Below are positions 1 to 64,000 of a stretch of 64,000 bases of DNA, one piece after another. Location of the stretch: sequence record OR539218.1; one strand, given 5' to 3'. Numbering within the stretch: position 1 is the first letter of the stretch; each line of letters starts with the position of its first letter. The notes under the pieces were generated by a model. That model had not been told where the DNA came from. It saw only the letters and a list, made by a program, of their open reading frames with translations, and made no database searches. Origin of the DNA: Escherichia phage vB-Eco-KMB26. Both the position numbers and the translations under genes were made by a program.

Positions 1-684
1 AAAATCGTGGGTAGAATCAGCTTCAAGAGCTACTACATAATTCGCATGTTCACCTTCAAATTTAGCAGCGCCTTGTTTACCTTTTGCCCAAAGCAGAAGT
101 TTATAATTTCCTGGTTGCATTTTCATATTTGCCATATTGATAATGAAATTAAATGTGTTTTCACCATCATAATCACCAAGAGTCAAAGAATATTTAACAC
201 GGGTCAGAGCAGAATCTTCTACTTTATTAAAACCGTTAATTACGATTTTACCTTCTTTTACTGTGATAGCAATTGTATCAATCTGCAGACCACGAGATAC
301 ACGCAACAGCTGTTGAAGGTCTTCAGCTTTAATTTCGGTAACAACAGATGCTACCGGGAATGGAATTGGTTTATTAGGAGCAACTACTGTACTCGGATCG
401 GCTGCTGGCCAAAAAATTGTTGAACGGGCATCAGCAATTTTAATATTTCCATCTTCTGACTGGGAAATTTCTGCATCATCATTAACTAGAGACAGAATAC
501 CGAGAAAACCGTTCAAATCGTAAATTGCTACATCAAAATCAATAACGTCAGAAATATTTGCTTCCGCATAAGTTGTACCATTAACTGCGCGAGTCATAAT
601 AAATTGACCTGATTTAAGCATAATACCAGAGTTAATAGTAGCGAAATTTTTAAGCAGAGCAGTAGTATCTTTAGACAGTTTCAT
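1..684 (-). CDS. 45: Sliding clamp gp45; all 228 codons present, stop codon lies just outside the window start
   Basis: Hand translation of the minus strand reads MKLSKDTTALLKNF...EADSTHDF, matching T4 gp45 as recalled. Confidence 0.88.
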   Translation of the reverse strand, partial: MKLSKDTTALLKNFATINSGIMLKSGQFIMTRAVNGTTYAEANISDVIDFDVAIYDLNGFLGILSLVNDDAEISQSEDGNIKIADARSTIFWPAADPSTVVAPNKPIPFPVASVVTEIKAEDLQQLLRVSRGLQIDTIAITVKEGKIVINGFNKVEDSALTRVKYSLTLGDYDGENTFNFIINMANMKMQPGNYKLLLWAKGKQGAAKFEGEHANYVVALEADSTHDF

Positions 685-713
685 GTAATTTCCTTCAATT
701 CAAATGAGATTTA

Positions 714-738
714 ATTTTATAACTAATTAAATAAAGCA
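714..738 (-). promoter_or_regulatory. Middle promoter for gene 45: MotA box TGCTTTA, 12-nt spacer, -10 TAAAAT
   Basis: Minus-strand motif read directly; lies between rpbA stop and gene 45 start. Confidence 0.6.
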
Positions 739-739
739 A

Positions 740-1129
740 TTAACGATTAAAATCAGCTGCGATTGTTTCGGCAACAATTTGAGCAGCAACAATCAGACGT
801 TCATCTGCATTGCCGCAATATTCATCTTCAAGGCGTTCACCACATGAAGTCATAATAAATTTAGCACCGGCGTTTAGGGATTCTGTAGTATGTTTGCGCA
901 TTAGTTCAATCCATTTATTACTTACTTCACGATCGATAGCTTCATAATACGCATGACGAGCAGGTGCAGATTTAATTTTGTTCTGAATAACTTCCATTGC
1001 GTTATCAGAAAGAGACAAAACCCATGCTCGACGAATTTTATTTTGGTTTTGTGGATTTGATTCAGAACGCACGTGTTTTGGCTGAATATCTTTTACATCA
1101 ACAGTATAATTCACAGTAATTTTAGTCAT
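740..1129 (-). CDS. rpbA: RNA polymerase-binding protein RpbA
   Basis: 129-aa ORF; size and position between 45.2 and 45 as in T4. Confidence 0.75.
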
Positions 1130-1138
1130 AATACACCT

Positions 1139-1327
1139 TTAGTCATAATAATCAGTAACAGTCCAAGCTTCATTTCTATTGGACATTATTTTTGTATATT
1201 CTGCTTTAAATGCATTCCTAAGCATAGATTCAGTAACTATATGCTCTTCATTGGAAAAATTATTTCTCAGAATATATCGTTTTATTTCAGGAATAGTTAA
1301 TAGATGCTGTCCAGTTGAATATTCCAT
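1139..1327 (-). CDS. gp45.2-like small protein
   Basis: 62-aa ORF at the T4 45.2 position; GGAGG RBS upstream. Confidence 0.6.
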   Translation of the reverse strand: MEYSTGQHLLTIPEIKRYILRNNFSNEEHIVTESMLRNAFKAEYTKIMSNRNEAWTVTDYYD

Positions 1328-1344
1328 GTTTTTCCTCCATAGAG

Positions 1345-1368
1345 ATTATACTCTAATAAATTAAAGCA
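1345..1368 (-). promoter_or_regulatory. Middle promoter: MotA box aTGCTTTA, 11-nt spacer, -10 TATAAT
   Basis: Motif read on minus strand directly upstream of the 45.2 start. Confidence 0.5.
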
Positions 1369-1382
1369 TAATCTCTTATAAA

Positions 1383-3065
1383 TTAAACCATTACAGTAAA
1401 TCGACCAACTTTCTTCATTTGAAGATGCTGACCGTATTCTTGTGGGTCATGGTCTTTATGCGAAATTATAAAAACATTAGTGTTTTTCATTGAATTTATA
1501 ATATTAGCTACACCTTTAATACCTTCGGCATCAAATGACCCATCAAACACTTCATCGAGTATTAATGTACTAATACTAACACCAGATACAATAGAAGCAA
1601 TATCACGCCAAGTAAATAAAAGAGCAATATCGATTCGTGCCTTTTCACCTTCACTAAATGAAGCATAACTAAAATCTTCGCGACCACGGGATTTAATTGT
1701 CTCATTAAATTCTTCATCTAATGTAAACACATAATCCGCTTCCATTATTTTAAGATAATGGTTAATCTGCTTATTAAATAATGGAATGTACTTTTTAATA
1801 ATAGCACCTTTAATACCAGAATCTTTGAGCATATCAGTCAAAATTCCTCGGTGGTATTTTTCCATTACTAAATTAGTTTTTGTCTTAACAATTTTATCAA
1901 GTTCTTCTTGAAGCAGTGCTATTTCATCAGCATGGTCAATAAACTCAGAAGATGCTTTTTCTATAGCCGCTTTAACCTTTTTAGCTTTATCTACTGCTGC
2001 GATCAGAGATTGCTTTTTATTGCGAATATCATTTGCCAACGACTGTTGGGTTTTAATATTATCTCGGTATTCATTAACAAGAACTTTTAAATTATCACGA
2101 TGTGTTGAAAGCTGTTCAAACGAATGCGTACATTCAGAAACTTTATCTTTAATTTTAGAAACAACTTTATCACCGGAACTCAATTGTGACAAACAGGTTG
2201 GACATAATCCACCTTCGTGATACATATTAATGACTTTATTATACGAGTCAATTTTTGATTTAATTAAAACTGCTTCTTGACCGATTTTATTAAATGCATC
2301 AGTCGGGTCTTCATCTAAAACAATATTAACTAATCTTTCATTAGCTTCTTCTATTTCCGATTTTAGCGTTCTAGCTTCTTTTGCCAAATCATCATACATA
2401 TTTTGAAGACGTGTAAGATTGTCACCTGTTAATTTTTTCTGGCGTTCAACGTTATCATTATATATTTTAATTTGTTGGATAATACTATCTTTTTTAACGT
2501 CAAGCACTTGGTTTTGTGAATTTAATTCACGTATTAGTGCTTTATTAAGCTTATCCATTTCAGCTAATGTTCCTACCTCAAGCAGGTCTTCCACAAGCTT
2601 TCTTCGCGCAGGGGTCGACAAACCCATGAAAGGGGTATACCCTGCTGTACCAAGGACAACAATCTGCTTGAAACTGGCATATGACATTCCGATAAGCTGT
2701 TCAAATTCTGCTTGGAAATCTTTACTGCTGGCAGATTCATTAAGACGTGTACCGTTAACGGTGATTTCAAAAACGTTCGGTTTTTGTCCTCTTTTGATAT
2801 AGTACTTTTTCTCATCATATTCCATCCACAGTTCAACTAAAAGTTCTTTCTTATTTGTGCTGTTTATTAATTGACCTTTCTTTACATCACGAAATGGCTT
2901 GCCAAAAAGCCCAAATGTGATGGCTTCTAACATAGTAGACTTACCACCGCCATTTCGTCCAGTAATAAGAGTTTTTTGAACCTTATCTAATTGAATGTCA
3001 ATAGGATTTCCACCTACTGACATTATATTTTGATACCTAACTCGGTTTAGTTTAAAATTCTTCAC
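1383..3065 (-). CDS. 46: Recombination endonuclease subunit gp46 (Rad50/SbcC-like ATPase)
   Basis: 560-aa ORF; Walker A GRNGGGKST; long coiled-coil middle; matches T4 gp46. Confidence 0.93.
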   Translation of the reverse strand: MKNFKLNRVRYQNIMSVGGNPIDIQLDKVQKTLITGRNGGGKSTMLEAITFGLFGKPFRDVKKGQLINSTNKKELLVELWMEYDEKKYYIKRGQKPNVFEITVNGTRLNESASSKDFQAEFEQLIGMSYASFKQIVVLGTAGYTPFMGLSTPARRKLVEDLLEVGTLAEMDKLNKALIRELNSQNQVLDVKKDSIIQQIKIYNDNVERQKKLTGDNLTRLQNMYDDLAKEARTLKSEIEEANERLVNIVLDEDPTDAFNKIGQEAVLIKSKIDSYNKVINMYHEGGLCPTCLSQLSSGDKVVSKIKDKVSECTHSFEQLSTHRDNLKVLVNEYRDNIKTQQSLANDIRNKKQSLIAAVDKAKKVKAAIEKASSEFIDHADEIALLQEELDKIVKTKTNLVMEKYHRGILTDMLKDSGIKGAIIKKYIPLFNKQINHYLKIMEADYVFTLDEEFNETIKSRGREDFSYASFSEGEKARIDIALLFTWRDIASIVSGVSISTLILDEVFDGSFDAEGIKGVANIINSMKNTNVFIISHKDHDPQEYGQHLQMKKVGRFTVMV

Positions 3066-3325
3066 AAAAGATTCCTTTTAATGTATCTTTTAGACCATTC
3101 TATCATATCATCATAATCTAAAAAGTATTCATCAAATTCAGCCATGCAAACAACGCCTTGTGCTGCTTTTGATGTGATATAAATTATTCCAACATATCTA
3201 GAATCTTCTTCGGTATAATCAATGTTTGCTATGAATTCATCATTAATGTCAAATGTCGAAAACTTCACAGTATGCATCCTTAATACAAGATACGGCCATA
3301 TCTCGTAATGATTTAGGTGTGTCAT
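3062..3325 (-). CDS. Small hypothetical protein at the 46.1 position; true start uncertain (internal Met at 3277 possible)
   Basis: 87-aa ORF overlapping gene 46 by 4 nt. Confidence 0.5.
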   Translation of the reverse strand: MTHLNHYEIWPYLVLRMHTVKFSTFDINDEFIANIDYTEEDSRYVGIIYITSKAAQGVVCMAEFDEYFLDYDDMIEWSKRYIKRNLL

Positions 3326-3512
3326 TATCTAAAATGTTGAAGTTAAAGGATACAGCCCAGTCAGTGCAGACCGTAACCTTTTTAATACAATTATCTTCAA
3401 CCTCTAGCGGTTCAAACCAATATTCAATAATTTCTTTATGCCCAATATCATCTTTTACTTCGCATTCAAAATGCTGACTCATCATAACATTTTTAAATTC
3501 ATCAAAAGTCAT
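3249..3512 (-). CDS. Small hypothetical protein at the 46.2 position
   Basis: 87-aa ORF; stop overlaps neighbouring ORF, start overlaps gene 47 stop. Confidence 0.55.
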   Translation of the reverse strand: MTFDEFKNVMMSQHFECEVKDDIGHKEIIEYWFEPLEVEDNCIKKVTVCTDWAVSFNFNILDNDTPKSLRDMAVSCIKDAYCEVFDI

Positions 3513-4528
3513 TGTGTTGCCTCTACATATAACTGATTTGCATATTGAATAAGTGCTTCACGGTCAGAATCAGTGATGTCTGGAATTGCATTAATGTATT
3601 CTTCCATCAACGTCTGAAGAGATTGAACTTCAACCTCTTCGCTGTCATCTGACTCGACAGAGTTATCAATCTTTGACACAACTCGTAACGAATGCACAAC
3701 TTTCTCTAGTTCAGATTCGAACTTCGTCAGATTTTTGTCTACTTCAGTTACTATAACACGTACTGATAGATTTGTAAAATCTTTATAGTCAATTTTTCCT
3801 TTAAATGGATAATGAATTCTACGATGCCAGGTAGTATTGTTTGGAATAAATTCCATTCGTTCTGTTTCTGTATCAAACATCCAGAACCCACGAGGGTCAT
3901 TCTCGTCACCTGCAGTTAGTGTCCATGGTGTCCCAATATATCTGACGTTAGCAGCCTCAGAAATAGTATGGAAGTGACCAGACCACACTTCTTTATAAGT
4001 CTTAAGGAAATCAGGTTCAAGACCGTGAGATTTCATTCCTTTATAAAAATAAAATCCATTCAGTTCCCAGTGACCAACACAAAAAGAAGCAGATGAAGTT
4101 TTGATATGCTCAAGAATTTCACCAGTATTTTCTTCACACATCCAAGGAATTAAATCAATTAAACATCCGTCAAAATCTACTGTAGTAGGCTTATCATATA
4201 CTTTAACATTAGGATATTTAGCCAAAAGCTCAGTAGAGGCATTTGGAGTTAAAGTATTTTTAAAGTGCATATCATGGTTTCCTACAATAGTATGTAGGGT
4301 AATACCAGCATCATCAAGCATTTGAACTATTTCACGGGCGAACTCCATAGTTTTGTGTGTGATTGCTTTTCGCACATCAAAAATATCACCGTATTGAATC
4401 CAGGTAGTAATTCCATTTTTCTTAGAATATTCTATTGCTTGTTTAATTCCATCCAACTGAATGGATTGAACCCACTCATCATCGGCTTTAACGCCTAAAT
4501 GCCAATCACCTAAATTTAAAATTTTCAT
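3509..4528 (-). CDS. 47: Recombination exonuclease subunit gp47 (Mre11/SbcD-like phosphoesterase)
   Basis: 339-aa ORF; motifs GDWHLG, GDIFD, GNHD; matches T4 gp47. Confidence 0.93.
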   Translation of the reverse strand: MKILNLGDWHLGVKADDEWVQSIQLDGIKQAIEYSKKNGITTWIQYGDIFDVRKAITHKTMEFAREIVQMLDDAGITLHTIVGNHDMHFKNTLTPNASTELLAKYPNVKVYDKPTTVDFDGCLIDLIPWMCEENTGEILEHIKTSSASFCVGHWELNGFYFYKGMKSHGLEPDFLKTYKEVWSGHFHTISEAANVRYIGTPWTLTAGDENDPRGFWMFDTETERMEFIPNNTTWHRRIHYPFKGKIDYKDFTNLSVRVIVTEVDKNLTKFESELEKVVHSLRVVSKIDNSVESDDSEEVEVQSLQTLMEEYINAIPDITDSDREALIQYANQLYVEATQ

Positions 4529-4665
4529 ATATCAAGAACCGTCATTGAAATGCAAAATAAAATTATTGAAATAAACCCATCTGGTGTGCTAAAGAAACCA
4601 ATCCAGCATGCTCTAGTGAATAGATAAAATGCAAGAAAAAGTATCACATATCCAAAAAATATCAT
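4525..4665 (-). CDS. Small hydrophobic protein (46 aa), translationally coupled to gene 47 by an ATGA overlap
   Basis: Hand translation MIFFGYVILFLAFYLF...MTVLDI; below the ORF-track size cutoff. Confidence 0.4.
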   Translation of the reverse strand: MIFFGYVILFLAFYLFTRACWIGFFSTPDGFISIILFCISMTVLDI

Positions 4666-4687
4666 TATATCAAACTCCGTATAAAGC

Positions 4688-4705
4688 TAAAGGGCCGAAG
4701 CCCTT
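4688..4705 (-). terminator. C(UUCG)G hairpin GGGCttcgGCCC just after a-gt stop
   Basis: Perfect stem with UUCG tetraloop on the minus strand followed by a U-rich tract. Confidence 0.6.
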
Positions 4706-5907
4706 TATTTTGTAATAATGTCAAACTGTTCTTTAAAGCAGAAGCTTGAATCTTGATGCTGATACAAAAATTCATATGCTTTTTCTCGCTCACGGTCATA
4801 AAGAGCTCGGTCAGATGACAGTTCTTTAATACGTTCAAACGTTGATTCCATATCATTTTCATCAAACCAAATGATACCGCTATCATGCGAGGTCAAAGGA
4901 GTATTATCAACACGGAATTTTAAATTTTCGCCAGTAGATTTCCAAAATACCGGAATTGTTCCACATGCACCAAGCTCGAGATGAGTATATTCTAAAGAAC
5001 GTTGCAGATATTTTTTATCCAACTTACTCAACTGATAACCAAATCCGGATTTACTCATGCGTTCAAGCATTTCGCTATTTACATAACGGTCAAGAATTTG
5101 CGTTGGCAAATTAGGAGCAATTTTAATTTGGTCTACTTGATGAAGACGATAATACTCGTATGGAATTCCTTTTTCTTTAATAGGAATGAACGCTGGAGAA
5201 CGTTCCAGACCTTCCATAATAGTACTTAGTCCTGCAGGTTTAAGATGTTTTTCATGAAAATCAAACATCTGATAAAAACCTTTCCATGTAGTCGTACGAC
5301 CAATCCAACGGTTGATATTCATGTTAATTTCAGAAACATCTTTCCAGTAGGTTGACCGAACCTTCGCAATATCCATAGGAGGCTGAAAGTTATATACTGT
5401 CGGTGCTTCTTCAATATCATCAAACAGAGAAACAGTTTCTGGATACCATTCTTTCATCAGAACTTTATTAAAATCACCATTATCAGAATGACTAAAAATA
5501 ACATCAGCTCGACGAACAGTTTCTTCTAATCCCAAATTTCGACGCAAAGAAAGAGAAGAATGGTCATGTTGATAAACTACAACACGAACAGAAGGTTTAA
5601 TGTTATCAATAATTTTTTTATAGTTATTAATAGTGTCTTCTTCAACCGAAGTAGCAGGAACTGAATTGATAATTAGAATATCACAATCATTTACCAGCTT
5701 AAGTGTTTTATCATATTCTTTTGCCAATAAAACCGGAATTGAAAATGATTTATAATCATGCGCGCAATTACGAGTAAATGATTTATCTTTAGCATAAACC
5801 AAAGTTACTTCATGACCATTTTTAATAAACCAATCACGTTGCTCGAGTGAGAATTTTGTTACACCACAACCTTCAAGACCTCGAGCCATAAAAATACATA
5901 CTTTCAT
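4705..5907 (-). CDS. a-gt: DNA alpha-glucosyltransferase
   Basis: 400-aa ORF near-identical to T4 alpha-glucosyltransferase as recalled. Confidence 0.93.
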   Translation of the reverse strand: MKVCIFMARGLEGCGVTKFSLEQRDWFIKNGHEVTLVYAKDKSFTRNCAHDYKSFSIPVLLAKEYDKTLKLVNDCDILIINSVPATSVEEDTINNYKKIIDNIKPSVRVVVYQHDHSSLSLRRNLGLEETVRRADVIFSHSDNGDFNKVLMKEWYPETVSLFDDIEEAPTVYNFQPPMDIAKVRSTYWKDVSEINMNINRWIGRTTTWKGFYQMFDFHEKHLKPAGLSTIMEGLERSPAFIPIKEKGIPYEYYRLHQVDQIKIAPNLPTQILDRYVNSEMLERMSKSGFGYQLSKLDKKYLQRSLEYTHLELGACGTIPVFWKSTGENLKFRVDNTPLTSHDSGIIWFDENDMESTFERIKELSSDRALYDREREKAYEFLYQHQDSSFCFKEQFDIITK

Positions 5908-5931
5908 TTAATATCCTCTTTGTTTTGGTTT

Positions 5932-5955
5932 ATTTTACCAAAAATTTATAAAGCA
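5932..5955 (-). promoter_or_regulatory. Middle promoter upstream of a-gt: MotA box TGCTTTA, 11-nt spacer, TAAAAT
   Basis: Motif read on minus strand about 25 nt upstream of the a-gt ATG. Confidence 0.5.
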
Positions 5956-5956
5956 A

Positions 5957-5976
5957 TATAGGAGCCGAAGCTCCTA
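5957..5976 (-). terminator. C(UUCG)G hairpin (ATAGGAGCttcgGCTCCTAT)
   Basis: 8-bp perfect stem with UUCG loop on minus strand. Confidence 0.5.
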
Positions 5977-6150
5977 TCCACATAATACGCCATACAGAGG
6001 CTCGTTAGAACTTTTAAATTTTATGCGCTTATATTTTATAGTTCCTTCTGCTTTAGCTTTATCATGAGACTCTTTAAAGCGTCTCATCATTTCCTCTTGA
6101 GAGGAACGAATTTTATTATAATCTATTTCAGAAGTCTGGGTGTTCATCTT

Positions 6151-6357
6151 TCACAGTTGCCACCATTTTTTGACTTGATAAGAATCAACCCACACTTTCA
6201 TATTAGGGTCTGCTCTTACAATAGGAGGATTAACTTCTTTAATTGAACTATCATGGTATTCTTTTTCAGAAATTTTCACACAAAGATGACCATTCAAAGA
6301 TTCAGTAAATCCTGCATTAATTTTAAGACGCTTGAATTTTACGTGTGTAAGCATCAA
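6151..6357 (-). CDS. Hypothetical small protein
   Basis: 68-aa ORF co-oriented with neighbours. Confidence 0.4.
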   Translation of the reverse strand: MMLTHVKFKRLKINAGFTESLNGHLCVKISEKEYHDSSIKEVNPPIVRADPNMKVWVDSYQVKKWWQL

Positions 6358-6640
6358 TCATATCCTCAATCTGCGATCTAGTAGTCTTCCAAAGAATACT
6401 GATGAGTTCATCGTTATATGGCTGTTTCAGAATATCCCGACTTTTCTTGATAGCATATTCGTATTGAGCAAAATTATTGTTTTCAGCTGCGATCTGAGCG
6501 TGCTTATAAAGACGATTCAGTTCGCGTTTGTTTTTAGACAATAACTTATTTGCTTTTCTTTCTGCTTCAAGACGGTTCTTTTCTTCAATAGAAGAAATAA
6601 GCTTTTCCACTTCATCATTAATTTCGGGTTTATCAGTCAT
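6323..6640 (-). CDS. Hypothetical protein
   Basis: 105-aa ORF, charged and helical. Confidence 0.5.
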   Translation of the reverse strand: MTDKPEINDEVEKLISSIEEKNRLEAERKANKLLSKNKRELNRLYKHAQIAAENNNFAQYEYAIKKSRDILKQPYNDELISILWKTTRSQIEDMIDAYTRKIQAS

Positions 6641-6641
6641 A

Positions 6642-6860
6642 TTATTTCTCTAATATAAAATAAAAATCATCATCTGTTAAATGATACCTGTAATTTAATT
6701 CTACACCATTAGATTTAAAAGCGGTATCATACGGATTTTCTGGATCAATATCAATGTCAAGAGCTAAAACTTCCCTGAGATACATTTTAAGTAAATAGGG
6801 AATAGCTTCAACTTCAGGTATTTCTTCCAAGAATCCGGAGAGGTTAATCGTTAGCCTCAT
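6642..6860 (-). CDS. Hypothetical small acidic protein
   Basis: 72-aa ORF abutting gene 55. Confidence 0.5.
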
Positions 6861-7401
6861 ATAAAAAATCCAAACTAGGAGAATCGTCTACAACACTTTT
6901 CTTTTCAGCCCCCGGTGTTCTATAGGTTGATTCTTCGTAATGCGTCATTTTATCGTAGATGTCTTGAATAAAAGTTTCATCTACTAACGCAACCATATCG
7001 TCGTCACGGCTGTCATAGACATTGTGAACGAAGTAACTGTATTTCTTTGCAACTTCCTTACGTTCTTTTTTAATACGCTGGACGAATGCATTAAAACAAG
7101 CTTGAGTTATATATGCATGTGGGTTTTTATATTTCGTTTCATCAAAATTATGAAGCCCCTTAATAGAAGCTTCTATACCATCTGCAATCATTTCTTGTTT
7201 CCAAGACTGGGTGTATCCTGAAAAGTTGAAACGTTTAGATAAGCCTTCTGCAATAAGCATAATGGCTAATCCGATAGTATCATTCTGACGAACTACTTTA
7301 TTTGGGTCTTTATTATTTGCTAATTCTGTTTTCCAATCAATAATAGCTTGTAAAAGCTCTTTATTGTTTACGTAATTATATTTAGGCTTAGTTTCTGACA
7401 T
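6844..7401 (-). CDS. 55: Late-transcription sigma factor gp55 (ORF track extends 2 codons further, to 7407)
   Basis: [23 protein letters not shown]... matches T4 gp55 (185 aa). Confidence 0.92.
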
Positions 7402-7479
7402 TTTCACCTCTTAGCTCAATTCATAGATCTATTATATCATAATATTTGAAGATCTATCTTAAAGCATAGAGGATATCAG

Positions 7480-7749
7480 TTATCTAAGTAAACAGTATGC
7501 TTGGAACACTTTCTCCATCATCTTTTTAAATTCATGAATATCTATATAATGACTAGTTAGATCAGCATGATATAAAAAGTCTAAAAACTTTTCATGTGTA
7601 CTAACATATTCACTTTCATTTAATTCAGAAACATGGCTTTCCCAATATCCAACACCAGTCTTATTTGGGAAAAATGAAATTTTCATGTATTGGTCAACAT
7701 AGAAAATGCCATAATTTTCAATAGTAATAGAAATATTAATAAATTTCAT
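7480..7749 (-). CDS. Hypothetical early protein
   Basis: 89-aa ORF. Confidence 0.45.
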   Translation of the reverse strand: MKFINISITIENYGIFYVDQYMKISFFPNKTGVGYWESHVSELNESEYVSTHEKFLDFLYHADLTSHYIDIHEFKKMMEKVFQAYCLLR

Positions 7750-7961
7750 ACATTCATCAACTTAGCCGCTTCAAGAGCTGCATCTAGTGAATCAAATTGG
7801 TCAACATATTCAATCAATTCGCCGTAATTGGCATATAACCACCATTGGCTAAATTCATACTCAAGGATGAATCCGTTTCCTTCAATTTGAGTTAAACCAA
7901 TGCCATTTGTATTTACTTCATATCCAGCAAGACGCAAATCGTTAATAAGAGCTTCGTTCAT
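7746..7961 (-). CDS. Hypothetical small acidic protein
   Basis: 71-aa ORF, 4-nt overlap with downstream gene. Confidence 0.5.
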   Translation of the reverse strand: MNEALINDLRLAGYEVNTNGIGLTQIEGNGFILEYEFSQWWLYANYGELIEYVDQFDSLDAALEAAKLMNV

Positions 7962-7963
7962 AA

Positions 7964-8290
7964 TTATACCTTAGTAATTTTCAGGTCTGCAAATTTTTTC
8001 TTGCGTTGATTTTTCATGCGACGAATAGTTTTATCGGAAATTTCATGCTTTTGATAAGCTTTAGATTCTACACCAAAAGCTTTAACATCAAATTCTGACA
8101 AGATATATTGAACCAACAATTCACGGACAGTATTGCGTCCAATCTTCTGATCATTCTGTTTCATCGTCTGATGAAGCTCTTTTTCCCATTTATCCAAAAT
8201 TTGAGGAGTTACAATATCGCCTTTTTCTAGCAAAGAAACTACTTTATCATATGCGTAAGAATTAATGACGTTTTTAATTTGAATAGTCAT
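7964..8290 (-). CDS. Hypothetical basic protein
   Basis: 108-aa ORF. Confidence 0.5.
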   Translation of the reverse strand: MTIQIKNVINSYAYDKVVSLLEKGDIVTPQILDKWEKELHQTMKQNDQKIGRNTVRELLVQYILSEFDVKAFGVESKAYQKHEISDKTIRRMKNQRKKKFADLKITKV

Positions 8291-8326
8291 ACATTATCCT
8301 CAATTACGTTAAAATTTTATTATCCA

Positions 8327-8345
8327 AAAAGGGCCGAAGCCCTTA
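8327..8345 (-). terminator. C(UUCG)G hairpin GGGCttcgGCCC
   Basis: Stem-loop read directly; 3' of ORF 8343-8543. Confidence 0.5.
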
Positions 8346-8543
8346 GCTAAACTTTTTGGCACCCTTCCAGCCTTCGTACATCATTGCGACTGACAATGAC
8401 AAAGCTCCTTCACATGCTGCATACTTATTATTCCAGAACCAATTTAGAAAAACTTCATCCTCAATACCATTGTGTTTCATGTTCTGGAAAAATTTGGCGC
8501 GTTCTTCAGCAATTCGCTGCGATAATTTAGATTCAGGATTCAT
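8343..8543 (-). CDS. Hypothetical small protein
   Basis: 66-aa ORF. Confidence 0.45.
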   Translation of the reverse strand: MNPESKLSQRIAEERAKFFQNMKHNGIEDEVFLNWFWNNKYAACEGALSLSVAMMYEGWKGAKKFS

Positions 8544-8675
8544 TTAAATTTCCCAATTACCATTTTCATCAATAAATTTAATCCAGTCATTTACTGACCA
8601 CTTAGTTGTATCGCCTTTTGGAGTAACATTTAAAGTATATAACCCCTGCTTAAAAAGCATTCGTTTGATATTCAT
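8544..8675 (-). CDS. Hypothetical small protein; start set at internal Met with GAGG RBS (ORF track extends to 8759)
   Basis: RBS GAGGAAAAT-ATG read on minus strand; avoids overlap with upstream ORF. Confidence 0.4.
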   Translation of the reverse strand: MNIKRMLFKQGLYTLNVTPKGDTTKWSVNDWIKFIDENGNWEI

Positions 8676-8682
8676 ATTTTCC

Positions 8683-8976
8683 TCAGCTATAACGATAACA
8701 CTCGTTTGATTTACGTTTAGCAACTCGTTGAGAAGTATTATAATCAAAATCATCGTCAATGTAAACTGATTTTTTCAACTTTCTTACTTCACCGCGTAAT
8801 TGACGATTTAACTCATCTTTAACTTCTGAATCAATACCTTTCATTCTACGCCATTTATCTGAGCGAAAAATGTTTTCAACCATATCTTTATGACTTACAC
8901 CATCAGGAGCTTTACGCTTTCCGAAATAGTCATAATCACGAACTTTCAAGTCTTTACGACGATACGTTTTACCCAT
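8683..8976 (-). CDS. Hypothetical basic protein; start at MGKTYRRK with one-base TAATG-type stop/start overlap to the upstream ORF (ORF track extends to 9015)
   Basis: Hand inspection of start context. Confidence 0.45.
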   Translation of the reverse strand: MGKTYRRKDLKVRDYDYFGKRKAPDGVSHKDMVENIFRSDKWRRMKGIDSEVKDELNRQLRGEVRKLKKSVYIDDDFDYNTSQRVAKRKSNECYRYS

Positions 8977-9151
8977 GGAGTTTAATTTCCTTAGCAACTG
9001 AACTAAATGCAGCACGATCGCAAATCATGCGTTTATGTAACTTGAGTATAATATAGCAAACTTCAAAACTATTTACATGAGTAACACGAACAGCATTACC
9101 ATTAATGAGATAATACTGTCCCTTTTTAATTTCTTTATCAACCATAACCAT
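8969..9151 (-). CDS. Hypothetical small protein directly downstream of an early promoter
   Basis: 60-aa ORF. Confidence 0.45.
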   Translation of the reverse strand: MVMVDKEIKKGQYYLINGNAVRVTHVNSFEVCYIILKLHKRMICDRAAFSSVAKEIKLHG

Positions 9152-9179
9152 ATCAATTCCTCAAAGGCAATTCATATGT

Positions 9180-9232
9180 TAATAATACCACAGTTTGAGC
9201 TCGTTGTAAACAACTTTGTGAAAATTATTTTA
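9180..9232 (-). promoter_or_regulatory. Early promoter (A/T-rich upstream element, -35 GTTTAC, -10 TATTAT)
   Basis: Minus-strand reading ...tttcacaaagttGTTTACaacgagctcaaactgtggTATTAT...; same architecture recurs across the window. Confidence 0.55.
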
Positions 9233-9309
9233 GGGAATGATAAGAAGGGAACGATAGCTTAGAATGGTAATATACAGAATGTGAGAAAGAAGGACCCAGA
9301 GGGCCCGTC

Positions 9310-9618
9310 TTAGTCTTCTATGATATCTCTATCATATCCAAGTGAAATGAGAGTTTCTTTGAAATGTTTAATGTTCTTTTGTCTAGAATCATTAATGAAA
9401 ATGACTGGATAACGAATGTTAAGAGATGTGAATCCAGCGCGTTTAGCAAGAGATACAATCAGTGGACGATCATACTCAATCTTACCGTTATTTGTAAGAA
9501 CTTTATAGAAAGTAAAAGGAGCATTGAGCTCCTTTAGAAGTTTTGTAACTGATTGACATCCAGGACAACGACCTACTTCATCTGGAATTCCATAGACTTC
9601 AATCTTATTTTGTTTCAC
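9310..9618 (-). CDS. nrdH: NrdH-like glutaredoxin/thioredoxin-fold protein (CPGC active site)
   Basis: 102-aa ORF with CPGC motif, adjacent to nrdG/nrdD. Confidence 0.75.
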   Translation of the reverse strand: MKQNKIEVYGIPDEVGRCPGCQSVTKLLKELNAPFTFYKVLTNNGKIEYDRPLIVSLAKRAGFTSLNIRYPVIFINDSRQKNIKHFKETLISLGYDRDIIED

Positions 9619-9620
9619 AA

Positions 9621-9833
9621 CTATTCCTTACTGAGAGCAGCATTCAGCTTATTAGTAATTTTATCCAGACGCTCATTGAACTCACTAGAAGATAGTCCTT
9701 TTTCTGGAGAAATCAAACTAATCACGAAAAATATAGCAATAAAAGGAATAAGGAAAATAGCTCCAACTGCCATAAACAGAAAGAATGTTACAGTTGTAAG
9801 AAAATCAGCTAAACCTTTACGAAATTTATACAT
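9621..9833 (-). CDS. Small membrane protein
   Basis: 70 aa with one strongly hydrophobic segment. Confidence 0.5.
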   Translation of the reverse strand: MYKFRKGLADFLTTVTFFLFMAVGAIFLIPFIAIFFVISLISPEKGLSSSEFNERLDKITNKLNAALSKE

Positions 9834-9948
9834 ATTTTACCCTTAATTGATTAACCAAGCATTGATAAGCACTAAACTATACTGCGAATAAAATTCTGGA
9901 CCAAAATGAAAAATCATATCATTTATAGTATCCATAATGTAATTCAAT

Positions 9949-10419
9949 TTAATCATGTGTCCACACCCCATCGGTATTTGACCAAAGTCGCTGATTATCT
10001 GATCCTCGCCACAGCTTTTTGGTCGGAAGATTTTTCTCATACTTCCCATCAATAATAACATCAACATATTTAAGCATTTCTAGCTGTTTAATATCTTCAA
10101 ACTTATATCCTGTCCACAACCAAATGCTTTTATTGGGATAAAGATTTTTAATAGTTTGAACCACAGAGTGAATCACGTCTCTGTTATCAGGATAAAGAGG
10201 GTCACCTCCGGTTATAGTTAATCCTTCTATATAATCATTATTCAAACATTCAATCAATTGTTCTAGTGTTTCACCAGTGAATGGAATACCATTTCTAGCA
10301 TTCCATGTTGATTTATTATAACACCCTTCGCATTTATGCAAACAACCTGTAACGAAAAGAACGACCCTGCAACCAGGGCCATTCACAAAATCGCAAGGAT
10401 AAAATCTATCATAATTCAT
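9949..10419 (-). CDS. nrdG: Anaerobic ribonucleotide reductase activating protein (radical SAM)
   Basis: 156 aa; CLHKCEGC cluster; matches T4 NrdG. Confidence 0.9.
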   Translation of the reverse strand: MNYDRFYPCDFVNGPGCRVVLFVTGCLHKCEGCYNKSTWNARNGIPFTGETLEQLIECLNNDYIEGLTITGGDPLYPDNRDVIHSVVQTIKNLYPNKSIWLWTGYKFEDIKQLEMLKYVDVIIDGKYEKNLPTKKLWRGSDNQRLWSNTDGVWTHD

Positions 10420-12233
10420 TGATGCTTAACCCTATGCATGATTTCTTTATTTTTGCCGAGATTAAATCCGCGTTCGTTCGGATTTCCCAAATAACCACAT
10501 GTTCTTCTTATTGTGTTCATCTTTTTAGGATCAGTTTCTCCACAAATAGAACAAACAAATCCGTTTTCAGTAGGAGTCATTTCATGGGTACTTCCACATG
10601 TAAAACATTTATCTACTGGCATATTAACACCAAAATAATCTAAATGTTGTGCAGCATAATCCCAGACAGCCTCAAGACCTTTTAGGTTATTTTTCATATC
10701 AGGAAGTTCAACATAAGAAATGTGACCACCTGTCGCAATGAAATGATATGGCGCTTCACGAGAAATTTTTTCAAACGGAGTAATATTTTCTTCTACTGAA
10801 ACGTGGAAACTATTAGTATACCAGCCTTTATCGGTAACATCTTTTACACTTCCATATTTTTCTGTATCAAGTTTACAGAAGCGATAACAAAGGTTTTCAG
10901 CAGGAGTCGAATATAAACTAAAAGCAAACCCAGTTCTTTCAGCCCACTGTTTAAGACGAGCATTCATTTTAGTTAAAATTTCTTGTCCAATATCACGACC
11001 AACAAGAATATTCAATTCATGAATACCAATGTATCCTAAAGACACTGAACTTCTACCGTTTTTAAATAACTCAATTATGTCGTCATCAGGTTTAAGACGA
11101 ACCCCGAATGCACCTTCTTGGTAAAGAATAGGAGCAACAGTCGCTTTAACTCCTTTTAAGGAACTAATTCTACACATCAAAGCTTCAAAACATAAATCCA
11201 TTCGCTCATTGAACAATTCAGTAAATTTCTGTTCATTGAACTGTGTTCCAATATAAGAATCCAACGCAATACGAGGAAGATTCAGTGTTACAACACCAAG
11301 ATTATTACGTCCATCAAGAATTTCATTACCGGTTGAATCTTTCCACGCACTCAAGAAACTGCGGCAACCCATTGGAGAAACAGGAATAGATGAGCCGGTG
11401 ATAGCTTTATTGTTCTTAGCTGAAATAATATCAGGATACATCCTTTTGCTTGCACACTCTAGAGCAAGCTGCTTAATATCATAGTTCGGATCGTCTTTAT
11501 AAAGATTAACACCTTCTTCAACGAACATAACAAGCTTAGGGAAAATAGGAGTTATCCCATCACGACCGAGACCTTTAATACGATTTTTCAGAATTGCTTT
11601 CTGAATCATTCGTTCAGTCCAGTCAGTTCCCGTACCAAATGTAATTGTTACAAAAGGAGTCTGTCCGTTTGAACTAAAGAGAGTATTTACTTCATATTCA
11701 TAAGCTTGGAATGCATCGTATACATCTTTTTCTGTTTTAGATTGAGCATAATTTAACGCATCAGCGATTTGCCATTTTTCTGCATCCTCAATATGTTTTG
11801 CATAGGTGCGTTTAACATAAGGAGAAAGTATTTTATCTACATTCGCAAAAGTCGTTCCGCCGTATTGGTGAGAAGCAACTTGCGCAGTAATTTGTGCCAT
11901 AATTGCAGTAGCAACGCCAATTGATTTAGGAGTTTCAATCTGTGCATTACCAAGCTTAAATCCGTTTTCAAGCATTCCTTTTAAATCTACTAAACAACAA
12001 TTAGTAAATGGAAGAGCAGGGGAATAATCAATATCATGGAAATGAATAATTCCGCTTTCATGCGCTTTCATAATAAAAGACGGGACCATATTTTTGGCAA
12101 TGTGTTTAGACACAATACCAGCCATAAGGTCCCGTTGAGTTGGAAAAACACGAGAATCTTTATTAGCATTCTCGTTTAAAAGGTCTTTATTAGTTTTATG
12201 AATCAATCCTTCAATTTCTTTTTCAATTGTCAT
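10416..12233 (-). CDS. nrdD: Anaerobic ribonucleoside-triphosphate reductase, uninterrupted (no intron)
   Basis: 605 aa; C-terminal Zn ribbon and glycyl-radical motif RRTCGYLG; matches spliced T4 NrdD. Confidence 0.93.
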   Translation of the reverse strand: MTIEKEIEGLIHKTNKDLLNENANKDSRVFPTQRDLMAGIVSKHIAKNMVPSFIMKAHESGIIHFHDIDYSPALPFTNCCLVDLKGMLENGFKLGNAQIETPKSIGVATAIMAQITAQVASHQYGGTTFANVDKILSPYVKRTYAKHIEDAEKWQIADALNYAQSKTEKDVYDAFQAYEYEVNTLFSSNGQTPFVTITFGTGTDWTERMIQKAILKNRIKGLGRDGITPIFPKLVMFVEEGVNLYKDDPNYDIKQLALECASKRMYPDIISAKNNKAITGSSIPVSPMGCRSFLSAWKDSTGNEILDGRNNLGVVTLNLPRIALDSYIGTQFNEQKFTELFNERMDLCFEALMCRISSLKGVKATVAPILYQEGAFGVRLKPDDDIIELFKNGRSSVSLGYIGIHELNILVGRDIGQEILTKMNARLKQWAERTGFAFSLYSTPAENLCYRFCKLDTEKYGSVKDVTDKGWYTNSFHVSVEENITPFEKISREAPYHFIATGGHISYVELPDMKNNLKGLEAVWDYAAQHLDYFGVNMPVDKCFTCGSTHEMTPTENGFVCSICGETDPKKMNTIRRTCGYLGNPNERGFNLGKNKEIMHRVKHQ

Positions 12234-12703
12234 TTTAAACTCTTTCTAAGCTGCTTCTTGAATGAAGCTATTAATTGTGTTTTGGTGTCAGATTCATTAT
12301 ATTCAAATCCTCTTTGAAGCATCTCGGCCATCATTTCCTCTTTTCCGAAACGAGAAAATTCCTTTGATTTATCTCCAACAAAGTTAGGGTGAATATTATT
12401 TTGGGTGTAATCGGATTTTAAATAAGTAAGTAAATTTTCTAACCATTCAAGATAATCAACACCTTGTCCCTTTAAGCCAGAACGATTAAATTTATGCTTC
12501 ATTTGACCTTCTGCGGCATTGCATAGATTACAAAGCAATCCACGTACCTTTCCTGCTTTTGGTCCATTTAATTCATGGTCATGATCAAGATGATTAGCTT
12601 GAACATCAGGATTTAGTTCTCGTTGGCAAATTAAGCATTTACCGTTTTGTGCATTATAAAATTTTTGTTTTTCTTCTTTGTATAATTTGCCAGTCAATAA
12701 CAT
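12230..12703 (-). CDS. 49: Endonuclease VII (Holliday junction resolvase)
   Basis: 157 aa; Cys-rich Zn site plus HDHE; matches T4 gp49. Confidence 0.9.
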   Translation of the reverse strand: MLLTGKLYKEEKQKFYNAQNGKCLICQRELNPDVQANHLDHDHELNGPKAGKVRGLLCNLCNAAEGQMKHKFNRSGLKGQGVDYLEWLENLLTYLKSDYTQNNIHPNFVGDKSKEFSRFGKEEMMAEMLQRGFEYNESDTKTQLIASFKKQLRKSLK

Positions 12704-12745
12704 AATAAAACCCTTACCTTAAATAGATAAGGGTATTTATTATTT

Positions 12746-12922
12746 TTAAGTATTGTAAAACATTCGATGCAATCGTTTATACTGTCGAATCATCTTTTTA
12801 GTAGGACGAGAATAGGTTCCTACGCAAGTGGTCATATGAGGGTCCGTAGAATGTCCTTTAATAAAAAGTTTCCAAACCTTACCGCCATTTAACTTTTCAG
12901 TATAAACCAATTCGGTTTTCAT
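12746..12922 (-). CDS. Small ORF (58 aa) whose C-terminus (IRQYKRLHRMFYNT) duplicates the pin C-terminus
   Basis: Hand translation; below ORF-track cutoff; shares a 45-bp imperfect direct repeat with the pin 3' end. Confidence 0.4.
   Translation of the reverse strand: MKTELVYTEKLNGGKVWKLFIKGHSTDPHMTTCVGTYSRPTKKMIRQYKRLHRMFYNT
12747..12791. repeat. Copy 1 of a 45-bp imperfect direct repeat (copy 2 at 12960-13004)
   Basis: taagtattgtaaaacattcgatgcaatcgtttatactgtcgaatc vs caagtattataaaacatttgatgcaatcgcttatattgccgaatc. Confidence 0.8.
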
Positions 12923-12958
12923 TAAAATGTCCTGTCAGAAAAAGAATTTTGAGTTTTT

Positions 12959-13444
12959 TCAAGTATTATAAAACATTTGATGCAATCGCTTATATTGCCG
13001 AATCTTTTGGTCAGAAAAAGAAATTTGAGTTTCAAGCCATTCAATGTACTCTGCGGCAGCTTGCATCAGGTTACCTTCATAGCCATCGTTATTTTCTTGT
13101 GCAGCTAATTTAGCTAATGCGTATGAAATACGTTCACCTTGAAAATCGGCTTTAGGCTTCTGAACAACTTGATTAGTTCGCTCTACAACTTCTTCAATTT
13201 CGCCATTTTCGACTGATTCAGTATTCCACAAGCACCAATACGTAATTGGCTTATCGTAGATGTTAATAATCTTTCCGTCGGAAAGTTCAATTTCAATAAT
13301 TCCAGTGTCAGGCTCTATATCATCTTCACATTCTTTTACAAGTTCACGAACTTTAAAGACAGTACCTGCACTAAGTTCCGGCCAGTAATTACATAGCCCT
13401 GTATCAACACGATTAATTCTAAACCACTTATCTACTGTAATCAT
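12959..13444 (-). CDS. pin: Protease inhibitor Pin-like protein
   Basis: 161 aa from the GGAG-preceded ATG (MITVDKW...); size and position match T4 pin. Confidence 0.7.
   Translation of the reverse strand: MITVDKWFRINRVDTGLCNYWPELSAGTVFKVRELVKECEDDIEPDTGIIEIELSDGKIINIYDKPITYWCLWNTESVENGEIEEVVERTNQVVQKPKADFQGERISYALAKLAAQENNDGYEGNLMQAAAEYIEWLETQISFSDQKIRQYKRLHQMFYNT
12960..13004. repeat. Copy 2 of the 45-bp direct repeat (inside pin 3' end)
   Basis: See copy 1. Confidence 0.8.
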
Positions 13445-13566
13445 GTCCCATCTCCATATCAATTAAGTCATTTATCGTTGGTTCATTATATACTGTTTCT
13501 TCATCAGTGTAAACCGGTTCTTCCGGCTCTGGCTCTACAGTTTCCCATCTAGCCGCCCACCAAGGT

Positions 13567-13737
13567 TTAACCCCGAAGCTTATTAAGTTCTTCATAATCA
13601 ATCCAGGATTCTAATCCTGATGGCAAATCAGATTCAATTTCCCAAAGAAGCTCTTCAATTTTCTGAAGACGATCTAGTTCTTCGGCTGGAATAGTAACCA
13701 TTGACGGAGCTCGTGATACATTAATATCGTAAATCAT
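13567..13737 (-). CDS. Small acidic ORF (56 aa)
   Basis: Hand translation MIYDINVSRAPS...LNKLRG; fills the gap between flanking genes. Confidence 0.35.
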   Translation of the reverse strand: MIYDINVSRAPSMVTIPAEELDRLQKIEELLWEIESDLPSGLESWIDYEELNKLRG

Positions 13738-13739
13738 AT

Positions 13740-13955
13740 TTACCCCAATTTAACCATACAATCGCCGTATTTCCACTTAGAAATAGACTTTTCACCATTA
13801 GAATAATAAACTTCGAGTTTAGCACGATTATTTTTAATTTGAATAACCTTGGCTGTCATCAAAGTTCCATACCCATAATAAACTGCAACTTCATCACCTA
13901 CATATACCGCGCTTCCGCGGTAATCATGAATATAGTCAGTTCCTTCGAGCATCAT
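13740..13955 (-). CDS. Hypothetical small protein
   Basis: 71-aa ORF, 4-nt overlap with nrdC. Confidence 0.5.
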   Translation of the reverse strand: MMLEGTDYIHDYRGSAVYVGDEVAVYYGYGTLMTAKVIQIKNNRAKLEVYYSNGEKSISKWKYGDCMVKLG

Positions 13956-14215
13956 TTAAAATATTCTCGCAGTTGGTCAAATCCACCAATATGACTTCCA
14001 TCAGGAGCAAATACCTGAGGCATTGTCAAGCCGATTTGAGTATCACGACCTAGTTTAGTCAGAAGCTCAGCGATTTTCTCATCATCAAAAACACCTTTTT
14101 CCGGCATAATGTTGATAAATTCAAACGGCTGTTTCTTCACAGTCAAAAGACGTTTTGCATTATCGCAATACACGCATTTATGAATGTTGCTATCATAACC
14201 ATATACTTTAAACAT
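13952..14215 (-). CDS. nrdC: Phage thioredoxin/glutaredoxin NrdC
   Basis: 87 aa; CVYC active site; matches T4 NrdC. Confidence 0.9.
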   Translation of the reverse strand: MFKVYGYDSNIHKCVYCDNAKRLLTVKKQPFEFINIMPEKGVFDDEKIAELLTKLGRDTQIGLTMPQVFAPDGSHIGGFDQLREYFK

Positions 14216-14216
14216 A

Positions 14217-14459
14217 TTATTCCTTAATTCCTAGTACTTGTTTAAAAGTCTCGTCGTAATCAAGACTTTGGCCCGTTTGTTCTTTATGTTTGTATATAAT
14301 ATCACTTACTTCTGATAGCATATTTTTATATGAACGAGTTAAAGCAGATTTAAGCACGCTGTATCTATCAGGAAATTTACCGTGTTCATTATAATAAGCT
14401 ATTGCTAATTCACGGACTGCCTTTTCAGCAGCCTCCATATATTCTTTACGCTTGGTCAT
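14217..14459 (-). CDS. Hypothetical protein (nrdC.1 position)
   Basis: 80-aa ORF. Confidence 0.55.
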
Positions 14460-14461
14460 TT

Positions 14462-14851
14462 TTAATCCAAAATATTATTAGGCATTGGTTGAACACTCAC
14501 AAGTTCTTTAAAGAACTCAGTAGAGTCAGGCAATTTAACCATTTCCGGAGCATGCTTACTGAATTTATGTTTACATTGACGGCATTTATATTCAAGCTCT
14601 GGTTTACGCCAGTTAATCAACTGAACTTGTTCAGTACCGCATTCAGGGCAATTAGGAACGTTTTTAGAAGCTCTTTCACGTCGTTCAACCATAGCCATAA
14701 TAGCATCCCATGCTGGAGGTTTAAAATCTAAATCGTCGCAGCCGTGAATCTTTCCACGCATTTCCATATCATCTTCCTCACCAGCCATAATAATTTTAAT
14801 TAAACTGGAATTACTTGAAGCTGCAATGTCTTCTAATAAACGCTTTTTCAT
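14462..14851 (-). CDS. Hypothetical protein with zinc-ribbon-like CPECG...CRQC motif
   Basis: 129-aa ORF; four Cys in CxxC...CxxC spacing. Confidence 0.55.
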
Positions 14852-15777
14852 TTCAATACCTCAATAGCATTACGTAAACCATTTGCTTTTGCATTAAGAG
14901 CTTTTAACAATTTGGTGTGTTCTGCAATTTGGGCTTCAACTTCAATCAAACGGGCATTGAGATATTCACGTTCTTCACTCAGATTATCAACCTTTTCTAC
15001 TTTAGGCTCTTTTACAACTGTCTTATATGTATTAGGGTTCTTCAGTTTAATTAGAATGCGTGAACTGTACAGCATTGAATCATTATCTTCGGTTTCGTCA
15101 TACATTTCCACTACGTCCATCATCTCCACCATCGTGCAGAGTTTATAAGACAACGAACGAATAATTTTGTTGTGCTTATTAATTTCTCTAGCTGTCATGG
15201 TGCCGAGATTACGTGAGTAATAATAAGGAACCTGGATATTAATTAATACTGATGAACCACCTGGCTTGTGTGTTACTTCATCAGCAATAACCCAATCCTT
15301 AACATGAACTGTATTTGTACGGTCATCGCCCGCGGTAAATAGTTTACGAGCATGCTTAAAAAGCATATTCACTTGGTCATTGAATTGACAAGCGAATTTA
15401 TCAGCAAATTTAGTTTCGGGAATGGTAGATAACCAATCAGCCAAATGGGTCTTTTTAACATCGTTAACAATAGTAAATTCAACCAAATCGGTTATAGATG
15501 TCGCAGTTTTAATGAATCTCGGCTTCATAAAGTTTTTAATGTTATCGCGAGCTACAGTAGAAGATAACATACGAGAACGTTTAAACCATTCAAGTAAATT
15601 GCCTAACGAATGAGAATAAGCGTTCTGAGTATCTTTACAGATATGATTTTCCTGGCCAACATACTGAAGGAAATCACGAAGAATATTATTGATTACTGCT
15701 CTGTGTCCTATCTGATAATCACGATGTTTAGTAATAAGACTGTCAAAATAATCAATATAATGTTTACGAGTTTTCAT
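14848..15777 (-). CDS. Hypothetical protein with C-terminal coiled coil; paralog family member 1
   Basis: 309 aa; MKTRKHYIDY start; heptad-rich C-terminal ~50 aa. Confidence 0.6.
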   Translation of the reverse strand: MKTRKHYIDYFDSLITKHRDYQIGHRAVINNILRDFLQYVGQENHICKDTQNAYSHSLGNLLEWFKRSRMLSSTVARDNIKNFMKPRFIKTATSITDLVEFTIVNDVKKTHLADWLSTIPETKFADKFACQFNDQVNMLFKHARKLFTAGDDRTNTVHVKDWVIADEVTHKPGGSSVLINIQVPYYYSRNLGTMTAREINKHNKIIRSLSYKLCTMVEMMDVVEMYDETEDNDSMLYSSRILIKLKNPNTYKTVVKEPKVEKVDNLSEEREYLNARLIEVEAQIAEHTKLLKALNAKANGLRNAIEVLK

Positions 15778-15829
15778 ATTCTTCTCACTTGGTTAATGGT
15801 TTATACTCCGAGCCATCCTTGGCTTTAAA

Positions 15830-16831
15830 TTACTTAATTAACTGTAAAGCTTGTTCAAGACGATCAAGACGATTAACGGATTCTTCCCAAATCTTTTTAG
15901 CCTGCTCATATTCTTTCTGCGCTTTATTAGAAATTTCTAGAACTTCTTTATAAGCTTTTTCTAGTGCAATAACTTCTGGACGAATTTCTACTGGTTCAGG
16001 CGAATCGTCAAGACATTCCATTAGTTCCTCAAGGGTAGTTTCTTCTTTAGGAGTATTCACAATTTCATCACATTTTTGTTGGTAAATTTCTTTATCAGTC
16101 GGTGAGTACGCACACTTTACTTCACGGAGACTAACTACAATTTTATATCCTTCCCAACCGCATATATTCTTAAAAGGATAAGTATGAATATTTTCTACTG
16201 TTTCCATACAAAGTAATGCGGTCTCTAACTGACGAGTTATATCGCTAGCAATTGAGAAAAATTTATTAATGTTCTTTTGATTAGCTTCTGGTGTAAAAAA
16301 TTCATAATTCACAAAAATAGCTGCTTTATTTTTATCAAGCTCATATTCTTTTATGATAATCATATCAGAAGCCCAAGGATGGATTTGACGATAATCACCA
16401 TAGCATAATTTAGAAGTTGATTTTAGAATTTGCTTCTTGAAAAGTCTAAAATTACTAATCCAACGACGAGTAAAAATATTCTCAGGGTCTTCTTTATTAT
16501 TAAGATGATAAGAATTAACATCACCGAACCAACTGTATCCTACTACATCTTTAGTTCGTTTAATTTCTTTCCCAAATTTACCAAGAATATCTTGATTAAC
16601 TAAATATGAAAGAAGACGAGAACCTTTAAAAGTTTCCTTAATATCATCTTTATATTCGCGACTAGAAATTTTATGAACTTCATGAATAAATTTGCTTGAA
16701 GAAACAATACTTGCATCAATATTATTGAGCCATTGATTGATAATGGAAATAACACTATTCTGACTAAACACAGGTTTAACTTTATCATCAATAACGCTAT
16801 TGAATGATTTGATATATTCGTTACGAGTCAT
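15830..16831 (-). CDS. Hypothetical protein with C-terminal coiled coil; paralog family member 2 (ORF track extends to 16882)
   Basis: Start at MTRNEYIKSF, preceded by GAGGAG RBS. Confidence 0.6.
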   Translation of the reverse strand: MTRNEYIKSFNSVIDDKVKPVFSQNSVISIINQWLNNIDASIVSSSKFIHEVHKISSREYKDDIKETFKGSRLLSYLVNQDILGKFGKEIKRTKDVVGYSWFGDVNSYHLNNKEDPENIFTRRWISNFRLFKKQILKSTSKLCYGDYRQIHPWASDMIIIKEYELDKNKAAIFVNYEFFTPEANQKNINKFFSIASDITRQLETALLCMETVENIHTYPFKNICGWEGYKIVVSLREVKCAYSPTDKEIYQQKCDEIVNTPKEETTLEELMECLDDSPEPVEIRPEVIALEKAYKEVLEISNKAQKEYEQAKKIWEESVNRLDRLEQALQLIK

Positions 16832-16859
16832 ATTAATCTCCTCAGTAGAAAGTAAGAAC

Positions 16860-16889
16860 ATTATACCACATCCTTGTGGCAAAGTAAAC
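16860..16889 (-). promoter_or_regulatory. Early promoter (-35 TTTAC, -10 TATAAT)
   Basis: Minus-strand agTTTACtttgccacaaggatgtggTATAAT upstream of the 16831 start. Confidence 0.5.
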
Positions 16890-17911
16890 TAGTTTAGTGC
16901 ATTTAGTGCATTGTTCAGTTTAGAACGTTGCTTCGTAAGATTTTTGACTTTTTCTTGAGCTTTTTCTAGCATCTTTTCAGCTTCTAGCACTTCATTAGTT
17001 GCTTTAACGAGTTCATCATCTACTGCCTTGATAGACTTCTCAATCGCATCCGCGTGCCATTTTTCAACAGGTTTAAGACTCGGATTTTCAATAGGAAGAA
17101 AATTCACTTTATTGAATTTCCATGCATCTTTATTACCTGAGCTATACATCCAAAATTTAGGATCGTTTGATGAGCAATTAGATAAATTTAAGTTATCTTG
17201 CACTTCCTGCTTTTTCTCTTGCGGGACTTCATCCTTTCTCAAAAAATCGTATTTAAATGAAACGATCATATCAAGTTCATACGTTGTTGTATGTTCCCAA
17301 TTTCGCTCAAAATGAGGTAAAATCTTAGACTGAACAGCGGCAACAACATCCATATACTTAAATGCTTCTGTCAACTGTGATTTAAGGCATTCACAAATTG
17401 AAAGAGAATTTTTTGTATTAGGTTTAAAGCTAATTCGTGCAGTTCTATTATTTTCTTTTAATGGTCTTACTTCCATCTGAAGAGTATAACCATCAAATTT
17501 CAGGTTCTTTAAGTTAATGTCAGAACCTTTTAATCGACTAGCCGTCGACAAAATTTGCTTTAATTGTTTACGGAATAGAGCAATAAATCTCCATTCAAGA
17601 CGGTAATGATTTGGATTAAAAAATCCTGTTGATAAATCAACCTTACTCTGACCAACGCCTTGAACAAATAGAGGATTTTTATAATCAATAGTTTTACAGA
17701 AATCGGTGAGCTGTTCGCGAGCAGTCATTTGCGTAATATATCCAGCTTTATCAAAATGTCGCAGCCATTCACTGCTATTCATATACTTAAAGTGATGAAT
17801 AACACGATTAACTTTATCAGGGTCTAAATTATTTTCACACAAAAATGTCATAACATCACGAGTATAGCTGGCATTACGAACCATATCTTCAATTTGAGAA
17901 CGAGTTTTCAT
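16889..17911 (-). CDS. Hypothetical protein with C-terminal coiled coil; paralog family member 3
   Basis: 340 aa; MKTRSQIEDM start. Confidence 0.6.
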   Translation of the reverse strand: MKTRSQIEDMVRNASYTRDVMTFLCENNLDPDKVNRVIHHFKYMNSSEWLRHFDKAGYITQMTAREQLTDFCKTIDYKNPLFVQGVGQSKVDLSTGFFNPNHYRLEWRFIALFRKQLKQILSTASRLKGSDINLKNLKFDGYTLQMEVRPLKENNRTARISFKPNTKNSLSICECLKSQLTEAFKYMDVVAAVQSKILPHFERNWEHTTTYELDMIVSFKYDFLRKDEVPQEKKQEVQDNLNLSNCSSNDPKFWMYSSGNKDAWKFNKVNFLPIENPSLKPVEKWHADAIEKSIKAVDDELVKATNEVLEAEKMLEKAQEKVKNLTKQRSKLNNALNALN

Positions 17912-17919
17912 GGTGTTCC

Positions 17920-18828
17920 TTAAGATTTAAGTAAATCAACGATTTTAATTAATTTTTCACGCTCAGATTTAGCTTTACTACTCAATCCAGATAGTCTGAA
18001 AATTTCATCATCATATTGCTGAATAGAAATATTTAGCTCTTCAATCTGCTTATTAAAATAAGCAATTTGTTCAGAATGTTTTTCATTACTGCGAACTGGT
18101 ACAGGTTTTGTAGGTAATTTAGTTGAACTGGATTCATCTGGGCGATAAATTAAAATGCAATTTGAACCAATCGGACATTTAGCACCAGACACATATTCTA
18201 ATGTTCCGGCTTCTTTTAAAACTTCAAAAGCTAAACAGAGATGATGCCCCATATTAACATAATCTGTAGAGCGAGCTCTGATGTAATAATCATCTCCACG
18301 AGTACTAAATTTAAAGCATTTAAGGTCTTCTGTATTATTGGTCTTAAAAATCATTTGTTTATCTAGACCTTTAGCTAATCGAGCGCCTAATGCTAATAAT
18401 CGTCGTTGATTTTCCCACAAATCCGCAATCATTTGGTCAAATGATAATTTCGGCATTAGTCTACCATAAAGGTCATATCCTTTATTATAATTGCGAAGGA
18501 TTTCACTCGCATTAATACGAGACAACGCTCCAATTTTATTAAGGGCTTTCATGATGCGATTAGATAAACCCATTCCAGATCCGTTTGTTCGTTGCAAATG
18601 TTTATCTAACCCAAACCCAATATCAACTTTAAATTTATCTAAAATTTCAGCATGAACATCTCTGTCAATAACATTCAAATCCAAAGTTGGGTTAAATCTA
18701 TGAAAAAATTTATCTGGCTCTCCACGACGAAGTACAGTCCATTCATTTAATTTTTTATTAACTAAAGATTTAATTACTGCATTGACATTATTAATTACTA
18801 CTGACATATTTTCCTCACTCAATTTCAA
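17920..18828 (-). CDS. Hypothetical protein with C-terminal coiled coil; paralog family member 4
   Basis: 302-aa ORF. Confidence 0.6.
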   Translation of the reverse strand: MKLSEENMSVVINNVNAVIKSLVNKKLNEWTVLRRGEPDKFFHRFNPTLDLNVIDRDVHAEILDKFKVDIGFGLDKHLQRTNGSGMGLSNRIMKALNKIGALSRINASEILRNYNKGYDLYGRLMPKLSFDQMIADLWENQRRLLALGARLAKGLDKQMIFKTNNTEDLKCFKFSTRGDDYYIRARSTDYVNMGHHLCLAFEVLKEAGTLEYVSGAKCPIGSNCILIYRPDESSSTKLPTKPVPVRSNEKHSEQIAYFNKQIEELNISIQQYDDEIFRLSGLSSKAKSEREKLIKIVDLLKS

Positions 18829-19222
18829 TTTTACTAAATATACAGAATAAGATGGAACAGACTATATAAGCACCACACACAGATTGAACTAATACCATTC
18901 CAAAGAACCAAACAATATTATCAAACAATGTCTGTTTTACGTCGAAAGGACGTAAACTTACAGTAATATTATCGCCTTTTTCTATTGATGAATACATCTC
19001 TGGTGAAATATATTCACTAAATCTATAACCGTCTTTGAGTTCATATACGGCAATAAACGATAAACTAGACCCCTTTCCTTGAGTTCCTGTAAGGGTATTA
19101 ACTACAGTAACATCATAATCTTTATAATGCATATAATCATTAATTGCGTAATAACCATATGCAATTGCTATACATAAACAACATATCAATAAATTCAATC
19201 TTTTAATTATCAACTGTTTCAT
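18815..19222 (-). CDS. Membrane protein with hydrophobic segments at both ends
   Basis: 135-aa ORF. Confidence 0.55.
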   Translation of the reverse strand: MKQLIIKRLNLLICCLCIAIAYGYYAINDYMHYKDYDVTVVNTLTGTQGKGSSLSFIAVYELKDGYRFSEYISPEMYSSIEKGDNITVSLRPFDVKQTLFDNIVWFFGMVLVQSVCGAYIVCSILFCIFSKIEIE

Positions 19223-19277
19223 AATAATCTCAATTAAAAGGGCTTAGAACCATTATACCATCCTTGGTATAAAGCGG

Positions 19278-19805
19278 TTATGCGAGTACCGTCTTTAACC
19301 GTTCTTCAAACTTCCGAAGAGTATTCTGGCGTTCAGCTCTTTGCTTTTTGTAAGTTTCAATACGCTCTGAAATGAGAGTGTATCGTTCATTTACTGATTC
19401 TTTCATAAAATCAGGAATTTCACGAGAAGCTTTAATCTCATCAAATTTATCAATAACAGCTTGCTCTTCAGCAATTAAGTTATCATACATCAAAATATCT
19501 TTCTTGATGAACTCAATATCTTCTTGAGTTACACGAGATAATTTAGATGCTTTATCCTTTTTGTACTGTTCGTTAGTATCACGAGACCAGTGTAATGTAC
19601 GATTTTTATTCGTATTCTTGTAAATTTCTACAATACCAATCTCATCGATAATAACGATCCAATTCCAACGAGATTTGTAAATTTGTCCTCCGTCAACCGT
19701 GATTTCACCTCCGATTGAGATGTCATTAAAGAACTTACTTTGTGCTTCAGATTTAAATTTACCATCGTTGTAATTTACCAGGTTGAAAATATCTTTAGCG
19801 TTCAT
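19278..19805 (-). CDS. Hypothetical protein
   Basis: 175-aa ORF; GGAGG RBS; early promoter upstream. Confidence 0.6.
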   Translation of the reverse strand: MNAKDIFNLVNYNDGKFKSEAQSKFFNDISIGGEITVDGGQIYKSRWNWIVIIDEIGIVEIYKNTNKNRTLHWSRDTNEQYKKDKASKLSRVTQEDIEFIKKDILMYDNLIAEEQAVIDKFDEIKASREIPDFMKESVNERYTLISERIETYKKQRAERQNTLRKFEERLKTVLA

Positions 19806-19824
19806 TTTGTGTTCCTCCGTAGTT

Positions 19825-19863
19825 GATAGTTGTATAGTACCACAGAGGAACAGTCTTGTAAAC
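19825..19863 (-). promoter_or_regulatory. Early promoter (-35 GTTTAC, -10 TACTAT, then ACAACTATC)
   Basis: Conserved gatagttgtatagtacc...gtaaac motif on plus strand. Confidence 0.55.
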
Positions 19864-19865
19864 CA

Positions 19866-20180
19866 CTAAAAGAAACTTCTTTCACAATTTTTTCCACTGA
19901 ACCATGCGCTTACCGCTTTCTTAGTCTCAGGAGCAGTGTTATCCATAAACCATTCAAAGGCAGCCTTTTTATGATTCTGGAGGGCTTCTCGGGCTTTAAT
20001 CTGCTCACGGTCTATTAACACTAACATATGAGCCTTTCTTGTCACCATGGGCTTCTTATGATTTTTTGAATACTCCCAGTCATTTGTCCATCGCATTGTC
20101 GTTGCGAACTTAAATACTGCTTCTTTAATTTTAGTTTCGTAAATTTCACGAGCCTTTGAGTATAACATCATTACCTCCAT
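19866..20180 (-). CDS. Hypothetical protein
   Basis: 104-aa ORF. Confidence 0.5.
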   Translation of the reverse strand: MEVMMLYSKAREIYETKIKEAVFKFATTMRWTNDWEYSKNHKKPMVTRKAHMLVLIDREQIKAREALQNHKKAAFEWFMDNTAPETKKAVSAWFSGKNCERSFF

Positions 20181-20270
20181 TCACCAGTTTAATTCTAGTC
20201 ATCTTTTTAATGGCAGTCCATATAATCTATTTCTGAACTGCCTTTTTGTCATAGAAGTCCTCTTATGAAT

Positions 20271-21239
20271 TTATTTCAGAAGAGTAACCTCAGCGATTTC
20301 TTGCCAACCGTTTTTGTCGGTCATAATAAAGTCAGCAAGATAAAGTGCAGTACGCAGTGAAACATTGCGTAAACGGTTAACATTGACTTTCATCCATGAT
20401 AATGCTTTATAAGTTTCTTCATCAGAAAGACCGCGCTTTTGCATCATGTCAGTTGAAAGAATAACATCTTCAACCCTGACCATAATTTCTTCATTAGTGT
20501 GAACACCCAAATCCAAATAAACCGAGCGGGACACTAATGCTTGTAAATGTGGAGCAAGTTTAGTACCACGGTCTAATTCGCGGTCAATGTCAACGTTTGT
20601 GATAAAAACAATCGTTCCTTTAAATTCAAACTCACGCTCAATGCCTTTTTCTTCTAAGTAAGAAGATGCGGTGCTCCAGCAGACTTTACGGGTCTCTCCA
20701 GTGTCCAGAGCAGCTTTCAGAAGATTAAGAATGTCCATATCAGAGAAAACATCCACATCATCAATCAAAAGGACAGAATTCTCTTCACGATTATTCCAAA
20801 GTTGTTCATAAAGACCGATACCGGAGATTTTACCGTTAATGCTTTTATATTCAATGTATCCATTATCATTTGCTTTATTCAAAGCTTTATCTAAAGAATA
20901 CGTTTTACCAATACCCGCCGCACCAGAGATAATTAATGAACGAATGTTTCCGTTAATAATACCATTCGTCATCATTCCCATAACATTAAATCTTTTATTA
21001 ATGCGGGTTTTCATATCTTCATATGATTCTTTAACTTCTTCAACTTTTACACCATCATATGAAATGTCTGATTTGTAAACCCAAACACCGCGACGCTTAC
21101 CGTCAATTTCAACAAAAACTTTACCATCTCCTTGTGCATCTACCGGAGCATTATCTGGGAACCATTCACCTAAGAGCTCAAAAGTTCCAGAGATTTCTTT
21201 ACCGAAGTAGATACCCTTATTGATAGTTACAGTTTTCAT
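20271..21239 (-). CDS. P-loop NTPase (ORF track extends to 21257)
   Basis: Walker A GAAGIGKT and Walker B LLIDDVD; start at MKTVTINKG after GGAG RBS. Confidence 0.65.
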   Translation of the reverse strand: MKTVTINKGIYFGKEISGTFELLGEWFPDNAPVDAQGDGKVFVEIDGKRRGVWVYKSDISYDGVKVEEVKESYEDMKTRINKRFNVMGMMTNGIINGNIRSLIISGAAGIGKTYSLDKALNKANDNGYIEYKSINGKISGIGLYEQLWNNREENSVLLIDDVDVFSDMDILNLLKAALDTGETRKVCWSTASSYLEEKGIEREFEFKGTIVFITNVDIDRELDRGTKLAPHLQALVSRSVYLDLGVHTNEEIMVRVEDVILSTDMMQKRGLSDEETYKALSWMKVNVNRLRNVSLRTALYLADFIMTDKNGWQEIAEVTLLK

Positions 21240-21265
21240 TTTATTCTCCAATCTCACATTTGTTT

Positions 21266-21305
21266 TGATAGGGTAATAGTATCACACTACTACCCTTCTG
21301 TAAAC
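21266..21305 (-). promoter_or_regulatory. Early promoter (-35 GTTTAC, -10 ATACTATTAC variant)
   Basis: Motif gatagggtaatagtatcac...gtaaac. Confidence 0.5.
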
Positions 21306-21308
21306 AAT

Positions 21309-21572
21309 TTATTTTAACGTTCGCCAAATTTTTACTGCTTCACGGCGAGATACTTCTACAGCTCCAAGTTCTACAGCTTTTTGGCGTCGGCGAGCGTGTA
21401 AGTCATAATGTTTAATGCGTTTATCTTGAAACCAAGAACGTTTCATTCCTATTGCTTCTGCCATTTCATGAAGCTCTTCAATATCTCCATCAGTGAACAT
21501 ATGACAATTTTTAGTTGGATGACCGCGAAGTTTCCATCCATGATTCATTAAAACATCTACGTAAACTGTCAT
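21309..21572 (-). CDS. Hypothetical protein
   Basis: 87-aa ORF. Confidence 0.5.
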   Translation of the reverse strand: MTVYVDVLMNHGWKLRGHPTKNCHMFTDGDIEELHEMAEAIGMKRSWFQDKRIKHYDLHARRRQKAVELGAVEVSRREAVKIWRTLK

Positions 21573-21718
21573 TGATTCTTCTCCAAATAAGTTTCGATAA
21601 TTTTCTGAGCGAGATAAACTGCATTATCTTCAGTTGCATCTTCTAAGAAACTTTCAAAACACTCTGAAATTTCTTCTGTATCAATCAACTTTTTTACTTC
21701 AATTGGTGTAATTTTCAT
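21569..21718 (-). CDS. Small acidic protein (ORF track extends to 21787, but the early promoter lies inside that extension)
   Basis: Start MKITPIEVKK chosen downstream of the promoter at 21747-21785. Confidence 0.45.
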   Translation of the reverse strand: MKITPIEVKKLIDTEEISECFESFLEDATEDNAVYLAQKIIETYLEKNQ

Positions 21719-21746
21719 TTTGTTTTTCCGTTTAAGTGTTTGTTTT

Positions 21747-21785
21747 GATAGTTGTATAGTACCATAAAGCTTTATGCTTGTAAAC
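21747..21785 (-). promoter_or_regulatory. Early promoter (-35 GTTTAC, -10 TACTAT)
   Basis: Motif gatagttgtatagtacc...gtaaac. Confidence 0.55.
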
Positions 21786-21815
21786 AATTTTGTGAAAAAT
21801 TTTTGAAATAAAAAA

Positions 21816-21833
21816 GGGAGCCCGAAGGCTCCC
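21816..21833 (-). terminator. C(UUCG)G-type hairpin GGGAGCCttcgGGCTCCC
   Basis: 7-bp GC-rich stem; adjacent A/T run. Confidence 0.55.
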
Positions 21834-21835
21834 TA

Positions 21836-22849
21836 TCATTTATAATAACTTCGGTGGTTTTCAAGATAAACCCTCTCAAGGAAGTCATCCCAAAAACCCA
21901 TGTCTACTTTTTGCTGCATACCGTTCTTAGAAGCTTCAGTAGATGCTGCTTCTACTTGATCGACCACATCTTCCAAAAACTCTTGAACCGTTTTAAATGG
22001 ATGTTTACCCAACTTCACGTCGAGAATAAATGGAGCATCTTGGAGTGGATAAACCAAGTCACCAGTTTTGTAAATTTCCAATAGTTGGAGTCCACCACGG
22101 CAAGCATGACTCAGAGCTTTCCAGTCAATACCTTCATTGGCTTCGGCCTTACGAGCACGTTCACCGTATTCAGCATCTAATTTGTTCAGTGACTGCTTAA
22201 GCTCAATAAGAGAAAGCGTTGTCTGATATTTACGACCCAACACTGTGTAGAACGTCTGTGGGCCTGTTTTCTCATGATTATGGAACACCCATTCACAGAA
22301 TTCGTTTTCTGGAAGACGATGCTTAATATCTTCAACTTTAGTACGACGCTGCTTAATAGAACCATCTTCTTGGTAATCAACCCATTGCTCAGGGATTTGA
22401 TTAACTACTTTCAATACATCACGTAATGCAGCCAAACGAGAACCCTTAACGCCGTATTTAGAAGCTTGCTTACGGACATATCCTAAATAGGATTTCATGT
22501 TAGTCGTATAAAAACGAGAACGGTTGTCTTGAATAAACTTCCACACATCAGGCAAATCAGATTTAACCACTAGTTCAGGTGGAGTGTGAAGCATATCTAA
22601 CGCTACAGTTTCACCATCTGCTGCTAATTTAAAGAAATATTTAAGACTGTATAGTTCATGGTCAATATCATCTTTAGTGTTTTTAGATGATGTGTTGTTA
22701 GTGTTTTTACTCATGTGCTCTTTAACATTTCCGATAAGAATATCACGAGCAGGAGGAACAAAGATTTCTTTAAAATCTACATCAGATTCTGGGGTAGAAG
22801 TTCCATAAAGATGACTACCAAAATAGCTTTTCATTACTGTTTTCATCAT
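21836..22849 (-). CDS. Predicted nucleotidyltransferase-fold protein
   Basis: 337 aa; N-terminal GSx10DVD motif (YFGSHLYGTSTPESDVDF) typical of pol-beta-superfamily NTases. Confidence 0.5.
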   Translation of the reverse strand: MMKTVMKSYFGSHLYGTSTPESDVDFKEIFVPPARDILIGNVKEHMSKNTNNTSSKNTKDDIDHELYSLKYFFKLAADGETVALDMLHTPPELVVKSDLPDVWKFIQDNRSRFYTTNMKSYLGYVRKQASKYGVKGSRLAALRDVLKVVNQIPEQWVDYQEDGSIKQRRTKVEDIKHRLPENEFCEWVFHNHEKTGPQTFYTVLGRKYQTTLSLIELKQSLNKLDAEYGERARKAEANEGIDWKALSHACRGGLQLLEIYKTGDLVYPLQDAPFILDVKLGKHPFKTVQEFLEDVVDQVEAASTEASKNGMQQKVDMGFWDDFLERVYLENHRSYYK

Positions 22850-23307
22850 TCAGCCTTATATTCAATAACAGGACATACTTTAGCTTTACGAGCTTTTAAA
22901 AATTCAACGATAATCGATTTCTTGGGTTGAATAGGAGGTAAACCTTTATACGCCCTATCAATATTTTCTACGTGTAAAGCATAATCCTTTTTCCATTTAT
23001 AATCTTTATATTTTTCACGCAGTTGTGCAGGAATAACAAATGAACCGATAATAAGTAAAACAAGCAAAATGGCAAGTATAAATGCTGATGGAATAAGAGT
23101 CCATAAACTACCAAAAATAAGCCATTTCTGTATGATTTCTGCGCAGATGATAGTTAGACCTACGAGTATAGTACATCCGAAAAAAGAAACGAAAAATGTA
23201 GGGATAACAATAGACCAAAAGTATGCGCACAGCGTCTTAGGTCGTTGCCATTCATCGTTAAACAATTTGAATAATTTATAGTGCCAAGAGTTTTCATTAA
23301 TAATCAT
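22846..23307 (-). CDS. Integral membrane protein
   Basis: 153 aa with about 3-4 hydrophobic helices. Confidence 0.55.
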   Translation of the reverse strand: MIINENSWHYKLFKLFNDEWQRPKTLCAYFWSIVIPTFFVSFFGCTILVGLTIICAEIIQKWLIFGSLWTLIPSAFILAILLVLLIIGSFVIPAQLREKYKDYKWKKDYALHVENIDRAYKGLPPIQPKKSIIVEFLKARKAKVCPVIEYKAE

Positions 23308-23309
23308 AA

Positions 23310-23831
23310 TTATCCTTTCATTGAAGGTGTAACAGTTGTTAAATACTTAATCATAGCTTCAGCTTCTGATTTTGATAATGAAATTTCTTCATTGTTTTGA
23401 CGAATAGAAATAAAATCCGGATGACGGTCACCACCAGCTTTTAAAACACACATATAAGTATCAGTTTCATCTTCAATATCTGAAATGATTGAAGCAGTTC
23501 CACATGAATGCGGTTTTTGATAAATCAATACAGCTTTTCTTCCGCCATTTGACTGTTCATAAACTTTTAATACATCAAACAAATCACTTCTTTTATCAAT
23601 AGCTAAAATGTTATTTTCATCTTCAATGTTAAATCCTTCGGATACTTCATAAAGTGTCACCCATAAATCGCCAATATCAATAACAGCGTTCACTTTTCCA
23701 TGACTTTCAAGAGCATGACAAATTTTCTTGATTTCGTCATAACTCATTTTAATAATATCATCTCCTTGAATAAGAAAGATGTCATTTTTAAATTCAACAC
23801 GAATTAAACCACTTCCACTTGAAATAAACAT
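23310..23831 (-). CDS. Hypothetical protein, paralog of 23838-24395
   Basis: 173 aa; C-terminus EAEAMIKYLTTVTPSMKG resembles EAIALKTYLDSVIPTMISK of the neighbour. Confidence 0.55.
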   Translation of the reverse strand: MFISSGSGLIRVEFKNDIFLIQGDDIIKMSYDEIKKICHALESHGKVNAVIDIGDLWVTLYEVSEGFNIEDENNILAIDKRSDLFDVLKVYEQSNGGRKAVLIYQKPHSCGTASIISDIEDETDTYMCVLKAGGDRHPDFISIRQNNEEISLSKSEAEAMIKYLTTVTPSMKG

Positions 23832-23837
23832 ATTTCC

Positions 23838-24395
23838 TCACTTTGAAATCATAGTTGGAATGACAGAATCGAGATAAGTCTTTAGCGCAATAGCTTCGTC
23901 TTTGGTAAATGTGACAATATACGATCGAAAATCATCAATTTGACGAATAGTTAAGACATCACCATCTTCATAGCATTTTGATACGTTTAAAACAGTTTCA
24001 TCATTCTGATTGCAAGCGTTAGTAATAATAGCATTGCAATTTTTGAGCCATTTTAAACTATGTTTTCTTTCATTAGAATAATAAAAATATTTAATCTTAT
24101 CTATAAAACTATCCCAATGGATAACTGATAAACACATTGACTCACTTTTAATATTAAATCCTGGGCATGAAGAATAAAAATGAATTTTGTGCTCATCATT
24201 GATGCTTACTATTTTATCAGTATAAGGATATTCAATTTGGGTTAAATGAATGATTTCACTAGGCGTAAAATATAGCATATCGTCTTCTTGTGTCAAACGA
24301 TACATATTATTTACTTTTTCTATAGCTAATTCACCAAAAAGCGGACTAACTTCTAATACTAATCGTTTCATATTGATTCTCTTCGACTCACCCAC
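23838..24395 (-). CDS. Hypothetical protein, paralog of 23310-23831; ORF-track start is GTG, alternative ATG at 24371
   Basis: 185-aa ORF. Confidence 0.5.
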   Translation of the reverse strand: MGESKRINMKRLVLEVSPLFGELAIEKVNNMYRLTQEDDMLYFTPSEIIHLTQIEYPYTDKIVSINDEHKIHFYSSCPGFNIKSESMCLSVIHWDSFIDKIKYFYYSNERKHSLKWLKNCNAIITNACNQNDETVLNVSKCYEDGDVLTIRQIDDFRSYIVTFTKDEAIALKTYLDSVIPTMISK

Positions 24396-24397
24396 AA

Positions 24398-24502
24398 TTA
24401 CATACTCCTTTGAATAATATCAATAATGTTGTTCACCAGATTATAAGTAAACATTGGATAATTATATTGAATCATCACATACACAACAAACAAAACTTTC
24501 AT
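24398..24502 (-). CDS. Micro-ORF (34 aa, hydrophobic) with strong AAGGAG RBS, ending 2 nt before the GTG start of the downstream gene
   Basis: Hand translation MKVLFVVYVMIQYNYPMFTYNLVNNIIDIIQRSM. Confidence 0.25.
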   Translation of the reverse strand: MKVLFVVYVMIQYNYPMFTYNLVNNIIDIIQRSM

Positions 24503-24518
24503 TCTCTTCTCCTTGGCA

Positions 24519-24552
24519 GTTGACAAGATTACTATATCATAATCTTGTCAAC
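24519..24552. repeat. Perfect 13-bp inverted repeat GTTGACAAGATTA-(8 nt)-TAATCTTGTCAAC
   Basis: Read directly; each arm contains TTGACA. Confidence 0.85.
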
Positions 24553-24562
24553 TTGTAAACCA

Positions 24563-24736
24563 TTAAATGACGTTTTCAATAAAATTCTGAAGCTTTGTGT
24601 GAGCATCAACCATGATTTTCATTTCTTCTTTGGCGAAAGCTGTACCTCTTTCCCGAGAAGAACACTCATAGTCAGAAACTGCATTAGCATATTCTTCAAT
24701 TAGTTTCATTAAAAACATCTGCTTTTCAGTTTTCAT
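24563..24736 (-). CDS. Small ORF (57 aa)
   Basis: Hand translation MKTEKQMFLMKLIEEYANAV...; below ORF-track cutoff. Confidence 0.35.
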   Translation of the reverse strand: MKTEKQMFLMKLIEEYANAVSDYECSSRERGTAFAKEEMKIMVDAHTKLQNFIENVI

Positions 24737-24920
24737 TATTCCACCTAATCATTTCAAGATATTGAACTAACTTAGCTTTGGATTTATCCAAATCCTTTTT
24801 AGCTGCTTCTATACCGTCGTATGAATATCCTTCACAATGCTCAACTGCTAATTGGTATGAATCTATTTCAATATCACGTGCTAATTTAATGATTTTTTCA
24901 AACTGTTCACGTGTTAGCAT
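24726..24920 (-). CDS. Hypothetical small protein
   Basis: 64-aa ORF. Confidence 0.5.
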   Translation of the reverse strand: MLTREQFEKIIKLARDIEIDSYQLAVEHCEGYSYDGIEAAKKDLDKSKAKLVQYLEMIRWNNEN

Positions 24921-24922
24921 AA

Positions 24923-25126
24923 TTAAACTCTCGTATTATGATCGATAATTTCATCAAGAAACATATCTAACGCTTCTAAAGCATTATCAACTTTAGCTTC
25001 AAATTTTTCAATACCTTTATTTGCAATGCCTGCCGAAAACCAAGCAAAGTCACTAAGTTCCTCATCTGCTTTGCGAATTAAAGCTACCAATTCTTTAATT
25101 TTATCTGCTTGTTCAATTCTAGTCAT
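24923..25126 (-). CDS. Hypothetical small protein; start MTRIEQAD overlaps the upstream stop (TAATG); ORF track extends to 25162
   Basis: Start context inspected by hand. Confidence 0.45.
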   Translation of the reverse strand: MTRIEQADKIKELVALIRKADEELSDFAWFSAGIANKGIEKFEAKVDNALEALDMFLDEIIDHNTRV

Positions 25127-25314
25127 TATTCCACCACATATGAAAGAGAGAATATTGCACACGCCATATGAGTTGCAGCTTCATCACACATATCATAACG
25201 TTTCTTAAGAAGTTCTACAAGTTCTTCACTAGTAACTTCATCCATGTCGACGAAAAAATCACCATTAATGATGACGTAGATATTTCCTTCTTGATTAAGT
25301 GCTTCAATTTTCAT
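25126..25314 (-). CDS. Hypothetical small acidic protein; start MKIEALN after GAGGAG RBS (ORF track extends to 25359)
   Basis: RBS and early promoter upstream. Confidence 0.5.
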
Positions 25315-25333
25315 GATGTTCTCCTCTTTATCC

Positions 25334-25372
25334 GATAGTTGTATAGTACCACAGCTCAAACGGAAAGTAAAC
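25334..25372 (-). promoter_or_regulatory. Early promoter (-35 GTTTAC, -10 TACTAT)
   Basis: Motif gatagttgtatagtacc...gtaaac. Confidence 0.55.
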
Positions 25373-25388
25373 CGGTAAAATGAAAAAA

Positions 25389-25404
25389 GTCTCCCGAAGG
25401 AGAC
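25389..25404 (-). terminator. C(UUCG)G-type hairpin GTCTCCttcgGGAGAC
   Basis: 6-bp stem with UUCG loop downstream of the rI.-1-position gene. Confidence 0.5.
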
Positions 25405-25409
25405 TAATG

Positions 25410-25796
25410 TTATTCGAGGGAAAGAAGATACTTACTTTGGTAAAACATTCCAGTAATATCATCTATCGTGCTTTGAATGGCTGGAGGCATTTCTTTATAA
25501 ATGCTGTTAGATTGGTCTAGTATGCGATCAATCATTTTAATTGTGTCGGTAGGAAGTTTACTGGCATCTGGAATTGAAGGCGTGTATTTTCTACCAGAAT
25601 ACCCCAAATATTGCTCACCAAATTTATCAATCAAATCTGGCAACTCGGAGAAAATAAAATCGTATGCTTTGTGTCTAGCATAACTTTTAGTTTCAAAATG
25701 TGCAGAATGAAAATAAGCTTGTGCAGCCATTAATAAACCTAAGTATTCATCTGCCTTTGAAGGTTTTCCACTTTGTGAAAAGTCGCTGAATTTCAT
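25410..25796 (-). CDS. Hypothetical protein at the rI.-1 position
   Basis: 128-aa ORF immediately downstream of rI. Confidence 0.55.
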
Positions 25797-26086
25797 TCAG
25801 TCTCCAATTTAATGTTCATAATTCTAGCGTATGATTGTGCCATCTCCGCGCCTCGCTCTATACATTCAAAATCGGAAGAGCACGGGTCATTTTTATAAGT
25901 CGTTCGCATAAAACTATAGAACTGTTCAGATGATTCTACGCTTTTATTTTCAAAAAGCATATAAACGTGTCTAATACCAGATTCCATAAATTTATCAAAA
26001 TGAGGATCGACATTCGCTTCAATTGGTGGAGATAAAGCAAATGCTAATCCTAGCATGGCAAATAGTGCCGTTGCTTTTAAGGCCAT
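25793..26086 (-). CDS. rI: Lysis-inhibition regulator rI (periplasmic, signal-anchored)
   Basis: 97 aa; MALKATALFAMLGL... matches T4 RI. Confidence 0.88.
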   Translation of the reverse strand: MALKATALFAMLGLAFALSPPIEANVDPHFDKFMESGIRHVYMLFENKSVESSEQFYSFMRTTYKNDPCSSDFECIERGAEMAQSYARIMNIKLETE

Positions 26087-26098
26087 AAAGGCCTCCTA

Positions 26099-26311
26099 TC
26101 ATTTTTGTCCTGTATTTACTTTATGCCGATGCACGGCCTTAACTTTATCAAGGTATTTTTCAAAATTTCGCAATCTAGTATAGTCTGCCGGAGATTGGTT
26201 GAGTGATACTTCTCGACGCAAAGCTGAAATGATATTTCCAACTTCCCTACGAATTTCATCTAATTGAAGCACAGTAAGATTGCGAAGTTGCTTTTCAGTT
26301 AATTGTAGCAT
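26099..26311 (-). CDS. Hypothetical protein at the rI.1 position
   Basis: 70-aa ORF. Confidence 0.55.
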
Positions 26312-26336
26312 ATATACCCCTTTAGTTAGATAAACC

Positions 26337-26344
26337 TATTTATA
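26337..26344 (-). promoter_or_regulatory. Late promoter -10 element TATAAATA
   Basis: Exact TATAAATA on minus strand about 25 nt upstream of the 26311 start. Confidence 0.45.
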
Positions 26345-26353
26345 ACTTTTGCA

Positions 26354-26935
26354 CTAACCGAGCTTTTTAGTTAATTCATTCCAATGCTTTCTACACAAAG
26401 AAACATAAATTTCATCACCAATACAGATTTGATTACCTTCTTTAACTGGTGTTCCATCTTCCATTAATCGAGCTGTCATAATAGCTTTTTTACCACAATG
26501 ACAAACTGCCTTTAGTTCAATAAGTTTATCTGCAATCGCCAAAAGTTCTTTAGAACCTTCAAATAATTTTCCAGCGAAATCAGTCCTTAGCCCATAAGCC
26601 ATAACAGGAACATTATATGTATCAACAATTCGACTTAATTGATGCACCTGTTCAGTTTTTAAAAACTGAGCTTCATCTACAAATACACAATGAATATCTT
26701 TTTGTGCTTCAGCCCATTTATAGAACTCAAAAATATCCATATCATCCGTAATAATATTCGCTTCCTGCTTAATTCCAATGCGAGAAACGACTTCACAGAC
26801 AGAATCGCGAGTATCAATAGCAGGCTTAAGAACTAATACACCCATTCCGCGTTCTTTATAATTATGTGCAGCAGTCAAAAGAGAAGCAGATTTTCCAGCA
26901 TTCATTGCTGCGTAAGTAAAAATTAAACTCGCCAT
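26354..26935 (-). CDS. tk: Thymidine kinase
   Basis: 193 aa; P-loop AAMNAGKS; C-terminal Zn-binding Cys pairs; matches T4 Tk. Confidence 0.92.
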   Translation of the reverse strand: MASLIFTYAAMNAGKSASLLTAAHNYKERGMGVLVLKPAIDTRDSVCEVVSRIGIKQEANIITDDMDIFEFYKWAEAQKDIHCVFVDEAQFLKTEQVHQLSRIVDTYNVPVMAYGLRTDFAGKLFEGSKELLAIADKLIELKAVCHCGKKAIMTARLMEDGTPVKEGNQICIGDEIYVSLCRKHWNELTKKLG

Positions 26936-26944
26936 ATCACCTTC

Positions 26945-27130
26945 TTAAAGCATATTCACATAAGCTATTAATTCGTTTTCTTTCTTATCAAACCGATCAG
27001 CAAATTCTTCTTGCTGTTCGGGAGATAGCGGGCCGTATTCATCATAAAAGGTGTTTGCTTCTGTATGCTCATCTAGAAGTTCATGGATAAGCTCAAACAA
27101 TTTATCTTTTTGTTCTTTACTCAGACTCAT
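26945..27130 (-). CDS. Hypothetical small acidic protein (tk.1 position)
   Basis: 61-aa ORF. Confidence 0.5.
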   Translation of the reverse strand: MSLSKEQKDKLFELIHELLDEHTEANTFYDEYGPLSPEQQEEFADRFDKKENELIAYVNML

Positions 27131-27300
27131 ATATTAATTTCCAGGAGTTTTAAAATAATTCGCTTTTGCTTAAATATTTCCATAGTTAAATGACCAGTAT
27201 CTTTTTGACCGATTCCAATGGCAAAACCTTTATTAACAGCGAGTTCAATTAAATTATCAAGCTCACGTAACACTTCATACTGTAACTCAAAACTATTCAT
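27127..27300 (-). CDS. Small ORF (57 aa) coupled by ATGA overlap to the downstream gene
   Basis: Hand translation MNSFELQYEVLREL...; below ORF-track cutoff. Confidence 0.4.
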   Translation of the reverse strand: MNSFELQYEVLRELDNLIELAVNKGFAIGIGQKDTGHLTMEIFKQKRIILKLLEINI

Positions 27301-27509
27301 TTCGGTTTACCTTCTTTAACGAAATCTGGATAAGGATAAAATCCCGAATAAAATCCTTCACCTTTATGATTGATGCATCCTTTATTAGAACAATAGCACC
27401 AATAATCGAAATCACAAGCCATTTCATCGTTGCATAAAGCAAAAACAACTGGCCATTTACACTTTTCACAATGGGCATTTTTAAGAATACTAGTTTGGCT
27501 CATAACCAT
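27297..27509 (-). CDS. Cys-rich small protein (probable Zn-binding)
   Basis: 70 aa with 8 Cys/His in CxxC-like spacing. Confidence 0.5.
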   Translation of the reverse strand: MVMSQTSILKNAHCEKCKWPVVFALCNDEMACDFDYWCYCSNKGCINHKGEGFYSGFYPYPDFVKEGKPK

Positions 27510-27727
27510 GTAACCTTTAAGCAGTATTCTTCTACATGCTGTTTACGACCTTTCTTATCAATAAAGGTATATTCAACGAATGTTCCAATGTAGTCTTTAT
27601 CTACATCATGCGGACTATTAATTGGACATTTAGTACGGCAAATGCGTTCCCATTGACGAATAATTACTGCCTTATTCTTTGGGTCATATGGATGTGGATA
27701 ATGTATATTCATAATAACGGTTCCCAA
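27500..27727 (-). CDS. Hypothetical small protein
   Basis: 75-aa ORF. Confidence 0.5.
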   Translation of the reverse strand: MGTVIMNIHYPHPYDPKNKAVIIRQWERICRTKCPINSPHDVDKDYIGTFVEYTFIDKKGRKQHVEEYCLKVTWL

Positions 27728-28176
27728 TCAACAATCACAATTTCTAATTTAGAGGAATATGTATCTAAAATCCCCTCAATAATATCCCAGTTCCCTTTAC
27801 CTATGCCTGCACCAATCCTAGGCATATAGATTGTAGGTTTAATCAGTTTATTTTCACCAAACTCATTTAATTCTAACATACAATTCATTAAAGCGGAATA
27901 CTCAAAATTTGGCCCTGGTTGAAATTGAGTATAAAGGTTGAAGCAATACGCTTTATGAGTCCTAAAGTATTTTTCATAGACTGAGTAAGAACCGAGTTTA
28001 GTTACATCACCCCATTCAGTCTGTAATTTATCAGCTTCCAAAATTTTAGGGAAAGCTTTGGTTAATTGACCCGCTACGCCTGAACCCATAGTATGAAAAC
28101 AATTGCATCCATGCGCAATATTTTTACCTTCAGCGAAAAGGGCGACAATATCGCCCTTGATATATTTTACAATCAT
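27709..28176 (-). CDS. Macro-domain-like protein (predicted ADP-ribose binding/hydrolase fold)
   Basis: 155 aa; GDIVAL...HGCNC...MGSGVAGQL and IGAGIGKG resemble macro-domain GDIT...NAAN...GGGVxGAI and glycine-rich loop. Confidence 0.45.
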   Translation of the reverse strand: MIVKYIKGDIVALFAEGKNIAHGCNCFHTMGSGVAGQLTKAFPKILEADKLQTEWGDVTKLGSYSVYEKYFRTHKAYCFNLYTQFQPGPNFEYSALMNCMLELNEFGENKLIKPTIYMPRIGAGIGKGNWDIIEGILDTYSSKLEIVIVDWEPLL

Positions 28177-28514
28177 CTAGTACTCAATCCTCGATTATAA
28201 GAATCTACCAAACGGTCAACCATTGAATGACAAGCGGCTTTATCTTTCTCCTCCGCAACTGAACATTCTAAGGTATTCCACTTTTTAGCATATCGTTTTA
28301 ATAATGTATCGTTTTTGTATCTGCTTGATTTATCTCTTTCTCCGTCTTTATATGCATATATTAATTTCTGCGCAAATTCAGCTTGGCATGCTTTATTTTT
28401 CCCACAATAATCTGCCGCAGTGCGATTTACATATTCTCTAATTTCAGTATATGATGTATCTGCTAACGCAGAAAATGAAATTAATCCTATACATAAAACC
28501 AAAATTTTAGTCAT
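28173..28514 (-). CDS. Secreted/periplasmic small protein
   Basis: 113 aa; N-terminal MTKILVLCIGLISFSALA followed by DTSY; 4 Cys. Confidence 0.5.
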   Translation of the reverse strand: MTKILVLCIGLISFSALADTSYTEIREYVNRTAADYCGKNKACQAEFAQKLIYAYKDGERDKSSRYKNDTLLKRYAKKWNTLECSVAEEKDKAACHSMVDRLVDSYNRGLSTR

Positions 28515-29052
28515 TTACTATTTCCAAAAGTTTATTATTTTTAAGGTAATTAGCCTTTTCTAGGACTTCAGAAGCATATTTAGAACCTGCTTTAACATTC
28601 CATCCCGAATTATAAGATGATATTGCTTTTCTTATATCGCCCTTATGTATATTTAACCAATAAGAAAGTTCAATGTACGCCCAGGAAGCTGAATTGGATC
28701 GTTTATTCAACATTCTTTTTATTTCAGCATCGGTCATATTATAACCAAGTTCCTTAACTCTTGCTCGCATAGTAGGCAAATAATTTTGGAACATTCCATA
28801 AGCGTGATGCTTTGGTTTAGATTTTAAATTAACTCCGCCAGAGCTTTCTTGCCATAAAATAGCAGCCATTATATGACCTAATCCGCTCTTGTGGATATTT
28901 TTGTGTGTTTTATATTTTCCATCCTTAGAAAACTGTTCCCCGAATTGATACGCGTAACGCATGTTATCGAGTTGGACATTACTGAAAGTATGCTCGGAGC
29001 TATGTGCCATCATAGAAATGGCCAATAGACCAGCGAGTAGTGCTTTTCTCAT
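28507..29052 (-). CDS. Secreted lytic-transglycosylase-like (SLT-domain) protein
   Basis: 181 aa; signal peptide; catalytic-type WQESSGG, GMFQ and SYNSG motifs. Confidence 0.55.
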   Translation of the reverse strand: MRKALLAGLLAISMMAHSSEHTFSNVQLDNMRYAYQFGEQFSKDGKYKTHKNIHKSGLGHIMAAILWQESSGGVNLKSKPKHHAYGMFQNYLPTMRARVKELGYNMTDAEIKRMLNKRSNSASWAYIELSYWLNIHKGDIRKAISSYNSGWNVKAGSKYASEVLEKANYLKNNKLLEIVND

Positions 29053-29059
29053 GTTTACC

Positions 29060-29521
29060 TCATTGAGTTTTAATTACTGCTTTAGAAGCCTTTCCTGGTA
29101 AACGACGACTGTTGATAATTGCCATCCTACATTGAAGTGACGGGTCTTTGAACTTCTCATTAGGTTTACAAACTGTAAATCCAAGCCAAAGATTTCCATC
29201 TGTAATTTCTAAACGTCCAGGACGATATTCAACTCCATCAATAAAATCCTCATCAATGTCAGGACGCGGAGGCATACTCAGGAATTCATTAACTTCTAAA
29301 ACATGGTCTTTTATTTTATGGAATAATTCAAAAACATATGTCTCATCAATCTCCCGTTGAATTGCACGATCAAGAAGATGTTGAGAATATTTTAGATGAA
29401 ACGATGAGACCCCTGCTGCTTTTGATGCCTCACGAATCTCATTGTTAATTTGACGAAACTCCGACTCAAAGTGACGACGAAGCTTATTTCGACGGATAAA
29501 AACTTCTGTATTGATAGTCAT
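29060..29521 (-). CDS. regB: Sequence-specific mRNA endoribonuclease RegB
   Basis: 153 aa; MTINTEVFIRRNKLRRHF... matches T4 RegB. Confidence 0.92.
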   Translation of the reverse strand: MTINTEVFIRRNKLRRHFESEFRQINNEIREASKAAGVSSFHLKYSQHLLDRAIQREIDETYVFELFHKIKDHVLEVNEFLSMPPRPDIDEDFIDGVEYRPGRLEITDGNLWLGFTVCKPNEKFKDPSLQCRMAIINSRRLPGKASKAVIKTQ

Positions 29522-29539
29522 GTTGTTCTCCTCTTAACT

Positions 29540-29578
29540 GATAGAAAAATTATACCACAGTCAAGAGGAAAAGTAAAC
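29540..29578 (-). promoter_or_regulatory. Early promoter upstream of regB (-35 GTTTAC, -10 TATAAT)
   Basis: Minus strand aactGTTTACttttcctcttgactgtggTATAAT. Confidence 0.6.
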
Positions 29579-29580
29579 AG

Positions 29581-29859
29581 TTATTCTTTAAATCTAATCA
29601 ATTTATTCATAGACTTTGAAACTTCTGCACGAACCTCATGTAGATTTTTGAGCTGTTCAAGACGCTGCGTATAGTAAGCAATTTCATCTTCTTCGAGACA
29701 GTCCTGTGAATCTTCTTTAAGATACCGTGCATAGTCCTGGAAAGCGTTACGGACTACTTCCTGGAAGTCATCAAGACTTTGAATTTTCTTAGGAGCAGCA
29801 GACACACGACGAGGGGCAGTATAATACTCATAACCAAACCCTGCGCTTAATTGAGCCAT
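29581..29859 (-). CDS. Hypothetical protein (vs.3 position); start MAQLSAGF by TAATG overlap; ORF track extends to 29901
   Basis: Start context inspected by hand. Confidence 0.5.
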
Positions 29860-30125
29860 TAGTATTTTTCCTCTGGTTGGAACACAGCACGACAAGCCCA
29901 CATACTGGCTTCTTTGAGTTTCGTTTTAGCAATAGCTAACTGATCGAGGCTTTCAGCATAATTCTTCGCGAGTTCAAAGTCTTCGCAATTATCTAGTGCT
30001 TCCCAGAATTCATCATATAAAGCATCAAAGATAAGTCCTAAACGAACTTCAGCGTCTTTAATAGCATTTACTTTACCGATTTTTTCGTCGGTATGTGGCT
30101 TATAACCTTTAATATCTTCAATCAT
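29859..30125 (-). CDS. Hypothetical small acidic protein at the vs.4 position (T4 vs.4 is the anti-CBASS protein Acb2; identity here not verified); ORF track extends to 30161
   Basis: Start MIEDIKGYK after GAGGA RBS. Confidence 0.45.
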
Positions 30126-30339
30126 ATTTGACTTCCTCACCAGTACATAAATCGTATTCAACTAAACGAATAGGTTCATGAATGCCATATCCCTGAACAG
30201 AAATTTCTGTCGTAGGATAAATTCCACTAATATCACCCATATTCCACGCTTCATTAAATTGCTGTTCGCCTGAATTACTAAACCACTCGGCGAAAGCATT
30301 TAGCACATCTTCAGAACCTTCAATAATTATCTTTGCCAT
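30118..30339 (-). CDS. Hypothetical small acidic protein
   Basis: 73-aa ORF. Confidence 0.5.
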   Translation of the reverse strand: MAKIIIEGSEDVLNAFAEWFSNSGEQQFNEAWNMGDISGIYPTTEISVQGYGIHEPIRLVEYDLCTGEEVKYD

Positions 30340-30701
30340 TACAAACTCTCGGTGAAGGTACGAGCGATAACGTCGCGCTGCTGTTCCGGAGTCAGAGAGT
30401 TAAAGCGAACTGCATAACCGGATACACGGATGGTCAGCTGCGGATATTTTTCCGGATGCTTAACTGCATCTTCCAGAGTTTCACGACGCAGAACGTTTAC
30501 GTTCAGGTGTTGACCACCTTCAATTTTAACTGTAGGCTGTTGCTCAATTTCAATTTCACGGGCATGCAAACCATAGAAAATTTCTGGGTCTACAAAAGAG
30601 TCCTCTTTAAAGGTTTTAGAGACAATAATTCGTGCTTGAATACCATCTTCAAAATAAATAGTACCTTTATGTGTGCCTTCAAGAATTTGATATGCTTTCA
30701 T
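30339..30701 (-). CDS. Autonomous glycyl radical cofactor (GrcA/YfiD-like; T4 Y06I-type)
   Basis: 120 aa; C-terminal glycyl radical motif RVSGYAVRF. Confidence 0.8.
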
Positions 30702-30707
30702 ATAACC

Positions 30708-31088
30708 TCAATTAGAAAATAAATTTATCCAAGATTGTTCTTTAATTAAAAATGGCTCAGAATCATATGCCATTAAACTCTGTGTGATTAGTCCTTTAAA
30801 AGGCCCATCAATAAATTCCATGGTAAAATATGGAATTTTATTCATTAGCCGTGCATTAGGAGCCGTGCACAAAACTCTGCATCCTTTGAATACGCCTTTT
30901 TGTAATTTGTATTGCTTGGGACAAAATTCGCTCAAAATGTTATTTTTTGCCAAAATTTCAAAATGATTCACCAATTTATTTTTAATAGTTTTTGGCGAAA
31001 AATAAAGATATTCGAAAAGCTGAGTGTCTGTCATCATTGCATTCCGATTACGAAAAACTGTGGACGAGTAATACCACCAATGCAACAT
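30708..31088 (-). CDS. Hypothetical protein
   Basis: 126-aa ORF. Confidence 0.5.
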   Translation of the reverse strand: MLHWWYYSSTVFRNRNAMMTDTQLFEYLYFSPKTIKNKLVNHFEILAKNNILSEFCPKQYKLQKGVFKGCRVLCTAPNARLMNKIPYFTMEFIDGPFKGLITQSLMAYDSEPFLIKEQSWINLFSN

Positions 31089-31573
31089 TTAATATTACAG
31101 CAGCAGTGTACAGTGTCAATATGGACACTATAAATCTTATCCATATCAGGAGATTTGACAGGCTCATCAATTATATACAAAATTCGCGAAAGTGATAAAC
31201 CTCTGAACTTGCTTCCTTTATTACCAATAAAACTGCGCACAGAATCAGTAAATAAACGAAAACGTATATCATCATTAGAATAACGCGAAAATTCCTTTTT
31301 AATATTATCTGCGGAAATTTTAGCGTAAGCTGAAGTATTAGAAAGAACAATAACTGTTCCACCGTCATACAACCAATTAGCGGCAAAATTAGTTACTGCA
31401 GTTGATTTACCAGATTGACGCCCACCATCTAGTCGAAGTGTACAATACTGTTTAAGTAAGTCTTCAAATGGCGGGATATATTCGTTTTTACAAATTTCTT
31501 CTACTCTAGCATCAGAATGGTGTGTAAAAGCATTCATCAGGGATAGATAAGGACCAGTTAAAAATGTTCTCAT
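31034..31573 (-). CDS. P-loop NTPase-like protein
   Basis: 179 aa; Walker A GGRQSGKST; Walker B-like ILYIIDE. Confidence 0.55.
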   Translation of the reverse strand: MRTFLTGPYLSLMNAFTHHSDARVEEICKNEYIPPFEDLLKQYCTLRLDGGRQSGKSTAVTNFAANWLYDGGTVIVLSNTSAYAKISADNIKKEFSRYSNDDIRFRLFTDSVRSFIGNKGSKFRGLSLSRILYIIDEPVKSPDMDKIYSVHIDTVHCCCNIKCCIGGITRPQFFVIGMQ

Positions 31574-31719
31574 TTTTGTTCTCTCTAGGTTTGGGCCATT
31601 CCATGGCGCATGAATTGTCCATTTCTGTATTTACCCATTACCGCACTTGGGCTCGACCTTATTACAGGTTGGCGGGAATCCCTCACAGAATCATGAGGTC
31701 CAGGTTATTCCCATGTTAT

Positions 31720-32136
31720 TTAAATGTAAATATTTTTGCCGTAATACTTATACCAGTGTGGCTTCATTAAAATTTTTTCATCGAGTCGTTGTTGACTCAA
31801 CTTAATAGCTGATTTGCATGGATTATAATCATTTTTCCATTCTACTGGAATATCGCTGATGTCAGGAACTTCAGTATCTTTTATACTGAACCCGCGTTTT
31901 AAGCATTCCGTTATAATGTCCGATTGACGCTTTCGCAAAAATTCTAACTTATCGTAAAAGAAAGTAACATGACCAGAACCTAAAATAAATTTAGAAGATA
32001 TTTTAAAATCTTTAACGCGCTTACCGTTTGCCACATGCTTACGAACTATACCAAAAACACGCGGCAATTCACGGTATTCTGCGATTAAATGTTGATCAGC
32101 AAGTTCAGATACTAAAGTCAAATTAATACGAGTCAT
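31720..32136 (-). CDS. denV: Endonuclease V (pyrimidine-dimer DNA glycosylase)
   Basis: 138 aa; [17 protein letters not shown]... matches T4 DenV. Confidence 0.92.
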
Positions 32137-32154
32137 TTTATCCCTCCAAGTAAC

Positions 32155-32191
32155 TGTGAATATACTATCACAATTCTAGGAGAAAGTAAAC
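32155..32191 (-). promoter_or_regulatory. Early promoter upstream of denV (-35 GTTTAC, -10 TAGTAT)
   Basis: Minus strand GTTTACtttctcctagaattgtgaTAGTAT. Confidence 0.5.
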
Positions 32192-32195
32192 AACT

Positions 32196-32726
<531 letters not shown>

Positions 32727-33182
32727 TTAAAAGAGGCTGTTCATTATTCGGTAAAGTGAAGGACCCATCACATATTGCCACTGAGTACGAGGAATAAGAG
32801 CAAAAGCATCCATCTCTGGAATCATAACGCCATCTTTATTTTCAAAATAAGACTCGCAATGGCAATTTCTAAACATCTCATGCTCTACTGGAATCGTATA
32901 ATAAAATAACTGTAAGTCTTTATTACTAGAATATTTAAATACACCTAGGTCTTCTAGAAGGTCTGGATTATAATTGCTAAAACCGGTCTCTTCTAAGCAT
33001 TCTCTTTTTGCAGCTTCCAGTGCATTCAAATCAGAACTTTCTACGCGGCCCTTTGGAATATCCCAGCGATGTGCCATCATTCCAGGCTTACGAGAACCAG
33101 TAACCCGACCCATAAATAAATCTTTATCTTCTGTCATAAAGATAATACCAGCTGATAGTGTTTTCATTTTAATTTCCTGCAT
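32727..33182 (-). CDS. nudE: Nudix hydrolase NudE (alternative ATGA-coupled start at 33167)
   Basis: 151 aa; Nudix box GRVESSDLNALEAAKRECLEETG. Confidence 0.85.
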   Translation of the reverse strand: MQEIKMKTLSAGIIFMTEDKDLFMGRVTGSRKPGMMAHRWDIPKGRVESSDLNALEAAKRECLEETGFSNYNPDLLEDLGVFKYSSNKDLQLFYYTIPVEHEMFRNCHCESYFENKDGVMIPEMDAFALIPRTQWQYVMGPSLYRIMNSLF

Positions 33183-33652
33183 TCAGTGATAAAGTTATTT
33201 AAATTTTGAGTATATTTCTTTTCATCAAAAATCTTTTGTTGTCTGCGTAAACGCCATGGCATTTCAATGAACATACGCCATATTCCTGATAATACTGCTG
33301 CTGTAAAAATATTAACAAGTATAGTTAAAAGAACCCAATCTCCTATTCTGTCCATTGGATTTTTTATAAAAAAGTAAAATACGAACGATGATATAGGAAG
33401 ACTAATGATATACCACAGAAGAACCTTCTTATCTGTGAACCAATCAGCATTCGTTAACTTAGCGCGACCGTTTTGAATACATACGAACTTATCATCTGTT
33501 ACAGTAAATGGCTTAGCTGCTTGATATCCCATTCTAAACTCCCTAATCAACAAATTTTTCATATCTTCGGAACAACCATTCCAGTCAACTCTATCAACTG
33601 AAATGCCATCGTCCCCATCATCTAAATCATACCAGCGAGTTTTTAAAATCAT
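33164..33652 (-). CDS. Small membrane protein, C-terminal FITECRKLK; tandem paralog 1 of 3
   Basis: 162 aa; two hydrophobic helices then basic tail. Confidence 0.55.
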   Translation of the reverse strand: MILKTRWYDLDDGDDGISVDRVDWNGCSEDMKNLLIREFRMGYQAAKPFTVTDDKFVCIQNGRAKLTNADWFTDKKVLLWYIISLPISSFVFYFFIKNPMDRIGDWVLLTILVNIFTAAVLSGIWRMFIEMPWRLRRQQKIFDEKKYTQNLNNFITECRKLK

Positions 33653-34011
33653 TTAATTTTCCTACAATCACTCACAAACTCTTCCATTGATTCTTTTTCA
33701 ATATAAGACATATAGCTATTATATTCCTTTAATTGTATTTTGTAATCCTTTTTTCTTTGCCAATTTATTTTAAAATTATCATAATGAAAATATAACATGG
33801 TACCAAAGAATGAAAATAATGAAATCGCTATAGTAAAACGAAGTTCACTCCAAACCTCTGTTATAATTACTGTGCCGTCGATATTTAAAATAAAACAGTC
33901 AATTAACAATCCAATAAGACTACCCGCAAGAGCTGTAAATACTGATACAGCAAGAATTAATAGTGCCTCAGGAAACGAATATTTGACTTTATTTAGTTTT
34001 GGCTTTTGCAT
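33649..34011 (-). CDS. Small membrane protein, C-terminal FVSDCRKIK; tandem paralog 2 of 3
   Basis: 120 aa; two hydrophobic helices. Confidence 0.55.
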   Translation of the reverse strand: MQKPKLNKVKYSFPEALLILAVSVFTALAGSLIGLLIDCFILNIDGTVIITEVWSELRFTIAISLFSFFGTMLYFHYDNFKINWQRKKDYKIQLKEYNSYMSYIEKESMEEFVSDCRKIK

Positions 34012-34406
34012 CGTGATTCCTTAACAAATTTCATAATTTCATCAAATTCATACATATCTAGCTTAAGCTGGTGTTCCTTTTTAATCTTTTTACACTGAGC
34101 TTTCCAATCACGTACACGTTTACGATAATGTCTTCCTTGATACCAGTATCCTACCCAATTTACGGGTACTAATAAAAGTGGAACTATTAATGGAAGAATT
34201 AGCATTAACACAAGTATTTCGCCAGAATCAATATCAGTCATAACATCTAAAACACCTCCAATAATCAATAGAATTACAAATGATATGAGTATAACAGGAC
34301 CTATTAACACATCAGTAGAAATTATCTGACGCTTTGGTTCATACTTCACAGGTTTACTTGGAAGGTATAGTGATGGTTTTGACATATTCTCTACATTCCT
34401 TAACAA
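33993..34406 (-). CDS. Small membrane protein, C-terminal FVKESRCK; tandem paralog 3 of 3
   Basis: 137 aa; two hydrophobic helices. Confidence 0.55.
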   Translation of the reverse strand: MLRNVENMSKPSLYLPSKPVKYEPKRQIISTDVLIGPVILISFVILLIIGGVLDVMTDIDSGEILVLMLILPLIVPLLLVPVNWVGYWYQGRHYRKRVRDWKAQCKKIKKEHQLKLDMYEFDEIMKFVKESRCKSQN

Positions 34407-34968
34407 ATTTTTCTAGTAATAAATCACTTTCAAAATTGGGATTTTCTACAAATTTATCAAAAAGATCATCAACAATAGTTAAGATATTCTTTTTACTAAG
34501 AATACGTTTATTTTCATGCTTCGTTTCAGAATCAACTATAAGAGTAAAGAAATATTTCTTGCCCTGAAATTTTACAGTAGTATCAATATAAAATAAATTT
34601 GACTTTTGTAAATTACGTTTAAACCATGCGTCACTTAAACTATAAACACCGAGATAATCAAAATCGTCGTTTAAATAACAAACCGTCCATTCAGGAGAAA
34701 TGAAATCAGTAAATTCAACATCAAAATCACACGTCAATGAATGAATTGATTCAATACTGTTAATGAGTATTCCAGGACGTATTAAAGACTTTTTACCTCT
34801 AGAAAATCTTCCGGAAAGGCTTTCATCAGTTTCATATGAAGACCCCCAATAGTAATTACGTCCTTCTGCCATGCGTTTAAGAGCATTTAGTAATTGGTCT
34901 GGAACATCAACCTGTCTTTGGAACTCTTCAAACATTGAATTGAAATCACTTTGCATTTTCATTTTCAT
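34354..34968 (-). CDS. Hypothetical protein
   Basis: 204-aa ORF. Confidence 0.55.
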   Translation of the reverse strand: MKMKMQSDFNSMFEEFQRQVDVPDQLLNALKRMAEGRNYYWGSSYETDESLSGRFSRGKKSLIRPGILINSIESIHSLTCDFDVEFTDFISPEWTVCYLNDDFDYLGVYSLSDAWFKRNLQKSNLFYIDTTVKFQGKKYFFTLIVDSETKHENKRILSKKNILTIVDDLFDKFVENPNFESDLLLEKFVKECREYVKTITIPSK

Positions 34969-34987
34969 TCCTATTTACTCCAAGTAT

Positions 34988-35005
34988 AAGGGGCCGAAGC
35001 CCCTT
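34988..35005 (-). terminator. C(UUCG)G hairpin GGGGCttcgGCCCC
   Basis: Stem-loop read directly, 3' of ORF 35010-35603. Confidence 0.55.
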
Positions 35006-35009
35006 ATCA

Positions 35010-35603
35010 TTATTTCAGAGAATTAATGTATTCCTGAACATCGGCAGAGGTAGTTTCAACCCCAGAAATATTACCGTTAAAGGTTTCAACTCGAGCAAGG
35101 GTATCTTCAATATCAACCTTAGTCAGTGCTGCAATTTCAACTACATCATCGGCAGTACTAATTCCAAGGGCATTTGCTGCACGAGTTTCACGGATATATT
35201 CCAATTTAACCGCAAGTTCTTGACGAGCATCATCTAACTCAACTACTTTCTTGGCGATTTCAATTCGCATTTCAGCATAACCGTCAGCCTTAGTAGTCAA
35301 CTGCTCAGCTGTTCGACGATATAGTAAACCGAGTTTAGCATGCATTGTTACATCTTGGCCTTCGGAAAGAAGTTTACGAATTTCACGCTCTTTTGATTCG
35401 GCCTGTCGATTCTTTTCGATAACAAGTTCACGAATACGTTTTTCTTCGTTAATAGATTTAACAGAAGCAGTTTTTAGATCTTTAATTTTATCAAGTAGTT
35501 TTGCTGCTGCAGCAGTATACTGTTCTTCGACAGATAGATTTTTAGCCATAGCAGAACCAAGTTTAGTGCGAATAAACTCAACAATTTTCTTCAGTGTGTT
35601 CAT
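35010..35603 (-). CDS. Coiled-coil protein (possibly PspA/ESCRT-III-like; speculative)
   Basis: 197 aa, largely heptad-patterned. Confidence 0.5.
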
Positions 35604-35646
35604 AGTATTTCCTTAGGTTAATTGAGATTTAAAATCCATGAGAGTA

Positions 35647-35823
35647 TTATACTCCGGATAGTTTGTAAACTATTTCAACATCGCCTTTTGCTGCTTTATA
35701 ACCTTCAGCCCAAGATACAACCGAGTTTTTATCCGAAGATTCAAATTCTGGCATTGGGCTTTCGCCAATGTTCACGCAGTATGTTTCTTCATTTTCGTCG
35801 AACCAAATAATTAAAGTAGTCAT
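35647..35823 (-). CDS. Small acidic ORF (58 aa) with GGAG RBS
   Basis: Hand translation MTTLIIWFDENEETYCVNIG...; promoter-like element upstream. Confidence 0.4.
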   Translation of the reverse strand: MTTLIIWFDENEETYCVNIGESPMPEFESSDKNSVVSWAEGYKAAKGDVEIVYKLSGV

Positions 35824-35854
35824 TTATTTCTCCGTTTTCTGTATTTGTTTTGAT

Positions 35855-35892
35855 AAGTCTATAATAACACCGTCCTTGGCGTTTGTACACAA
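35855..35892 (-). promoter_or_regulatory. Early-promoter-like element (-35 GTGTAC variant, -10 TATTAT)
   Basis: gataagtctataataacac...gtacac on plus strand. Confidence 0.35.
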
Positions 35893-36156
35893 TTATTTCA
35901 TATTATTGAAATATTCTTCTGCGATTTCATCGTTATCATGGTAAACTTTAGAAGACAGTTTAACATAACCTTCAGCAGTGAACATGTTAATCACAACCTT
36001 TACAGTATACCACTGACCATCTTCATTACCCATTACTGCATAGGTTTCAAACATCGGATGGTCAGGACCGATAACTTTAATATCATTCACTGTACGACCG
36101 AAATCTTCTGAAACACATTTCATAAAGAAGTTGAACAGTTCGCCGTAATTATCCAT
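35893..36156 (-). CDS. Hypothetical small acidic protein (ORF track extends to 36168)
   Basis: Start MDNYGELF after GGAG RBS. Confidence 0.5.
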   Translation of the reverse strand: MDNYGELFNFFMKCVSEDFGRTVNDIKVIGPDHPMFETYAVMGNEDGQWYTVKVVINMFTAEGYVKLSSKVYHDNDEIAEEYFNNMK

Positions 36157-36186
36157 TTCATTCTCCAAGTTGTTTTTGTATCAGTA

Positions 36187-36278
36187 GTTGATAGTTGTAT
36201 AGTACCATGGAAGAACAGGGATGTAAACAGTTGTTGATAGTTGTATAGTACCATGGAAGAACAGGGATGTAAACAGTT
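36187..36278 (-). repeat. Exact tandem duplication (2 x 46 bp), each copy a complete early promoter
   Basis: gttgatagttgtatagtaccatggaagaacagggatgtaaacagtt occurs twice back-to-back (36187-36232, 36233-36278). Confidence 0.9.
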
Positions 36279-36408
36279 TTGTGAAAAAATTTTTTAAAAA
36301 GTTTTAGGGAATTCTAGGGCAGGGAGGGGCAATTAAAAGATAGGATAATATATTATAAAGGGTAGAAACTAAATGATGTCTAGAGAGGCCCGGAAAGGCC
36401 TAGATACC

Positions 36409-36435
36409 AAAAAGCCCCAACCTTTTGGTCGGGGC
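36409..36435 (-). terminator. Intrinsic terminator GCCCCGACC-aaaa-GGTTGGGGC + U5, downstream of the IP-like gene; near-identical to hairpin at 36964-36990
   Basis: 9-bp stem and T-run read on minus strand. Confidence 0.65.
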
Positions 36436-36443
36436 TAAGAATG

Positions 36444-36917
36444 TTATTTGATTTGTTTAGCAGACCAAATGCGGTCTTTAATAATTTTTTGGATGTCTTC
36501 AACATACTCAAGAGAGTGAACATGTGGGTTATCTTTGAAACTATAAGCACGAGCTAGCTTTTGGCCTTCAGTTTTGATTACTAAAAGCTCTTTAAGGATA
36601 GCTTCATATTTGGAGATAATTCCTTTAACAATATTTTTCTCTTGTGTGACTTTAGGATCTGCTTTAGGAGCAGGTTTACCTGAAGCCTTTGCAAAAGCAG
36701 CTCCAGTAGCAACTAAACTTTTCCAAGCCATACTAACTGCATTCCCTGTAAATCCTTCGGCTTTCATATCACGAGCAAATTGGAATCGTGATTCATCGGA
36801 AGCATCTTTATAGGAATATTTACCCGCGGCAATGGCAGCTTTTGCAACAGCTTGAATTTCAGTGCTAGATGCTTCATTTAACACCGCTTCATTTAAAAAT
36901 TGAGTATATGATTTCAT
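36444..36917 (-). CDS. Internal-protein-like gene with N-terminal capsid-targeting-like sequence MKSYTQFLNEA
   Basis: 157 aa; start resembles the T4 IP targeting sequence MKTYQEFIAE; late promoter directly upstream. Confidence 0.55.
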   Translation of the reverse strand: MKSYTQFLNEAVLNEASSTEIQAVAKAAIAAGKYSYKDASDESRFQFARDMKAEGFTGNAVSMAWKSLVATGAAFAKASGKPAPKADPKVTQEKNIVKGIISKYEAILKELLVIKTEGQKLARAYSFKDNPHVHSLEYVEDIQKIIKDRIWSAKQIK

Positions 36918-36954
36918 CTTATTTCCTGTTTTAATTCGGGGTTTTAATATACTT

Positions 36955-36962
36955 ATTTATAC
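36955..36962 (-). promoter_or_regulatory. Late promoter TATAAATA upstream of the IP-like gene
   Basis: Exact minus-strand TATAAATA about 38 nt before the ATG. Confidence 0.55.
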
Positions 36963-36963
36963 T

Positions 36964-36990
36964 AAAAAGCCCCAACCTTTCGGTCGGGGC
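36964..36990 (-). terminator. Intrinsic terminator GCCCCGACC-gaaa-GGTTGGGGC + U5 at the 3' end of the tRNA/stable-RNA transcription unit
   Basis: Second copy of the 36409-36435 hairpin. Confidence 0.65.
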
Positions 36991-37042
36991 TAAGCCTTGC
37001 GGCAACCTTGTCGGGGTTCCACCTGCTAAGGCAAGTGTTTGT

Positions 37043-37134
37043 ACGAAACGCCGGGATTCGAACCCGGTTATTAAGCAGTTGACGCTACTCAATATTTTTA
37101 AAAGGCCATATCTCGACCATATCCGAACGTTCCG
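37043..37134 (-). ncRNA. tRNA-like stable RNA candidate (acceptor-like stem plus canonical T-arm; no standard cloverleaf found)
   Basis: T-arm CCGGG-TTCGAAT-CCCGG and 7-bp terminal pairing; could not fold a standard D/anticodon arm by hand. Confidence 0.3.
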
Positions 37135-37307
37135 TCAAAAACGCTACTCGGCTTACGGCAAAGATATTTCCTCGAATCGATAATTCGGTGCGCCGTTTCT
37201 GCTGTGATATAAGGGGACATTAACAAAACATAAAGATTTATTAATACCAGTCCTTAAACAGGGAACATCAGTCCGACGACTTGCCGGTAGCGACCCGGCT
37301 TCTTGTC

Positions 37308-37383
37308 TGGTCGAGGCAGTAGGGATCGAACCTACGACCCAGGACTTAGAAGGTCCTTGCTCTTCCTTCTGAGCTATGCCTCG
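37308..37383 (-). tRNA. tRNA-Arg (anticodon UCU), CCA encoded
   Basis: Hand-folded cloverleaf: 7-bp acceptor, anticodon loop cuUCUaa, T-loop TTCGATC. Confidence 0.85.
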
Positions 37384-37387
37384 TATT

Positions 37388-37462
37388 TGGCGGACGTGAT
37401 AGGATTCGAACCTATAACCAATCGCTTAACAGGCGATCGCTCTGCCATTGAGCTACACATCC
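37388..37462 (-). tRNA. tRNA-Asn (anticodon GUU), CCA encoded
   Basis: Hand-folded cloverleaf; anticodon loop cuGUUaa. Confidence 0.8.
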
Positions 37463-37466
37463 AAAT

Positions 37467-37553
37467 TGGTGGGGAGTGGTGGAGTCGAACCACCCGAGTC
37501 GCAATGACAATGAATTTACAGTCCACACCGCTACCTCTACGGGATAACTCCCC
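37467..37553 (-). tRNA. tRNA-Tyr (anticodon GUA), long variable arm, CCA encoded
   Basis: Anticodon loop cuGUAaa; 87 nt; perfect acceptor stem. Confidence 0.7.
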
Positions 37554-37562
37554 AAATTAATT

Positions 37563-37637
37563 TGGTGGCCCTGGGTGGAATTGAACCACCATCTGGCGAT
37601 TATGAGTCGCTTGCTTGAACCTTCCAGCTACAGGGCC
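37563..37637 (-). tRNA. tRNA with CAU anticodon (most likely the AUA-reading tRNA-Ile by position; Met not excluded)
   Basis: Perfect 7-bp acceptor; anticodon loop cuCAUaa; position matches T4 tRNA-Ile. Confidence 0.7.
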
Positions 37638-37638
37638 T

Positions 37639-37714
37639 TGGTGCTGATTGACGGAATCGAACCGCCGACCTTCTCATTACAAGTGAGTTGCTCTACCTAC
37701 TGAGCTAAATCAGC
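37639..37714 (-). tRNA. tRNA-Thr (anticodon UGU)
   Basis: Hand-folded; anticodon loop cuUGUaa. Confidence 0.85.
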
Positions 37715-37719
37715 AAAAC

Positions 37720-37809
37720 TGGCGGAGGCGATAGGATTTGAACCTATGAGTCGCCGGAGCGACTGCCGGTTTTCAAGACCGGTGCATTAAACCACTCTGC
37801 CACGCCTCC
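37720..37809 (-). tRNA. tRNA-Ser (anticodon UGA), long variable arm
   Basis: 90 nt; anticodon stem CCGGU/ACCGG; loop cuUGAaa. Confidence 0.85.
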
Positions 37810-37811
37810 AG

Positions 37812-37885
37812 TCTCCGTGGCAGGATTTGAACCTACGACATTCTGCTCCCAAAGCAGACGCTCTACCAAACTGAGCTACACGGAG
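37812..37885 (-). tRNA. tRNA-Pro (anticodon UGG), no encoded CCA; abuts tRNA-Ser
   Basis: Hand-folded; anticodon loop uuUGGga. Confidence 0.85.
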
Positions 37886-37895
37886 TAAATTAAAT

Positions 37896-37969
<74 letters not shown>

Positions 37970-37974
37970 AAATT

Positions 37975-38061
37975 TGGTGCGAGAAGTGGGACTCGAACCC
38001 ACAAGGAAATCATTCCGCAGCATTTTAAGTGCTGTGCCTTTACCAATTTGGCCATTCTCGC
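37975..38061 (-). tRNA. tRNA-Leu (anticodon UAA), long variable arm
   Basis: 87 nt; anticodon stem CAGCA/UGCUG; loop cuUAAaa. Confidence 0.85.
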
Positions 38062-38062
38062 G

Positions 38063-38135
38063 CTGGGAATAAAGGACTCGAACCTTTGCATCCTGGAATC
38101 AAAATCCAGTGCCTTACCAACTTGGCTAATTCCCA
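38063..38135 (-). tRNA. tRNA-Gln (anticodon UUG), no encoded CCA; abuts tRNA-Leu
   Basis: Hand-folded; anticodon stem CUGGA/UCCAG; loop uuUUGau. Confidence 0.85.
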
Positions 38136-38204
38136 ATTATTAACAAAGGCTCTTAAGCAAGAACCCTTGATGATAGAGGGTATTAATCAGTGCGATATGA
38201 GTTA

Positions 38205-38229
38205 ATAATAACAAATAATTCTTAAAGCA
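38205..38229 (-). promoter_or_regulatory. Middle promoter for the tRNA cluster: MotA box TGCTTTA, 12-nt spacer, TATTAT
   Basis: Motif read on minus strand about 70 nt upstream of tRNA-Gln. Confidence 0.45.
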
Positions 38230-38232
38230 TAT

Positions 38233-38520
38233 TTACCATTTATAATAATACATATTTACGATGCATTCAAGACCCAAAGGATTCTTGAAAATATCATATT
38301 CAAGAGGACCTTTTTCTGTTTCAATAAAGAAATCAAAATTTACTGTATTAAATTTACGTTCTTCCTTCACTAATTTAACTTGAGAAGATGAACGGTCAAT
38401 GTAAACCTTTTCAACTTCAAAACATGTTAAAATGCCATAATCATCAATCAAGGCTTTAGCTGCTTCTTGATCATATTTATATCCATTTTCAATGGATGAT
38501 ACTTTCGCATAAAGAATCAT
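38233..38520 (-). CDS. Hypothetical protein (variable ipI-type locus)
   Basis: 95-aa ORF. Confidence 0.5.
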   Translation of the reverse strand: MILYAKVSSIENGYKYDQEAAKALIDDYGILTCFEVEKVYIDRSSSQVKLVKEERKFNTVNFDFFIETEKGPLEYDIFKNPLGLECIVNMYYYKW

Positions 38521-38522
38521 TA

Positions 38523-38921
38523 TCAGCCTTCATCAACAATAGTGTGAGTATTAGCATTTACGATTTGCCACCAATCAAAGCGATTAGAATCCATCGGTTT
38601 GTTTTCATTTTCTTTGATAATGTCACGGAGTTCATCTTCAGAGAATGCTTTAGCAATTAAATCGGTATACCCACCACGGGGATAATAATTATCACCTGCA
38701 AACAAAAGGAAATTTACCTTCCCGGAAGCAACATATGCTTCCTTAGGATACTTGTTTCCTGCGTGGTCAACCACTTCAATATAACGGTAAGGAATATCGG
38801 TTCTTTCAACCCATTGCCATGCCGCCGCAGGGGAATCGAAAGCATCTACACCTAAACGATTATCTTCATCTTTAGACGGATTATTTTCGTAATCCGCATA
38901 TACATAATATTCAACGTTCAT
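38523..38921 (-). CDS. Hypothetical acidic protein (variable ipI-type locus)
   Basis: 132-aa ORF; ATGA overlap with upstream ORF. Confidence 0.5.
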   Translation of the reverse strand: MNVEYYVYADYENNPSKDEDNRLGVDAFDSPAAAWQWVERTDIPYRYIEVVDHAGNKYPKEAYVASGKVNFLLFAGDNYYPRGGYTDLIAKAFSEDELRDIIKENENKPMDSNRFDWWQIVNANTHTIVDEG

Positions 38922-39106
38922 TATTCACCTTTAGAAATTTTATCCATAACAATAGCAATTAAACCAATTAAAAATGCTACTACAAGTGAAAAAACATTTT
39001 CTGCCGTAGTCAATAATCCGCATATAAATCCAACAAACATTGAAAAACTGAAAGCGGAAGCAGAAATTGCAATAGCAACATTTCGAATTAATTCACAACG
39101 TTTCAT
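38921..39106 (-). CDS. Small membrane protein
   Basis: 61 aa, almost entirely hydrophobic; own early promoter upstream. Confidence 0.5.
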   Translation of the reverse strand: MKRCELIRNVAIAISASAFSFSMFVGFICGLLTTAENVFSLVVAFLIGLIAIVMDKISKGE

Positions 39107-39127
39107 TTTATTCTCCTCAGTAGTAGA

Positions 39128-39164
39128 TAGGGTAATAGTATCACTACCCTATCTAAAAGTAAAC
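39128..39164 (-). promoter_or_regulatory. Early promoter (-35 GTTTAC, -10 ATACTATTAC variant)
   Basis: gatagggtaatagtatcac...gtaaac. Confidence 0.5.
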
Positions 39165-39398
39165 TTATTTTTTACGAAAAATTGATTTATTTTCTGCTGC
39201 CCATTTTTCAATAACTGCAGCAGGACCAGTAACAACAATTTTATCACCGTAATCTTCTGCGGCGAGTTGACCGAAATTATCTAATGCATCACGAAGAACT
39301 CCATGAGGCATTTCACCCATTTTATCTTTCTTGCCAGTGTAAATAAACTCAACTTTTACATCAGCAGTTTCAGCAATAAATTCTTGGTAAGTTTTCAT
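39165..39398 (-). CDS. Internal protein (IP-type) with exact capsid-targeting sequence MKTYQEFIAE (ORF track extends to 39410)
   Basis: N-terminal 10 aa identical to the T4 IP targeting sequence as recalled. Confidence 0.65.
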   Translation of the reverse strand: MKTYQEFIAETADVKVEFIYTGKKDKMGEMPHGVLRDALDNFGQLAAEDYGDKIVVTGPAAVIEKWAAENKSIFRKK

Positions 39399-39424
39399 TT
39401 TGATTTCCATTTGGTTTTGTTTTG

Positions 39425-39462
39425 ATAGGGTAATAGTATCACAACTAAAACCCTATGTAAAC
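39425..39462 (-). promoter_or_regulatory. Early promoter (-35 GTTTAC, -10 ATACTATTAC variant)
   Basis: gatagggtaatagtatcac...gtaaac. Confidence 0.5.
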
Positions 39463-39474
39463 AACTTTGTGAAA

Positions 39475-39732
39475 TTATTTTAAATCTTCTAATCGTTTCT
39501 TCATCTTAGAGCCATTTTTAGCAATTTCTCCTGCATCGGAGCATAATGCTAAAAGTGCTTTAACTTTAGTTTGGTCTCCTTTAAAAGATGAAGGATCGAC
39601 CGCAGCAGCAAGTTCTTTAATACGAGAGAAAAGACGCTCAGCTTCAGCTAAAGCCATTCCAAGCTTTACTTCCATACCGTGGGAAGATTCAGTAATAGTA
39701 GTTTTTGTAGCAAACTCTTTGAAAGTTTTCAT
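39475..39732 (-). CDS. Internal-protein-like protein with targeting-like N-terminus MKTFKEFATK
   Basis: 85 aa; N-terminus resembles MKTYQEFIAE. Confidence 0.55.
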   Translation of the reverse strand: MKTFKEFATKTTITESSHGMEVKLGMALAEAERLFSRIKELAAAVDPSSFKGDQTKVKALLALCSDAGEIAKNGSKMKKRLEDLK

Positions 39733-39755
39733 TTTTATTTTCCTAATTAATTTTG

Positions 39756-39793
39756 ATGTGGTAATAGTATCACTACCTCATCAGTATGTAAAC
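39756..39793 (-). promoter_or_regulatory. Early promoter (-35 GTTTAC, -10 ATACTATTAC variant)
   Basis: gtggtaatagtatcac...gtaaac. Confidence 0.5.
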
Positions 39794-39805
39794 AACTTTG
39801 TGAAA

Positions 39806-40490
<685 letters not shown>

Positions 40491-40491
<1 letters not shown>

Positions 40492-41216
40492 TATAGTACC
40501 TTTAGTGTATTTTTAATTTTAGAAAAAAGTTCTTCAAGAGAACCATCGTTTGTAATTACTAAATCGCCATCACGAATTGGCAATCCAGCTTCTGTAATAT
40601 GTGTATCATTGGATTTTTGACCAGGACGAACTACATGAATTACTGTAGCACCCATCGCCCTAGCCGCATCCATTTCATGATCTTGACGGGTATCAGGAAC
40701 GATATAATAATCATAACCTGAGTTAAATTTATCAAGATAATCTAAAGCAAATAATTTTACCCAGTACATGCGGTCGAAGTTATTAACAATCAAATCCGTA
40801 CCTAGGGCTTGCATCAGACGACGGACTGACCATTGATCTTCAATATTATTTATAACGTCAATAATCTTGTTAAATGCTACGGAATTAACTGATTCTTGTC
40901 CTTCGTCATCAAAAACAAACACACCTTTAATTGGGCTTTTACCATTAAGATAGCAAAATGCTTGTTCCATAATCGTGATTACTTCTAATTTAGTTAGATT
41001 TAAATTAGTCTCACGATCATAGTCAATTCCTTCAAACTCTTTACGAGTTAAGCAAGGATAGTCGGTATTTGCAGCAAATACTCCCCATGCATAAGCCAAT
41101 GCATCCTTAATAGGACCAGCAAGTTGGTATTTAACTGCAGAATAATTGCTCATGATAAAATCAGCAGTAGTATCTTTTCCACTACGCTTTACACCGCTTA
41201 AAAAGATTAGTTTCAT
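40491..41216 (-). CDS. 1: Deoxynucleoside monophosphate kinase gp1
   Basis: 241 aa; P-loop GVKRSGKDT. Confidence 0.9.
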
Positions 41217-41265
41217 ATGTTTCTCCTCAAATTTAGTTAAGATTATAACACATGAAACTGAAGCA

Positions 41266-41796
41266 TTAAACTTCTGCTATAATTTTACCATCTTTTTCTA
41301 CTTGAAAATAGGTGTAAGGAATCGTTGCTGTACATACTAAAGCCGGGTCTGAATCTTCCGTGTAGCTAAATTCTACTTCAGATAGGTCAGAAACCCAAGG
41401 CTTATAAAAATTTATTGACATCACGATTTCAGTTTTACTATTATCTAAAATGTAAAGCGTAATGTATTCAGGACCTGTTTTTTGGGCAGTATTTTCGCCT
41501 GTAAGATAGTTACTAGTTCCTAGCATCCATTCATACATTCCTATCCACGACTTAAGCTCTTCGTCAACTATAAATCTCACGATGAGTGGATCGTACTCAA
41601 ATGTAACACCTGGACGTTGTGCTCGACCAAGTCCAAACGGCCCAGTCACGGTATCAGTAACAGGTATTCTAATTCCTGGAATAGGAACTGACTGAGCATT
41701 TAAAGTAAAAGCAGATGTAGTATTACTATGTGGTATTGATACTACAAAGTTAGTTGTATTTGCTTGGTTAAAAATTTGTTGCAGAGCTTGCGACAT
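41266..41796 (-). CDS. 3: Tail completion/sheath stabiliser gp3 (ORF track extends to 41880)
   Basis: 176 aa from MSQALQQIF; position between genes 1 and 2. Confidence 0.7.
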   Translation of the reverse strand: MSQALQQIFNQANTTNFVVSIPHSNTTSAFTLNAQSVPIPGIRIPVTDTVTGPFGLGRAQRPGVTFEYDPLIVRFIVDEELKSWIGMYEWMLGTSNYLTGENTAQKTGPEYITLYILDNSKTEIVMSINFYKPWVSDLSEVEFSYTEDSDPALVCTATIPYTYFQVEKDGKIIAEV

Positions 41797-41904
41797 ATAT
41801 TCCTCATAATGCTTTATAACTGTTGGTGGTATAATGGGTCTAAGTCCCTTCCATTCAATTCCATTTAGAACAAACAACAAAAAAGAATGGAAGATAATAG
41901 AGAA

Positions 41905-42729
41905 TTAGATATTTGACCAGACTTTGTTTGCAGAGAAACGTTTTCCTTTTGAAACGAACTGCTGAAGCGGCATTAATACAACGTTCGCCCAGTCTTTCGG
42001 GGCGATTTCAACAAGGCTACCCATAACATTACCAGGTATATATGCCTTAATCATTTGGTCTGCACCCCTAAATCCTTTCACTTGACTCCAATCAATTTTT
42101 AATTTCGTTTTATTAGTAATAGTAGGTGTATTTGCATATTGCTTTAAAAGCTCTTCTAGGAATTGCTGACGAGCTTTAGGTGGAATATAGTGCAAGTTCA
42201 ATCCGTACATTAAATTATGCTTACCTAAACCAAGGTAAATTATCAAAGGAAATTTATCCCAGTAAGGAAGAGTTTCCTTGTGTTTAGCATCATAAGCAAA
42301 AGCATATATTCGTCCCGGCTGCGGGCGAACAACTTTATGTCCTTTTACTTGCTTAATAGTTTCAGCAAACCACTTTCTGGTTTTATTATTAATTGCTGCG
42401 CCTTCATTACGAATTTTATCGCGCAATGTTTGTCTGAATGAATTTATCATAAGCAGTTGTCTTTCTTGCTTATTGAGTTTATTCATTGGTTTTGATTCAA
42501 GCTTTTGAATCTTTTCAGCCGTTTTAATTCCTGAAGCATATTTTGACATTGCTGAAGTAAACGTAGAGTATTTGATTCCTCTTTCTTCAGCAAATTGCTT
42601 TCCTGTCATTCCTTTTGCTTTGGCCTTTTTATATTCAAGACCTATCTGAATCCATTTCTTTTCGTTTAATGATTGCTTAACCTTTGGAACTTGGGGAGTG
42701 CTTTCATTAATTATTTGAAAAATAGCCAT
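41905..42729 (-). CDS. 2: DNA end-protector protein gp2
   Basis: 274 aa; size and position match T4 gp2. Confidence 0.85.
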
Positions 42730-43181
42730 TATGCCCCCTTAAAGCCAAGAGCTCGTAATCCATCTTCTGTCAGAATTCTAAATTTTATTCCACGCTTTTC
42801 AGCTAAAGCTTGCGCTGCTTTCCATTTGTCGGTATTAACAGAATATGTATAAATTTCATTCATAAATCTTTTCTTCGCTGCGGTTGTTAGATGTGCTGGT
42901 TTAACTGGTGGTTGTGTTTCTTTTTTAGGTTTTATTTCAATAAAAAATTCTTGTCCAGAAGAATCTTTCATCCAAATATCCATGAAGTATCTACGTTTTT
43001 TCCCTTCTGCATTACAAAAATAAGGAATTACTGCTGTTTCACTACCCCATGCAATAATTTCTGGATTTTTATCTAACCATTCAAAAAAGAATTTTTCCCA
43101 ATTTGATCTATACGTAATTTTTTTAGGGTCACCTCTATACTTTGATATATTTTTAGGAACCCATTTTCCAGAATATGCCAT
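42729..43181 (-). CDS. 4: Head completion protein gp4
   Basis: 150 aa; [21 protein letters not shown]...; ATGA-coupled to gene 2. Confidence 0.85.
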
Positions 43182-43192
43182 TGGATTCTCCT

Positions 43193-43200
43193 TATAAATA
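43193..43200 (+). promoter_or_regulatory. Late promoter TATAAATA for gene 53 and downstream baseplate genes
   Basis: Exact TATAAATA about 28 nt upstream of the gene 53 ATG. Confidence 0.7.
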
Positions 43201-43207
43201 GATAATA

Positions 43208-43215
43208 TATTTATA
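43208..43215 (-). promoter_or_regulatory. Divergent late promoter TATAAATA for the gene 4-2-3 unit
   Basis: Exact TATAAATA on minus strand, back-to-back with the plus-strand promoter. Confidence 0.6.
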
Positions 43216-43228
43216 AACAGGAGGGCCC

Positions 43229-43819
43229 ATGCTCTTTACATTTTTTGATCCGATTGAATATGCGGCCAAAACGGTGAATAAAAACGCGCCGACTATTCCT
43301 ATGACAGATATTTTTAGAAACTATAAAGACTATTTTAAACGCGCTCTTGCGGGATACCGCTTACGTACTTATTATATCAAAGGTTCACCACGCCCGGAAG
43401 AATTAGCAAATACTATATATGGAAATCCACAGTTGTATTGGGTTTTATTGATGTGTAATGATAATTATGACCCGTATTATGGATGGATTACTTCACAAGA
43501 AGCAGCTTATCAAGCATCTATACAAAAATACAAAAATGTAGGTGGAGACCAAATAGTATATCATGTGAATGAGAACGGTGAAAAATTTTATAATTTAATA
43601 TCATACGATGATAATCCATATGTTTGGTATGATAAAGGTGATAAAGCTAGAAAATATCCTCAATATGAAGGAGCACTTGCTGCTGTTAATACGTATGAAG
43701 ATGCTGTTCTTGAAAATGAAAAACTTCGTCAAATAAAAATAATAGCAAAATCAGACATTAATTCATTTATGAACGACCTTATACGTATAATGGAGAAATC
43801 TTATGGAAATGATAAGTAA
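43229..43819 (+). CDS. 53: Baseplate wedge protein gp53
   Basis: 196 aa; GGAGG RBS; position before gene 5. Confidence 0.85.
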   Translation: MLFTFFDPIEYAAKTVNKNAPTIPMTDIFRNYKDYFKRALAGYRLRTYYIKGSPRPEELANTIYGNPQLYWVLLMCNDNYDPYYGWITSQEAAYQASIQKYKNVGGDQIVYHVNENGEKFYNLISYDDNPYVWYDKGDKARKYPQYEGALAAVNTYEDAVLENEKLRQIKIIAKSDINSFMNDLIRIMEKSYGNDK

Positions 43820-45530
43820 TAACCTTAATTGGTTTGTTGGTGTTGTTGAAGATAGAATGGACCCATTAAAATTAGGTCGTGTTCGTGTTCGTGTGGTTGG
43901 TCTGCATCCACCTCAAAGAGCACAAGGCGATGTAATGGGTATTCCAACTGAAAAATTACCATGGATGTCAGTTATTCAACCTATAACTTCTGCAGCAATG
44001 TCTGGAATTGGAGGTTCTGTTACTGGACCGGTAGAAGGAACTAGAGTTTATGGTCATTTTTTAGACAAATGGAAAACTAACGGAATTGTCCTTGGCACGT
44101 ATGGTGGAATAGTTCGCGAAAAACCGAATAGACTTGAAGGATTTTCTGACCCAACTGGGCAATATCCTAGACGTTTAGGAAATGATACTAATGTATTAAA
44201 CCAAGGCGGAGAAGTAGGATATGATTCGTCTTCTAACATTATCCAAGATAGTAACTTAGACACTGCAATAAATCCCGATGATAGACCACTATCAGAGATT
44301 CCAACCGATGATAATCCAAATATGTCAATGGCTGACATGCTTCGCCGTGATGAAGGATTAAGACTAAAAGTTTATTGGGATACTGAAGGATATCCGACAA
44401 TTGGTATTGGTCATCTTATCATGAAGCAGCCAGTTCGTGATATGGCTCAAATTAATAAAGTTTTATCAAAACAAGTTGGTCGTGAAATTACTGGAAACCC
44501 AGGTTCTATTACGATGGAAGAGGCGACGACTTTATTTGAACGTGATTTGGCTGATATGCAACGGGACATTAAATCACATTCTAAAGTAGGACCAGTCTGG
44601 CAAGCTGTCAACCGTTCTCGTCAAATGGCGTTAGAAAATATGGCATTTCAAATGGGTGTTGGCGGTGTAGCTAAATTTAACACAATGTTAACTGCTATGT
44701 TAGCCGGAGATTGGGAAAAAGCATATAAAGCCGGTCGTGATTCATTGTGGTATCAACAAACAAAAGGCCGTGCATCCCGTGTTACCATGATTATTCTTAC
44801 GGGGAATTTGGAATCATATGGTGTTGAAGTGAAAACCCCAGCTAGGTCTCTATCAGCAATGGCTGCTACTGTAGCTAAATCTTCTGACCCGGCTGACCCT
44901 CCTATTCCAAATGACTCGAGAATTTTATTCAAAGAACCAGTTTCTTCATATAAAGGTGAATATCCTTATGTGCATACAATGGAAACTGAAAGCGGACATA
45001 TTCAGGAATTTGATGATACTCCTGGGCAAGAACGATACAGATTAGTTCATCCGACTGGAACTTATGAAGAAGTATCACCGTCAGGAAGAAGAACAAGAAA
45101 AACTGTCGATAATTTGTATGATATAACCAACGCTGATGGTAATTTTTTGGTAGCCGGTGATAAAAAGACTAACGTCGGTGGATCAGAAATTTATTACAAC
45201 ATGGATAATCGTCTTCACCAAATAGATGGAAGCAATACAATATTTGTACGTGGCGATGAAACTAAGACAGTTGAAGGCAATGGAACTATCCTAGTTAAAG
45301 GTAATGTTACTATTGTAGTTGAAGGTAATGCTGACATTACAGTTAAAGGAGATGCTACCACTTTAGTTGAAGGAAATCAAACTAACACAGTAAATGGAAA
45401 TCTTTCTTGGAAAGTTGCTGGGACAGTTGATTGGGACGTTGGTGGTGATTGGACAGAAAAAATGGCATCTATGAGTTCTATTTCATCTGGTCAATACACA
45501 ATTGATGGATCGAGGATTGACATTGGCTAA
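43803..45530 (+). CDS. 5: Baseplate central spike / tail lysozyme gp5
   Basis: 575 aa; internal lysozyme domain (DEGLRLKVYWDTEGYPTIGIGH); C-terminal VxGxxxx beta-helix repeats. Confidence 0.95.
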   Translation: MEMISNNLNWFVGVVEDRMDPLKLGRVRVRVVGLHPPQRAQGDVMGIPTEKLPWMSVIQPITSAAMSGIGGSVTGPVEGTRVYGHFLDKWKTNGIVLGTYGGIVREKPNRLEGFSDPTGQYPRRLGNDTNVLNQGGEVGYDSSSNIIQDSNLDTAINPDDRPLSEIPTDDNPNMSMADMLRRDEGLRLKVYWDTEGYPTIGIGHLIMKQPVRDMAQINKVLSKQVGREITGNPGSITMEEATTLFERDLADMQRDIKSHSKVGPVWQAVNRSRQMALENMAFQMGVGGVAKFNTMLTAMLAGDWEKAYKAGRDSLWYQQTKGRASRVTMIILTGNLESYGVEVKTPARSLSAMAATVAKSSDPADPPIPNDSRILFKEPVSSYKGEYPYVHTMETESGHIQEFDDTPGQERYRLVHPTGTYEEVSPSGRRTRKTVDNLYDITNADGNFLVAGDKKTNVGGSEIYYNMDNRLHQIDGSNTIFVRGDETKTVEGNGTILVKGNVTIVVEGNADITVKGDATTLVEGNQTNTVNGNLSWKVAGTVDWDVGGDWTEKMASMSSISSGQYTIDGSRIDIG

Positions 45531-45564
45531 TATACTTCCAATGAGCGCTGATTTAGGAGAATCC

Positions 45565-46059
45565 ATGGAAGGTTCTTCTATCGACGTCACCTTTACCGCT
45601 CAATTAGAAACAGGTGAAACGTTAGTATCTATAAATATAACTAGTTACGAAGAAACTCCTGGGGTTTTAGTAGAAGAAAATCGCTTATACGGAACATATG
45701 AATCTGTGTTTGGATTTGGAAATGACGCGTTGAAATATCGTTTAGGCGATGAATTTAAAACTGCTGCTTCATGGGAAGAACTTCCTACTGATTCTGATAC
45801 TCAGTTGTATTTATGGAAAGCTCCTCAAAACCTCCAGAAGACATTCACTTACGAAGTAACATTAATATATGACTACCAAGAACAAAGTGAATCTGGAGGT
45901 TCTGGCAGTAATTCTAGGTCATCTTCTGATACTACTGAACCGACAGATCCTCCTGCTCCAGTAAGAAAAACTCTCGTTAAAAATTATACTAAAACTATAG
46001 TTGGAAATTGGAGTCGTTGGGCTAATAAATTAAGAAGCTATGTGTATGAGAGGTCATAG
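45565..46059 (+). CDS. gp5.1-like protein (ORF track begins at 45502)
   Basis: Start MEGSSIDV after AGGAGA RBS; Ser/Thr-rich. Confidence 0.55.
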
Positions 46060-46353
46060 ATGTCAGGATTAAGTTATGATAAATGTGTTACTGCTGGTCA
46101 TGAAGCGTGGCCTCCAACAGTTGTGAATGCTACACAAAGTAAAGTATTCACTGGAGGAATTGCTGTTCTCGTAGCAGGTGATCCAATTACAGAACATACA
46201 GAAATTAAAAAGCCATATGAAACACATGGCGGAGTGACACAACCCAGAACTTCTAAGGTATATGTCACTGGAAAGAAAGCTGTTCAAATGGCTGATCCAA
46301 TATCATGCGGTGATACTGTGGCTCAGGCATCATCTAAAGTATTCATTAAATAG
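46060..46353 (+). CDS. 5.4: PAAR-repeat spike-tip protein gp5.4
   Basis: 97 aa; matches T4 gp5.4. Confidence 0.85.
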
Positions 46354-46361
46354 GATTTAAA

Positions 46362-48344
46362 ATGGCAAATACCCCTGTAAATTATCAATTAACAAGAACA
46401 GCAAATGCTATTCCCGAGATATTCGTCGGGGGTACATTTGCTGAAATAAAACAAAACCTCATTGAATGGCTTAATGGCCAAAATGAATTTTTGGATTATG
46501 ATTTTGAAGGCTCAAGATTAAACGTTCTGTGTGACCTTTTAGCTTATAATACATTGTACATTCAACAGTTTGGTAATGCTGCTGTGTATGAAAGCTTTAT
46601 GCGTACTGCTAACTTACGAAGTTCAGTTGTTCAAGCTGCACAAGATAACGGATATTTACCTACTTCAAAATCCGCTGCGCAGACCGAAATTATGTTAACA
46701 TGCACCGACGCATTGAATAGGAATTACATTACTATTCCTCGCGGAACTCGCTTTTTAGCATATGCAAAAGATACTTCTGTTAATCCATATAACTTCGTTT
46801 CTACCGAAGACGTTATTGCTATTCGTGATAAAAATAACCAATATTTTCCGCGTTTAAAATTGGCCCAGGGACGTATAGTAAGAACTGAAATCATTTATGA
46901 TAAATTAACACCTATTATCATTTATGATAAAAATATTGATAGAAACCAGGTTAAATTATACGTTGATGGAGCAGAATGGATTAACTGGACAAGAAAGTCA
47001 ATGGTTCATGCTGGTTCTACATCGACAATTTACTACATGCGTGAAACTATTGATGGAAATACTGAATTCTATTTTGGTGAAGGTGAAATTTCTGTTAATG
47101 CTTCTGAAGGAGCTTTGACCGCTAATTATATCGGAGGTCTTAAACCTACTCAGAACTCTACGATTGTTATTGAGTACATCAGTACTAATGGTGCTGACGC
47201 GAACGGAGCAGTCGGATTTTCATACGCAGATACATTAACAAATATAACTGTCATCAATATTAATGAAAATCCAAACGATGACCCAGATTTTGTTGGGGCA
47301 GATGGCGGCGGTGATCCAGAAGATATTGAGCGTATCCGCGAATTGGGTACTATTAAACGCGAAACCCAGCAACGCTGCGTAACTGCGACTGACTATGATA
47401 CATTCGTTTCAGAGAGATTTGGTTCTATTATTCAAGCAGTTCAGACTTTCACTGATTCTACTAAACCTGGTTATGCATTTATTGCTGCTAAACCTAAATC
47501 AGGTCTGTATTTAACTACTGTACAGCGTGAAGATATTAAAAATTATCTCAAAGACTATAATTTAGCTCCTATTACGCCATCAATTATTTCTCCTAATTAT
47601 CTTTTTATTAAGACTAATTTAAAAGTCACATATGCTTTAAATAAGCTGCAAGAATCCGAACAGTGGCTCGAAGGTCAAATAATTGATAAAATTGATCGTT
47701 ATTATACCGAAGACGTAGAAATTTTTAATTCATCTTTCGCTAAATCTAAGATGTTGACATATGTAGATGATGCAGATCATTCTGTCATTGGTTCATCAGC
47801 GACTATTCAAATGGTTCGTGAAGTACAAAACTTCTATAAAACACCTGAAGCAGGTATTAAATACAATAATCAAATAAAAGATCGTTCTATGGAATCTAAT
47901 ACGTTTTCATTTAATTCTGGACGAAAGGTTGTAAATCCTGATACTGGTTTAGAAGAAGATGTATTATATGATGTTCGTATAGTATCAACAGACCGAGATT
48001 CTAAAGGAATTGGTAAAGTTATTATTGGTCCATTTGCTTCTGGCGATGTTACAGAAAATGAAAACATTCAGCCATATACAGGCAATGATTTTAATAAATT
48101 AGCAAATTCTGATGGACGCGACAAATACTATGTTATCGGTGAAATAAATTATCCGGCTGACATGATTTATTGGAATATCGCTAAAATTAATTTAACATCT
48201 GAAAAATTTGAGGTTCAGACTATTGAATTATATTCTGACCCAACCGATGATGTTATCTTTACCCGTGATGGTTCACTGATTGTATTTGAAAATGATTTAC
48301 GTCCGCAATACTTAACTATCGATTTGGAGCCTATATCACAATGA
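46362..48344 (+). CDS. 6: Baseplate wedge protein gp6
   Basis: 660 aa; size and order match T4. Confidence 0.9.
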   Translation: MANTPVNYQLTRTANAIPEIFVGGTFAEIKQNLIEWLNGQNEFLDYDFEGSRLNVLCDLLAYNTLYIQQFGNAAVYESFMRTANLRSSVVQAAQDNGYLPTSKSAAQTEIMLTCTDALNRNYITIPRGTRFLAYAKDTSVNPYNFVSTEDVIAIRDKNNQYFPRLKLAQGRIVRTEIIYDKLTPIIIYDKNIDRNQVKLYVDGAEWINWTRKSMVHAGSTSTIYYMRETIDGNTEFYFGEGEISVNASEGALTANYIGGLKPTQNSTIVIEYISTNGADANGAVGFSYADTLTNITVININENPNDDPDFVGADGGGDPEDIERIRELGTIKRETQQRCVTATDYDTFVSERFGSIIQAVQTFTDSTKPGYAFIAAKPKSGLYLTTVQREDIKNYLKDYNLAPITPSIISPNYLFIKTNLKVTYALNKLQESEQWLEGQIIDKIDRYYTEDVEIFNSSFAKSKMLTYVDDADHSVIGSSATIQMVREVQNFYKTPEAGIKYNNQIKDRSMESNTFSFNSGRKVVNPDTGLEEDVLYDVRIVSTDRDSKGIGKVIIGPFASGDVTENENIQPYTGNDFNKLANSDGRDKYYVIGEINYPADMIYWNIAKINLTSEKFEVQTIELYSDPTDDVIFTRDGSLIVFENDLRPQYLTIDLEPISQ

Positions 48345-51300
48345 CAGTAAAAGCACCTTCAGTCACTAGTCTCAGAATTTCCAAGTTATCCGCAAATCAG
48401 GTGCAAGTACGCTGGGATGACGTTGGTGCTAATTTCTACTATTTTGTAGAAATCGCTGAGACAAAAACGAACTCGGGGGAAAATCTCCCGAGTAATCAAT
48501 ACAGATGGATTAACTTAGGATATACTGCAAATAACAGCTTCTTTTTTGATGATGCTGACCCATTGACATCATACATTATCAGAGTAGCTACAGCTGCGCA
48601 AGATTTTGAGCAGTCTGATTGGATTTATACCGAAGAGTTTGAAACTTTTGCTACAAATGCTTATACATTTCAAAACATGATTGAAATGCAATTAGCCAAT
48701 AAATTCATTCAGGAAAAATTTACTCTTAATAATTCTGATTATGTTAATTTTAACAATGACACTATAATGGCTGCATTGATGAATGAATCATTTCAATTCA
48801 GCCCATCGTATGTTGATGTTTCATCAATAAGTAATTTTATTATTGGTGAAAATGAGTATCATGAAATACAAGGTTCCATTCAGCAAGTATGTAAGGATAT
48901 TAACCGAGTTTATTTGATGGAATCAGAAGGGATTCTATATCTTTTTGAGCGCTATCAACCCGTAGTTAAAGTATCTAATGATAAAGGACAAACCTGGAAA
49001 GCTGTGAAGCTCTTCAATGACCGTGTAGGATATCCTTTATCTAAGACAGTATATTACCAATCTGCGAACACAACATACGTTCTAGGATACGACAAGATCT
49101 TCTATGGCCGTAAATCAACTGATGTTAGATGGTCAGCTGATGATGTCAGATTTAGTTCACAGGATATAACATTCGCTAAACTTGGCGACCAATTACATCT
49201 AGGATTTGATGTAGAAATTTTTGCCACTTATGCGACTTTACCAGCGAATGTATATCGTATAGCTGAAGCCATTACTTGTACGGATGATTATATCTATGTT
49301 GTTGCCAGAGATAAAGTTAGATATATAAAAACGAGCAATGCACCTATAGATTCTGATCCATTATCTCCAACATATTCGGAAAGGCTATTTGAATCTGATA
49401 CAATGACTATAACTGGAAATCCTAAAGCAGTATGCTATAAAATGGATTCTATTGGTGATAAAGTTTTTGCTCTTATTATCGGTGAAGTTGAAACATTAAA
49501 TGCTAATCCTAGAACGTCAAAAATAATTGATTCTACTGATAAAGGAATATATGTTTTAAATCATGACACAAAAACGTGGAAAAGAGTTTTTGGCAACACT
49601 GAAGAAGAAAGAAGACGTATTCAACCTGGGTATGCGAATATGTCAACTGATGGTAAATTAGTTTCTCTATCTTCGAGTAATTTTAAATTTTTAAATGATA
49701 ACGTTGTTAATGACCCTGAAACTGTAGCAAAATATCAGTTAATCGGTGCCGTTAAATATGAATTTCCTCGTGAATGGTTAGCTGATAAGCATTATCATAT
49801 GATGGCATTTATAGCGGATGAAAAATCTGATTGGGAGACTTTTACTCCTCAACCAATGAAATACTACGCAGAACCGTTCTTTAATTGGTCTAAAAAATCT
49901 AACACACGCTGTTGGATAAACAACTCTAATAGAGCTGTAGTAGTTTATGCTGATTTAAAATACACTAAAGTTATAGAAAATATTCCGGAAACATCACCAG
50001 ATAGATTAGTTCATGAATACTGGGATGATGGTGATTGTACGATAGTAATGCCAAATGTTAAATTCACGGGATTTAAAAAATATGCGTCTGGGATGCTTTT
50101 TTATAAATCTTCTGGTGAAATAATTTCTTACTATGATTTTAACTATCGTGTGAGAGATACAGTAGAAATTATTTGGAAGCCGACTGGAGTATTTTTAAAA
50201 GCATTTTTACAAAACCAAGAGCATGAGACTCCTTGGTCACCAGAAGAAGAGCATGGATTAGCTGATCCTGATTTAAGACCATTAATTGGCACAATGATGC
50301 CTGATTCTTATTTGTTGCAGGATTCGAATTTTGAGGCATTTTGCGAAGCATATATTCAGTATCTTTCTGATGGATATGGAACTCAGTATAACAATTTACG
50401 AAATTTAATTCGTAACCAATATCCACGAGAAGAGCATGCGTGGGAATATTTGTGGTCAGAGATATATAAAAGAAACATTTATTTAAATGCTGATAAACGT
50501 GATGCTGTTGCGAGATTCTTTGAATCACGTAGCTATGATTTTTATTCTACTAAAGGAATTGAAGCATCATACAAATTTCTTTTTAAAGTTCTTTATAATG
50601 AAGAAGTTGAAATTGAAATTGAATCTGGGGCTGGTACTGAATATGACATAATCGTTCAATCTGATTCTTTGACTGAAGATTTAGTAGGACAAACGATTTA
50701 TACAGCCACAGGAAGATGTAATGTTACTTATATAGAAAGAAGTTATTCTAATGGTAAATTGCAATGGACCGTGACTATACATAATCTTTTGGGGCGTTTA
50801 ATAGCAGGGCAAGAAGTTAAAGCAGAAAGACTTCCTAGTTTTGAAGGCGAAATTATTCGTGGGGTTAAAGGAAAGGATTTGCTTCAAAATAATATAGACT
50901 ATATTAATAGAAGTCGATCATATTATGTAATGAAAATTAAATCCAATTTACCTTCTTCTCGTTGGAAATCTGACGTTATTCGTTTTGTTCATCCAGTAGG
51001 ATTTGGATTTATAGCAATCACGCTTTTAACTATGTTTATTAATGTCGGTTTAACTCTTAAACACACAGAGACAATAATTAATAAATATAAAAACTACAAA
51101 TGGGATTCTGGATTGCCTACTGAATATGCTGATAGAGTAGCTAAATTAACTCCAACCGGTGAAATTGAGCATGATTCAGTAACAGGCGAAGCAATTTATG
51201 AGCCTGGCCCAATGGCTGGTGTAGAATATCCTCTTCCTGATGACTATAATGCTGAAAATAATAATTCAATATTTCAAGGTCAATTGCCGTCTGAACGACG

Positions 51301-51439
51301 TAAATTAATGAGTCCTTTATTTGATGCATCTGGAACAACATTTGCGCAATTTAGAGATTTAGTTAATAAACGTCTAAAAGATAATATAGGAAATCCAAGA
51401 GACCCTGAAAATCCAACACAGGTTAAAATAGATGAATGA
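48341..51439 (+). CDS. 7: Baseplate wedge initiator gp7
   Basis: 1032 aa; size and order match T4. Confidence 0.9.
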   Translation: MTVKAPSVTSLRISKLSANQVQVRWDDVGANFYYFVEIAETKTNSGENLPSNQYRWINLGYTANNSFFFDDADPLTSYIIRVATAAQDFEQSDWIYTEEFETFATNAYTFQNMIEMQLANKFIQEKFTLNNSDYVNFNNDTIMAALMNESFQFSPSYVDVSSISNFIIGENEYHEIQGSIQQVCKDINRVYLMESEGILYLFERYQPVVKVSNDKGQTWKAVKLFNDRVGYPLSKTVYYQSANTTYVLGYDKIFYGRKSTDVRWSADDVRFSSQDITFAKLGDQLHLGFDVEIFATYATLPANVYRIAEAITCTDDYIYVVARDKVRYIKTSNAPIDSDPLSPTYSERLFESDTMTITGNPKAVCYKMDSIGDKVFALIIGEVETLNANPRTSKIIDSTDKGIYVLNHDTKTWKRVFGNTEEERRRIQPGYANMSTDGKLVSLSSSNFKFLNDNVVNDPETVAKYQLIGAVKYEFPREWLADKHYHMMAFIADEKSDWETFTPQPMKYYAEPFFNWSKKSNTRCWINNSNRAVVVYADLKYTKVIENIPETSPDRLVHEYWDDGDCTIVMPNVKFTGFKKYASGMLFYKSSGEIISYYDFNYRVRDTVEIIWKPTGVFLKAFLQNQEHETPWSPEEEHGLADPDLRPLIGTMMPDSYLLQDSNFEAFCEAYIQYLSDGYGTQYNNLRNLIRNQYPREEHAWEYLWSEIYKRNIYLNADKRDAVARFFESRSYDFYSTKGIEASYKFLFKVLYNEEVEIEIESGAGTEYDIIVQSDSLTEDLVGQTIYTATGRCNVTYIERSYSNGKLQWTVTIHNLLGRLIAGQEVKAERLPSFEGEIIRGVKGKDLLQNNIDYINRSRSYYVMKIKSNLPSSRWKSDVIRFVHPVGFGFIAITLLTMFINVGLTLKHTETIINKYKNYKWDSGLPTEYADRVAKLTPTGEIEHDSVTGEAIYEPGPMAGVEYPLPDDYNAENNNSIFQGQLPSERRKLMSPLFDASGTTFAQFRDLVNKRLKDNIGNPRDPENPTQVKIDE

Positions 51440-52436
51440 TTCAAGTGTTATCTATCGTGCGATAGTTACTTCAAAATTTAGAACAGAAAAAATGTTGAAT
51501 TTTTATAATTCAATTGGAAGTGGTCCGGATAAAAACACTATCTTTATCACATTTGGAAGATCAGAACCGTGGTCATCAAATGAAAATGAGGTGGGCTTTG
51601 CCCCACCTTATCCAACCGATTCTGTATTAGGCGTAACTGACATGTGGACGCATATGATGGGAACAGTAAAGGTTCTTCCATCAATGCTTGACGCAGTTAT
51701 TCCTCGTCGAGATTGGGGAGATACTAGATATCCGGATCCATACACATTTAGAATTAACGATATTGTAGTGTGTAACTCAGCTCCTTACAACGCTACTGAA
51801 TCAGGCGCAGGCTGGTTAGTATATCGTTGTTTAGATGTTCCTGATACTGGAATGTGTTCAATTGCATCTTTAACTGATAAGGATGAATGCCTTAAATTAG
51901 GCGGAAAATGGACACCTTCTGTTAGGTCAATGACTCCTCCTGAAGGTCGAGGAGATGCTGAAGGAACAATTGAACCTGGGGACGGGTATGTATGGGAATA
52001 TCTTTTTGAGATTCCACCCGATGTATCTATAAATAGATGCACGAATGAATATATTGTGGTTCCTTGGCCTGAGGAATTAAAAGAAGACCCGACTAGATGG
52101 GGATATGAAGATAATCTCACTTGGCAACAAGATGATTTTGGATTAATTTACCGGGTTAAGGCAAATACTATCCGTTTTAAAGCATATTTAGATTCAGTTT
52201 ATTTTCCTGATGCTGCATTGCCAGGAAATAAAGGATTTAGACAAATATCAATAATCACGAATCCTCTTGAAGCTAAAGCTCATCCAAATGACCCAAACGT
52301 TAAAGCTGAAAAGGATTATTATGATCCAGAAGATTTAATGAGGCATTCGGGCGAAATGATTTATATGGAAAATAGGCCACCTATTATCATGGCAATGGAT
52401 CAGACAGAAGAAATCAATATTCTGTTTACATTTTAA
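51432..52436 (+). CDS. 8: Baseplate wedge protein gp8
   Basis: 334 aa. Confidence 0.9.
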   Translation: MNDSSVIYRAIVTSKFRTEKMLNFYNSIGSGPDKNTIFITFGRSEPWSSNENEVGFAPPYPTDSVLGVTDMWTHMMGTVKVLPSMLDAVIPRRDWGDTRYPDPYTFRINDIVVCNSAPYNATESGAGWLVYRCLDVPDTGMCSIASLTDKDECLKLGGKWTPSVRSMTPPEGRGDAEGTIEPGDGYVWEYLFEIPPDVSINRCTNEYIVVPWPEELKEDPTRWGYEDNLTWQQDDFGLIYRVKANTIRFKAYLDSVYFPDAALPGNKGFRQISIITNPLEAKAHPNDPNVKAEKDYYDPEDLMRHSGEMIYMENRPPIIMAMDQTEEINILFTF

Positions 52437-52442
52437 ATTAAG

Positions 52443-52465
52443 GGAGCCCATGGGCTCCCTTTTTC
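52443..52465 (+). terminator. Intrinsic terminator GGGAGCCcatgGGCTCCC + T5 after gene 8
   Basis: 7-bp perfect GC-rich stem followed by TTTTT. Confidence 0.7.
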
Positions 52466-52467
52466 TT

Positions 52468-52475
52468 TATAAATA
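52468..52475 (+). promoter_or_regulatory. Late promoter TATAAATA for gene 9
   Basis: Exact TATAAATA 25 nt upstream of the gene 9 ATG. Confidence 0.7.
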
Positions 52476-52499
52476 CTATAAACTCATAAGGAAACCGCT

Positions 52500-53366
52500 A
52501 TGTTCATTCAAGAACCAAAGAAATTGATTGATACCGGCGAAATTGGTAACGCTTCTACTGGTGATATCTTATTCGACGGTGGTAATAAAATTAATAGTGA
52601 TTTTAACGCAATTTATAATGCGTTTGGCGATCAGCGTAAAATGGCAGTAGCAAATGGCACTGGAGCAGATGGTCAAATTATCCATGCTACTGGATATTAT
52701 CAAAAGCACTCTATCGCGGAGTACGCAACTCCAGTGAAAGTTGGCACTAGACATGATATTGATACCTCTACTGTAGGTGTTAAAGTTATTATTGAAAGAG
52801 GAGAACTTGGCGATTGTGTTGAATTCATTAACTCTAATGGATCAATATCAGTTACTAATCCTTTAACGATTCAGGCTATTGATTCAATTAAAGGCGTTTC
52901 AGGTAATTTAGTAGTAACTAGCCCATATAGTAAAGTAACTTTACGCTGTATTTCATCTGATAATTCTACATCGGTTTGGAATTATTCTATTGAAAGTATG
53001 TTTGGACAAAAGGAATCACCAGCTGAAGGTACATGGAATATTTCTACATCCGGATCAGTTGATATTCCACTATTTCATCGCACTGAATACAATATGGCTA
53101 AATTGCTAGTTACGTGCCAATCAGTAGATGGAAGAAAAATTAAAACAGCAGAAATAAATATTCTTGTGGATACTGTTAATTCAGAAGTTATTTCTTCTGA
53201 GTATGCTGTCATGAGAGTTGGAAATGAAACAGAAGAAGACGAGATTGCTAATATTGCATTTAGTATTAAAACCAACTATGTAACGGCGACTATAAGTTCT
53301 TCTACCGTTGGCATGAGAGCAGCAGTTAAAGTTATCGCTACGCAGAAAATCGGGGTGGCTCAATAA
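52500..53366 (+). CDS. 9: Baseplate protein gp9 (long tail fibre socket)
   Basis: 288 aa. Confidence 0.9.
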   Translation: MFIQEPKKLIDTGEIGNASTGDILFDGGNKINSDFNAIYNAFGDQRKMAVANGTGADGQIIHATGYYQKHSIAEYATPVKVGTRHDIDTSTVGVKVIIERGELGDCVEFINSNGSISVTNPLTIQAIDSIKGVSGNLVVTSPYSKVTLRCISSDNSTSVWNYSIESMFGQKESPAEGTWNISTSGSVDIPLFHRTEYNMAKLLVTCQSVDGRKIKTAEINILVDTVNSEVISSEYAVMRVGNETEEDEIANIAFSIKTNYVTATISSSTVGMRAAVKVIATQKIGVAQ

Positions 53367-55171
53367 TGAAACAAAATATTAATATCGGTAATGTTGTTGA
53401 TGATGGTACCGGTGACTACCTGCGTAAAGGTGGTATAAAAATAAATGAAAACTTTGATGAACTTTATTATGAACTTGGCGATGGAGATGTTCCATATTCA
53501 GCCGGTGCCTGGAAAACTTATAATGCTTCATCTGGTCAAACATTAAAAGCTAAGTGGGGAAAATCATACGCTATTAATACCTCTTCTGGAAGAGTAACTT
53601 TACAACTTCCTAAAGGAACTGTTAATGATTATAATAAAGTAATTAGAGCTAGGGATGTATTTGCAACATGGAACATTAATCCAGTTACTTTAGTAGCTGC
53701 TTCTGGAGATACAATTAAAGGGTCGTCATCATCGGTTGAAATTAATACTCAATTTAGTGATTTAGAGCTCGTTTATTGCGCTCCAGGACGTTGGGAGTAT
53801 GTCAAAAACAAACAAATTGACAAAATTATTAGTTCAGATATTAGTAATGTAGCACGTAAAGAATTTTTAGTCGAAGTTCAAGGACAAACGGACTTTTTAG
53901 ATGTTTTCCGCGGAACTAGCTATAATGTTAATAACATCCGAGTAAAACACCGTGGTAATGAATTATATTACGGCGATGTATTTAGTGAAAACAGTGACTT
54001 TGGCTCTCCTGGGGAAAATGAAGGAGAATTGATTCCTCTTGATGGATTTAATATTAGGTTAAGACAGCCTTGTAATATTGGTGACACTGTTCAAATTGAA
54101 ACATTTATGGATGGTATATCACAATGGAGAAGTTCATATACAAGACGCCAAATAAAAGTATTAGATTCAAAATTAACGTCAAAAACTTCTTTAGAAGGAA
54201 GTATTTACGTTACTGATTTATCAACAATGAAATCAATTCCATTCTCTGCATTTGGATTAATTCCTGGAGAACCTATTAATCCTAATTCTCTTGAAGTTCG
54301 TTTTAATGGAATTTTACAACAACAAGCTGGAACAGCAGGATATCCTCTGTTTTTGTGTGAAGGTGCTAACTCAGATACGCAAGCAGGATGTATATCTCTT
54401 GGTGGTGAATGGAAAGAATCGAACACAGATTATTCTATAGAATATGAAGATGGAAAACCTGTCAGTCTTTTATTTGATAGAAAATTTGAATCAGGTGATA
54501 TAATCGTTATAACATGGTTTAATAATGATTTAGGAACTCTTTTAGAAAAAGATGACATTATTGAATTAACTGATGACCGTTATGTTAGTAAAGGATCATC
54601 TACCGAAGTTACTGGTGATGTAGCCTTAACAGATTTTGATAAAATCGGTTGGCCAAATGTTGAAAAAGTTGATTCTTATACTAGAACGTATAATTCAATA
54701 TCATCTATTTTCGATAGCATTTATCCTGTAGGTTCAATTTATGAAAATGCTATAAATCCAAATAATCCGGTGACTTATATGGGATTTGGTTCATGGAAAT
54801 TATTTGGTAAAGGACAAGTTTTAGTAGGATGGAATGATGATGTTACGGATCCAAACTTTGCTTTAAACAATAATGATTTAGATTCTAGCGGAAATCCTTC
54901 ACATACTGCCGGTGGAACAGTTGGAACAACATCGGTGACACTTGAGAACGCAAATCTTCCTGCGACTAAAACTGATGAAAAAGTTTTAATTGAAGATGAA
55001 AACGGATCAGTTATTATTGGAGGTTGTCAATATGACCCAGACGAAACTGGTCCTATATATACAAAATATCGTGAAGACTACGCAACAACAAACTCTTCAC
55101 ATACTCCTCCTACTAATATTAGTAATATTCAACCGTCTATTACTGTATACCGTTGGATAAGGATTGCATAA
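53366..55171 (+). CDS. 10: Baseplate wedge protein gp10
   Basis: 601 aa; TAATG coupling with genes 9 and 11. Confidence 0.9.
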
Positions 55172-55830
55172 TGAGTTTACTTAATAATAAAGCGGGAGTT
55201 ATTTCCCGCTTAGCAGATTTTCTTGGTTTTAGAACTAAGAAAAATGATATTTCGGTTATGAATAATCAGCCAGTAGGCGCTGTAACAATTTCACAAATAG
55301 CAAAAGGTTTTTATGACCCGAATGTAGAATCTGCTATCAATGATGTTAGAAATATGGCAGAGCAACCGGTTGGAGCTGTATTAGTTAATATAAGCGGCGT
55401 ATCTCCTACTGGCGTGCAACAAACCGACTATTGGTCATTTGAAGGAACTGTTACTGATACTTCAGTCAAATCAGGTGACCCAGTTATTGTTAACATGTTT
55501 GGTATTCCAGTTAAAGCTACTAATGGAATGACTTCAATTGAATTTACTAGTGCCGTTAGAATAGCTCTACAGGAAATGGTTGTAAAATTTATTGCAATTG
55601 ATTCATTTGAAGACCATCCTACCATAGGAAATAAAATACAAGTTAAGTATTTAGATAACCAAGAACATATCTTAGAACAATACTCTGATAAAGGAATTAC
55701 TTTCAAACAGGAAATAATTTCTCCTTCTAAACCTGGGTATGGAACTTGGCAATTATTAGGTGCGCAAACTGTTACGCTAGATAGTCACACACAACCTACA
55801 GTATTTTATTATTTTGAGAGAGTAGCATGA
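55171..55830 (+). CDS. 11: Baseplate wedge protein gp11 (ORF track begins at 55153)
   Basis: 219 aa from MSLLNNKAG. Confidence 0.88.
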
Positions 55831-57377
55831 GTAACAATACATATCAGCACGTATCAAATGAATCAAAATATGTTAAATTCGATCCTACTGGATCGAATTT
55901 TCCTGGCACTGTTACGACAGTACAGTCTGCATTATCAAAAATAAGTAATATCGGCGTAAATGGTATTCCTGATGCAACTATGGAAGTTAAAGGAATAGCA
56001 ATGATTGCGTCAGAGCAAGAGGTTTTAGATGGAACTAATAATTCTAAAATCGTTACACCAGCTACATTAGCAACAAGATTATTGTATCCAAATGCTACTG
56101 AAACTAAATATGGTTTAACGCGTTATTCAACAAATGAAGAAACATTAAAAGGCTCAGATAATAATTCATCAATAACACCACAAAAACTGAAATACCACAC
56201 TGACGATGTGTTCAAAAATAGATATTCGTCTGAGTCATCAAACGGGGTTATTAAAATATCATCTACACCTGCAGCTTTGGCTGGAGTTGATGATACTACT
56301 GCGATGACTCCGCTAAAAACCCAAAAACTTGCAATAAAATTAATTTCGCAAATAGCTCCTTCAGAAGACACTGCAACAGAATCGGTGAGAGGAGTAGTTC
56401 AATTATCTACTGTTGCACAAATTCGTCAAGGAACTCTCCGCGAAGGATATGCAATTTCCCCGTATACCTTTATGAATTCTGTTGCAACACATGAATATAA
56501 GGGTGTTATACGCCTAGGAACGCAGACTGAAATTAATAATAATTTGGGTGGTGTTGCAGTAACAGGTGAAACACTAAATGGTCGAGGAGCTACCGGTTCT
56601 ATGCGTGGAGTAGTTAAATTAACGACGCAAGCCGGTATTGCCCCTGAAGGTGATAGCTCTGGAGCATTAGCATGGAACGCAGATGTAATTAATACTCGTG
56701 GTGGACAAACTATTAATGGTTCTTTAAATTTAGACCATCTTACAGCAAATGGAATTTGGTCACGCGGTGGAATGTGGAAAAATGGCGATCAACCTGTTGC
56801 CACTGAAAGATATGCGTCCGAACGAGTTCCGGTTGGAACTATTATGATGTTTGCGGGTGATTCAGCACCTCCAGGTTGGATTATGTGTCATGGTGGAACC
56901 GTGTCAGGTGACCAATTTCCTGATTATAGAAACGTAGTTGGAACAAGATTTGGTGGCGATTGGAATAATCCTGGCGTTCCTGATATGCGGGGTCTTTTCG
57001 TCAGAGGAGCCGGCACAGGCGGTCATATTTTAAATCAACGTGGACAAGATGGCTATGGAAAGGATAGACTGGGCGTAGGATGTGACGGAATGCATGTTGG
57101 TGGTGTTCAGGCACAACAAATGTCATACCATAAACATGCTGGTGGTTGGGGTGAATATAACAGAAGTGAAGGCCCATTTGGCGCGTCAGTTTATCAAGGA
57201 TATCTTGGAACTAGAAAATATTCCGACTGGGATAATGCTTCATACTTCACTAATGATGGATTTGAATTAGGTGGACCGAGAGATGCTCATGGTACACTTA
57301 ATCGTGAAGGATTAATTGGTTATGAAACTAGACCATGGAATATATCATTAAACTATATTATTAAAGTTCATTACTAA
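55827..57377 (+). CDS. 12: Short tail fibre gp12
   Basis: 516 aa (T4 is 527 aa as recalled); conserved N-terminus. Confidence 0.9.
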
Positions 57378-57386
57378 GGATTACAA

Positions 57387-58844
57387 ATGATTGAATTAAA
57401 AGAGTTACCTTTTGTTGATAGCGTTCCTGACGAAGGTCAGGAACGTATTTCATGGATTAAAAATGGTGAAGAAATATTAGGAGCTAGTACTAAGTATGGA
57501 AATGATGGATCAATGAATAGACCAATTGTTTCCGTGTTTAAAAACGTCGAAGTTCTTGATGAAAATGTGGGAATTCTTAAAACTGCCATTGAAACATCAC
57601 AGAAAGATATTAAAACAATTCAAGGAGTTTTAGATGTATCAGGAGATATAGAAGCACTATCGCAGATCAGTGTTAATAAAAATGACATATCGAATTTAAA
57701 GACACTTACCAGTGAACACACTGATATATTAACTGGAACTAATAATACAGTTGACAAAATTATTGCTGATATAGGTCCATTTAATGATGAAGAAAACTCT
57801 GTTTATAGAACAATTAGAAATGATTTATTGTGGATTAAACAGGAATTAGGACAATATTCTGGCCAAGACATTAACGGTCTTCCTGTTGTTGGTAATGCTA
57901 GCACAGGAATGAAACACAGAATAATAACAAACAGTACATTATTATCTTCACAGGGCATTCGTTTAAGCGAATTAGAAAATAAATTTACTGAATCTGACGT
58001 AGGATCATTAACTGTTGAAGTTGGTAAATTACGTGATGAACTTGGTAATAAACCAGTAGATTTTGGGCCAAATATTTATAATAGATTAAACACCATAGAT
58101 GATAAACAAACTTTAATAATTTCTGATATAGCAGAAATTAAATCTTCTATTGGATACCCAGAAAATGTTTCTATAATAACAGAAATTAATAATAACAAAA
58201 GTAGCATTGAAGCTATTAATAATGAATTAAATCAGAGTGAAGGTGTTAAACAGCGCTTAACGGCTATTGAAACTTCTATAGGTTCAGATGATATTCCTTC
58301 TAGTATTAAAGGAAAAATTAAAAATCACACAACTTCTATTGAGTCTTTAAACGGAATTGTTGGTGAAAACACTTCGTCTGGTTTAAGAGCGAATGTTTCG
58401 TGGTTAAATCAAATTGTTGGAACTGACTCCAGCGGAGGACAACCGTCTCCTTCTGGATCTCTATTAAATAAAGTTTCAGTGCTTGAAGGAGAAGTTTCAG
58501 TTTTAAACAATAATGTTCAAAATATACAAGTTGAAATAGGAAATAATAGAACAGGAATTAAAGGTCAAGTTATTGAACTTACTTCACTTATAAATGGAAA
58601 TAATCCTGACGGATCAACTGTTGAAGAACGAGGATTAACTAATTCTATAAAAACGAATGAAACCAACATTGCGGCAGTCACACATGAAGTAAATACAGCT
58701 AAAGACAATATATCCTCTTTACAGAGCAGCGTTCAAGCTCTACAAGAAGCAGGTTATATTCCTGAAGCTCCAAAAGATGGCCAAGCTTACGTTCGTAAAG
58801 ACGGCGAATGGGTACTACTTTCTACCTTTTTATCACCAGCATAA
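57387..58844 (+). CDS. wac: Fibritin (whisker) Wac
   Basis: 485 aa; coiled-coil; C-terminal foldon [27 protein letters not shown]. Confidence 0.93.
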
Positions 58845-58847
58845 CAT

Positions 58848-58863
58848 GGGGCCGCAAGGCCCC
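58848..58863 (+). other. Stem-loop GGGGCCgcaaGGCCCC after wac (no T-run; stability/processing element or weak terminator)
   Basis: 6-bp perfect stem with GCAA loop. Confidence 0.4.
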
Positions 58864-58875
58864 AAAGGATTTTAA

Positions 58876-60577
<1,702 letters not shown>

Positions 60578-60618
60578 TAAATATTATAAACTAATTAAAG
60601 CCCAGATTAGGAGAAATC

Positions 60619-63759
<3,141 letters not shown>

Positions 63760-63787
63760 TATTAAAGCATATTAAAGAGGATTAAAA

Positions 63788-64000
63788 ATGACTTTATTAT
63801 CTCCGGGCATTGAGCTCAAAGAAACTACGGTTCAAAGCACCGTGGTTAATAACTCTACTGGTACAGCAGCTTTGGCCGGTAAATTCCAGTGGGGTCCTGC
63901 TTTTCAGATTAAACAGGTTACAAACGAAGTAGATTTAGTTAATACTTTTGGTCAACCTACAGCTGAAACTGCTGACTATTTTATGTCTGCAATGAATTTC
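63788..64000 (+). CDS. 18: Tail sheath protein gp18, N-terminal 71 codons (runs off window end)
   Basis: Hand translation MTLLSPGIELKETTVQSTVVNNSTG...; AAGAGG RBS. Confidence 0.9.
   Translation, partial: MTLLSPGIELKETTVQSTVVNNSTGTAALAGKFQWGPAFQIKQVTNEVDLVNTFGQPTAETADYFMSAMNF

Follow-up and report, generated by a model that had tools for sequence, protein, structure and literature searches.

In Escherichia phage vB-Eco-KMB26 (sequence record OR539218.1), pin and a small neighbouring open reading frame (ORF) end in nearly the same sequence, which raises the question of which gene the shared tail belongs to and how the other came to carry it. The stretch of DNA analysed, here called the window, is 64,000 nt long. 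In its ORF list the three genes concerned are all encoded on the minus strand: pin (12959-13444), the 58-aa ORF (12746-12922) and gene 49 (12230-12703), a conserved gene that bounds the variable locus on its downstream side. The last is a 157-aa ORF, annotated as endonuclease VII in identical and near-identical phages as well as in T4. The small ORF lies between the other two and is separated from pin by a 36-nt spacer. The original prediction had placed it upstream of pin, which is correct in plus-strand coordinates; in the direction of transcription it is downstream. The 'antitoxin' annotation in neighbouring records refers to a 56-aa gene at 13567-13737 and not to this ORF.

The pin tail reads IRQYKRLHQMFYNT and that of the 58-aa ORF IRQYKRLHRMFYNT, each followed by a stop codon. 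In an ungapped comparison at an offset of 213 nt, positions 12746-12790 and 12959-13003 are identical at 39/45 positions, confirming the imperfect 45-bp direct repeat that had been predicted; the identity is 43/50 for 12742-12791 and 51/63 for 12729-12791. When the whole window was shuffled 30 times, the best match between any pair of segments 45-500 nt apart was 31/45. The observed identity thus lies above every shuffle, and chance similarity of the tails was ruled out.

To describe the locus we denote the pin body A, the native 3' end of pin X, the body of the small gene S, its 16-codon tail T, and the block containing the gene 49 late promoter and hairpin IG. The upstream copy of the direct repeat, T (12959-13009, minus strand; QKIRQYKRLHQMFYNT and a stop), is fused in frame to pin, while the downstream copy, T' (12746-12799, minus strand; KKMIRQYKRLHRMFYNT and a stop), is the 3' tail of the small gene. 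T and T' differ at 6 positions and are 87% identical over about 50 bp, and their homology extends further 5' across a 3-nt indel (AAAAG-ATG-ATT versus CAAAAG-ATT). Four of the five coding differences between them are synonymous (P about 0.005-0.045). There is also a second, gapped repeat. X, the 27 nt that precede the pin tail (13010-13036, minus strand; CTTGAAACTCAAATTTCTTTTTCTGAC, encoding LETQISFSD), recurs in the 36-nt spacer as X' (12920-12963, minus strand), with 22 of 23 core positions matching and an AAA insertion. On the coding strand the arrangement reads X-T-X'-S-T', in which X/X' interleaves with T/T'. X' terminates in TAATG, where stop and start codons overlap, and the 58-aa gene takes its AGGA Shine-Dalgarno sequence from X'.

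The small ORF, which corresponds to RB32ORF078c, is a full-length member of DUF7279 (PF23945) and of phrog_3272, and does not differ from these families in any respect that we noted. Its Pfam score was 62.7 bits (cutoff 24.5), with ORF residues 7-56 covering profile positions 1-53 of 53, tail included; against phrog_3272 (E = 3.4e-34), residues 1-58 aligned with positions 1-58 of 59. The invariant or near-invariant DUF7279 columns are R39, P40, T41, K42, I45, R46, K49, R50, H52, R53 and F55, and the conserved tail pattern RPTK-x-I-R-x-x-K-R-x-H-R-x-F is present in the ORF. The tail is the best-conserved section of the family, with the lowest dN, and across genera its amino-acid sequence is kept, with saturation at the synonymous sites. 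Compared with its relatives the 58-aa gene has a dN/dS of 0.08-0.22, and it is under purifying selection. A DUF7279 gene with this tail lies directly upstream of gene 49 in Tequatrovirus (HY01, JK45), Dhakavirus (JS10), Gaprivervirus (RZ) and Mosigvirus (ST0), and the same position is seen in SP1 and JQD51. The Gelderlandvirus UTK0003 has a tail-bearing homologue, although gene 49 is not annotated next to it. Those pins that occur in these lineages are without the tail. In JK45, JQD51, EP32a and L036 a second DUF7279 paralogue is found upstream of pin. The 58-aa ORF is a real, conserved, independent accessory gene and not a fragment of pin. No mention of DUF7279 was found in our literature search.

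The window pin encodes 161 aa from its ATG, and residues 4-141 match PinA/Inhibitor_I24 (PF10465; 160.6 bits, cutoff 27), but the last 16 residues of both the T4 and the window protein fall outside that family. Similarly, phrog_2167 stops at pin residue 146, and residues 147-161 match phrog_3272 positions 44-58. Native Pin is at most 148 aa long, and most relatives, at 136-148 aa, have no tail; among clusters of Pin homologues at 90% identity, 13 have the 148-aa form and 6 the 161-aa form. Tail-less Pins of other lineages terminate in [RK]xF or RRLS, and X aligns with such C-termini. The native family ending (WLE.Q..F..[RK]xF and a stop) is absent from the window and T4 Pins, in which the last 2-3 native residues are replaced by 16 DUF7279 residues; in the window it persists only as the non-coding X' (LEKTQNSFSDRTF and a stop in the old frame). 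Because PF10465 and phrog_2167 end before the tail while DUF7279 and phrog_3272 include it, the tail is native to the DUF7279 gene and foreign to Pin.

This bears on the reading put forward in the original prediction, that the pin C-terminus was partly duplicated into the small ORF, or created it, leaving the ORF as a fragment or by-product of pin. Such a duplication would explain the 87% DNA identity of the tails and the words 'similar to ... pin' that the RB32 annotators wrote for this ORF. We nevertheless regard it as extremely improbable, and its direction as the reverse of the real one. The likeness to pin is confined to the last 16 residues of an ORF that fills a profile spanning the tail, divergent Pins stop before the tail just as the Pin profiles do, the small ORF is under selection of its own, and the tail-bearing gene exists in phages whose pin is tail-less or absent. 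That prediction had itself specified beforehand that a conserved independent gene with the same tail in all relatives would speak against duplication; the comparison with T4 and its relatives that it proposed turned up such a gene, in Tequatrovirus, Dhakavirus, Gaprivervirus, Mosigvirus and Gelderlandvirus, with the tail kept across at least these five Tevenvirinae genera.

Judged by the comparison of loci, the repeat was very probably left behind by two recombination events, one after the other, in the variable region between pin and gene 49, which supports the earlier description of it as a recombination scar. The ancestral layout is A-X-TAATG-S-T-IG-49, with X ending in DR[AT]F and a stop: a tail-less pin of 148 aa whose stop overlaps the start of an independent DUF7279 gene of 56-61 aa. 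HY01 reads TCTGACCGA GCATTTTAATG...AAAAAG ATGATTCGA, and T4 reads TCTGACCGA ATGATTCAG. The locus is 290 nt long in HY01, 153 nt in T4 and 366 nt in the window. By this comparison, a 137-bp deletion produced the T4-type layout, A-X-T-IG-49, with DUF7279 codon 44 following pin codon ~146 in the same reading frame at the junction GACCGA/ATGATTC. The deletion fused pin to the DUF7279 tail, and the 161-aa T4 PinA is therefore a chimera. The junction between pin and T in the window is the same as that in T4.

The second event was in all probability an unequal recombination between a T4-type and an SP1-type genome. The T4-type left arm would have been joined to the SP1-type right arm next to the shared heptamer CTTGAAA, found both where T ends and where X begins, giving the layout of the window and of RB32, A-X-T-X'-S-T'-IG-49. 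The product would consist of a chimeric pin, a dead 36-nt remnant of the native pin end and an intact DUF7279 gene; re-acquisition of the intact gene beside the chimeric pin would therefore have placed the T/T' and X/X' repeats 213 bp apart. SP1 retains the ancestral layout. Its pin has a functional 3' end (ETQNSFSDRTF and a stop, with TAATG), and this end contains CTTGAAACTCAAAATTCTTTTTCTGACAGGACATTTTAATG, which is the window X' minus AAA. The small genes of SP1 and the window differ at 3 of 177 nt and at no amino acid. The window pin body has 12 differences from T4 and 22 from SP1 over 438 nt, and the window T differs at 3 positions from the HY01-type T' and at 6 from its own T'. The T-X' junction (CTTG-AAAAAA-CTC), at the 5' end of X', has six A's instead of the three expected had the genomes simply crossed over within the heptamer they share; slippage may account for the difference, as may a non-homologous join. 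An alternative order of events, in which X-S-T was duplicated in tandem, the first S was deleted and the T4-type layout then arose by T/T' recombination, yields the same structure. However, it needs one more step; otherwise it is countered by the divergence pattern alone. We also considered the change from CGAGCA to AGGACA in X' as selection for a stronger Shine-Dalgarno sequence after loss of translational coupling, and rejected this because SP1 has AGGACA as coding sequence (DRTF and a stop) with TAATG intact.

Homologous recombination of T with T' could delete exactly 213 bp and restore the T4 layout. Three alleles of the pin tail are shared by the two layouts: QM..H (Solly and RB32), QK..H (phiD1 and e11/2, and the window and ZN18-like phages) and QK..N (RB14, teqskov and G8-like phages, and ECO4), the T4-type carriers being named before the RB32-type ones in each case. 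Either ordinary allelic recombination within 24-43 bp or recurrent 213-bp deletion can account for these common alleles. The census relied on BLAST junction queries, since scanning IMG/VR contributed little to it: the small ORF and pin as queries gave 6 loci apiece, most of them duplicates of isolate genomes. Counted as BLAST coverage classes and not by per-genome extraction, the T-X' junction is present in 113 phage records, which amounts to almost every one of the 116 records encoding a small ORF with 95% or more identity to that of the window, and about 272 records match T only, the T4-type pattern.

Other relatives have changed the locus in their own ways. Phages sutha and SP21535 have cleanly lost the small gene at TTTTA(C)AAT, and EP32a has lost it as well. 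JK45 has a DUF7279 paralogue on either side of pin, and the DUF7279 gene of ST0 is a chimera of these two. In a Logan contig, a different Pin lineage carries an independent in-frame fusion at ACGTTT (EYLERR/FHRDFYNVY and a stop). The region between pin and gene 49 is generally unstable, with several independent losses and fusions, and in this respect the suggestion of a hotspot for module exchange next to gene 49 is borne out by repeated module gain and loss among the relatives.

The IG block follows the DUF7279 tail. A late-promoter-like sequence, AATAATAAATA (12734-12744, minus strand), stands directly after the DUF7279 stop codon; read from the sequence, it is a putative promoter, and in JK45 and ST0 a perfect TATAAATA occupies the corresponding position. 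The hairpin ACCCTTATCTATTTAAGGTAAGGGT (12710-12734, minus strand), located by a stem-loop search, contains the Shine-Dalgarno sequence of gene 49. It belongs to a conserved block that is near-identical in T4, HY01, JK45, JS10 and ST0, and it reportedly sequesters the gene 49 ribosome-binding site in early transcripts. T' adjoins these elements, the repeat flanks an accessory ORF as PeSLs do, and the pin copy in the window contains TATAAT, all of which would fit a repeated DNA that is a regulatory cassette (promoter, terminator or PeSL-like element) overlapping coding sequence. This explanation is very unlikely to hold. A promoter scan found no sigma-70-like promoter at 12600-13200 (shuffle mean 1.9), and the sole stem-loop is the gene 49 hairpin, which is present in single copy and outside the repeat; a promoter or terminator inside the repeat was rejected on these scans. 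Most alleles have TACAAT instead of TATAAT, the T/T' differences track codon structure, and conservation across genera is of the protein, as described above. We also tried to match the locus to a mobile element with target-site duplication or to a homing-endonuclease cassette, and it has the features of neither: the 213-bp unit encodes DUF7279 only, without a transposase or endonuclease gene, and the repeats are 45-50 bp long, imperfect and derivable from two different parental alleles.

The footprint of two recombination events nevertheless resembles the modular shuffling by PeSLs in T4-type phages (Arbiol et al. 2010, PMC2839356; Comeau et al. 2014, PMC4122927). In both cases short conserved direct repeats surround a small accessory ORF in a variable region, relatives exist with a single chimeric repeat and no ORF, and the cassette (213 bp in the present case) would be excised when one repeat recombines with the other and could be inserted by the reverse reaction. 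The pairing of flanking repeats with one chimeric repeat lacking the ORF is seen between RB32-type and T4-type phages, with T alleles in common, and between JK45-type phages and ST0, with its a/b chimeric tail. Unlike PeSLs, however, the repeats here are not promoter/stem-loop cassettes, and the repeated element lacks their early promoter and stem-loop terminator. Each repeat instead consists of 3' coding sequence of the accessory gene, in one case fused to pin, and the duplication would have come from an illegitimate join and not from the spread of a mobile regulatory element. Mini-circle excision is a further mark of PeSLs; in this locus T/T' might, though this is unlikely, serve as an excision and integration site moving the DUF7279 cassette as a 213-bp circle. 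The history of the locus is one of ordinary modular shuffling, or mosaic evolution, in T4-like phages, and it means that coding tails can act as recombination linkers besides the PeSL regulatory cassettes.

Could the tail nevertheless have been captured for what it does? The AlphaFold2 model of the 58-aa protein (mean pLDDT 75) has strands at 2-9, 15-22 and 31-37 and a helix at 42-56, so that the predicted DUF7279 fold is three beta-strands followed by a basic C-terminal helix, which is the tail. A Foldseek search of the PDB with this model gave nothing below E = 0.2; the top matches resemble dsRNA-binding domains, but at a TM of about 0.4 we did not count them as evidence. In the model of the chimeric Pin (mean pLDDT 61) the tail is predicted to continue the last helix, and as confidence is low, about 50 in the tail itself, we claim no more than a 'helical extension'. 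A portable functional peptide, a basic amphipathic helix binding Lon, nucleic acid or something else, whose capture was selected and of which both copies are needed, would be in keeping with the helices predicted in both proteins, with the synonymous excess between T and T', with the second, independent capture in a different Pin lineage, and with the in-frame tail kept in roughly 385 database genomes (T4-type plus RB32-type), no truncated version being found among the alleles read. We think this unlikely, however. At DUF7279-invariant positions the pin tails have R53Q in all cases, H52N often and R46Q in T4, many Tequatrovirus Pins do without the tail, the small gene has also been lost cleanly without any fusion, and the synonymous excess comes in part from the constraint on T' in its own gene and from the divergence between the two donors. 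The tail on Pin instead appears to be a tolerated passenger, a reading that rests on these few substitutions; some constraint on it is possible, because four of five differences are synonymous and no truncated tail was seen. It is likewise unlikely that the DUF7279 C-terminal helix is a transferable module, captured twice by Pin, which alters the action on Lon or adds a binding function. If it were, all PinA biochemistry would have used an atypical chimera, and DUF7279 itself would act in the same host-takeover pathway.

T4 PinA inhibits E. coli Lon (work of Skorupski 1988 and Hilliard 1998, cited in PMC8835725). The PinA papers found in our literature search do not address its C-terminus. The reference protein for PinA work, the 161-aa T4 PinA, ends in 16 residues from a different gene family, and any mapping of Lon binding or modelling of the complex has to allow for a C-terminal helix extension that is not derived from the Pin family. 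For annotation, the 58-aa ORF is to be entered as a real DUF7279 gene and the 36-nt spacer as a dead pin remnant.

The r1589 rIIA-rIIB fusion is the classical in-frame deletion fusion of adjacent T4 genes. As in r1589, the deletion behind the pin fusion took away the last part of the first gene together with the beginning of the second and left a functional chimeric protein. In contrast to r1589, the pin fusion is natural, has become fixed across much of the genus, T4 among them, and would then have been followed by regain of the deleted gene. For this sequence of deletion, fusion and re-acquisition in nature, T4-type and SP1-type parents can still be identified. We also considered P0043, a 191-aa protein with DUF7279 and Pin domains, as a fusion of the small gene to pin and rejected it; it is a read-through from the upstream paralogue, DUF7279a, into pin and represents a different event.

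The repeat lies in a segment of a Tequatrovirus genome in which positions 12100-13600 are 100% identical to phages YUEEL01, PYps14T and EC101 and 98.3% identical to RB32. On the minus strand lie nrdD (10416-12233), gene 49 (endonuclease VII, 12230-12703), the 58-aa ORF (12746-12922), pin (12959-13444, 161 aa from its ATG) and, beyond pin, the small genes of the 49.1-nrdC region. The C-terminal tails of pin (IRQYKRLHQMFYNT) and of the 58-aa ORF (IRQYKRLHRMFYNT) are encoded at an offset of 213 nt, with 39/45 DNA identity between 12746-12790 and 12959-13003 (also 43/50 and 51/63). Among 30 shuffled versions of the whole window, no pair of 45-mers 45-500 nt apart matched better than 31/45, so the repeat, which had been noticed from the sequence alone, is real and not due to chance. 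The 27 nt preceding the pin tail (X, CTTGAAACTCAAATTTCTTTTTCTGAC, 13010-13036) also recur, read on the coding strand, as X' (12920-12963) in the 36 nt that separate pin from the 58-aa ORF, with one substitution and an extra AAA. The order of the locus is thus X-T-X'-S-T'-IG-gene 49, where T and T' are the tails on pin and on the small gene, S is the small-gene body, and IG is a block with a late-promoter-like sequence and a hairpin containing the gene 49 Shine-Dalgarno. No promoter or terminator was found inside the repeat.

The original prediction took the small ORF to be a product of duplication of the pin C-terminus, and a note in the RB32 GenBank record already calls it 'similar to ... pin'. 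The ORF, however, encodes a full-length DUF7279 protein (Pfam, 62.7 bits, cutoff 24.5, with its residues 7-56 spanning all 53 profile positions) and matches phrog_3272 over residues 1-58 (E 3e-34). Pin matches PinA/Inhibitor_I24 over residues 4-141 only, its phrog_2167 match stops at residue 146, and its last 15 residues match phrog_3272 positions 44-58. By tblastn the small gene occurs in 369 phage records. It lies directly upstream of gene 49 in Tequatrovirus (HY01, JK45), Dhakavirus (JS10), Gaprivervirus (RZ) and Mosigvirus (ST0), each time with the tail RPTK[KR].[IL]R..KR.HR.F.., and a Gelderlandvirus homologue (UTK0003) has the tail with no gene 49 annotated alongside. The tail is the best-conserved portion of the family, and dN/dS of the gene is 0.08-0.22. 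On Pins of other lineages, which end ...SFSDRAF*, ...EFSSKSF* or ...LERRLS*, the tail was not found. The profile boundaries and these tail-less Pins show that the tail belongs to DUF7279 by origin and is foreign to Pin, opposite to the direction first proposed; comparison with relatives thus revealed that the ORF is no pin fragment but an independent, conserved gene that has this tail in all of them.

How Pin gained the tail can be read from T4, which lacks the small ORF and in which 41 nt separate the pin stop from the start of gene 49, even though its Pin has 161 aa. HY01 reads ...TCTGACCGA GCATTTTAATGAAAAC...CCTACTAAAAAG ATGATTCGACAA... and T4 reads ...TCTGACCGA ATGATTCAGCAA..., a 137-bp deletion that shortens the interval from 290 nt to 153 nt. 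The deletion joins pin in frame to DUF7279 codon 44, replacing the native ...R-A-F* end with 16 foreign residues. The pin of the window shares this junction apart from two point changes (GAC-CAA-AAG-ATT), and all pin tails carry Q at the DUF7279-invariant R53. This common junction and common substitution show that the fusion, J1, arose once. No published description of T4 Pin as a chimera was found.

The second junction, J2, where T meets X', points to a later acquisition. In its old frame X' reads LEKTQNSFSDRTF*, followed by a TAATG stop/start overlap, which predicted a donor of ancestral layout (pin, its native 3' end, small gene, IG, gene 49) with a pin ending ...DRTF*. A search found phage SP1 (MT682709.1), whose 148-aa Pin ends ...ETQNSFSDRTF*, whose pin 3' end equals X' save for the AAA, and whose DUF7279 gene differs from that of the window at 3/177 nt and no amino acids. 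The window pin body differs from T4 at 12/438 positions and from SP1 at 22/438, and its T differs by 3 from HY01-type T' and by 6 from its own T'. With SP1-like X'-S, a T4-near pin body and an HY01-near T, the haplotype of the window and RB32 is very probably a mosaic. A T4-type left arm (pin with its captured tail) would have been joined to an SP1-type right arm starting within the old pin 3' end, at the heptamer CTTGAAA, which occurs both where T ends (ACTTGAAAATAA) and where X begins (GGCTTGAAACTC). The junction itself reads CTTG-AAAAAA-CTC, with three A's beyond the expectation for a clean crossover, so the exact breakpoints are uncertain. An identical structure would result if X-S-T was duplicated in tandem, the first S was then deleted and the T4 type arose by T/T' recombination, but this order takes one step more and leaves the T4/HY01-like T and pin body beside SP1-like X'-S-T' unexplained. 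We therefore favor the mosaic join. J2 is present in 113 database records, and essentially all of the 116 records with a small ORF at least 95% identical to that of the window have it, so it arose once and has since spread widely; the T4 type accounts for about 272 records and the ancestral layout for roughly 60-75.

Recombination between T and T' would remove exactly 213 bp and give the T4 layout. All three pin-tail alleles of RB32-type genomes have identical T4-type counterparts: QM..H in RB32 and in Solly, QK..H in the window and ZN18-like phages and in phiD1 and e11/2, and QK..N in ECO4 and in RB14, teqskov and G8-like phages. In ECO4, moreover, a window-like S is paired with an HY01-like T'. 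Taken together, these alleles and the ECO4 combination indicate that the two layouts have been exchanged or interconverted repeatedly; the sharing may reflect recurrent deletion, or crossovers between alleles within the 24-43 bp that separate the polymorphic sites from J2.

The suggestion of a recombination scar at a hotspot for module exchange next to gene 49 holds in substance, the scar being traced to J1 and J2 and the exchange to losses, an independent fusion and a paralogue chimera. Phages sutha and SP21535 have cleanly lost the small gene by a 169-bp deletion between TTTTAAT and TTTTACAAT, and EP32a is without the gene 49-adjacent copy. A Logan contig has an independent in-frame fusion, ...EYLERR|FHRDFYNVY*, of a different Pin lineage and a different DUF7279 tail at an ACGTTT microhomology. 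Two DUF7279 paralogues flank pin in JK45, JQD51 and this contig (loci: L004 (JK45) 906-1680, L024 (JQD51) 179-953 and L036 1329-1926); in JK45-like phages the two differ at the C-terminus, which is ...RSHRNFYREY* in paralogue a and ...RFHRDFYNVY* in b. In ST0 (L005, 1501-1671) pin is absent, and one gene combines the body of a with the tail end of b (...RSHRNFYNVY*), the crossover lying within ACTTTTATA. This implies that the pin module was gained or lost by tail-to-tail recombination in these phages. Of the mechanisms described so far, the nearest is PeSL-mediated modular shuffling in T4-type phages, in which an accessory ORF lies between direct repeats, a single chimeric repeat is left in relatives, and mini-circle excision is possible (PMC2839356). 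The pin-49 locus has a like topology; however, its repeats are not the promoter/stem-loop cassettes that define PeSLs but the tail-coding end of the accessory gene itself, present in one copy as a fusion to the neighbouring gene. It is a well-resolved case of phage genome mosaicism of a known kind.

An AlphaFold2 model of DUF7279 (mean pLDDT 75) has three beta-strands and then a basic helix, the tail. A PDB structure search with it gave no significant neighbour, and no literature on DUF7279 was found. In Pin, a low-confidence prediction has the tail extending the last helix. Pin-tail changes at DUF7279-invariant positions (R53Q in all, H52N in many, R46Q in T4) suggest relaxed constraint in Pin, as does the fact that tail-less Pins are abundant. 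Four of the five coding differences between T and T' in the window are synonymous (P about 0.005-0.045), no truncation was seen among the pin tails compared, and the second, independent capture counts for function; these leave a slim chance that the tail has some role on Pin. A published summary of PinA biochemistry treats the mode of Lon binding as an open question and does not address the Pin C-terminus (PMC8835725).

Several other pin arrangements were seen. In Dhakavirus JS10 (L003, 1029-1504) the helical C-terminal region of Pin has a 57-aa gene of its own (...AADYIHWLEAQLRFSDEAF*), ahead of a 100-aa gene similar to the N-terminal domain of Pin (...FWCFWTNDD...), so Pin is seemingly split and permuted; Gaprivervirus RZ (L022, 762-935) has the 57-aa piece only, annotated as Lon inhibitor. 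A 1-nt deletion in the pin 3' end of VIPECOOM01 (L025, 344-814; TCTAACGAGCG) causes a frameshift, and its pin, annotated as 156 aa, overlaps the small gene by 26 nt. The 142-aa protein P0036 from an ENA metagenome has the first ~83 residues of T4-type Pin and then an unrelated segment with a PF00717 (peptidase S24-like) match, and could be a further natural chimera or an artefact of assembly.

Elsewhere in the window, the 56-aa gene at 13567-13737 lies two genes upstream of pin; for identical phages, several RefSeq and PHROG-based annotations give it the label 'antitoxin from a toxin-antitoxin system'. The nrdD gene is a single unbroken 605-aa ORF; that of T4 (L001, 3536-6386) is interrupted by a group I intron encoding I-TevII and preceded by mobC, and the intron is absent from the window lineage. 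A near-perfect 46-bp tandem repeat (36182-36278; 2.1 copies, 98% matches, consensus CAGTTGTTGATAGTTGTATAGTACCATGGAAGAACAGGGATGTAAA) is apparently intergenic, between ORFs ending at 36168 and 36380, and several imperfect direct repeats with offsets of ~298-334 nt occupy ~39126-39470, the best reaching 38/45 from 39429.

Follow-up and report, generated by a model that had tools for sequence, protein, structure and literature searches.

We propose that four adjacent genes of Escherichia phage vB-Eco-KMB26, the counterparts of T4 nrdC.3, nrdC.4, nrdC.5 and nrdC.6, are ancient tandem paralogs built from a fast-evolving body, a linker and a conserved C-terminal tail, and that they most likely act in counter-defence. 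On balance we favour this reading, with moderate confidence. The genes themselves are already known; what we propose here is the joining of their families, and literature searches by Pfam accession turned up no paper that brings together the three Pfam families involved. T4 is the best-studied phage, and most of its accessory genes are still without known function.

Gene identity and start codons

We analysed a window of 64,000 nucleotides (the whole stretch of OR539218.1 under study). The initial annotation described four ORFs, at 14848-15777, 15830-16831, 16889-17911 and 17920-18828, which we recover as T4 nrdC.3, nrdC.4, nrdC.5 and nrdC.6, respectively. All four lie on the minus strand, which that annotation did not give, within the accessory region bounded by nrdC and nrdC.10. 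The genes and a promoter-like site are:

14848..15777, minus strand: nrdC.3, 309 aa, N-terminus MKTRKHY; nrdC.3/4 family, phrog_1435; homologs carry PF26897
15830..16831, minus strand: nrdC.4, 333 aa, ATG start, N-terminus MTRNEY
16860..16888, minus strand: promoter-like site of the T4-early type (GTTTAC, 17 nt, TATAAT with TG) between nrdC.5 and nrdC.4, with a GAGGAG Shine-Dalgarno sequence after it
16889..17911, minus strand: nrdC.5, 340 aa, N-terminus MKTRSQ; Pfam DUF7235 / phrog_2351
17920..18807, minus strand: nrdC.6, 295 aa from ATG, N-terminus MSVVINN; phrog_2257; homologs carry PF26899

The TTG at 18828, from which the nrdC.6 ORF was originally read as 302 aa, is probably not the real start. 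We prefer the ATG at 18807, which is where the T4 annotation, the PHROG profile and every homolog begin; this choice also abolishes the overlap with nrdC.7. The mechanical nrdC.4 ORF similarly reaches an upstream TTG at 16882, which falls within the promoter-like site, and GAGGAG precedes the ATG at 16831. At least nrdC.4 is predicted to be under its own early-type promoter; the site at 16860..16888 is a consensus match only, in a region where promoter-like sites do not exceed those in shuffles.

Relationships among the four proteins

The four proteins had been read as diverged paralogs. This stands firmly for nrdC.3, nrdC.4 and nrdC.5, by BLASTP, HMM and HHalign comparison; nrdC.6 gives no significant sequence or profile signal and joins them through structure. 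NrdC.3 and NrdC.4 align by BLASTP with 24% identity over 229 aa (HMM E 1e-15) and belong to a common PHROG, phrog_1435, whose profile they match over their full length (E 1e-115 and 1e-165, respectively). PF26897 is a precomputed annotation on all nrdC.4 homologs, and our local Pfam scan left nrdC.3 and nrdC.4 unmatched to it; membership of the nrdC.3/4 family was judged via phrog_1435, not scored against the PF26897 model. NrdC.5 matches DUF7235 (PF23882) over residues 1-340 with 429 bits, the cut-off being 30 (E 1e-128), while nrdC.3, nrdC.4 and nrdC.6 do not match it in Pfam even at E <= 1 and are thus outside this family. NrdC.6 matches phrog_2257 with E 4e-152 over residues 8-302 in the 302-aa numbering.

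Pairwise BLASTP and phmmer among the four proteins are significant for the nrdC.3/nrdC.4 pair only, and HMM-versus-sequence searches across families returned no match for nrdC.5 or nrdC.6. Using HHalign, we found that nrdC.5 aligns with the nrdC.3/4 family over the full length at 96-98% (E 2e-9 to 3e-13), a signal that became convincing once Dhakavirus and Mosigvirus positional orthologs and representative-search matches were added, shallow alignments giving just 47-78% for nrdC.5 against nrdC.4. With the tails removed, the bodies still align at 85-93% (E 2-8e-7), so that similarity of the N-terminal bodies, on which the paralogy claim had been staked, is detectable for nrdC.5 and nrdC.3/4. 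Protein P0233 bridges the two families, its N-terminus being nrdC.4-like and its tail nrdC.5-like.

For nrdC.6, we considered that the paralogs might be nrdC.3, nrdC.4 and nrdC.5 only, with nrdC.6 an unrelated protein of similar size whose tail arose by convergence or recombinational capture. HHalign local comparison of nrdC.6 with the others is not significant (0.3-16%; 5-16% for the body with tails off), HMM searches link nothing to it, and a natural chimera in phage Manna shows that tail capture is physically possible. However, predicted structures point the other way. The AF2 model of nrdC.4 has a helical bundle at its N-terminus, an alpha/beta sandwich, a Pro-rich linker that is disordered and, at the end, a helix of 48 residues. 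The nrdC.4 and nrdC.6 models match the same 7 distant BFVD proteins in Foldseek (E <= 2e-3). Their cores are collinear, with the element order H-H-h-E-E-H-E-E. When the two proteins are aligned by sequence only, their independent DSSP strings agree with Q3 0.75 versus 0.42 +/- 0.07 for shifted controls (z = 4.8; body alone 3.65). The nrdC.6 tail also has the heptad register and terminal motif of the others, and nrdC.6 adjoins other array genes in three genera. The nrdC.4 and nrdC.6 bodies thus appear to have a common fold, as judged from moderate-confidence models (pLDDT 79 and 84) and from transitive Foldseek matches rather than direct superposition. We consider an unrelated nrdC.6 unlikely, and nrdC.6 a probable distant paralog of nrdC.3, nrdC.4 and nrdC.5.

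An exhaustive profile search of 1.84 billion proteins with the nrdC.3/4 alignment found 10 representatives, with no cellular homologs and no nrdC.5 or nrdC.6 members, and PDB sequence searches returned no real relatives, the designed-helical-repeat matches being compositional. The best explanation is that the family is restricted to T4-like phages (Straboviridae) and that the tandem array is ancient. Acinetobacter phage Acj61 carries a tandem pair, p120/p121, in synteny. These proteins give no sequence signal against the family profiles, and Foldseek together with synteny suggests that they may be related to the array.

Conserved C-terminal heptad tails

The tails map to the following positions:

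14851..14985, minus strand: nrdC.3 heptad tail, about residues 265-309
15833..15979, minus strand: nrdC.4 helix and heptad tail, residues 285-333, ending RLEQALQLIK; AF2 helix H285-332; assessed by the family heptad test
16892..17062, minus strand: nrdC.5 heptad tail, residues 284-340, ending KLNNALNALN
17923..18084, minus strand: nrdC.6 heptad tail, made of two helices interrupted at GLSSK, with KLIKIVDLLKS at its end

As first described, all four proteins end in a heptad-rich tail, which comprises 7-8 continuous heptads, above chance. We scored heptads with a heuristic of our own, which is not calibrated as a coiled-coil predictor would be. On this score, the tails of three of the four proteins rank 4th-6th among the 66 window ORFs of at least 100 aa and outscore their own shuffles (0-2 of 300); the nrdC.4 tail is weaker under this single-sequence scoring. 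Across the families, hydrophobic residues occupy the a/d positions in 78-93% of sequences and other positions in 20-27%, and the register is unbroken over 49-57 residues, equalled by 0-1 of 2000 column shuffles. This is the periodicity expected of a coiled coil (at least 4 continuous heptads with hydrophobic a/d). The register relative to the C-terminus is identical in all three families, the tails end in the motif L-x-x-[A/I/V]-h-x-h-L-[K/N], and tail-only HHalign of nrdC.5 against nrdC.3/4 gives 76% probability, aligned at the C-terminal end.

The AF2 models show a single helix in nrdC.4 and two helices in nrdC.6 (residues 242-271 and 277-294) with a short break between them. The pLDDT of the nrdC.4 tail helix is modest in the monomer model (67-76), as expected of a helix without its partner; an isolated amphipathic helix could also pack against a partner and form no coiled coil. 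The suggested division into a variable N-terminal body and a conserved tail is borne out by distant family members, in which tail identity is 57%, 35% and 64% versus 39%, 23% and 41% for the N-domain. In each family conservation peaks in the tail, which in nrdC.4 is 100% identical to T4, versus 89% for the N-domain.

Variability and plasticity of the array

Among matches of at least 80% identity, the share at 95% identity or above is 93% for nrdD, 94% for nrdC.6, 61% for nrdC.3, 35% for nrdC.5 and 20% for nrdC.4, and nrdC.3 has a further 292 records at 58-80% identity. The genes nrdC.3 to nrdC.5 show much more polymorphism than the genes that flank them; nrdC.6 is conserved within Tequatrovirus about as well as nrdD and is not unusually variable. 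The nrdC.3 allele of the window is 61% identical to T4 and 75% to a Mosigvirus allele, the nrdC.5 allele is 92.6% identical to T4 NrdC.5, and the Dhakavirus positional ortholog of nrdC.5 is just 22-23% identical. Values of dN/dS are 0.18-0.31 in the array versus 0-0.12 in most neighbours and below 1 for every gene, with no gene-wide positive selection. We discarded the dN/dS of the nrdC.6 tail against T4, the T4 record being apparently frameshifted there.

Comparison across T-even genomes, proposed as a check on the array, shows that copy number varies, with three copies in Mosigvirus and Dhakavirus. Elenatom has nrdC.4 deleted and ACG-C40 has lost three copies; we rejected a body swap retaining the nrdC.3 tail in ACG-C40, since its annotation shows a deletion remnant. 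The Manna gene is an in-frame chimera of an nrdC.6 body and an nrdC.4 tail.

A likely role in counter-defence

The initial annotation saw in the array a hallmark of arms-race diversification. This part of its reading is borne out in part: the anti-Dsr1 activity of nrdC.5, the anti-defence neighbours, the dispensability of the four genes, the polymorphism of nrdC.3 to nrdC.5, the deletions that alter array size and the natural chimera speak for it, and dN/dS below 1 and the conservation of nrdC.6 against it. T4 nrdC.5, expressed alone in trans, rescues infection on Dsr1-carrying cells, overcoming this sirtuin defence (PMC9391042). Published inhibitors also include nrdC.1 (Septu), nrdC.8, studied as Bas37_0203 (Druantia III), and gp49.2 (OLD). 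All of nrdC.3 to nrdC.6 were scored non-essential in T4 and Bas37 and are dispensable on laboratory hosts. In the literature, we found no function for nrdC.3, nrdC.4 or nrdC.6, no experiment tying them to any defence system and no published mechanism, by binding or otherwise, for nrdC.5 against Dsr1. The three genes are not among the reported hits of HIDEN-SEQ screens on clinical isolates, and PADLOC gave just a chance coiled-coil-type match to BrxC. We regard nrdC.3, nrdC.4 and nrdC.6 as good counter-defence candidates.

In the model that we propose, a body of about 240-260 residues, a fast-evolving helical bundle plus alpha/beta sandwich, is joined by a short proline-containing linker to the tail, a conserved amphipathic helix of 7-8 heptads. 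By binding, each body may neutralise its own target among the immune proteins of the host, modelled on T4 NrdC.5, which acts functionally on the Dsr1 NADase, and the tail would serve to oligomerise the protein or to dock it on a common partner.

Alternatively, the family could be real and not mainly devoted to counter-defence, its members being early host-takeover or accessory factors, such as scaffolds or regulators, with an indirect nrdC.5 effect on Dsr1. Purifying selection on all genes, the good conservation of nrdC.6, the unpublished nrdC.5 mechanism and the lack of reported phenotypes for the other three are consistent with this. However, nrdC.5 suffices for rescue in trans, the array sits among four experimentally shown anti-defence genes, the family is phage-only in the nrdC.3/4 search, and discrete allele classes, inter-genus exchange and copy loss are typical of host-range genes rather than core takeover functions. 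We therefore judge this alternative improbable, about as much so as an unrelated nrdC.6. More speculative, and distinctly less probable again, is a modular platform in which the coiled coils build homo- or mixed oligomers displaying different bodies with a tail-terminator-like sandwich, early pseudo-ligands or decoys that occupy repeat-type sensors (Dsr1, or Avs-like receptors recognising conserved virion folds) before late structural proteins appear. According to a preprint, what the Dsr1 sensor recognises is the major capsid protein rather than a tail terminator, so a decoy model for nrdC.5 is not directly supported. Finally, a thioredoxin-like redox role linked to ribonucleotide reduction, as suggested by proximity to nrdC and by the product name "thioredoxin" in many phage GenBank records, is refuted as far as testable here, given no thioredoxin or other redox family in Pfam even at E <= 1, AF2 folds (helical bundle plus alpha/beta sandwich) unlike thioredoxin and no PDB relatives; the label is most likely an artefact of the gene-name prefix, since the same records apply it to nrdC.7-nrdC.10.

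If nrdC.3, nrdC.4 and nrdC.6 share the NrdC.5 scaffold, our counter-defence reading yields three specific and cheap hypotheses, and the swappability of body and tail, which the Manna chimera illustrates in nature, offers a route into mechanism. Counter-defence proteins quickly drift past sequence recognition (22% identity between sister-genus positional orthologs, no sequence similarity in Acinetobacter phages), so that synteny together with predicted structure can recover families that sequence searches miss.

Comparison with known systems

The closest known system is T4 NrdC.5 (DUF7235, PF23882; Srikant et al. 2022, eLife, PMC9391042), of which the window nrdC.5 is the ortholog. It is homologous to nrdC.3 and nrdC.4 by profile comparison and probably to nrdC.6 by fold, whereas these three share less than 25% identity with nrdC.5; the anti-Dsr1 activity was demonstrated with the T4 allele rather than with that of the window. 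DSAD1 resembles NrdC.5 by role analogy only, as an accessory phage protein silencing a SIR2-type NAD-depleting defence: three papers describe it as counteracting or repressing the DSR2 sirtuin defence (PMC10973363, PMC10981675, PMC11087589). DSAD1 comes from another group of phages, those of Bacillus, and we found no sequence or fold relation between it and the array. It has solved complexes, whereas the array family has none in PDB and direct binding by NrdC.5 is what we infer. Phage tail terminator or tail completion proteins, with a lambda gpU-like fold, are also among the closest known systems. T-even anti-defence islands, such as the dmd-tifA-adfA anti-toxin-antitoxin island (PMC9391042), are likewise clusters of small to medium, early, dispensable and highly polymorphic genes, several of them directed against specific defences. 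In the cluster studied here, the genes with such published activities are gp49.2 (OLD), nrdC.1 (Septu), nrdC.5 (Dsr1) and nrdC.8 (Druantia III), and its array differs from such islands in comprising four adjacent paralogs on one scaffold instead of unrelated genes.

Identity and start sites of the four ORFs

The window comes from a T4-like (Tequatrovirus) genome, and the region that holds the four ORFs shares 99.8% identity with phage vB_EcoM-CHD16UKE1 and ~92% with T4. All four ORFs exist; they are encoded on the minus strand and are the counterparts of T4 nrdC.3, nrdC.4, nrdC.5 and nrdC.6. They are given here with two neighbours:

14217-14459, minus strand, nrdC.1 (80 aa; 98.8% identical to that of T4)
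14848-15777, minus strand, nrdC.3
15830-16831, minus strand, nrdC.4
16889-17911, minus strand, nrdC.5
17920-18807, minus strand, nrdC.6
19278-19805, minus strand, nrdC.8 (175 aa; 98.9% identical to that of T4)

The start of nrdC.4 is the ATG at 16831, with a GAGGAG Shine-Dalgarno sequence just upstream. A T4-early-type site (GTTTAC, 17 nt, TATAAT with TG) also lies just upstream of this ATG, and the alternative TTG at 16882 sits within it. For nrdC.6, the start is most likely the ATG at 18807 (295 aa) rather than the TTG at 18828 chosen in the initial annotation, because the PHROG profile and every homolog, like the T4 annotation, start there. As annotated, the nrdC.6 homolog P0121 of Shigella phage Sf25 (378 aa) is ~80 residues longer than the others, which may come from a wrongly assigned start codon or from fusion to the gene upstream.

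Homologs of nrdC.2 to nrdC.10 carry the name 'thioredoxin' in many GenBank phage records. None of the homologs so labelled has a thioredoxin family match, and the label, which apparently spread through the nrdC gene-name prefix, is an artefact on nrdC.3-6.

We also observed several features elsewhere in the window. nrdD (10416-12233, minus strand) runs without interruption as a single 605-aa ORF; in the T4 record, the I-TevII intron splits it. Ten clustered tRNA genes (Arg, Asn, Tyr, Met, Thr, Ser, Pro, Gly, Leu, Gln) at 37308-38135 on the minus strand account for a GC spike at 36-38 kb (0.43 versus ~0.34). GC skew flips from negative to positive at about 43000-45000, as expected if the main coding strand switches there. 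Two further ORFs have almost identical C-termini, and the shorter seems to be a partial copy of the 3' end of pin:

12746-12922, minus strand, 58-aa ORF ending in ...IRQYKRLHRMFYNT
12959-13462, minus strand, Pin-like ORF with C-terminus ...IRQYKRLHQMFYNT

Paralogy of nrdC.3-5 and nrdC.6

On sequence grounds, nrdC.3 and nrdC.4 are paralogs: they share phrog_1435 and 24% identity across 229 residues, and the nrdC.4-family HMM picks up nrdC.3 with an E-value of 1e-15 (nominal database of one million). nrdC.5 belongs to Pfam DUF7235. Its initial homologs, all >83% identical, formed too shallow a set, and HHalign gave a probability of just 47-78% against the nrdC.3/4 family. Using tblastn, we found Dhakavirus positional orthologs of nrdC.5 at merely 22-23% identity, as well as one Mosigvirus copy. 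With these copies added, HHalign matches nrdC.5 to the nrdC.3/4 family over the full length at 96-98% (E 2e-9 to 3e-13), and the probability is still 85-93% when the tails are removed. One representative protein, P0233, aligns from end to end with the nrdC.3/4 profile, and its tail resembles that of nrdC.5.

HMM and HHalign searches detect no significant sequence or profile link between nrdC.6 and the other families. The AF2 models of nrdC.4 (pLDDT 83.5) and nrdC.6 (pLDDT 79.3) have an identical order of core elements, and both match the same seven BFVD proteins (300-370 residues, from distant T4-like phages) at E <= 2e-3. When the two families are aligned globally by sequence only, their independent DSSP strings agree at 75% of positions, compared with 42 +/- 7% (maximum 59%) in shifted controls. 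These predicted structures indicate that nrdC.6 is probably a paralog of nrdC.3-5. The initial proposal of four divergent paralogs holds at the sequence and profile level for nrdC.3, nrdC.4 and nrdC.5, but reaches nrdC.6 through predicted structure.

A conserved heptad tail

A C-terminal coiled coil of ~50 residues had been proposed for all four proteins, and the family alignments show the heptad pattern of a putative coiled coil. When single sequences are ranked by a simple heptad score, nrdC.5, nrdC.6 and nrdC.3 have the 4th-6th best tails among 66 window ORFs, and the nrdC.4 tail scores lower. Each family keeps one unbroken heptad register over 49-57 residues, reached by 0-1 of 2000 column shuffles, and hydrophobic residues occupy the a/d positions in 84%, 93% and 78% of sequences in the three families (other positions, 27%, 20% and 25%). 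Counted from the C-terminal K/N, the register is identical across the three families, and all members in three genera terminate in L-x-x-[A/I/V]-h-x-h-L-[K/N]. A motif built post hoc from this pattern occurs in these four, and in no other, of the window's 243 open segments. AF2 predicts a single 48-residue helix for the nrdC.4 tail; in that of nrdC.6, a short break separates two predicted helices. Among distant members of every family the tail is better conserved than the body, in agreement with the suggested layout of a variable body and a constant tail. The C-terminus of nrdC.8 is likewise a heptad-like helix (rank 7 of 66 by heptad score), with a different terminal motif.

Distribution, rearrangement and polymorphism

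The nrdC.3/4 family is very small: at 50% identity it counts 10 representatives in a set of 1.84 billion proteins, none of them cellular. The array comprises four copies in Tequatrovirus, three in Mosigvirus and three in Dhakavirus, and deletions have removed copies in Elenatom and ACG-C40. In Salmonella phage Manna, which is missing nrdC.5, Manna_094 (2715-3752 of locus L008) is an in-frame chimera: it follows nrdC.6 through the body and the first helix of the tail, then switches at a shared DEI to the linker and tail of nrdC.4. Acinetobacter phage Acj61 has two adjacent Foldseek relatives that occupy the corresponding interval from nrdC to nrdC.10; both bear heptad tails and retain no sequence similarity to the nrdC.3-6 families.

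Within Tequatrovirus, nrdC.3 falls into two discrete allele classes (about 60% identical), the window copy being 61% identical to that of T4 and 75% to a Mosigvirus copy. nrdC.4 and nrdC.5, unlike nrdC.6, are also far more variable than nrdD. Relative to T4, dN/dS is 0.18-0.31 for nrdC.3-5 and 0-0.12 for gp49, nrdC, nrdC.1 and nrdC.8-11, and exceeds 1 in none of these genes. The adjacent nrdC.2 (14462-14851, minus strand) encodes a 129-aa protein in which two CxxC pairs (CPEC...CRQC) form a zinc-ribbon-like pattern; the T4 protein has 104 aa and is 76% identical, with dS >1. Since nrdC.2 has also diverged from T4, the allele replacement covers nrdC.2 and nrdC.3 together.

Anti-defence setting

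nrdC.3-6 are established genes, one of which has a known function. A T4 clone with a deletion including nrdC.5 cannot infect hosts equipped with the sirtuin defence Dsr1, and nrdC.5 expressed alone rescues infection (Srikant et al., PMC9391042). In the HIDEN-SEQ preprint, nrdC.3-6 score as non-essential in both T4 and Bas37. The same preprint assigns inhibition of Septu to nrdC.1 and of Druantia III to Bas37_0203, which by position and length (528 nt) is the nrdC.8 ortholog; gp49.2 is an OLD inhibitor. Because these neighbours and nrdC.5 counter defences, the array sits in an anti-defence island. The arms-race diversification suggested by the initial annotation is partly supported, by the nrdC.5 phenotype, the anti-defence neighbours and the polymorphism, but dN/dS never exceeds 1.

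Our literature search found no paper on nrdC.3, nrdC.4 or nrdC.6 and none treating the three Pfam families as one group. PDB sequence searches gave no solved structure for the nrdC.3-6 proteins. The novelty here lies in unifying nrdC.3-6 on one scaffold and in the resulting candidates to test. According to a preprint, it is the major capsid protein that the Dsr1 sensor recognises, and a tail-terminator decoy is thus without direct support for nrdC.5. Acj61 also carries adjacent nicotinamide phosphoribosyltransferase and ribose-phosphate pyrophosphokinase genes (1229-3938 of locus L006), a pair that looks like an NAD+ reconstitution pathway of the type reported against NAD-depleting defences such as DSR1.

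Follow-up and report, generated by a model that had tools for sequence, protein, structure and literature searches.

RNA repair was discovered in bacteriophage T4, where Pnkp and RNA ligase 1 act against the anticodon nuclease PrrC; nucleases such as RloC, which remove the wobble nucleotide too, have been argued to defeat this repair.

Wobble excision could defeat T4 repair (PMC2610378), and RlaP (RNA ligase-associated Pol-beta) proteins are predicted to restore the nucleotides taken out by RloC-type nucleases (PMC7824862). A 2025 preprint names T4 NrdC.11 an RlaP, belonging to cluster 5 of its sequence network, and reports that two Pseudomonas RlaPs add one or two NMPs onto RNA 3'-OH ends with a preference for Mn2+, do not accept DNA as a substrate and partly restore the aminoacylation of a tRNA shortened by one nucleotide (PMC12776372); that NrdC.11 might restore nucleotides in RNA repair is an idea already known from the literature. 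The nrdC.11-mobD.3 segment of T4 is deletable (PMC9825161), which is consistent with a conditional, host-dependent role.

Here we describe the nrdC.11 locus of Escherichia phage vB-Eco-KMB26, within a window of 64,000 nucleotides (the whole stretch of DNA analysed, OR539218.1) that is assigned to Tequatrovirus (T4-like phages); the region is 100% identical to that of phage vB_EcoM-fFiEco06. To what was known, the analysis adds the placement of the NrdC.11 sub-clade in bacterial RNA-repair operons, its near-universality in T4-like phages, and the dispensability and variability of the genes upstream.

Gene order and transcription

All four ORFs reported in an earlier note on this DNA are present (Table 1). 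They lie on the minus strand, so that the nucleotidyltransferase (NTase) is the last gene and not the first; the description of the NTase as "followed by" its neighbors was rejected, as the strand gives the opposite order. Transcription runs from MobD.1 through the 173-aa paralog and the membrane protein to the NTase; the first two junctions are gaps of 6 and 2 nt, and the last is a 4-nt overlap. This close packing, with promoter-like and terminator-like sequences at the borders, makes a single transcription unit for the four genes plausible. Judging from its consensus match, the promoter-like site could be the start of a mobD.2-to-nrdC.11 transcript. In RefSeq, MobD.1 starts at an ATG at 24371, giving 177 aa, versus 185 aa from the GTG.

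Table 1 Features of the nrdC.11 locus, in window coordinates
Feature	Position	Strand	Basis and remarks
Terminator-like hairpin, GGGAGCC-TTCG-GGCTCCC + T-run	21815..21834	-	Directly after NTase stop; consensus scan and sequence reading; terminator function inferred
NrdC.11 ortholog, predicted RlaP-family (PF10127) Pol-beta nucleotidyltransferase, 337 aa	21836..22849	-	T4 identity, Pfam, PHROG
Membrane protein, 153 aa, phrog_944	22846..23307	-	Stop overlaps NTase start (ATGA)
Second y05I/MobD.1-like paralog, 173 aa, PF24449 + PF24448	23310..23831	-	Predicted PUR-alpha/Whirly-like fold
MobD.1 (T4 Y05I) ortholog, 185 aa from GTG, PF24449 + PF24448	23838..24395	-	T4 identity, Pfam
mobD.2 small ORF, 34 aa	24398..24502	-	First gene past promoter-like site; RefSeq annotation of identical phage and sequence
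Early-promoter-like site, GTTTACA, 17 nt, TG-TATAGT	24531..24559	-	Consensus match only, 10/12 with extended -10

A predicted RlaP-family nucleotidyltransferase

Sequence comparison identifies the 337-aa ORF as the ortholog of T4 NrdC.11 (NP_049709, annotated "nucleotidyltransferase"; 98.5% identity over the full length) and as a member of the RlaP family. Its match to Pfam RlaP (E 2.4e-11; 44.3 bits against a gathering cut-off of 23 bits) is confined to residues 7-135, corresponding to profile positions 23-142 of 249, and its match to phrog_388 ("nucleotidyltransferase") has an E-value of 8e-137. RlaP is also matched by 40 of 41 diverse homologs, and a precomputed PF10127 match exists for all of 120 close ones (120/120). 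Relatives of the protein number about 3,665 clusters.

The pol-beta signature GSx10DVD noted earlier is exact, consisting of G11-S12, ten residues and D23-V24-D25, and satisfies the Pol-beta motif hG[GS]x9-13DxD. Across 145 homologs of 33-54% identity, G11, S12, D23 and D25 are each at least 99% conserved, while D61, D63 and D85, which are candidates for the third catalytic aspartate, are conserved at 94-97%. Because the RlaP profile is matched and these residues are conserved in the 145 homologs, the motif, as read from sequence, exceeds chance; with the Pfam match, it bears out the proposed assignment to the Pol-beta superfamily. In the crystal structure of PfRlaP, an N-terminal NTase domain and a C-terminal helical domain form a cleft. 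The C-terminal half of the phage protein is predicted to be helical, and its structure model (pLDDT 53) leaves the N-terminal domain unmodelled. No solved relative was matched in the PDB by sequence searches that started from the single protein or from a shallow or a diverse profile.

NCBIfam and PADLOC returned zero matches for any of the four proteins, and among the genes Pfam, NCBIfam and PADLOC detected no SMODS/CD-NTase, HEPN partner or defence system; the signalling-nucleotide and toxin/antitoxin roles that had been listed for the enzyme are not supported. That it modifies a non-RNA target such as a small molecule or a protein (by AMPylation, in the manner of MNT antitoxins or aminoglycoside NTases), makes or destroys a signalling nucleotide, or interferes directly with host immune signalling, is quite improbable.

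Genomic context of NrdC.11 homologs

Full-length NrdC.11-type homologs with 32-54% identity were collected from 80 bacterial and archaeal loci. In 15 of these, RNA-repair genes lie no more than 6 kb away, often directly beside the NTase, and 65 have no RNA-repair neighbor within that distance. The 15 loci include RtcB (9), Pnkp (5), Hen1 (4), Ro60 (3) and RtcA (1), in arrangements such as Hen1-Pnkp-NTase and Ro60-RtcB-RtcA-NTase-Hen1. The NrdC.11 sub-clade thus occurs in bacterial RNA-repair operons, an observation that is new in the present analysis.

In the phage itself, nrdC.11 is not adjacent to the genes for Pnkp or RNA ligase, the former having another location in the genome. Compared as per-genus record counts in T4-like phages, Pnkp and NrdC.11 have similar totals, of 679 and 640 in Escherichia, 84 and 83 in Shigella, 77 and 75 in Aeromonas, and 70 and 69 in Acinetobacter; the NrdC.11 enzyme is close to universal across T4-like phages.

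The upstream genes

The 153-aa protein contains a 74-residue hydrophobic core (residues 25-98), long enough for 2-4 membrane spans and in agreement with the multi-pass membrane protein proposed earlier. Its C-terminal tail is basic (15 K/R versus 8 D/E), its conserved motifs are MxINxxSWH, LCxY and KARKxKxCP, and its Pfam search gave sub-threshold matches only, which were disregarded.

The two y05I-type proteins are genuine paralogs (BLASTP, 27% identity over 176 columns, E 2e-9), with a likeness that extends over their whole length and not, as had been described, over the C-termini alone. MobD.1 is 85.8% identical to T4 MobD.1 and has Pfam matches with E-values of 4e-39 and 1e-20; against PF24449 (T4_y05I_N) and PF24448 (T4_y05I_C), whose gathering cut-offs are 24.9 and 27, the 173-aa protein scores 118.5 and 82.8 bits and the 185-aa protein 133.8 and 73.8 bits. 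Homologs of the 173-aa paralog (13 by word-index search, 47 by profile) are all T-even-type phage proteins, and because they are so few and of this kind the family is narrow. A model of this paralog has a predicted PUR-alpha/Whirly-like fold built from a beta-beta-beta-beta-alpha repeat; it aligns to PUR and Whirly structures at 9-15% identity, with only moderate confidence for the C-terminal domain. Apart from the y05I domains and a sub-threshold DUF7189, the Pfam search of the paralogs gave no PurA or Whirly family match, and the modelled resemblance of y05I proteins to PUR/Whirly proteins is one of fold level only.

Distribution of the four genes

The earlier note regarded the four genes as a small functional module, a view that their distribution does not sustain. 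Phage records number 1564 for the NTase, 929 for the membrane protein, 728 for MobD.1 and about 430 for the 173-aa paralog, a nested rather than joint pattern, and the complete four-gene arrangement occurs in about 430 records, all of them T4-type relatives. In T4, the homing endonuclease gene mobD takes the place of two genes, those of the membrane protein and the 173-aa paralog; an annotation gap behind the two missing genes was rejected, as tblastn of T4 found no trace of either. This mobD allele is found in 47 phage records, versus 449 for the allele with membrane gene and paralog. T2 has frameshifts in both paralogs, which are pseudogenes, and an intact NTase. Among more distant T4-like phages, those of Slopekvirus, Aeromonas, Vibrio and Sinorhizobium retain only the NTase; T4, T2, Mosigvirus and Dhakavirus also lack at least one of the four. 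The co-conservation across relatives on which the module had been staked fails in part, the four genes not being jointly kept, and the three upstream neighbors of the NTase are dispensable and variable.

Proposed role and alternatives

Of the roles listed in the earlier note, the modification of tRNA or RNA ends is the best supported, by RlaP family membership, RlaP biochemistry (PMC12776372) and the bacterial RNA-repair operons. On the basis of sequence and analogy, NrdC.11 probably provides the nucleotide-restoring step of phage tRNA repair. A host anticodon nuclease would cut a tRNA and also remove one of its nucleotides, the wobble base in the case of RloC; phage Pnkp would then heal the ends, NrdC.11 would put the nucleotide back and phage RNA ligase 1 would seal the break. 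We infer the enzymatic activity of the NrdC.11 clade, what it acts on and that it counters nucleases, and an anti-defence function through the mending of tRNAs that anticodon nucleases have cut is plausible. In this view, the three upstream genes are co-transcribed neighbors, from an early-gene region of high plasticity, that the enzyme does not require as partners. Counting against a repair role, non-templated addition inserts mostly wrong nucleotides, as the authors of the preprint concede (PMC12776372), so that the benefit to the phage would be doubtful; the distance of the phage gene from those of Pnkp and RNA ligase, the 65 of 80 loci that have no RNA-repair neighbor, the limited extent of the Pfam match and the different cluster of the characterized RlaPs weigh on the same side. 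If the proposal is true, T4-like phages have a three-enzyme repair pathway, and whether RloC is an antiviral device becomes a question that can be tested by phage knockout.

It is unlikely, by comparison, that the enzyme modifies RNA 3' ends for another purpose, such as repairing the 3'-CCA of tRNAs or tailing host or phage transcripts and so altering their stability. Such a use would agree with the in vitro labelling of rRNA, full-length tRNA and single-stranded RNA by the characterized RlaPs, which show little NTP specificity (PMC12776372), as well as with the separation of the phage gene from ligase and kinase genes and the ten phage tRNAs encoded in the window; the same RlaPs, however, halt after one or two additions and, given a mimic of cleaved tRNA, favour its 5' half (PMC12776372), and the informative neighbors of the homologs act in healing and sealing (RtcB, Pnkp/Hen1, RtcA, Ro60) rather than in CCA addition or decay.

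Nor is it at all likely that the four genes form one module, in which the PUR/Whirly-like MobD.1 paralogs would attach to single-stranded RNA such as tRNA halves, the membrane protein would localize or regulate the complex, and the NTase would act on the bound RNA. Tight, co-directional packing with the ATGA overlap and border signals is what such a module would be expected to have, the paralog model resembles single-strand nucleic-acid binders in its predicted fold, Tequatrovirus, Mosigvirus and Dhakavirus share the order y05I, membrane protein, NTase, and T4-like phages of Klebsiella and Acinetobacter still have a homolog of the membrane protein upstream of their NTase. T-even synteny is, however, conserved in general, so that gene order is weak evidence of function, and the nested counts, the gene losses of T4 and T2 and the phages with the NTase alone argue in the opposite direction. 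In addition, no y05I-like family appears in the neighbor tally of the 80 bacterial homologs, a tally that excludes the membrane family, which has no Pfam model.

Least probable is the specific version in which y05I, membrane protein and RlaP are an unrecognized counter-defence cassette, with the MobD.1-family and membrane proteins as accessory factors of RNA repair and the PUR-like proteins capturing single-stranded or broken tRNA ends and handing them to NrdC.11; if this very doubtful reading were true, its target would be nucleotide-excising anticodon nucleases and its core would be kept in three T-even genera.

Comparison with known systems

The NTase gene occupies the same position as T4 nrdC.11, with the mobD.x genes upstream of it and nrdC.10 downstream. 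It differs in what comes before it, namely the membrane gene and another y05I paralog, where T4 has the free-standing HNH homing endonuclease gene mobD, which fills the exact nrdC.11-mobD.1 interval and is absent from the present phage; moreover, the DUF4031 gene and the 72-aa ORF that lie between nrdC.11 and nrdC.10 here are missing from the T4 interval. Both tandem y05I genes carry both domains of T4 MobD.1/Y05I, one being the MobD.1 ortholog, whereas the 173-aa copy is diverged (27% identity), confined to Tequatroviruses other than T4 and missing from T4 itself. In its predicted fold, the paralog resembles Pur-alpha (3k44), MRP1/2 (2gia), p24 (1l3a), StWhy2 (3n1h) and SsgA (3cm1).

With the RlaP family, the enzyme shares the GS...DxD motif and conserved downstream aspartates, a predicted N-terminal NTase domain, a C-terminal half that is predicted to be helical and, among its homologs, operons with RtcB/RtcA and Pnkp/Hen1. 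It differs in that the phage gene is not beside a ligase gene, and NrdC.11 belongs to RlaP cluster 5, whereas the characterized RlaPs of Pseudomonas fluorescens and P. aeruginosa belong to cluster 1a (PMC12776372).

Genomic setting and transcription unit

The stretch at 21700-24500 matches 663 phage records by megablast, the best at 100% identity (e.g. Escherichia phage vB_EcoM-fFiEco06, Tequatrovirus), and because the minus-strand ORFs around it correspond to T4 tk, rI.1, rI, rI.-1, mobD.5 to mobD.1 and nrdC.11 to nrdC.4, it sits in the plastic early-gene region from nrdC to tk of a T4-like phage. All four ORFs that the earlier note had placed here were recovered, with its gene order, nucleotidyltransferase (NTase) first, reversed by the strand: transcription runs from MobD.1 through a 173-aa paralog and a membrane protein to the NTase, which is thus the last gene and cannot be "followed by" the other three. 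Spacers of 6 nt and 2 nt separate the first three genes, and the membrane gene and the NTase share an ATGA overlap. Judged by consensus matches only, a single transcript from mobD.2 through nrdC.11 is plausible.

Coordinates of features in the window and in homologous loci
Feature	Sequence	Coordinates	Strand	Details
Early-promoter-like site	window	24559-24531	minus	GTTTACA, 17 nt, TG-TATAGT; upstream of mobD.2; consensus match
Terminator-like GC-rich hairpin	window	21834-21815	minus	UUCG loop and T-run; directly 3' of NTase stop; consensus scan and sequence
MobD.1	window	23838-24395	minus	
mobD.2a to mobD.5	window	about 24563-25360	minus	small genes upstream of MobD.1
mobD.2a to mobD.5	L092, metagenomic contig	1818-2731		
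DUF4031 gene and 72-aa ORF	window	21309-21787	minus	between nrdC.11 and nrdC.10; DUF4031 gene 87 aa, Pfam E 8e-22
NrdC.10	window	20271-21257	minus	328-aa P-loop ATPase
Ten tRNA genes	window	37308-38135	minus	Arg, Asn, Tyr, Met/Ile(CAT), Thr, Ser, Pro, Gly, Leu, Gln
RNA-repair super-operon	L046, uncultured Nitrosospira contig	1558-9161		Ro60/TROVE-RtcB-RtcA-NrdC.11-type NTase-Hen1
C-terminal y05I-domain ORF	L005, Klebsiella phage Roth76	1099-1320		73 aa; directly upstream of membrane-protein homolog
Chimeric y05I gene	L093, metagenomic contig	3001-3540		also on L092; protein P0131
MobD.1-NrdC.11 fusion	L094, low-coverage contig	1149-1781		protein P0168

An RlaP-family nucleotidyltransferase

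The 337-aa protein carries the motif described in the earlier note (G11-S12, ten residues, D23-V-D25), is 98.5% identical to T4 NrdC.11, and matches Pfam RlaP (RNA ligase-associated Pol-beta, PF10127; 44.3 bits, where the cut-off is 23; residues 7-135) as well as, over its full length, phrog_388 "nucleotidyltransferase". Exhaustive searching of 1.84 billion cluster representatives with a profile yielded 3,665 related clusters; 1,048 reach E 1e-30 or better, and most of these are full length. In 145 homologs drawn from these clusters (33-54% identity), residues G11, S12, Y15, G16, S22, D23, D25, N57, D61, D63, G79, D85, Y124, Q128, K131, Y132, K135, G136, R138, G229, R231, D242, W243, K244, H248, R251, P268, K279 and G281 are 86-100% conserved. 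RlaP is also matched independently by 40 of 41 diverse homologs. On all these grounds the enzyme belongs to an NTase family, and the possibility that its aspartates align with none is set aside.

RNA-repair neighbourhoods and proposed role

Scanning a single genome for each bacterial and archaeal species gave 156 confirmed relatives, the best 80 of which are full-length homologs at 32-54% identity, many on megabase contigs. When ORFs within 6 kb of these 80 loci were called and clustered, and recurrent families annotated, at least one of RtcB (9 loci), bacterial Pnkp (5), Hen1 (4), Ro60/TROVE (3) and RtcA (1) was found in 15 of the 80. Several of these genes adjoin the NTase co-directionally; Pnkp lies directly upstream in loci L063, L083 and L089, preceded by Hen1 in the last two, and the order in L022 and L064 is Ro60-NTase. 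The compact Nitrosospira super-operon gathers Rsr/RtcBA components together with Pnkp/Hen1 components around the NTase. Together these neighbourhoods tie the phage-type sub-clade itself, beyond the Pseudomonas enzymes, to RNA healing and sealing enzymes.

In phages, RNA-repair partner genes are not adjacent to the NTase. T4 Pnkp homologs occur in 2,536 phage records, and their counts per genus follow the NrdC.11 counts (Escherichia 679 vs 640, Shigella 84 vs 83, Aeromonas 77 vs 75, Acinetobacter 70 vs 69, Enterobacter 57 vs 56), which, compared by genus rather than genome by genome, is consistent with the joint presence of both genes in T4-like genomes.

That RlaP puts back nucleotides taken out by RloC and similar nucleases was a prediction of earlier comparative work (PMC7824862), and the RloC paper argued that wobble excision could defeat T4 repair by Pnkp and Rnl1 (PMC2610378). 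Two Pseudomonas RlaPs have been characterised in a preprint that names T4 NrdC.11 as an RlaP from another cluster of the sequence network; they prefer Mn2+ and, of the halves of a cleaved-tRNA mimic, the 5' one, and they partially return aminoacylation to a tRNA that lost one nucleotide before ligation (PMC12776372).

In the most likely reading, which we hold with moderate confidence, NrdC.11 would act as a non-templated RNA 3'-end nucleotidyltransferase serving phage tRNA repair. Its orthology and family membership, the conservation of its motif and the neighbourhoods are directly established; its activity, substrate and antiviral relevance are what we infer. Pnkp would first heal the ends, NrdC.11 would then add a nucleotide back to the RNA 3' end without a template, and Rnl1 would seal last. 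T4 Rnl1 is a 5'-phosphate ligase. A 3'-OH product of NrdC.11 would suit such an enzyme, judging from what is known of T4 Rnl1 and from the discussion in PMC12776372. Across the 80 loci no neighbour family recurs more often than RtcB, which ties with histidine kinases (a very large family); the 65 loci that carry none of the five RNA-repair genes have heterogeneous neighbours. The rivals to be weighed against tRNA repair are RNA-end functions other than anticodon-loop repair and, less probably, action on non-RNA targets or in signalling.

Conservation of the neighbouring genes

A further, improbable rival is that the four genes form a true functional module, as the earlier note had suggested: in tblastn counts over 50,697 phage records, the NTase occurs in 1,564 (Escherichia, Klebsiella, Aeromonas, Acinetobacter, Vibrio and Sinorhizobium phages), the membrane protein in 929, MobD.1 in 728 and the 173-aa paralog in 478 (433 being true orthologs, at least 90% identical), and because these counts are nested and T4, T2 and distant phages lack one or more of the genes, the four are largely not co-conserved. 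The full 2.8-kb arrangement is present in 430 records. In T4 and 46 other records a mobD HNH homing endonuclease stands exactly where the membrane gene and the 173-aa paralog stand here, and tblastn finds no trace of either in T4, whereas 449 records carry the membrane-plus-paralog allele; in T2 both y05I genes are frameshifted and the NTase is intact. Mosigvirus and Dhakavirus have a single y05I gene, the membrane gene and the NTase, in that order; one Klebsiella and one Acinetobacter phage have a membrane-protein homolog upstream of the NTase with other genes in between; and the NTase stands without any of its three neighbours in Slopekvirus, Aeromonas, Vibrio and Sinorhizobium phages. Moreover, the nrdC.11-mobD.3 segment is deletable in T4 (PMC9825161). 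Almost all T4-like phages have the NTase; its three neighbours are dispensable, and each in turn has a narrower distribution. A less strict synteny of y05I, membrane protein and NTase is kept in three T-even genera, and is weak evidence of a functional link because T-even genomes are syntenic in general.

On the downstream side, T4 has no DUF4031 gene between nrdC.11 and nrdC.10, the 72-aa ORF leaves only a weak, overlapping tblastn trace in T4 and T2 (47% identity), and T2 and some metagenomic relatives carry instead a Mod-like ADP-ribosyltransferase gene at this spot, which is a second variable insertion point, adjoining the NTase. NrdC.10, whose weak AAA and STAND-NTPase matches all fall below threshold, lies close downstream of NrdC.11 at 66-99% identity in Tequatrovirus, Mosigvirus, Dhakavirus, one Klebsiella and one Acinetobacter phage; this linkage extends more widely than the one with the three upstream genes. 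Upstream of MobD.1, mobD.2a to mobD.5 form a tandem paralog array, with precomputed Pfam hits to DUF7438 on four to five consecutive 57-67-aa products and Tk.2-type genes further upstream.

Elsewhere in the window, the tRNA cluster accounts for the GC peak at 36-38 kb. T4 has eight tRNA genes, so the Asn and Tyr tRNAs appear to be extra here; both are among the targets of colicin E5-type anticodon nucleases.

The membrane protein and the y05I paralogs

The membrane protein is a 153-aa product whose unbroken hydrophobic core (residues 25-98), enough for two to four spans, precedes a basic tail. It belongs to phrog_944 and matches no known family above threshold in Pfam or NCBIfam; motifs common to homologs from Mosigvirus, Dhakavirus, one Klebsiella and one Acinetobacter phage are MxINxxSWH at the N-terminus, LCxY and, at the C-terminus, KARKxKxCP with two invariant cysteines.

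The tandem paralogy is borne out by a whole-length alignment of the 173-aa and 185-aa proteins (27% identity, E 2e-9), both of which match Pfam T4_y05I_N and T4_y05I_C far above threshold. The longer is the MobD.1 (UniProt Y05I) ortholog, 85.8% identical to the T4 copy, and the shorter a second copy, in a small family confined, even by profile search, to T-even-type coliphages (47 clusters). An AlphaFold2 model of the 173-aa paralog (pLDDT 76.5; 80s to low 90s over the N-terminal 95 residues) comprises three strand-strand-strand-(strand)-helix repeats, the third only moderately confident, a predicted secondary structure resembling that of three-repeat Pur-alpha; its fold matches are mostly of the Whirly/PUR class of single-strand nucleic-acid binders. 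The same resemblance presumably lies behind the Pfam label "putative transcription factor" of y05I. Neither protein is a sequence-level member of the PUR or Whirly families in Pfam.

The third repeat may be an independent functional unit. The 73-aa ORF of Klebsiella phage Roth76 matches the C-terminal y05I domain only, and stand-alone proteins of this kind also occur in Yersinia phage fHe-Yen9-01. On six metagenomic contigs there is just one y05I gene, a chimera (MobD.1-like N-half, C-half like the 173-aa paralog), and the membrane gene and RlaP come after it; from its sequence, the chimera looks like a product of unequal crossing-over between the tandem paralogs. In the L094 fusion, MobD.1 contributes its first ~50 residues and NrdC.11 the part that begins at about residue 192, so that the paralog, the membrane gene and the NTase catalytic domain are all gone; the fusion is a deletion variant of natural origin or else an artefact of assembly.

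In summary, the NTase fold and one of the roles suggested for it, tRNA/RNA end modification, stand, and the co-conserved module does not. What remains of interest is the part that NrdC.11 may play in RNA repair by T4, together with the predicted PUR-like fold of the MobD.1 family. New here are the RNA-repair neighbourhoods of the NrdC.11 clade's bacterial and archaeal homologs; the finding itself is already known from T4, where NrdC.11 is a named, annotated gene already placed in a characterised family.

Follow-up and report, generated by a model that had tools for sequence, protein, structure and literature searches.

A stem-loop around the -10 element of an early promoter ahead of the small gene mobD.2 in a T4-like phage, a probable PeSL-type cassette

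Promoter/stem-loop cassettes known as PeSLs have been described in T4-type phages (Arbiol et al. 2010, PMC2839356; Comeau et al. 2014, PMC4122927). According to the passages of PMC2839356 on their layout, the stems lie "most commonly" between the -35 and -10 elements or overlap the -10, and a Shine-Dalgarno (SD) sequence and an ATG then follow. One PeSL stem cut lacZ read-through like a strong terminator; as presented in the part of that paper on this test, it was a single GC-rich RB49/phi1 stem, with no AT-rich T-even stem. PeSLs were also described for the PST/T4 pair, for which the sections of PMC4122927 on early promoters give the consensus TTTACW-N17-TAYWAT, and the features of T4 early promoters comprise UP, -35, TGn and -10 elements (PMC2988021). 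In early-gene ribosome-binding sites of T4, RegB cleaves at the consensus GG*AGRAYARAA, and exonucleases enter at the 3' ends made by its cuts (PMC3014915). Here, we describe a locus that combines an early promoter, a stem-loop and a candidate RegB site within a few dozen nucleotides.

The locus lies in a 64,000-nt stretch (hereafter the window) of Escherichia phage vB-Eco-KMB26 (OR539218.1), a Tequatrovirus (T4-like phage), where a cassette fills the entire 60-nt gap between the homologs of the T4 genes mobD.2a and mobD.2 (Table 1). It contains a perfect inverted repeat at 24518-24553, the longest of the whole window, whose two arms of 14 bp are 100% complementary and separated by an 8-nt spacer; a preliminary description had recognized the perfect pairing and the 8-nt loop and had put the length one pair too short, at 13 bp. 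The raw palindrome alone is modestly unusual against chance, as 13 of 200 dinucleotide shuffles of the window held a perfect 13-bp repeat with a spacer of 3-40 nt. RNA structure prediction, proposed earlier as a check, gave -27 kcal/mol (z = -4.8) for the repeat, and the stability of the stem was reached in none of 300 shuffles in which the promoter elements were held fixed. With G-C at 4 of 13 pairs and the tail CUGCCAAGG, the G+C-rich stem and U-run by which an intrinsic terminator is recognized are not found here. The minus strand continues directly after the stem as CTGCCAAGG, and the earlier statements that no T-run flanks the repeat and that an intrinsic terminator is the less likely reading thus hold; a terminator scan left the stem uncalled, though it called two canonical UUCG terminators nearby (25405-25388 and 21834-21815). 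An Rfam scan of 24200-24800 gave no hit that approached threshold: the best scored 10-17 bits, where the gathering scores are 37-117. The palindrome had also been suggested as something to look for elsewhere: within the window the only exact matches were the two arms themselves, and near-matches numbered 7 against 3.6 expected, which is chance level and indicates that the repeat is not dispersed.

Table 1 Features of the mobD.2a-mobD.2-mobD.1 region and of related elements in the window
Feature	Position	Strand	Basis or remark
UUCG-tetraloop intrinsic terminator	25405-25388	-	terminator scan
Next upstream early promoter, TTTACT, N17, TACTAT	TTTACT 25371-25366; terminator and promoter span 25343..25405	-	
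Upstream gene, T4 mobD.2a homolog, 57 aa	24563..24736	-	ORF list; T4, T2, PP01, RB14 annotations; phrog_2758
Stop codon TAA of mobD.2a homolog	24565-24563	-	3 nt ahead of the -35 hexamer
-35 hexamer TTTACA (G before: GTTTACA)	24554..24559	-	promoter scan
Left (5') stem arm AGTTGACAAGATTA	24540..24553	-	within the spacer of the promoter, at roughly -29 to -16
Loop TGATATAG	24532..24539	-	TGn extended -10 with bases 1-5 of the -10 hexamer
-10 hexamer TATAGT	24531..24536	-	promoter scan
Right (3') stem arm TAATCTTGTCAACT	24518..24531	-	about -7 to +7
Predicted transcription start, G, 7 nt past the -10, within the right arm	24524	-	T4 ortholog base 57,954
Shine-Dalgarno AAGGAG	24514-24509	-	sequence
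RegB-type site GGAGAAGAGAA	24512-24502	-	10/11 to GG*AGRAYARAA
Micro-ORF, T4 mobD.2 homolog, 34 aa, MKVLFVVYVMIQYNYPMFTYNLVNNIIDIIQRSM	24398..24502	-	T4 annotation; phrog_3515, E = 6.5e-22
AGGAG in the 3' end of mobD.2	24405..24409	-	9 nt before the next GTG; RBS annotated here in U115
Next gene, T4 mobD.1 homolog, 185 aa, GTG start	23838..24395	-	ORF list; T4/U115 annotation; phrog_1502
Second cassette, before the trna.4 homolog: GTTTACT, arm TAGATAGGGTA, loop GTGATACTAT, arm TACCCTATCTA	39124..39164	-	

The promoter scan read TTTACA, 17 nt ending in TGA, and then TATAGT, with 10 of 12 positions matching the sigma-70 consensus and the TGA (TGn extended -10) directly adjoining the -10 hexamer. 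By our own count, A+T reaches 76% in the UP-like region formed by the 29 nt that precede the -35. TATAGT differs from TAYWAT at one position and the promoter otherwise matches the PST/T4 consensus; its -35 is invariant across all Tequatrovirus and Mosigvirus versions compared. TTTACA-17-TATAGT is one of 15 sites of such form in the window, all of them on the minus strand, and we set aside a plus-strand promoter-like match, TTGGCA-16-TATCAT at 24513-24540, given that no plus-strand gene accompanies it and none of the 15 T4-type promoters has that orientation. The T4 ortholog differs from the window by one loop base between the -35 and the ATG. Converted to T4, the predicted +1 falls on coordinate 57,954, equal to the number in the name of the early promoter Pe57954 (PMC6024815), whose mapping was done in T4 and not in vB-Eco-KMB26; a separate Pe57.9 is named in the same paper. 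The T4 records NC_000866 and AF158101 carry CDS features only, with no promoter or terminator annotation, and our literature search found no published genome-wide T4 5'/3' end maps (cappable-seq, Term-seq, dRNA-seq). Judged from the letters, the palindrome overlaps a predicted T4-type early promoter, with the -10 in its loop and the predicted start in its right arm, and transcripts made from this promoter would therefore lack the full stem. The early promoter had gone unnoticed in the preliminary description.

The strong evidence beyond chance is comparative, in that the pairing is preserved in relatives through compensatory change. The 14 versions of the stem comprise 168 pairs, of which 155 are of Watson-Crick type, 11 form G.U in the mRNA-sense orientation and 2 do not match; variation affects 7 of the 12 pairs. 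Among the 12 versions of common register, 94.6% of the cells are paired as against 23-62% in slid registers, and 5 pairs have changed on both sides, which was matched by none of 500 shuffles. One pair runs through the series A-U (window, T4), G.U (T2, AR1, RB14) and G-C (U115, e11/2). In Gelderlandvirus and Winklervirus the same -10 is flanked by arms of unrelated sequence, in a register shifted by 1-2 nt, and in the four genera the TGn/-10 element invariably forms the loop. A search of IMG/VR anchored on MobD.1 gave close relatives only; the useful diversity came from MobD.2 and promoter/SD-pattern anchors.

The substitutions also bear on the strand on which pairing matters. Transitions left 7 G.U against 1 C.A in the sense orientation (binomial 0.035, an asymmetry of about 8 events among related sequences), and sense folded better than antisense in 16 of 18 variants. 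In the commonest Tequatrovirus form (T2, AR1, RB14) the fold reached -19.0 kcal/mol in sense and -7.6 in antisense, and this form contains two G.T/A.C DNA mismatches in 13 bp with an intact sense-RNA stem. The stem is real and under selection for pairing on the mRNA-sense strand. Because the commonest form is an imperfect DNA palindrome yet an intact RNA stem, the comparison argues for an RNA-level role on transcripts arriving from upstream and disfavours a protein operator, although single-stranded non-template DNA would leave the same signature as RNA. Of the two functions offered in the preliminary description, operator or RNA processing site, it is thus the RNA-level one that fares better; arms differ between genera while pairing is kept. 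The stem, moreover, travels with the promoter and not with mobD.2: in Karamvirus and Klebsiella phages mobD.2 overlaps the upstream gene and has neither promoter nor stem, and in phage ERS-1 promoter and stem stand ahead of a different gene. Mosigvirus homology starts exactly at the -35.

Downstream of the stem, the arrangement of AAGGAG and a 34-codon minus-strand ORF (ATG 24502-24500, TAA 24400-24398) that ends 2 nt before a GTG (24395-24393) opening a 185-aa ORF is as first described, and U115 is annotated likewise. The resemblance to a leader peptide that had been drawn from it was not borne out. The micro-ORF has tblastn matches in 840 phage records and belongs to phrog_3515, its substitutions fall mostly at codon positions 1 and 3, the structure predicted for its region is unremarkable (z = 0.15), and in some genera it occurs without promoter or stem; by these criteria it is the conserved protein gene mobD.2. 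The RegB-type GGAG lies 6 nt downstream of the stem, with an unpaired probability of about 0.55. At the mobD.2/mobD.1 junction T4 has a TAATG overlap and the window a 2-nt gap with AGGAG within the 3' end of mobD.2, and translational coupling of the two genes is plausible. The neighbouring genes are assigned to PHROGs whose function is unknown, and a literature search for "mobD.2" found no paper.

Published T4 data provide a view of RNA abundance across this junction. In motA-am compared with wild type, mobD.5 to mobD.2a were up 3.8-4.8-fold, mobD.2 1.0-fold, and mobD.1 to nrdC.11 2.2-2.3-fold (PMC6024815 Table S1), and of all segments of the region mobD.2 has the scarcest RNA in the data of that study. 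The response thus steps at the mobD.2a|mobD.2 junction, as seen at one time point in per-gene counts of very short genes. This step is consistent with the stem acting as a terminator or attenuator; it could equally be explained by RegB-triggered decay of mobD.2 RNA or by a promoter inside mobD.2, the stem being uninvolved.

Similar arrangements recur in the window. At 5 of the 15 early promoters, no more than 4 of 300 shuffles equalled the stem enclosing the -10, and at 4 further ones 10-17 of 300 did, which is marginal; no such stem accompanies the two promoters that have a UUCG terminator of their own upstream. Several of the -10-enclosing cassettes have arms in common, and the one before the trna.4 homolog is a homology breakpoint, located exactly at an IP locus. 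Upstream of the mobD.2 cassette, the next early promoter (about 25371) is the likely source of transcripts reading into the stem.

We consider it fairly probable that the region is a composite PeSL-type promoter/stem-loop cassette, in which the stem marks a boundary in read-through RNA and mobD.2 is a protein gene. The data show the anatomy of the promoter with its coordinate match to Pe57954, the selection for sense-strand pairing, the conservation of the MobD.2 protein and the RNA boundary in T4; we infer the manner of boundary formation (termination or exonuclease barrier), RegB cleavage and translational coupling. Host sigma-70 RNA polymerase would read GTTTACA-17-TATAGT, start at about 24524 and drive mobD.2, mobD.1 and the genes beyond, the 13-14 bp stem being written into those parts of the promoter that may vary freely, namely the spacer and the first transcribed bases. 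Both arms would then be present only in RNA from the upstream promoter, and in such read-through RNA the stem would most likely form the 3' boundary of the mobD.5-mobD.2a message, through transcription attenuation, through a block of 3' exonucleases after a RegB-type GGAG cut, or both. mobD.2 has a strong RegB-type ribosome-binding site and is probably translationally coupled to mobD.1.

Several other explanations were weighed against this cassette reading. One is another role in RNA stability or processing, such as a 5' hairpin that protects the mobD.2-mobD.1 RNA once it has been cleaved upstream, or recognition by RegB/S1, RNase III or RNase E. Selection on sense RNA is equally compatible with it. 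A stem of 10-14 bp is short as a substrate for RNase III, and mobD.2 RNA, the scarcest of the region in T4, is not stabilized. A RegB-type site follows the stem and structure in the vicinity affects RegB, whereas RegB SELEX revealed no structural requirement other than GGAG (both PMC3014915); overall, we regard such a role as rather unlikely. A DNA-level element, be it a recombination target, a cruciform or an operator for a dimeric protein that may shut off the early promoter, is also unlikely in our estimate. The repeat is a perfect DNA palindrome in the window and in T4 and overlaps the promoter core as operators do, the shut-off of T4 early promoters is incompletely understood (PMC3014915), and the PeSL authors, in the relevant passages of PMC2839356, speculate on a target for recombination proteins and map crossovers inside PeSLs; the Mosigvirus homology that begins at the -35 and the ERS-1 cassette before another gene would fit such exchange. 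Against this, arm sequence varies between genera while pairing is conserved, the arms of other early promoters are unrelated and so offer no common recognition sequence, and the poor antisense stem of the commonest form would weaken a cruciform.

A translational switch of the T4 e/soc/49/I-TevI type, in which the read-through fold hides the mobD.2 ribosome-binding site and only RNA from the internal promoter is translated, would share its architecture with the cassette, with a promoter in the DNA of the 5' arm and a start within the stem (PMC3014915). At three other early promoters (32190, 29577 and 19862) the right arm includes GGAG, and here the extended fold stops at CCA, directly before AGGAG. 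In all four genera, however, the stem includes neither SD nor AUG, both isoforms have the same computed unpaired probabilities (in the window 0.57 vs 0.53 for the SD and 0.42 vs 0.50 for the AUG), and the direction of the accessibility change is inconsistent across genera. SD masking was ruled out by this accessibility calculation in four genera, and we hold the switch to be improbable at this locus. Attenuation by a leader peptide, with translation of the micro-ORF controlling mobD.1 via alternative RNA structures, is very improbable: a short ORF with a strong ribosome-binding site does stand just before another gene with a hairpin nearby, but that hairpin is upstream of the ORF and not between it and mobD.1, shuffled sequences fold as well as the ORF region does, and the peptide family is conserved across genera, with no hairpin in Karamvirus and the Klebsiella phages. 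That a functionless palindrome arose by chance in the promoter spacer finds some footing in the frequency of perfect 13-bp repeats in window shuffles; it can be practically dismissed in view of the 5-7 pairs that show compensatory change, of the independent stems that four genera possess and of the stability that no shuffle with fixed promoter elements attained.

Beyond this locus, it is a tentative and rather doubtful extension that the -10-enclosing stems of T-even phages are a general RNA-level device separating two RNA isoforms, selected on sense RNA and combined with a RegB-type GGAG into one unit. If this were so, RNA coming from upstream would gain a stem that serves as its 3' boundary or as a barrier to exonucleases and that in some cassettes also covers the SD/RegB site, while RNA from the embedded promoter would start in the right arm and stay unstructured; intermediates with G.U only would reflect selection on sense RNA rather than a DNA recombination site, and RegB would inactivate the downstream small gene and spare the upstream message. 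The addition to what is known of T4 is modest. The comparative evidence for sense-strand selection favours a transcript-boundary role of PeSLs over purely DNA-level recombination, each stem occupies only the sequence-free parts of its promoter, so that two RNA isoforms of different structure result, and strong RegB-type sites after two of the stems suggest a link to RegB-driven differential decay. For annotation, a striking palindrome that adjoins a micro-ORF in a T4-like phage is best examined first as an early-promoter/stem-loop cassette before a real small gene, rather than as an operator or leader peptide. Intercistronic hairpins that stabilize 3' ends are also familiar from polycistronic mRNAs, for example the REP stems in malEFG. 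By analogy with these, a stem after the upstream stop codon could stop 3' exonucleases and create differential stability within the operon; the stem does not belong to the repeated REP sequences, and the analogy is one of mechanism only.

The organization described here resembles several further systems of T4-type phages in part. With the T4 genes e, soc, 49 and I-TevI (PMC3014915) it shares RNA from the promoter that would lack the stem and read-through RNA that would contain it; those genes have late promoters and a sequestered SD or AUG, in contrast to the early promoter of mobD.2 and its SD and AUG, which the stem leaves out and whose accessibility is equal in both isoforms. Like RegB target sites (PMC3014915), the candidate site has GGAG in an early gene's translation-initiation region, located between genes, and an A-rich tract after it, and it departs from them in having G at the Y position. 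The repeats of the T-even internal-protein locus (Repoila et al. 1994, as summarized in the corresponding passage of PMC2839356) combine T4 early promoters with weaker, AT-rich stem-loops of variable size, whereas the present element is at the mobD locus. The closest counterpart are the PeSLs themselves. In the descriptive sections of both papers (PMC2839356, PMC4122927), a PeSL begins with a strong early promoter, continues with a stem-loop and ends in the SD and ATG of a small gene whose function is unknown. PeSLs lie between genes of hyperplastic regions, are present in many copies per genome and mark breakpoints of homology between phages; overlap of the stem with the -10 is among the commonest published positions, and G-T stem pairs are noted. 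The stem here differs in being AT-rich and of unique sequence, the RB49/phi1 type being GGGG...CCCC, and a figure legend for PST (PMC4122927) puts the stems just upstream of the promoter and not around the -10. A stable stem overlapping the -10, an SD and ATG downstream, an intergenic place between small genes, repetition in the genome and association with junctions where related phages differ by insertion, deletion or replacement are all found in the window, and by this analogy the element fits the published PeSL class and would be of a known kind, ordinary for this phage group.

The inverted repeat between the mobD.2a and mobD.2 homologs lies inside an early promoter, TTTACA-17(TGA)-TATAGT, which the preliminary description had overlooked. 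Sites of the form TTTAC[AT]-N17(..TGn)-TAnnnT occur 15 times in the window, every one on the minus strand, and at the sequence level this form is the published PST/T4 early-promoter consensus TTTACW-N17-TAYWAT (PMC4122927); T4 early promoters have been described as being of the UP/-35/TGn/-10 type (PMC2988021). From the -35 element to the ATG, T4 and the window differ in a single loop base, and by coordinate conversion the G located 7 nt past the -10 element is T4 coordinate 57,954; an early promoter named 'Pe57954' has been listed in T4 (PMC6024815). The predicted start lies inside the right arm, so RNA initiated here cannot form the stem and only read-through RNA from upstream can, likely originating from the early promoter at 25371, after the UUCG terminator past rI.-1.

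Features of the mobD.2 region and of a second cassette (promoter plus -10-enclosing stem) in the window
Feature	Position	Strand	Basis or remark
Membrane-protein ORF	22846-23307	-	phrog_944; at mobD position
mobD.1 paralog, 173 aa	23310-23831	-	phrog_1502, family shared with 23838-24395; at mobD position
Next ORF, 185 aa	GTG at 24395	-	sequence, ORF list
Micro-ORF, 34 codons	ATG 24502, TAA 24400-24398	-	sequence, ORF list
Shine-Dalgarno AAGGAG	24514-24509	-	sequence
Inverted-repeat arms, 14 nt each	24518-24531 and 24540-24553	-	100% complementary, 8 nt apart
-10 TATAGT	24536-24531	-	promoter scan
17-nt spacer ending in TGA	between -35 and -10	-	promoter scan
-35 TTTACA	24559-24554	-	promoter scan
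Left arm	about -29 to -16	-	in promoter spacer
Loop	between arms	-	TGn and most of -10
Right arm	about -7 to +7	-	holds predicted start 24524
trna.4 homolog, 61 aa, hydrophobic	38921-39106	-	phrog_1692; downstream of 39163 cassette
Second cassette	39124-39164 (-35 start 39163)	-	GTTTACT, 11-bp stem TAGATAGGGTA / TACCCTATCTA enclosing GTGATACTAT

Two further promoter observations were made. Inside the coding sequence of the mobD.1 homolog (24269-24296, minus strand), TTGACA-16-TATATT, with TG, fits the sigma-70 consensus at 11/12 positions, better than any other site of the region; it could be an internal promoter or a chance match. Identical early-promoter sequences (TTTACATCCCTGTTCTTCCATGGTACTAT) at 36227 and 36273 (minus strand), 46 nt apart, form a tandem duplication.

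A 1.4-kb query around the palindrome matched 499 phage records in a sequence search, and the top matches (Yersinia phage fPS-65, vB_YepM_ZN18 and Escherichia phage HP3, 99.5% identity) are all Tequatrovirus. The minus-strand genes follow the T4 order tk, rI.1, rI, rI.-1, mobD.5, mobD.4, mobD.3, mobD.2a, mobD.2, mobD.1. The T4 homing-endonuclease gene mobD is missing, and 22846-23831 (minus strand) holds two other ORFs instead. T4 mobD.2a (38 aa; T4 58049-58165) is a frameshift-truncated version of a 57-aa ORF (window 24563-24736) found in full in the window, T2, PP01 and RB14, and the annotated 116-nt 'intergenic gap' before T4 mobD.2 is its leftover.

The AAGGAG-led 34-codon ORF and the GTG gene 2 nt beyond it are as first noted, and the U115 annotation agrees; the proposed leader peptide, however, is a known conserved gene. 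The ORF matches phrog_3515 (E = 6.5e-22), and its T4 counterpart, mobD.2, is likewise 105 nt long and directly upstream of mobD.1. By tblastn, homologs were detected in 840 records of Escherichia, Shigella, Yersinia, Salmonella, Klebsiella, Enterobacter and Serratia phages; three genera share an invariant or near-invariant motif, QYN(Y/H)P(M/L)FTYN(L/M)VN, and differences from Mosigvirus number 11, 3 and 11 at codon positions 1, 2 and 3, with conservative replacements. The homolog of Karamvirus-type and Klebsiella phages shares a TAATG or ATGA overlap with the gene upstream, without promoter or stem ahead, and no unusual RNA structure was found over the ORF region (z = 0.15). The family match, wide conservation, occurrence without the stem and plain fold therefore show that it is not a leader peptide. 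Translational coupling of mobD.2 to mobD.1 is plausible from the layout of the junction, a TAATG overlap in T4 and here a 2-nt gap with AGGAG within the mobD.2 end.

On the minus strand the palindrome reads AGTTGACAAGATTA-TGATATAG-TAATCTTGTCAACT, then GCCAAGGAGAAGAGAATG. It is perfect, as reported, at 14 bp one base longer than the 13 given, and no T-run follows it; the terminator scan made no call here and picked up two UUCG-tetraloop terminators of canonical type in the vicinity (25405-25388 and 21834-21815). The palindrome by itself is only modestly unusual (a perfect 13-bp inverted repeat was present in 13/200 dinucleotide shuffles of the window), and its region folds as RNA at -27 kcal/mol (z = -4.8).

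Stem versions were drawn from annotated phages, IMG/VR and metagenomes with a search pattern anchored on the -35, -10 and SD/ATG only, so that intact stems were not favoured. Among 12 distinct same-register Tequatrovirus and Mosigvirus versions, 94.6% of cells were paired versus 23-62% with the 3′ partner slid, five pairs were altered on both sides, and 0/500 shuffles equalled the observed pairing or covariation. Extending to 14 versions and 12 shared pairs gave 155 Watson-Crick cells, 11 G.U cells and 2 mismatches, with seven pairs variable. One pair shows a full series of A-U (window, T4), G.U (T2, AR1, RB14, many others) and G-C (U115, e11/2, WL-3), and is G-C, G.U or A-U in Mosigvirus; ERS-1 adds two more double changes, T-A to C-G. 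The stem is retained beyond simple descent, because Gelderlandvirus (ATGATGAGATA / TATCTCATCAT) and Winklervirus CHI14 (GAGAGGGCAT / ATGCCCTCTC) place unrelated arms around the same TGn/-10, in a register shifted by 1-2 nt. A metagenome contig (OIZW01001908.1, 6915-6978) carried an unrelated T4-type early promoter, a chance match to the pattern, with a short 5′-UTR hairpin (TTCCGTAGCGGAA) downstream of the start and not around the -10.

These comparisons show that selection maintains the stem, and does so on the sense strand. Wobbles in mRNA sense comprised 7 G.U transitions versus 1 sense C.A (binomial 0.035; few events, related sequences), the sense fold was better than the antisense one in 16/18 variants, and the commonest Tequatrovirus form folds at -19.0 kcal/mol in sense versus -7.6 in antisense. 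Thus the perfect DNA palindrome, which had suggested a protein-binding operator, is a minority state and the sense-strand stem is what is conserved, which argues for an RNA role and against a DNA operator or cruciform. Of the original choice of operator or RNA processing site over terminator, the absence of a canonical terminator and a likely RNA-level role survive; the protein operator is unlikely. The signature would look no different if single-stranded non-template DNA, and not RNA, were what folds.

A function for the RNA stem is suggested by RNA-seq of T4 at 5 min (PMC6024815 Table S1); the counts are per gene, the genes are very short, and the phage is T4, not that of the window. Relative to wild type, RNA in motA-am rose 3.8-4.8-fold for mobD.5, mobD.4, mobD.3 and mobD.2a, 1.0-fold for mobD.2, and 2.2-2.3-fold for mobD.1, mobD and nrdC.11; upon dksA deletion the upstream genes changed 2.0-2.5-fold, mobD.2 1.1-fold (not significant) and the downstream genes 2.9-3.1-fold. 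The step falls exactly at the mobD.2a/mobD.2 junction, and therefore upstream RNA is not carried into mobD.2 as stable RNA. Across all six conditions T4 mobD.2 RNA is steady at ~1.3-1.8 reads per nt, whereas both its flanks vary 2-5-fold (same table). Six nt past the stem, GGAGAAGAGAA matches 10/11 positions of the RegB consensus GG*AGRAYARAA (PMC3014915); RegB cleavage is described as providing 3′ entry points to exonucleases and as triggering 5′-to-3′ decay over ~200 nt downstream (PMC3014915). A cut at the GGAG would explain the low, flat mobD.2 signal, and also why a stem just upstream would be used as a barrier. The RNA-seq step and the RegB-type site favour a transcript-boundary role for this stem, which has no U-run after it; the boundary would be made by attenuation, by cut and barrier, or by both.

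The T4 model of a promoter inside an inhibitory hairpin, known from genes e, soc, 49 and I-TevI (PMC3014915), does not fit mobD.2: both the SD and the AUG fall outside the stem, with equal computed accessibility in read-through and promoter-initiated RNA in all four genera. Visual inspection also picked out a promoter-like TTGTTG-17-TATAAT site inside mobD.2 (about 24487-24459); it might correspond to 'Pe57.9', a separate entry in PMC6024815, and might feed mobD.1.

The stem belongs to the promoter cassette: it is missing where mobD.2 lacks its own promoter, and Tequatrovirus-Mosigvirus homology begins exactly at the -35. ERS-1 (PP337211.1, 14889-15227) is an example of a cassette moving among gene contexts, with promoter and stem (CCGACAAGATTA / TAGTCTTGTCGG) ahead of an unrelated ORF (MELVKVVFMGW...). 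Upstream of the trna.4 homolog of Shigella phage ESh27 (Mosigvirus), the -10 and right arm (TGTTATAGTAGTCCTATCAAAACAA) are those of the Mosigvirus mobD.2 cassette and the left side is different, which suggests recombination between cassettes at separate loci.

Keeping the -35, TGn and -10 fixed, we shuffled the spacer and first transcribed bases 300 times per promoter. The -10-enclosing stem was equalled in at most 4/300 shuffles at five promoters (24559, 29577, 32190, 39163 and 19862) and in 10-17/300 at four more; this test found no such stem at 25371 and 21784, the two promoters that each have a UUCG terminator of their own upstream. At 39163 the stem is followed by GGAGAATAAAA, 11/11 for the RegB consensus, and has two compensatory pairs in Gaprivervirus and a re-registered form in RB55; this cassette adjoins variable internal-protein genes, and homology is lost right at the promoter in many relatives. 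The stems at 32190, 29577 and 19862 (minus strand, -35 starts; 0-4/300 shuffles equally stable) reach over a GGAG/GAGGA ribosome-binding site in a CTCC...GGAG arrangement. There, SD and RegB site would be hidden in read-through RNA and exposed in promoter-initiated RNA, so that early promoters would here have a counterpart of the T4 e/soc/49 arrangement. A tentative idea, which we consider rather doubtful, is that -10-enclosing stems and RegB-type sites are together a general RNA-isoform device on which selection acts at the RNA level.

The mobD.2 element is of the published promoter-early stem-loop (PeSL) kind, an already known class described in a well-studied phage group. PeSLs are small cassettes that combine a strong early promoter with a stem-loop, with the next gene's SD and ATG at the end, and cluster in hyperplastic regions; their stems lie 'most commonly' between -35 and -10 or over the -10 box, with G-T pairs marked, and one cut lacZ read-through as far as a strong terminator does (PMC2839356). 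The authors proposed a terminator or attenuator of upstream transcription and modular shuffling by recombination (PMC2839356). A later description covers PeSLs of the PST/T4 pair, whose stems are AT-rich and vary in sequence (PMC4122927). PMC2839356 credits like elements at T-even internal-protein loci to Repoila et al. 1994, and the 39163 cassette sits at such a locus.
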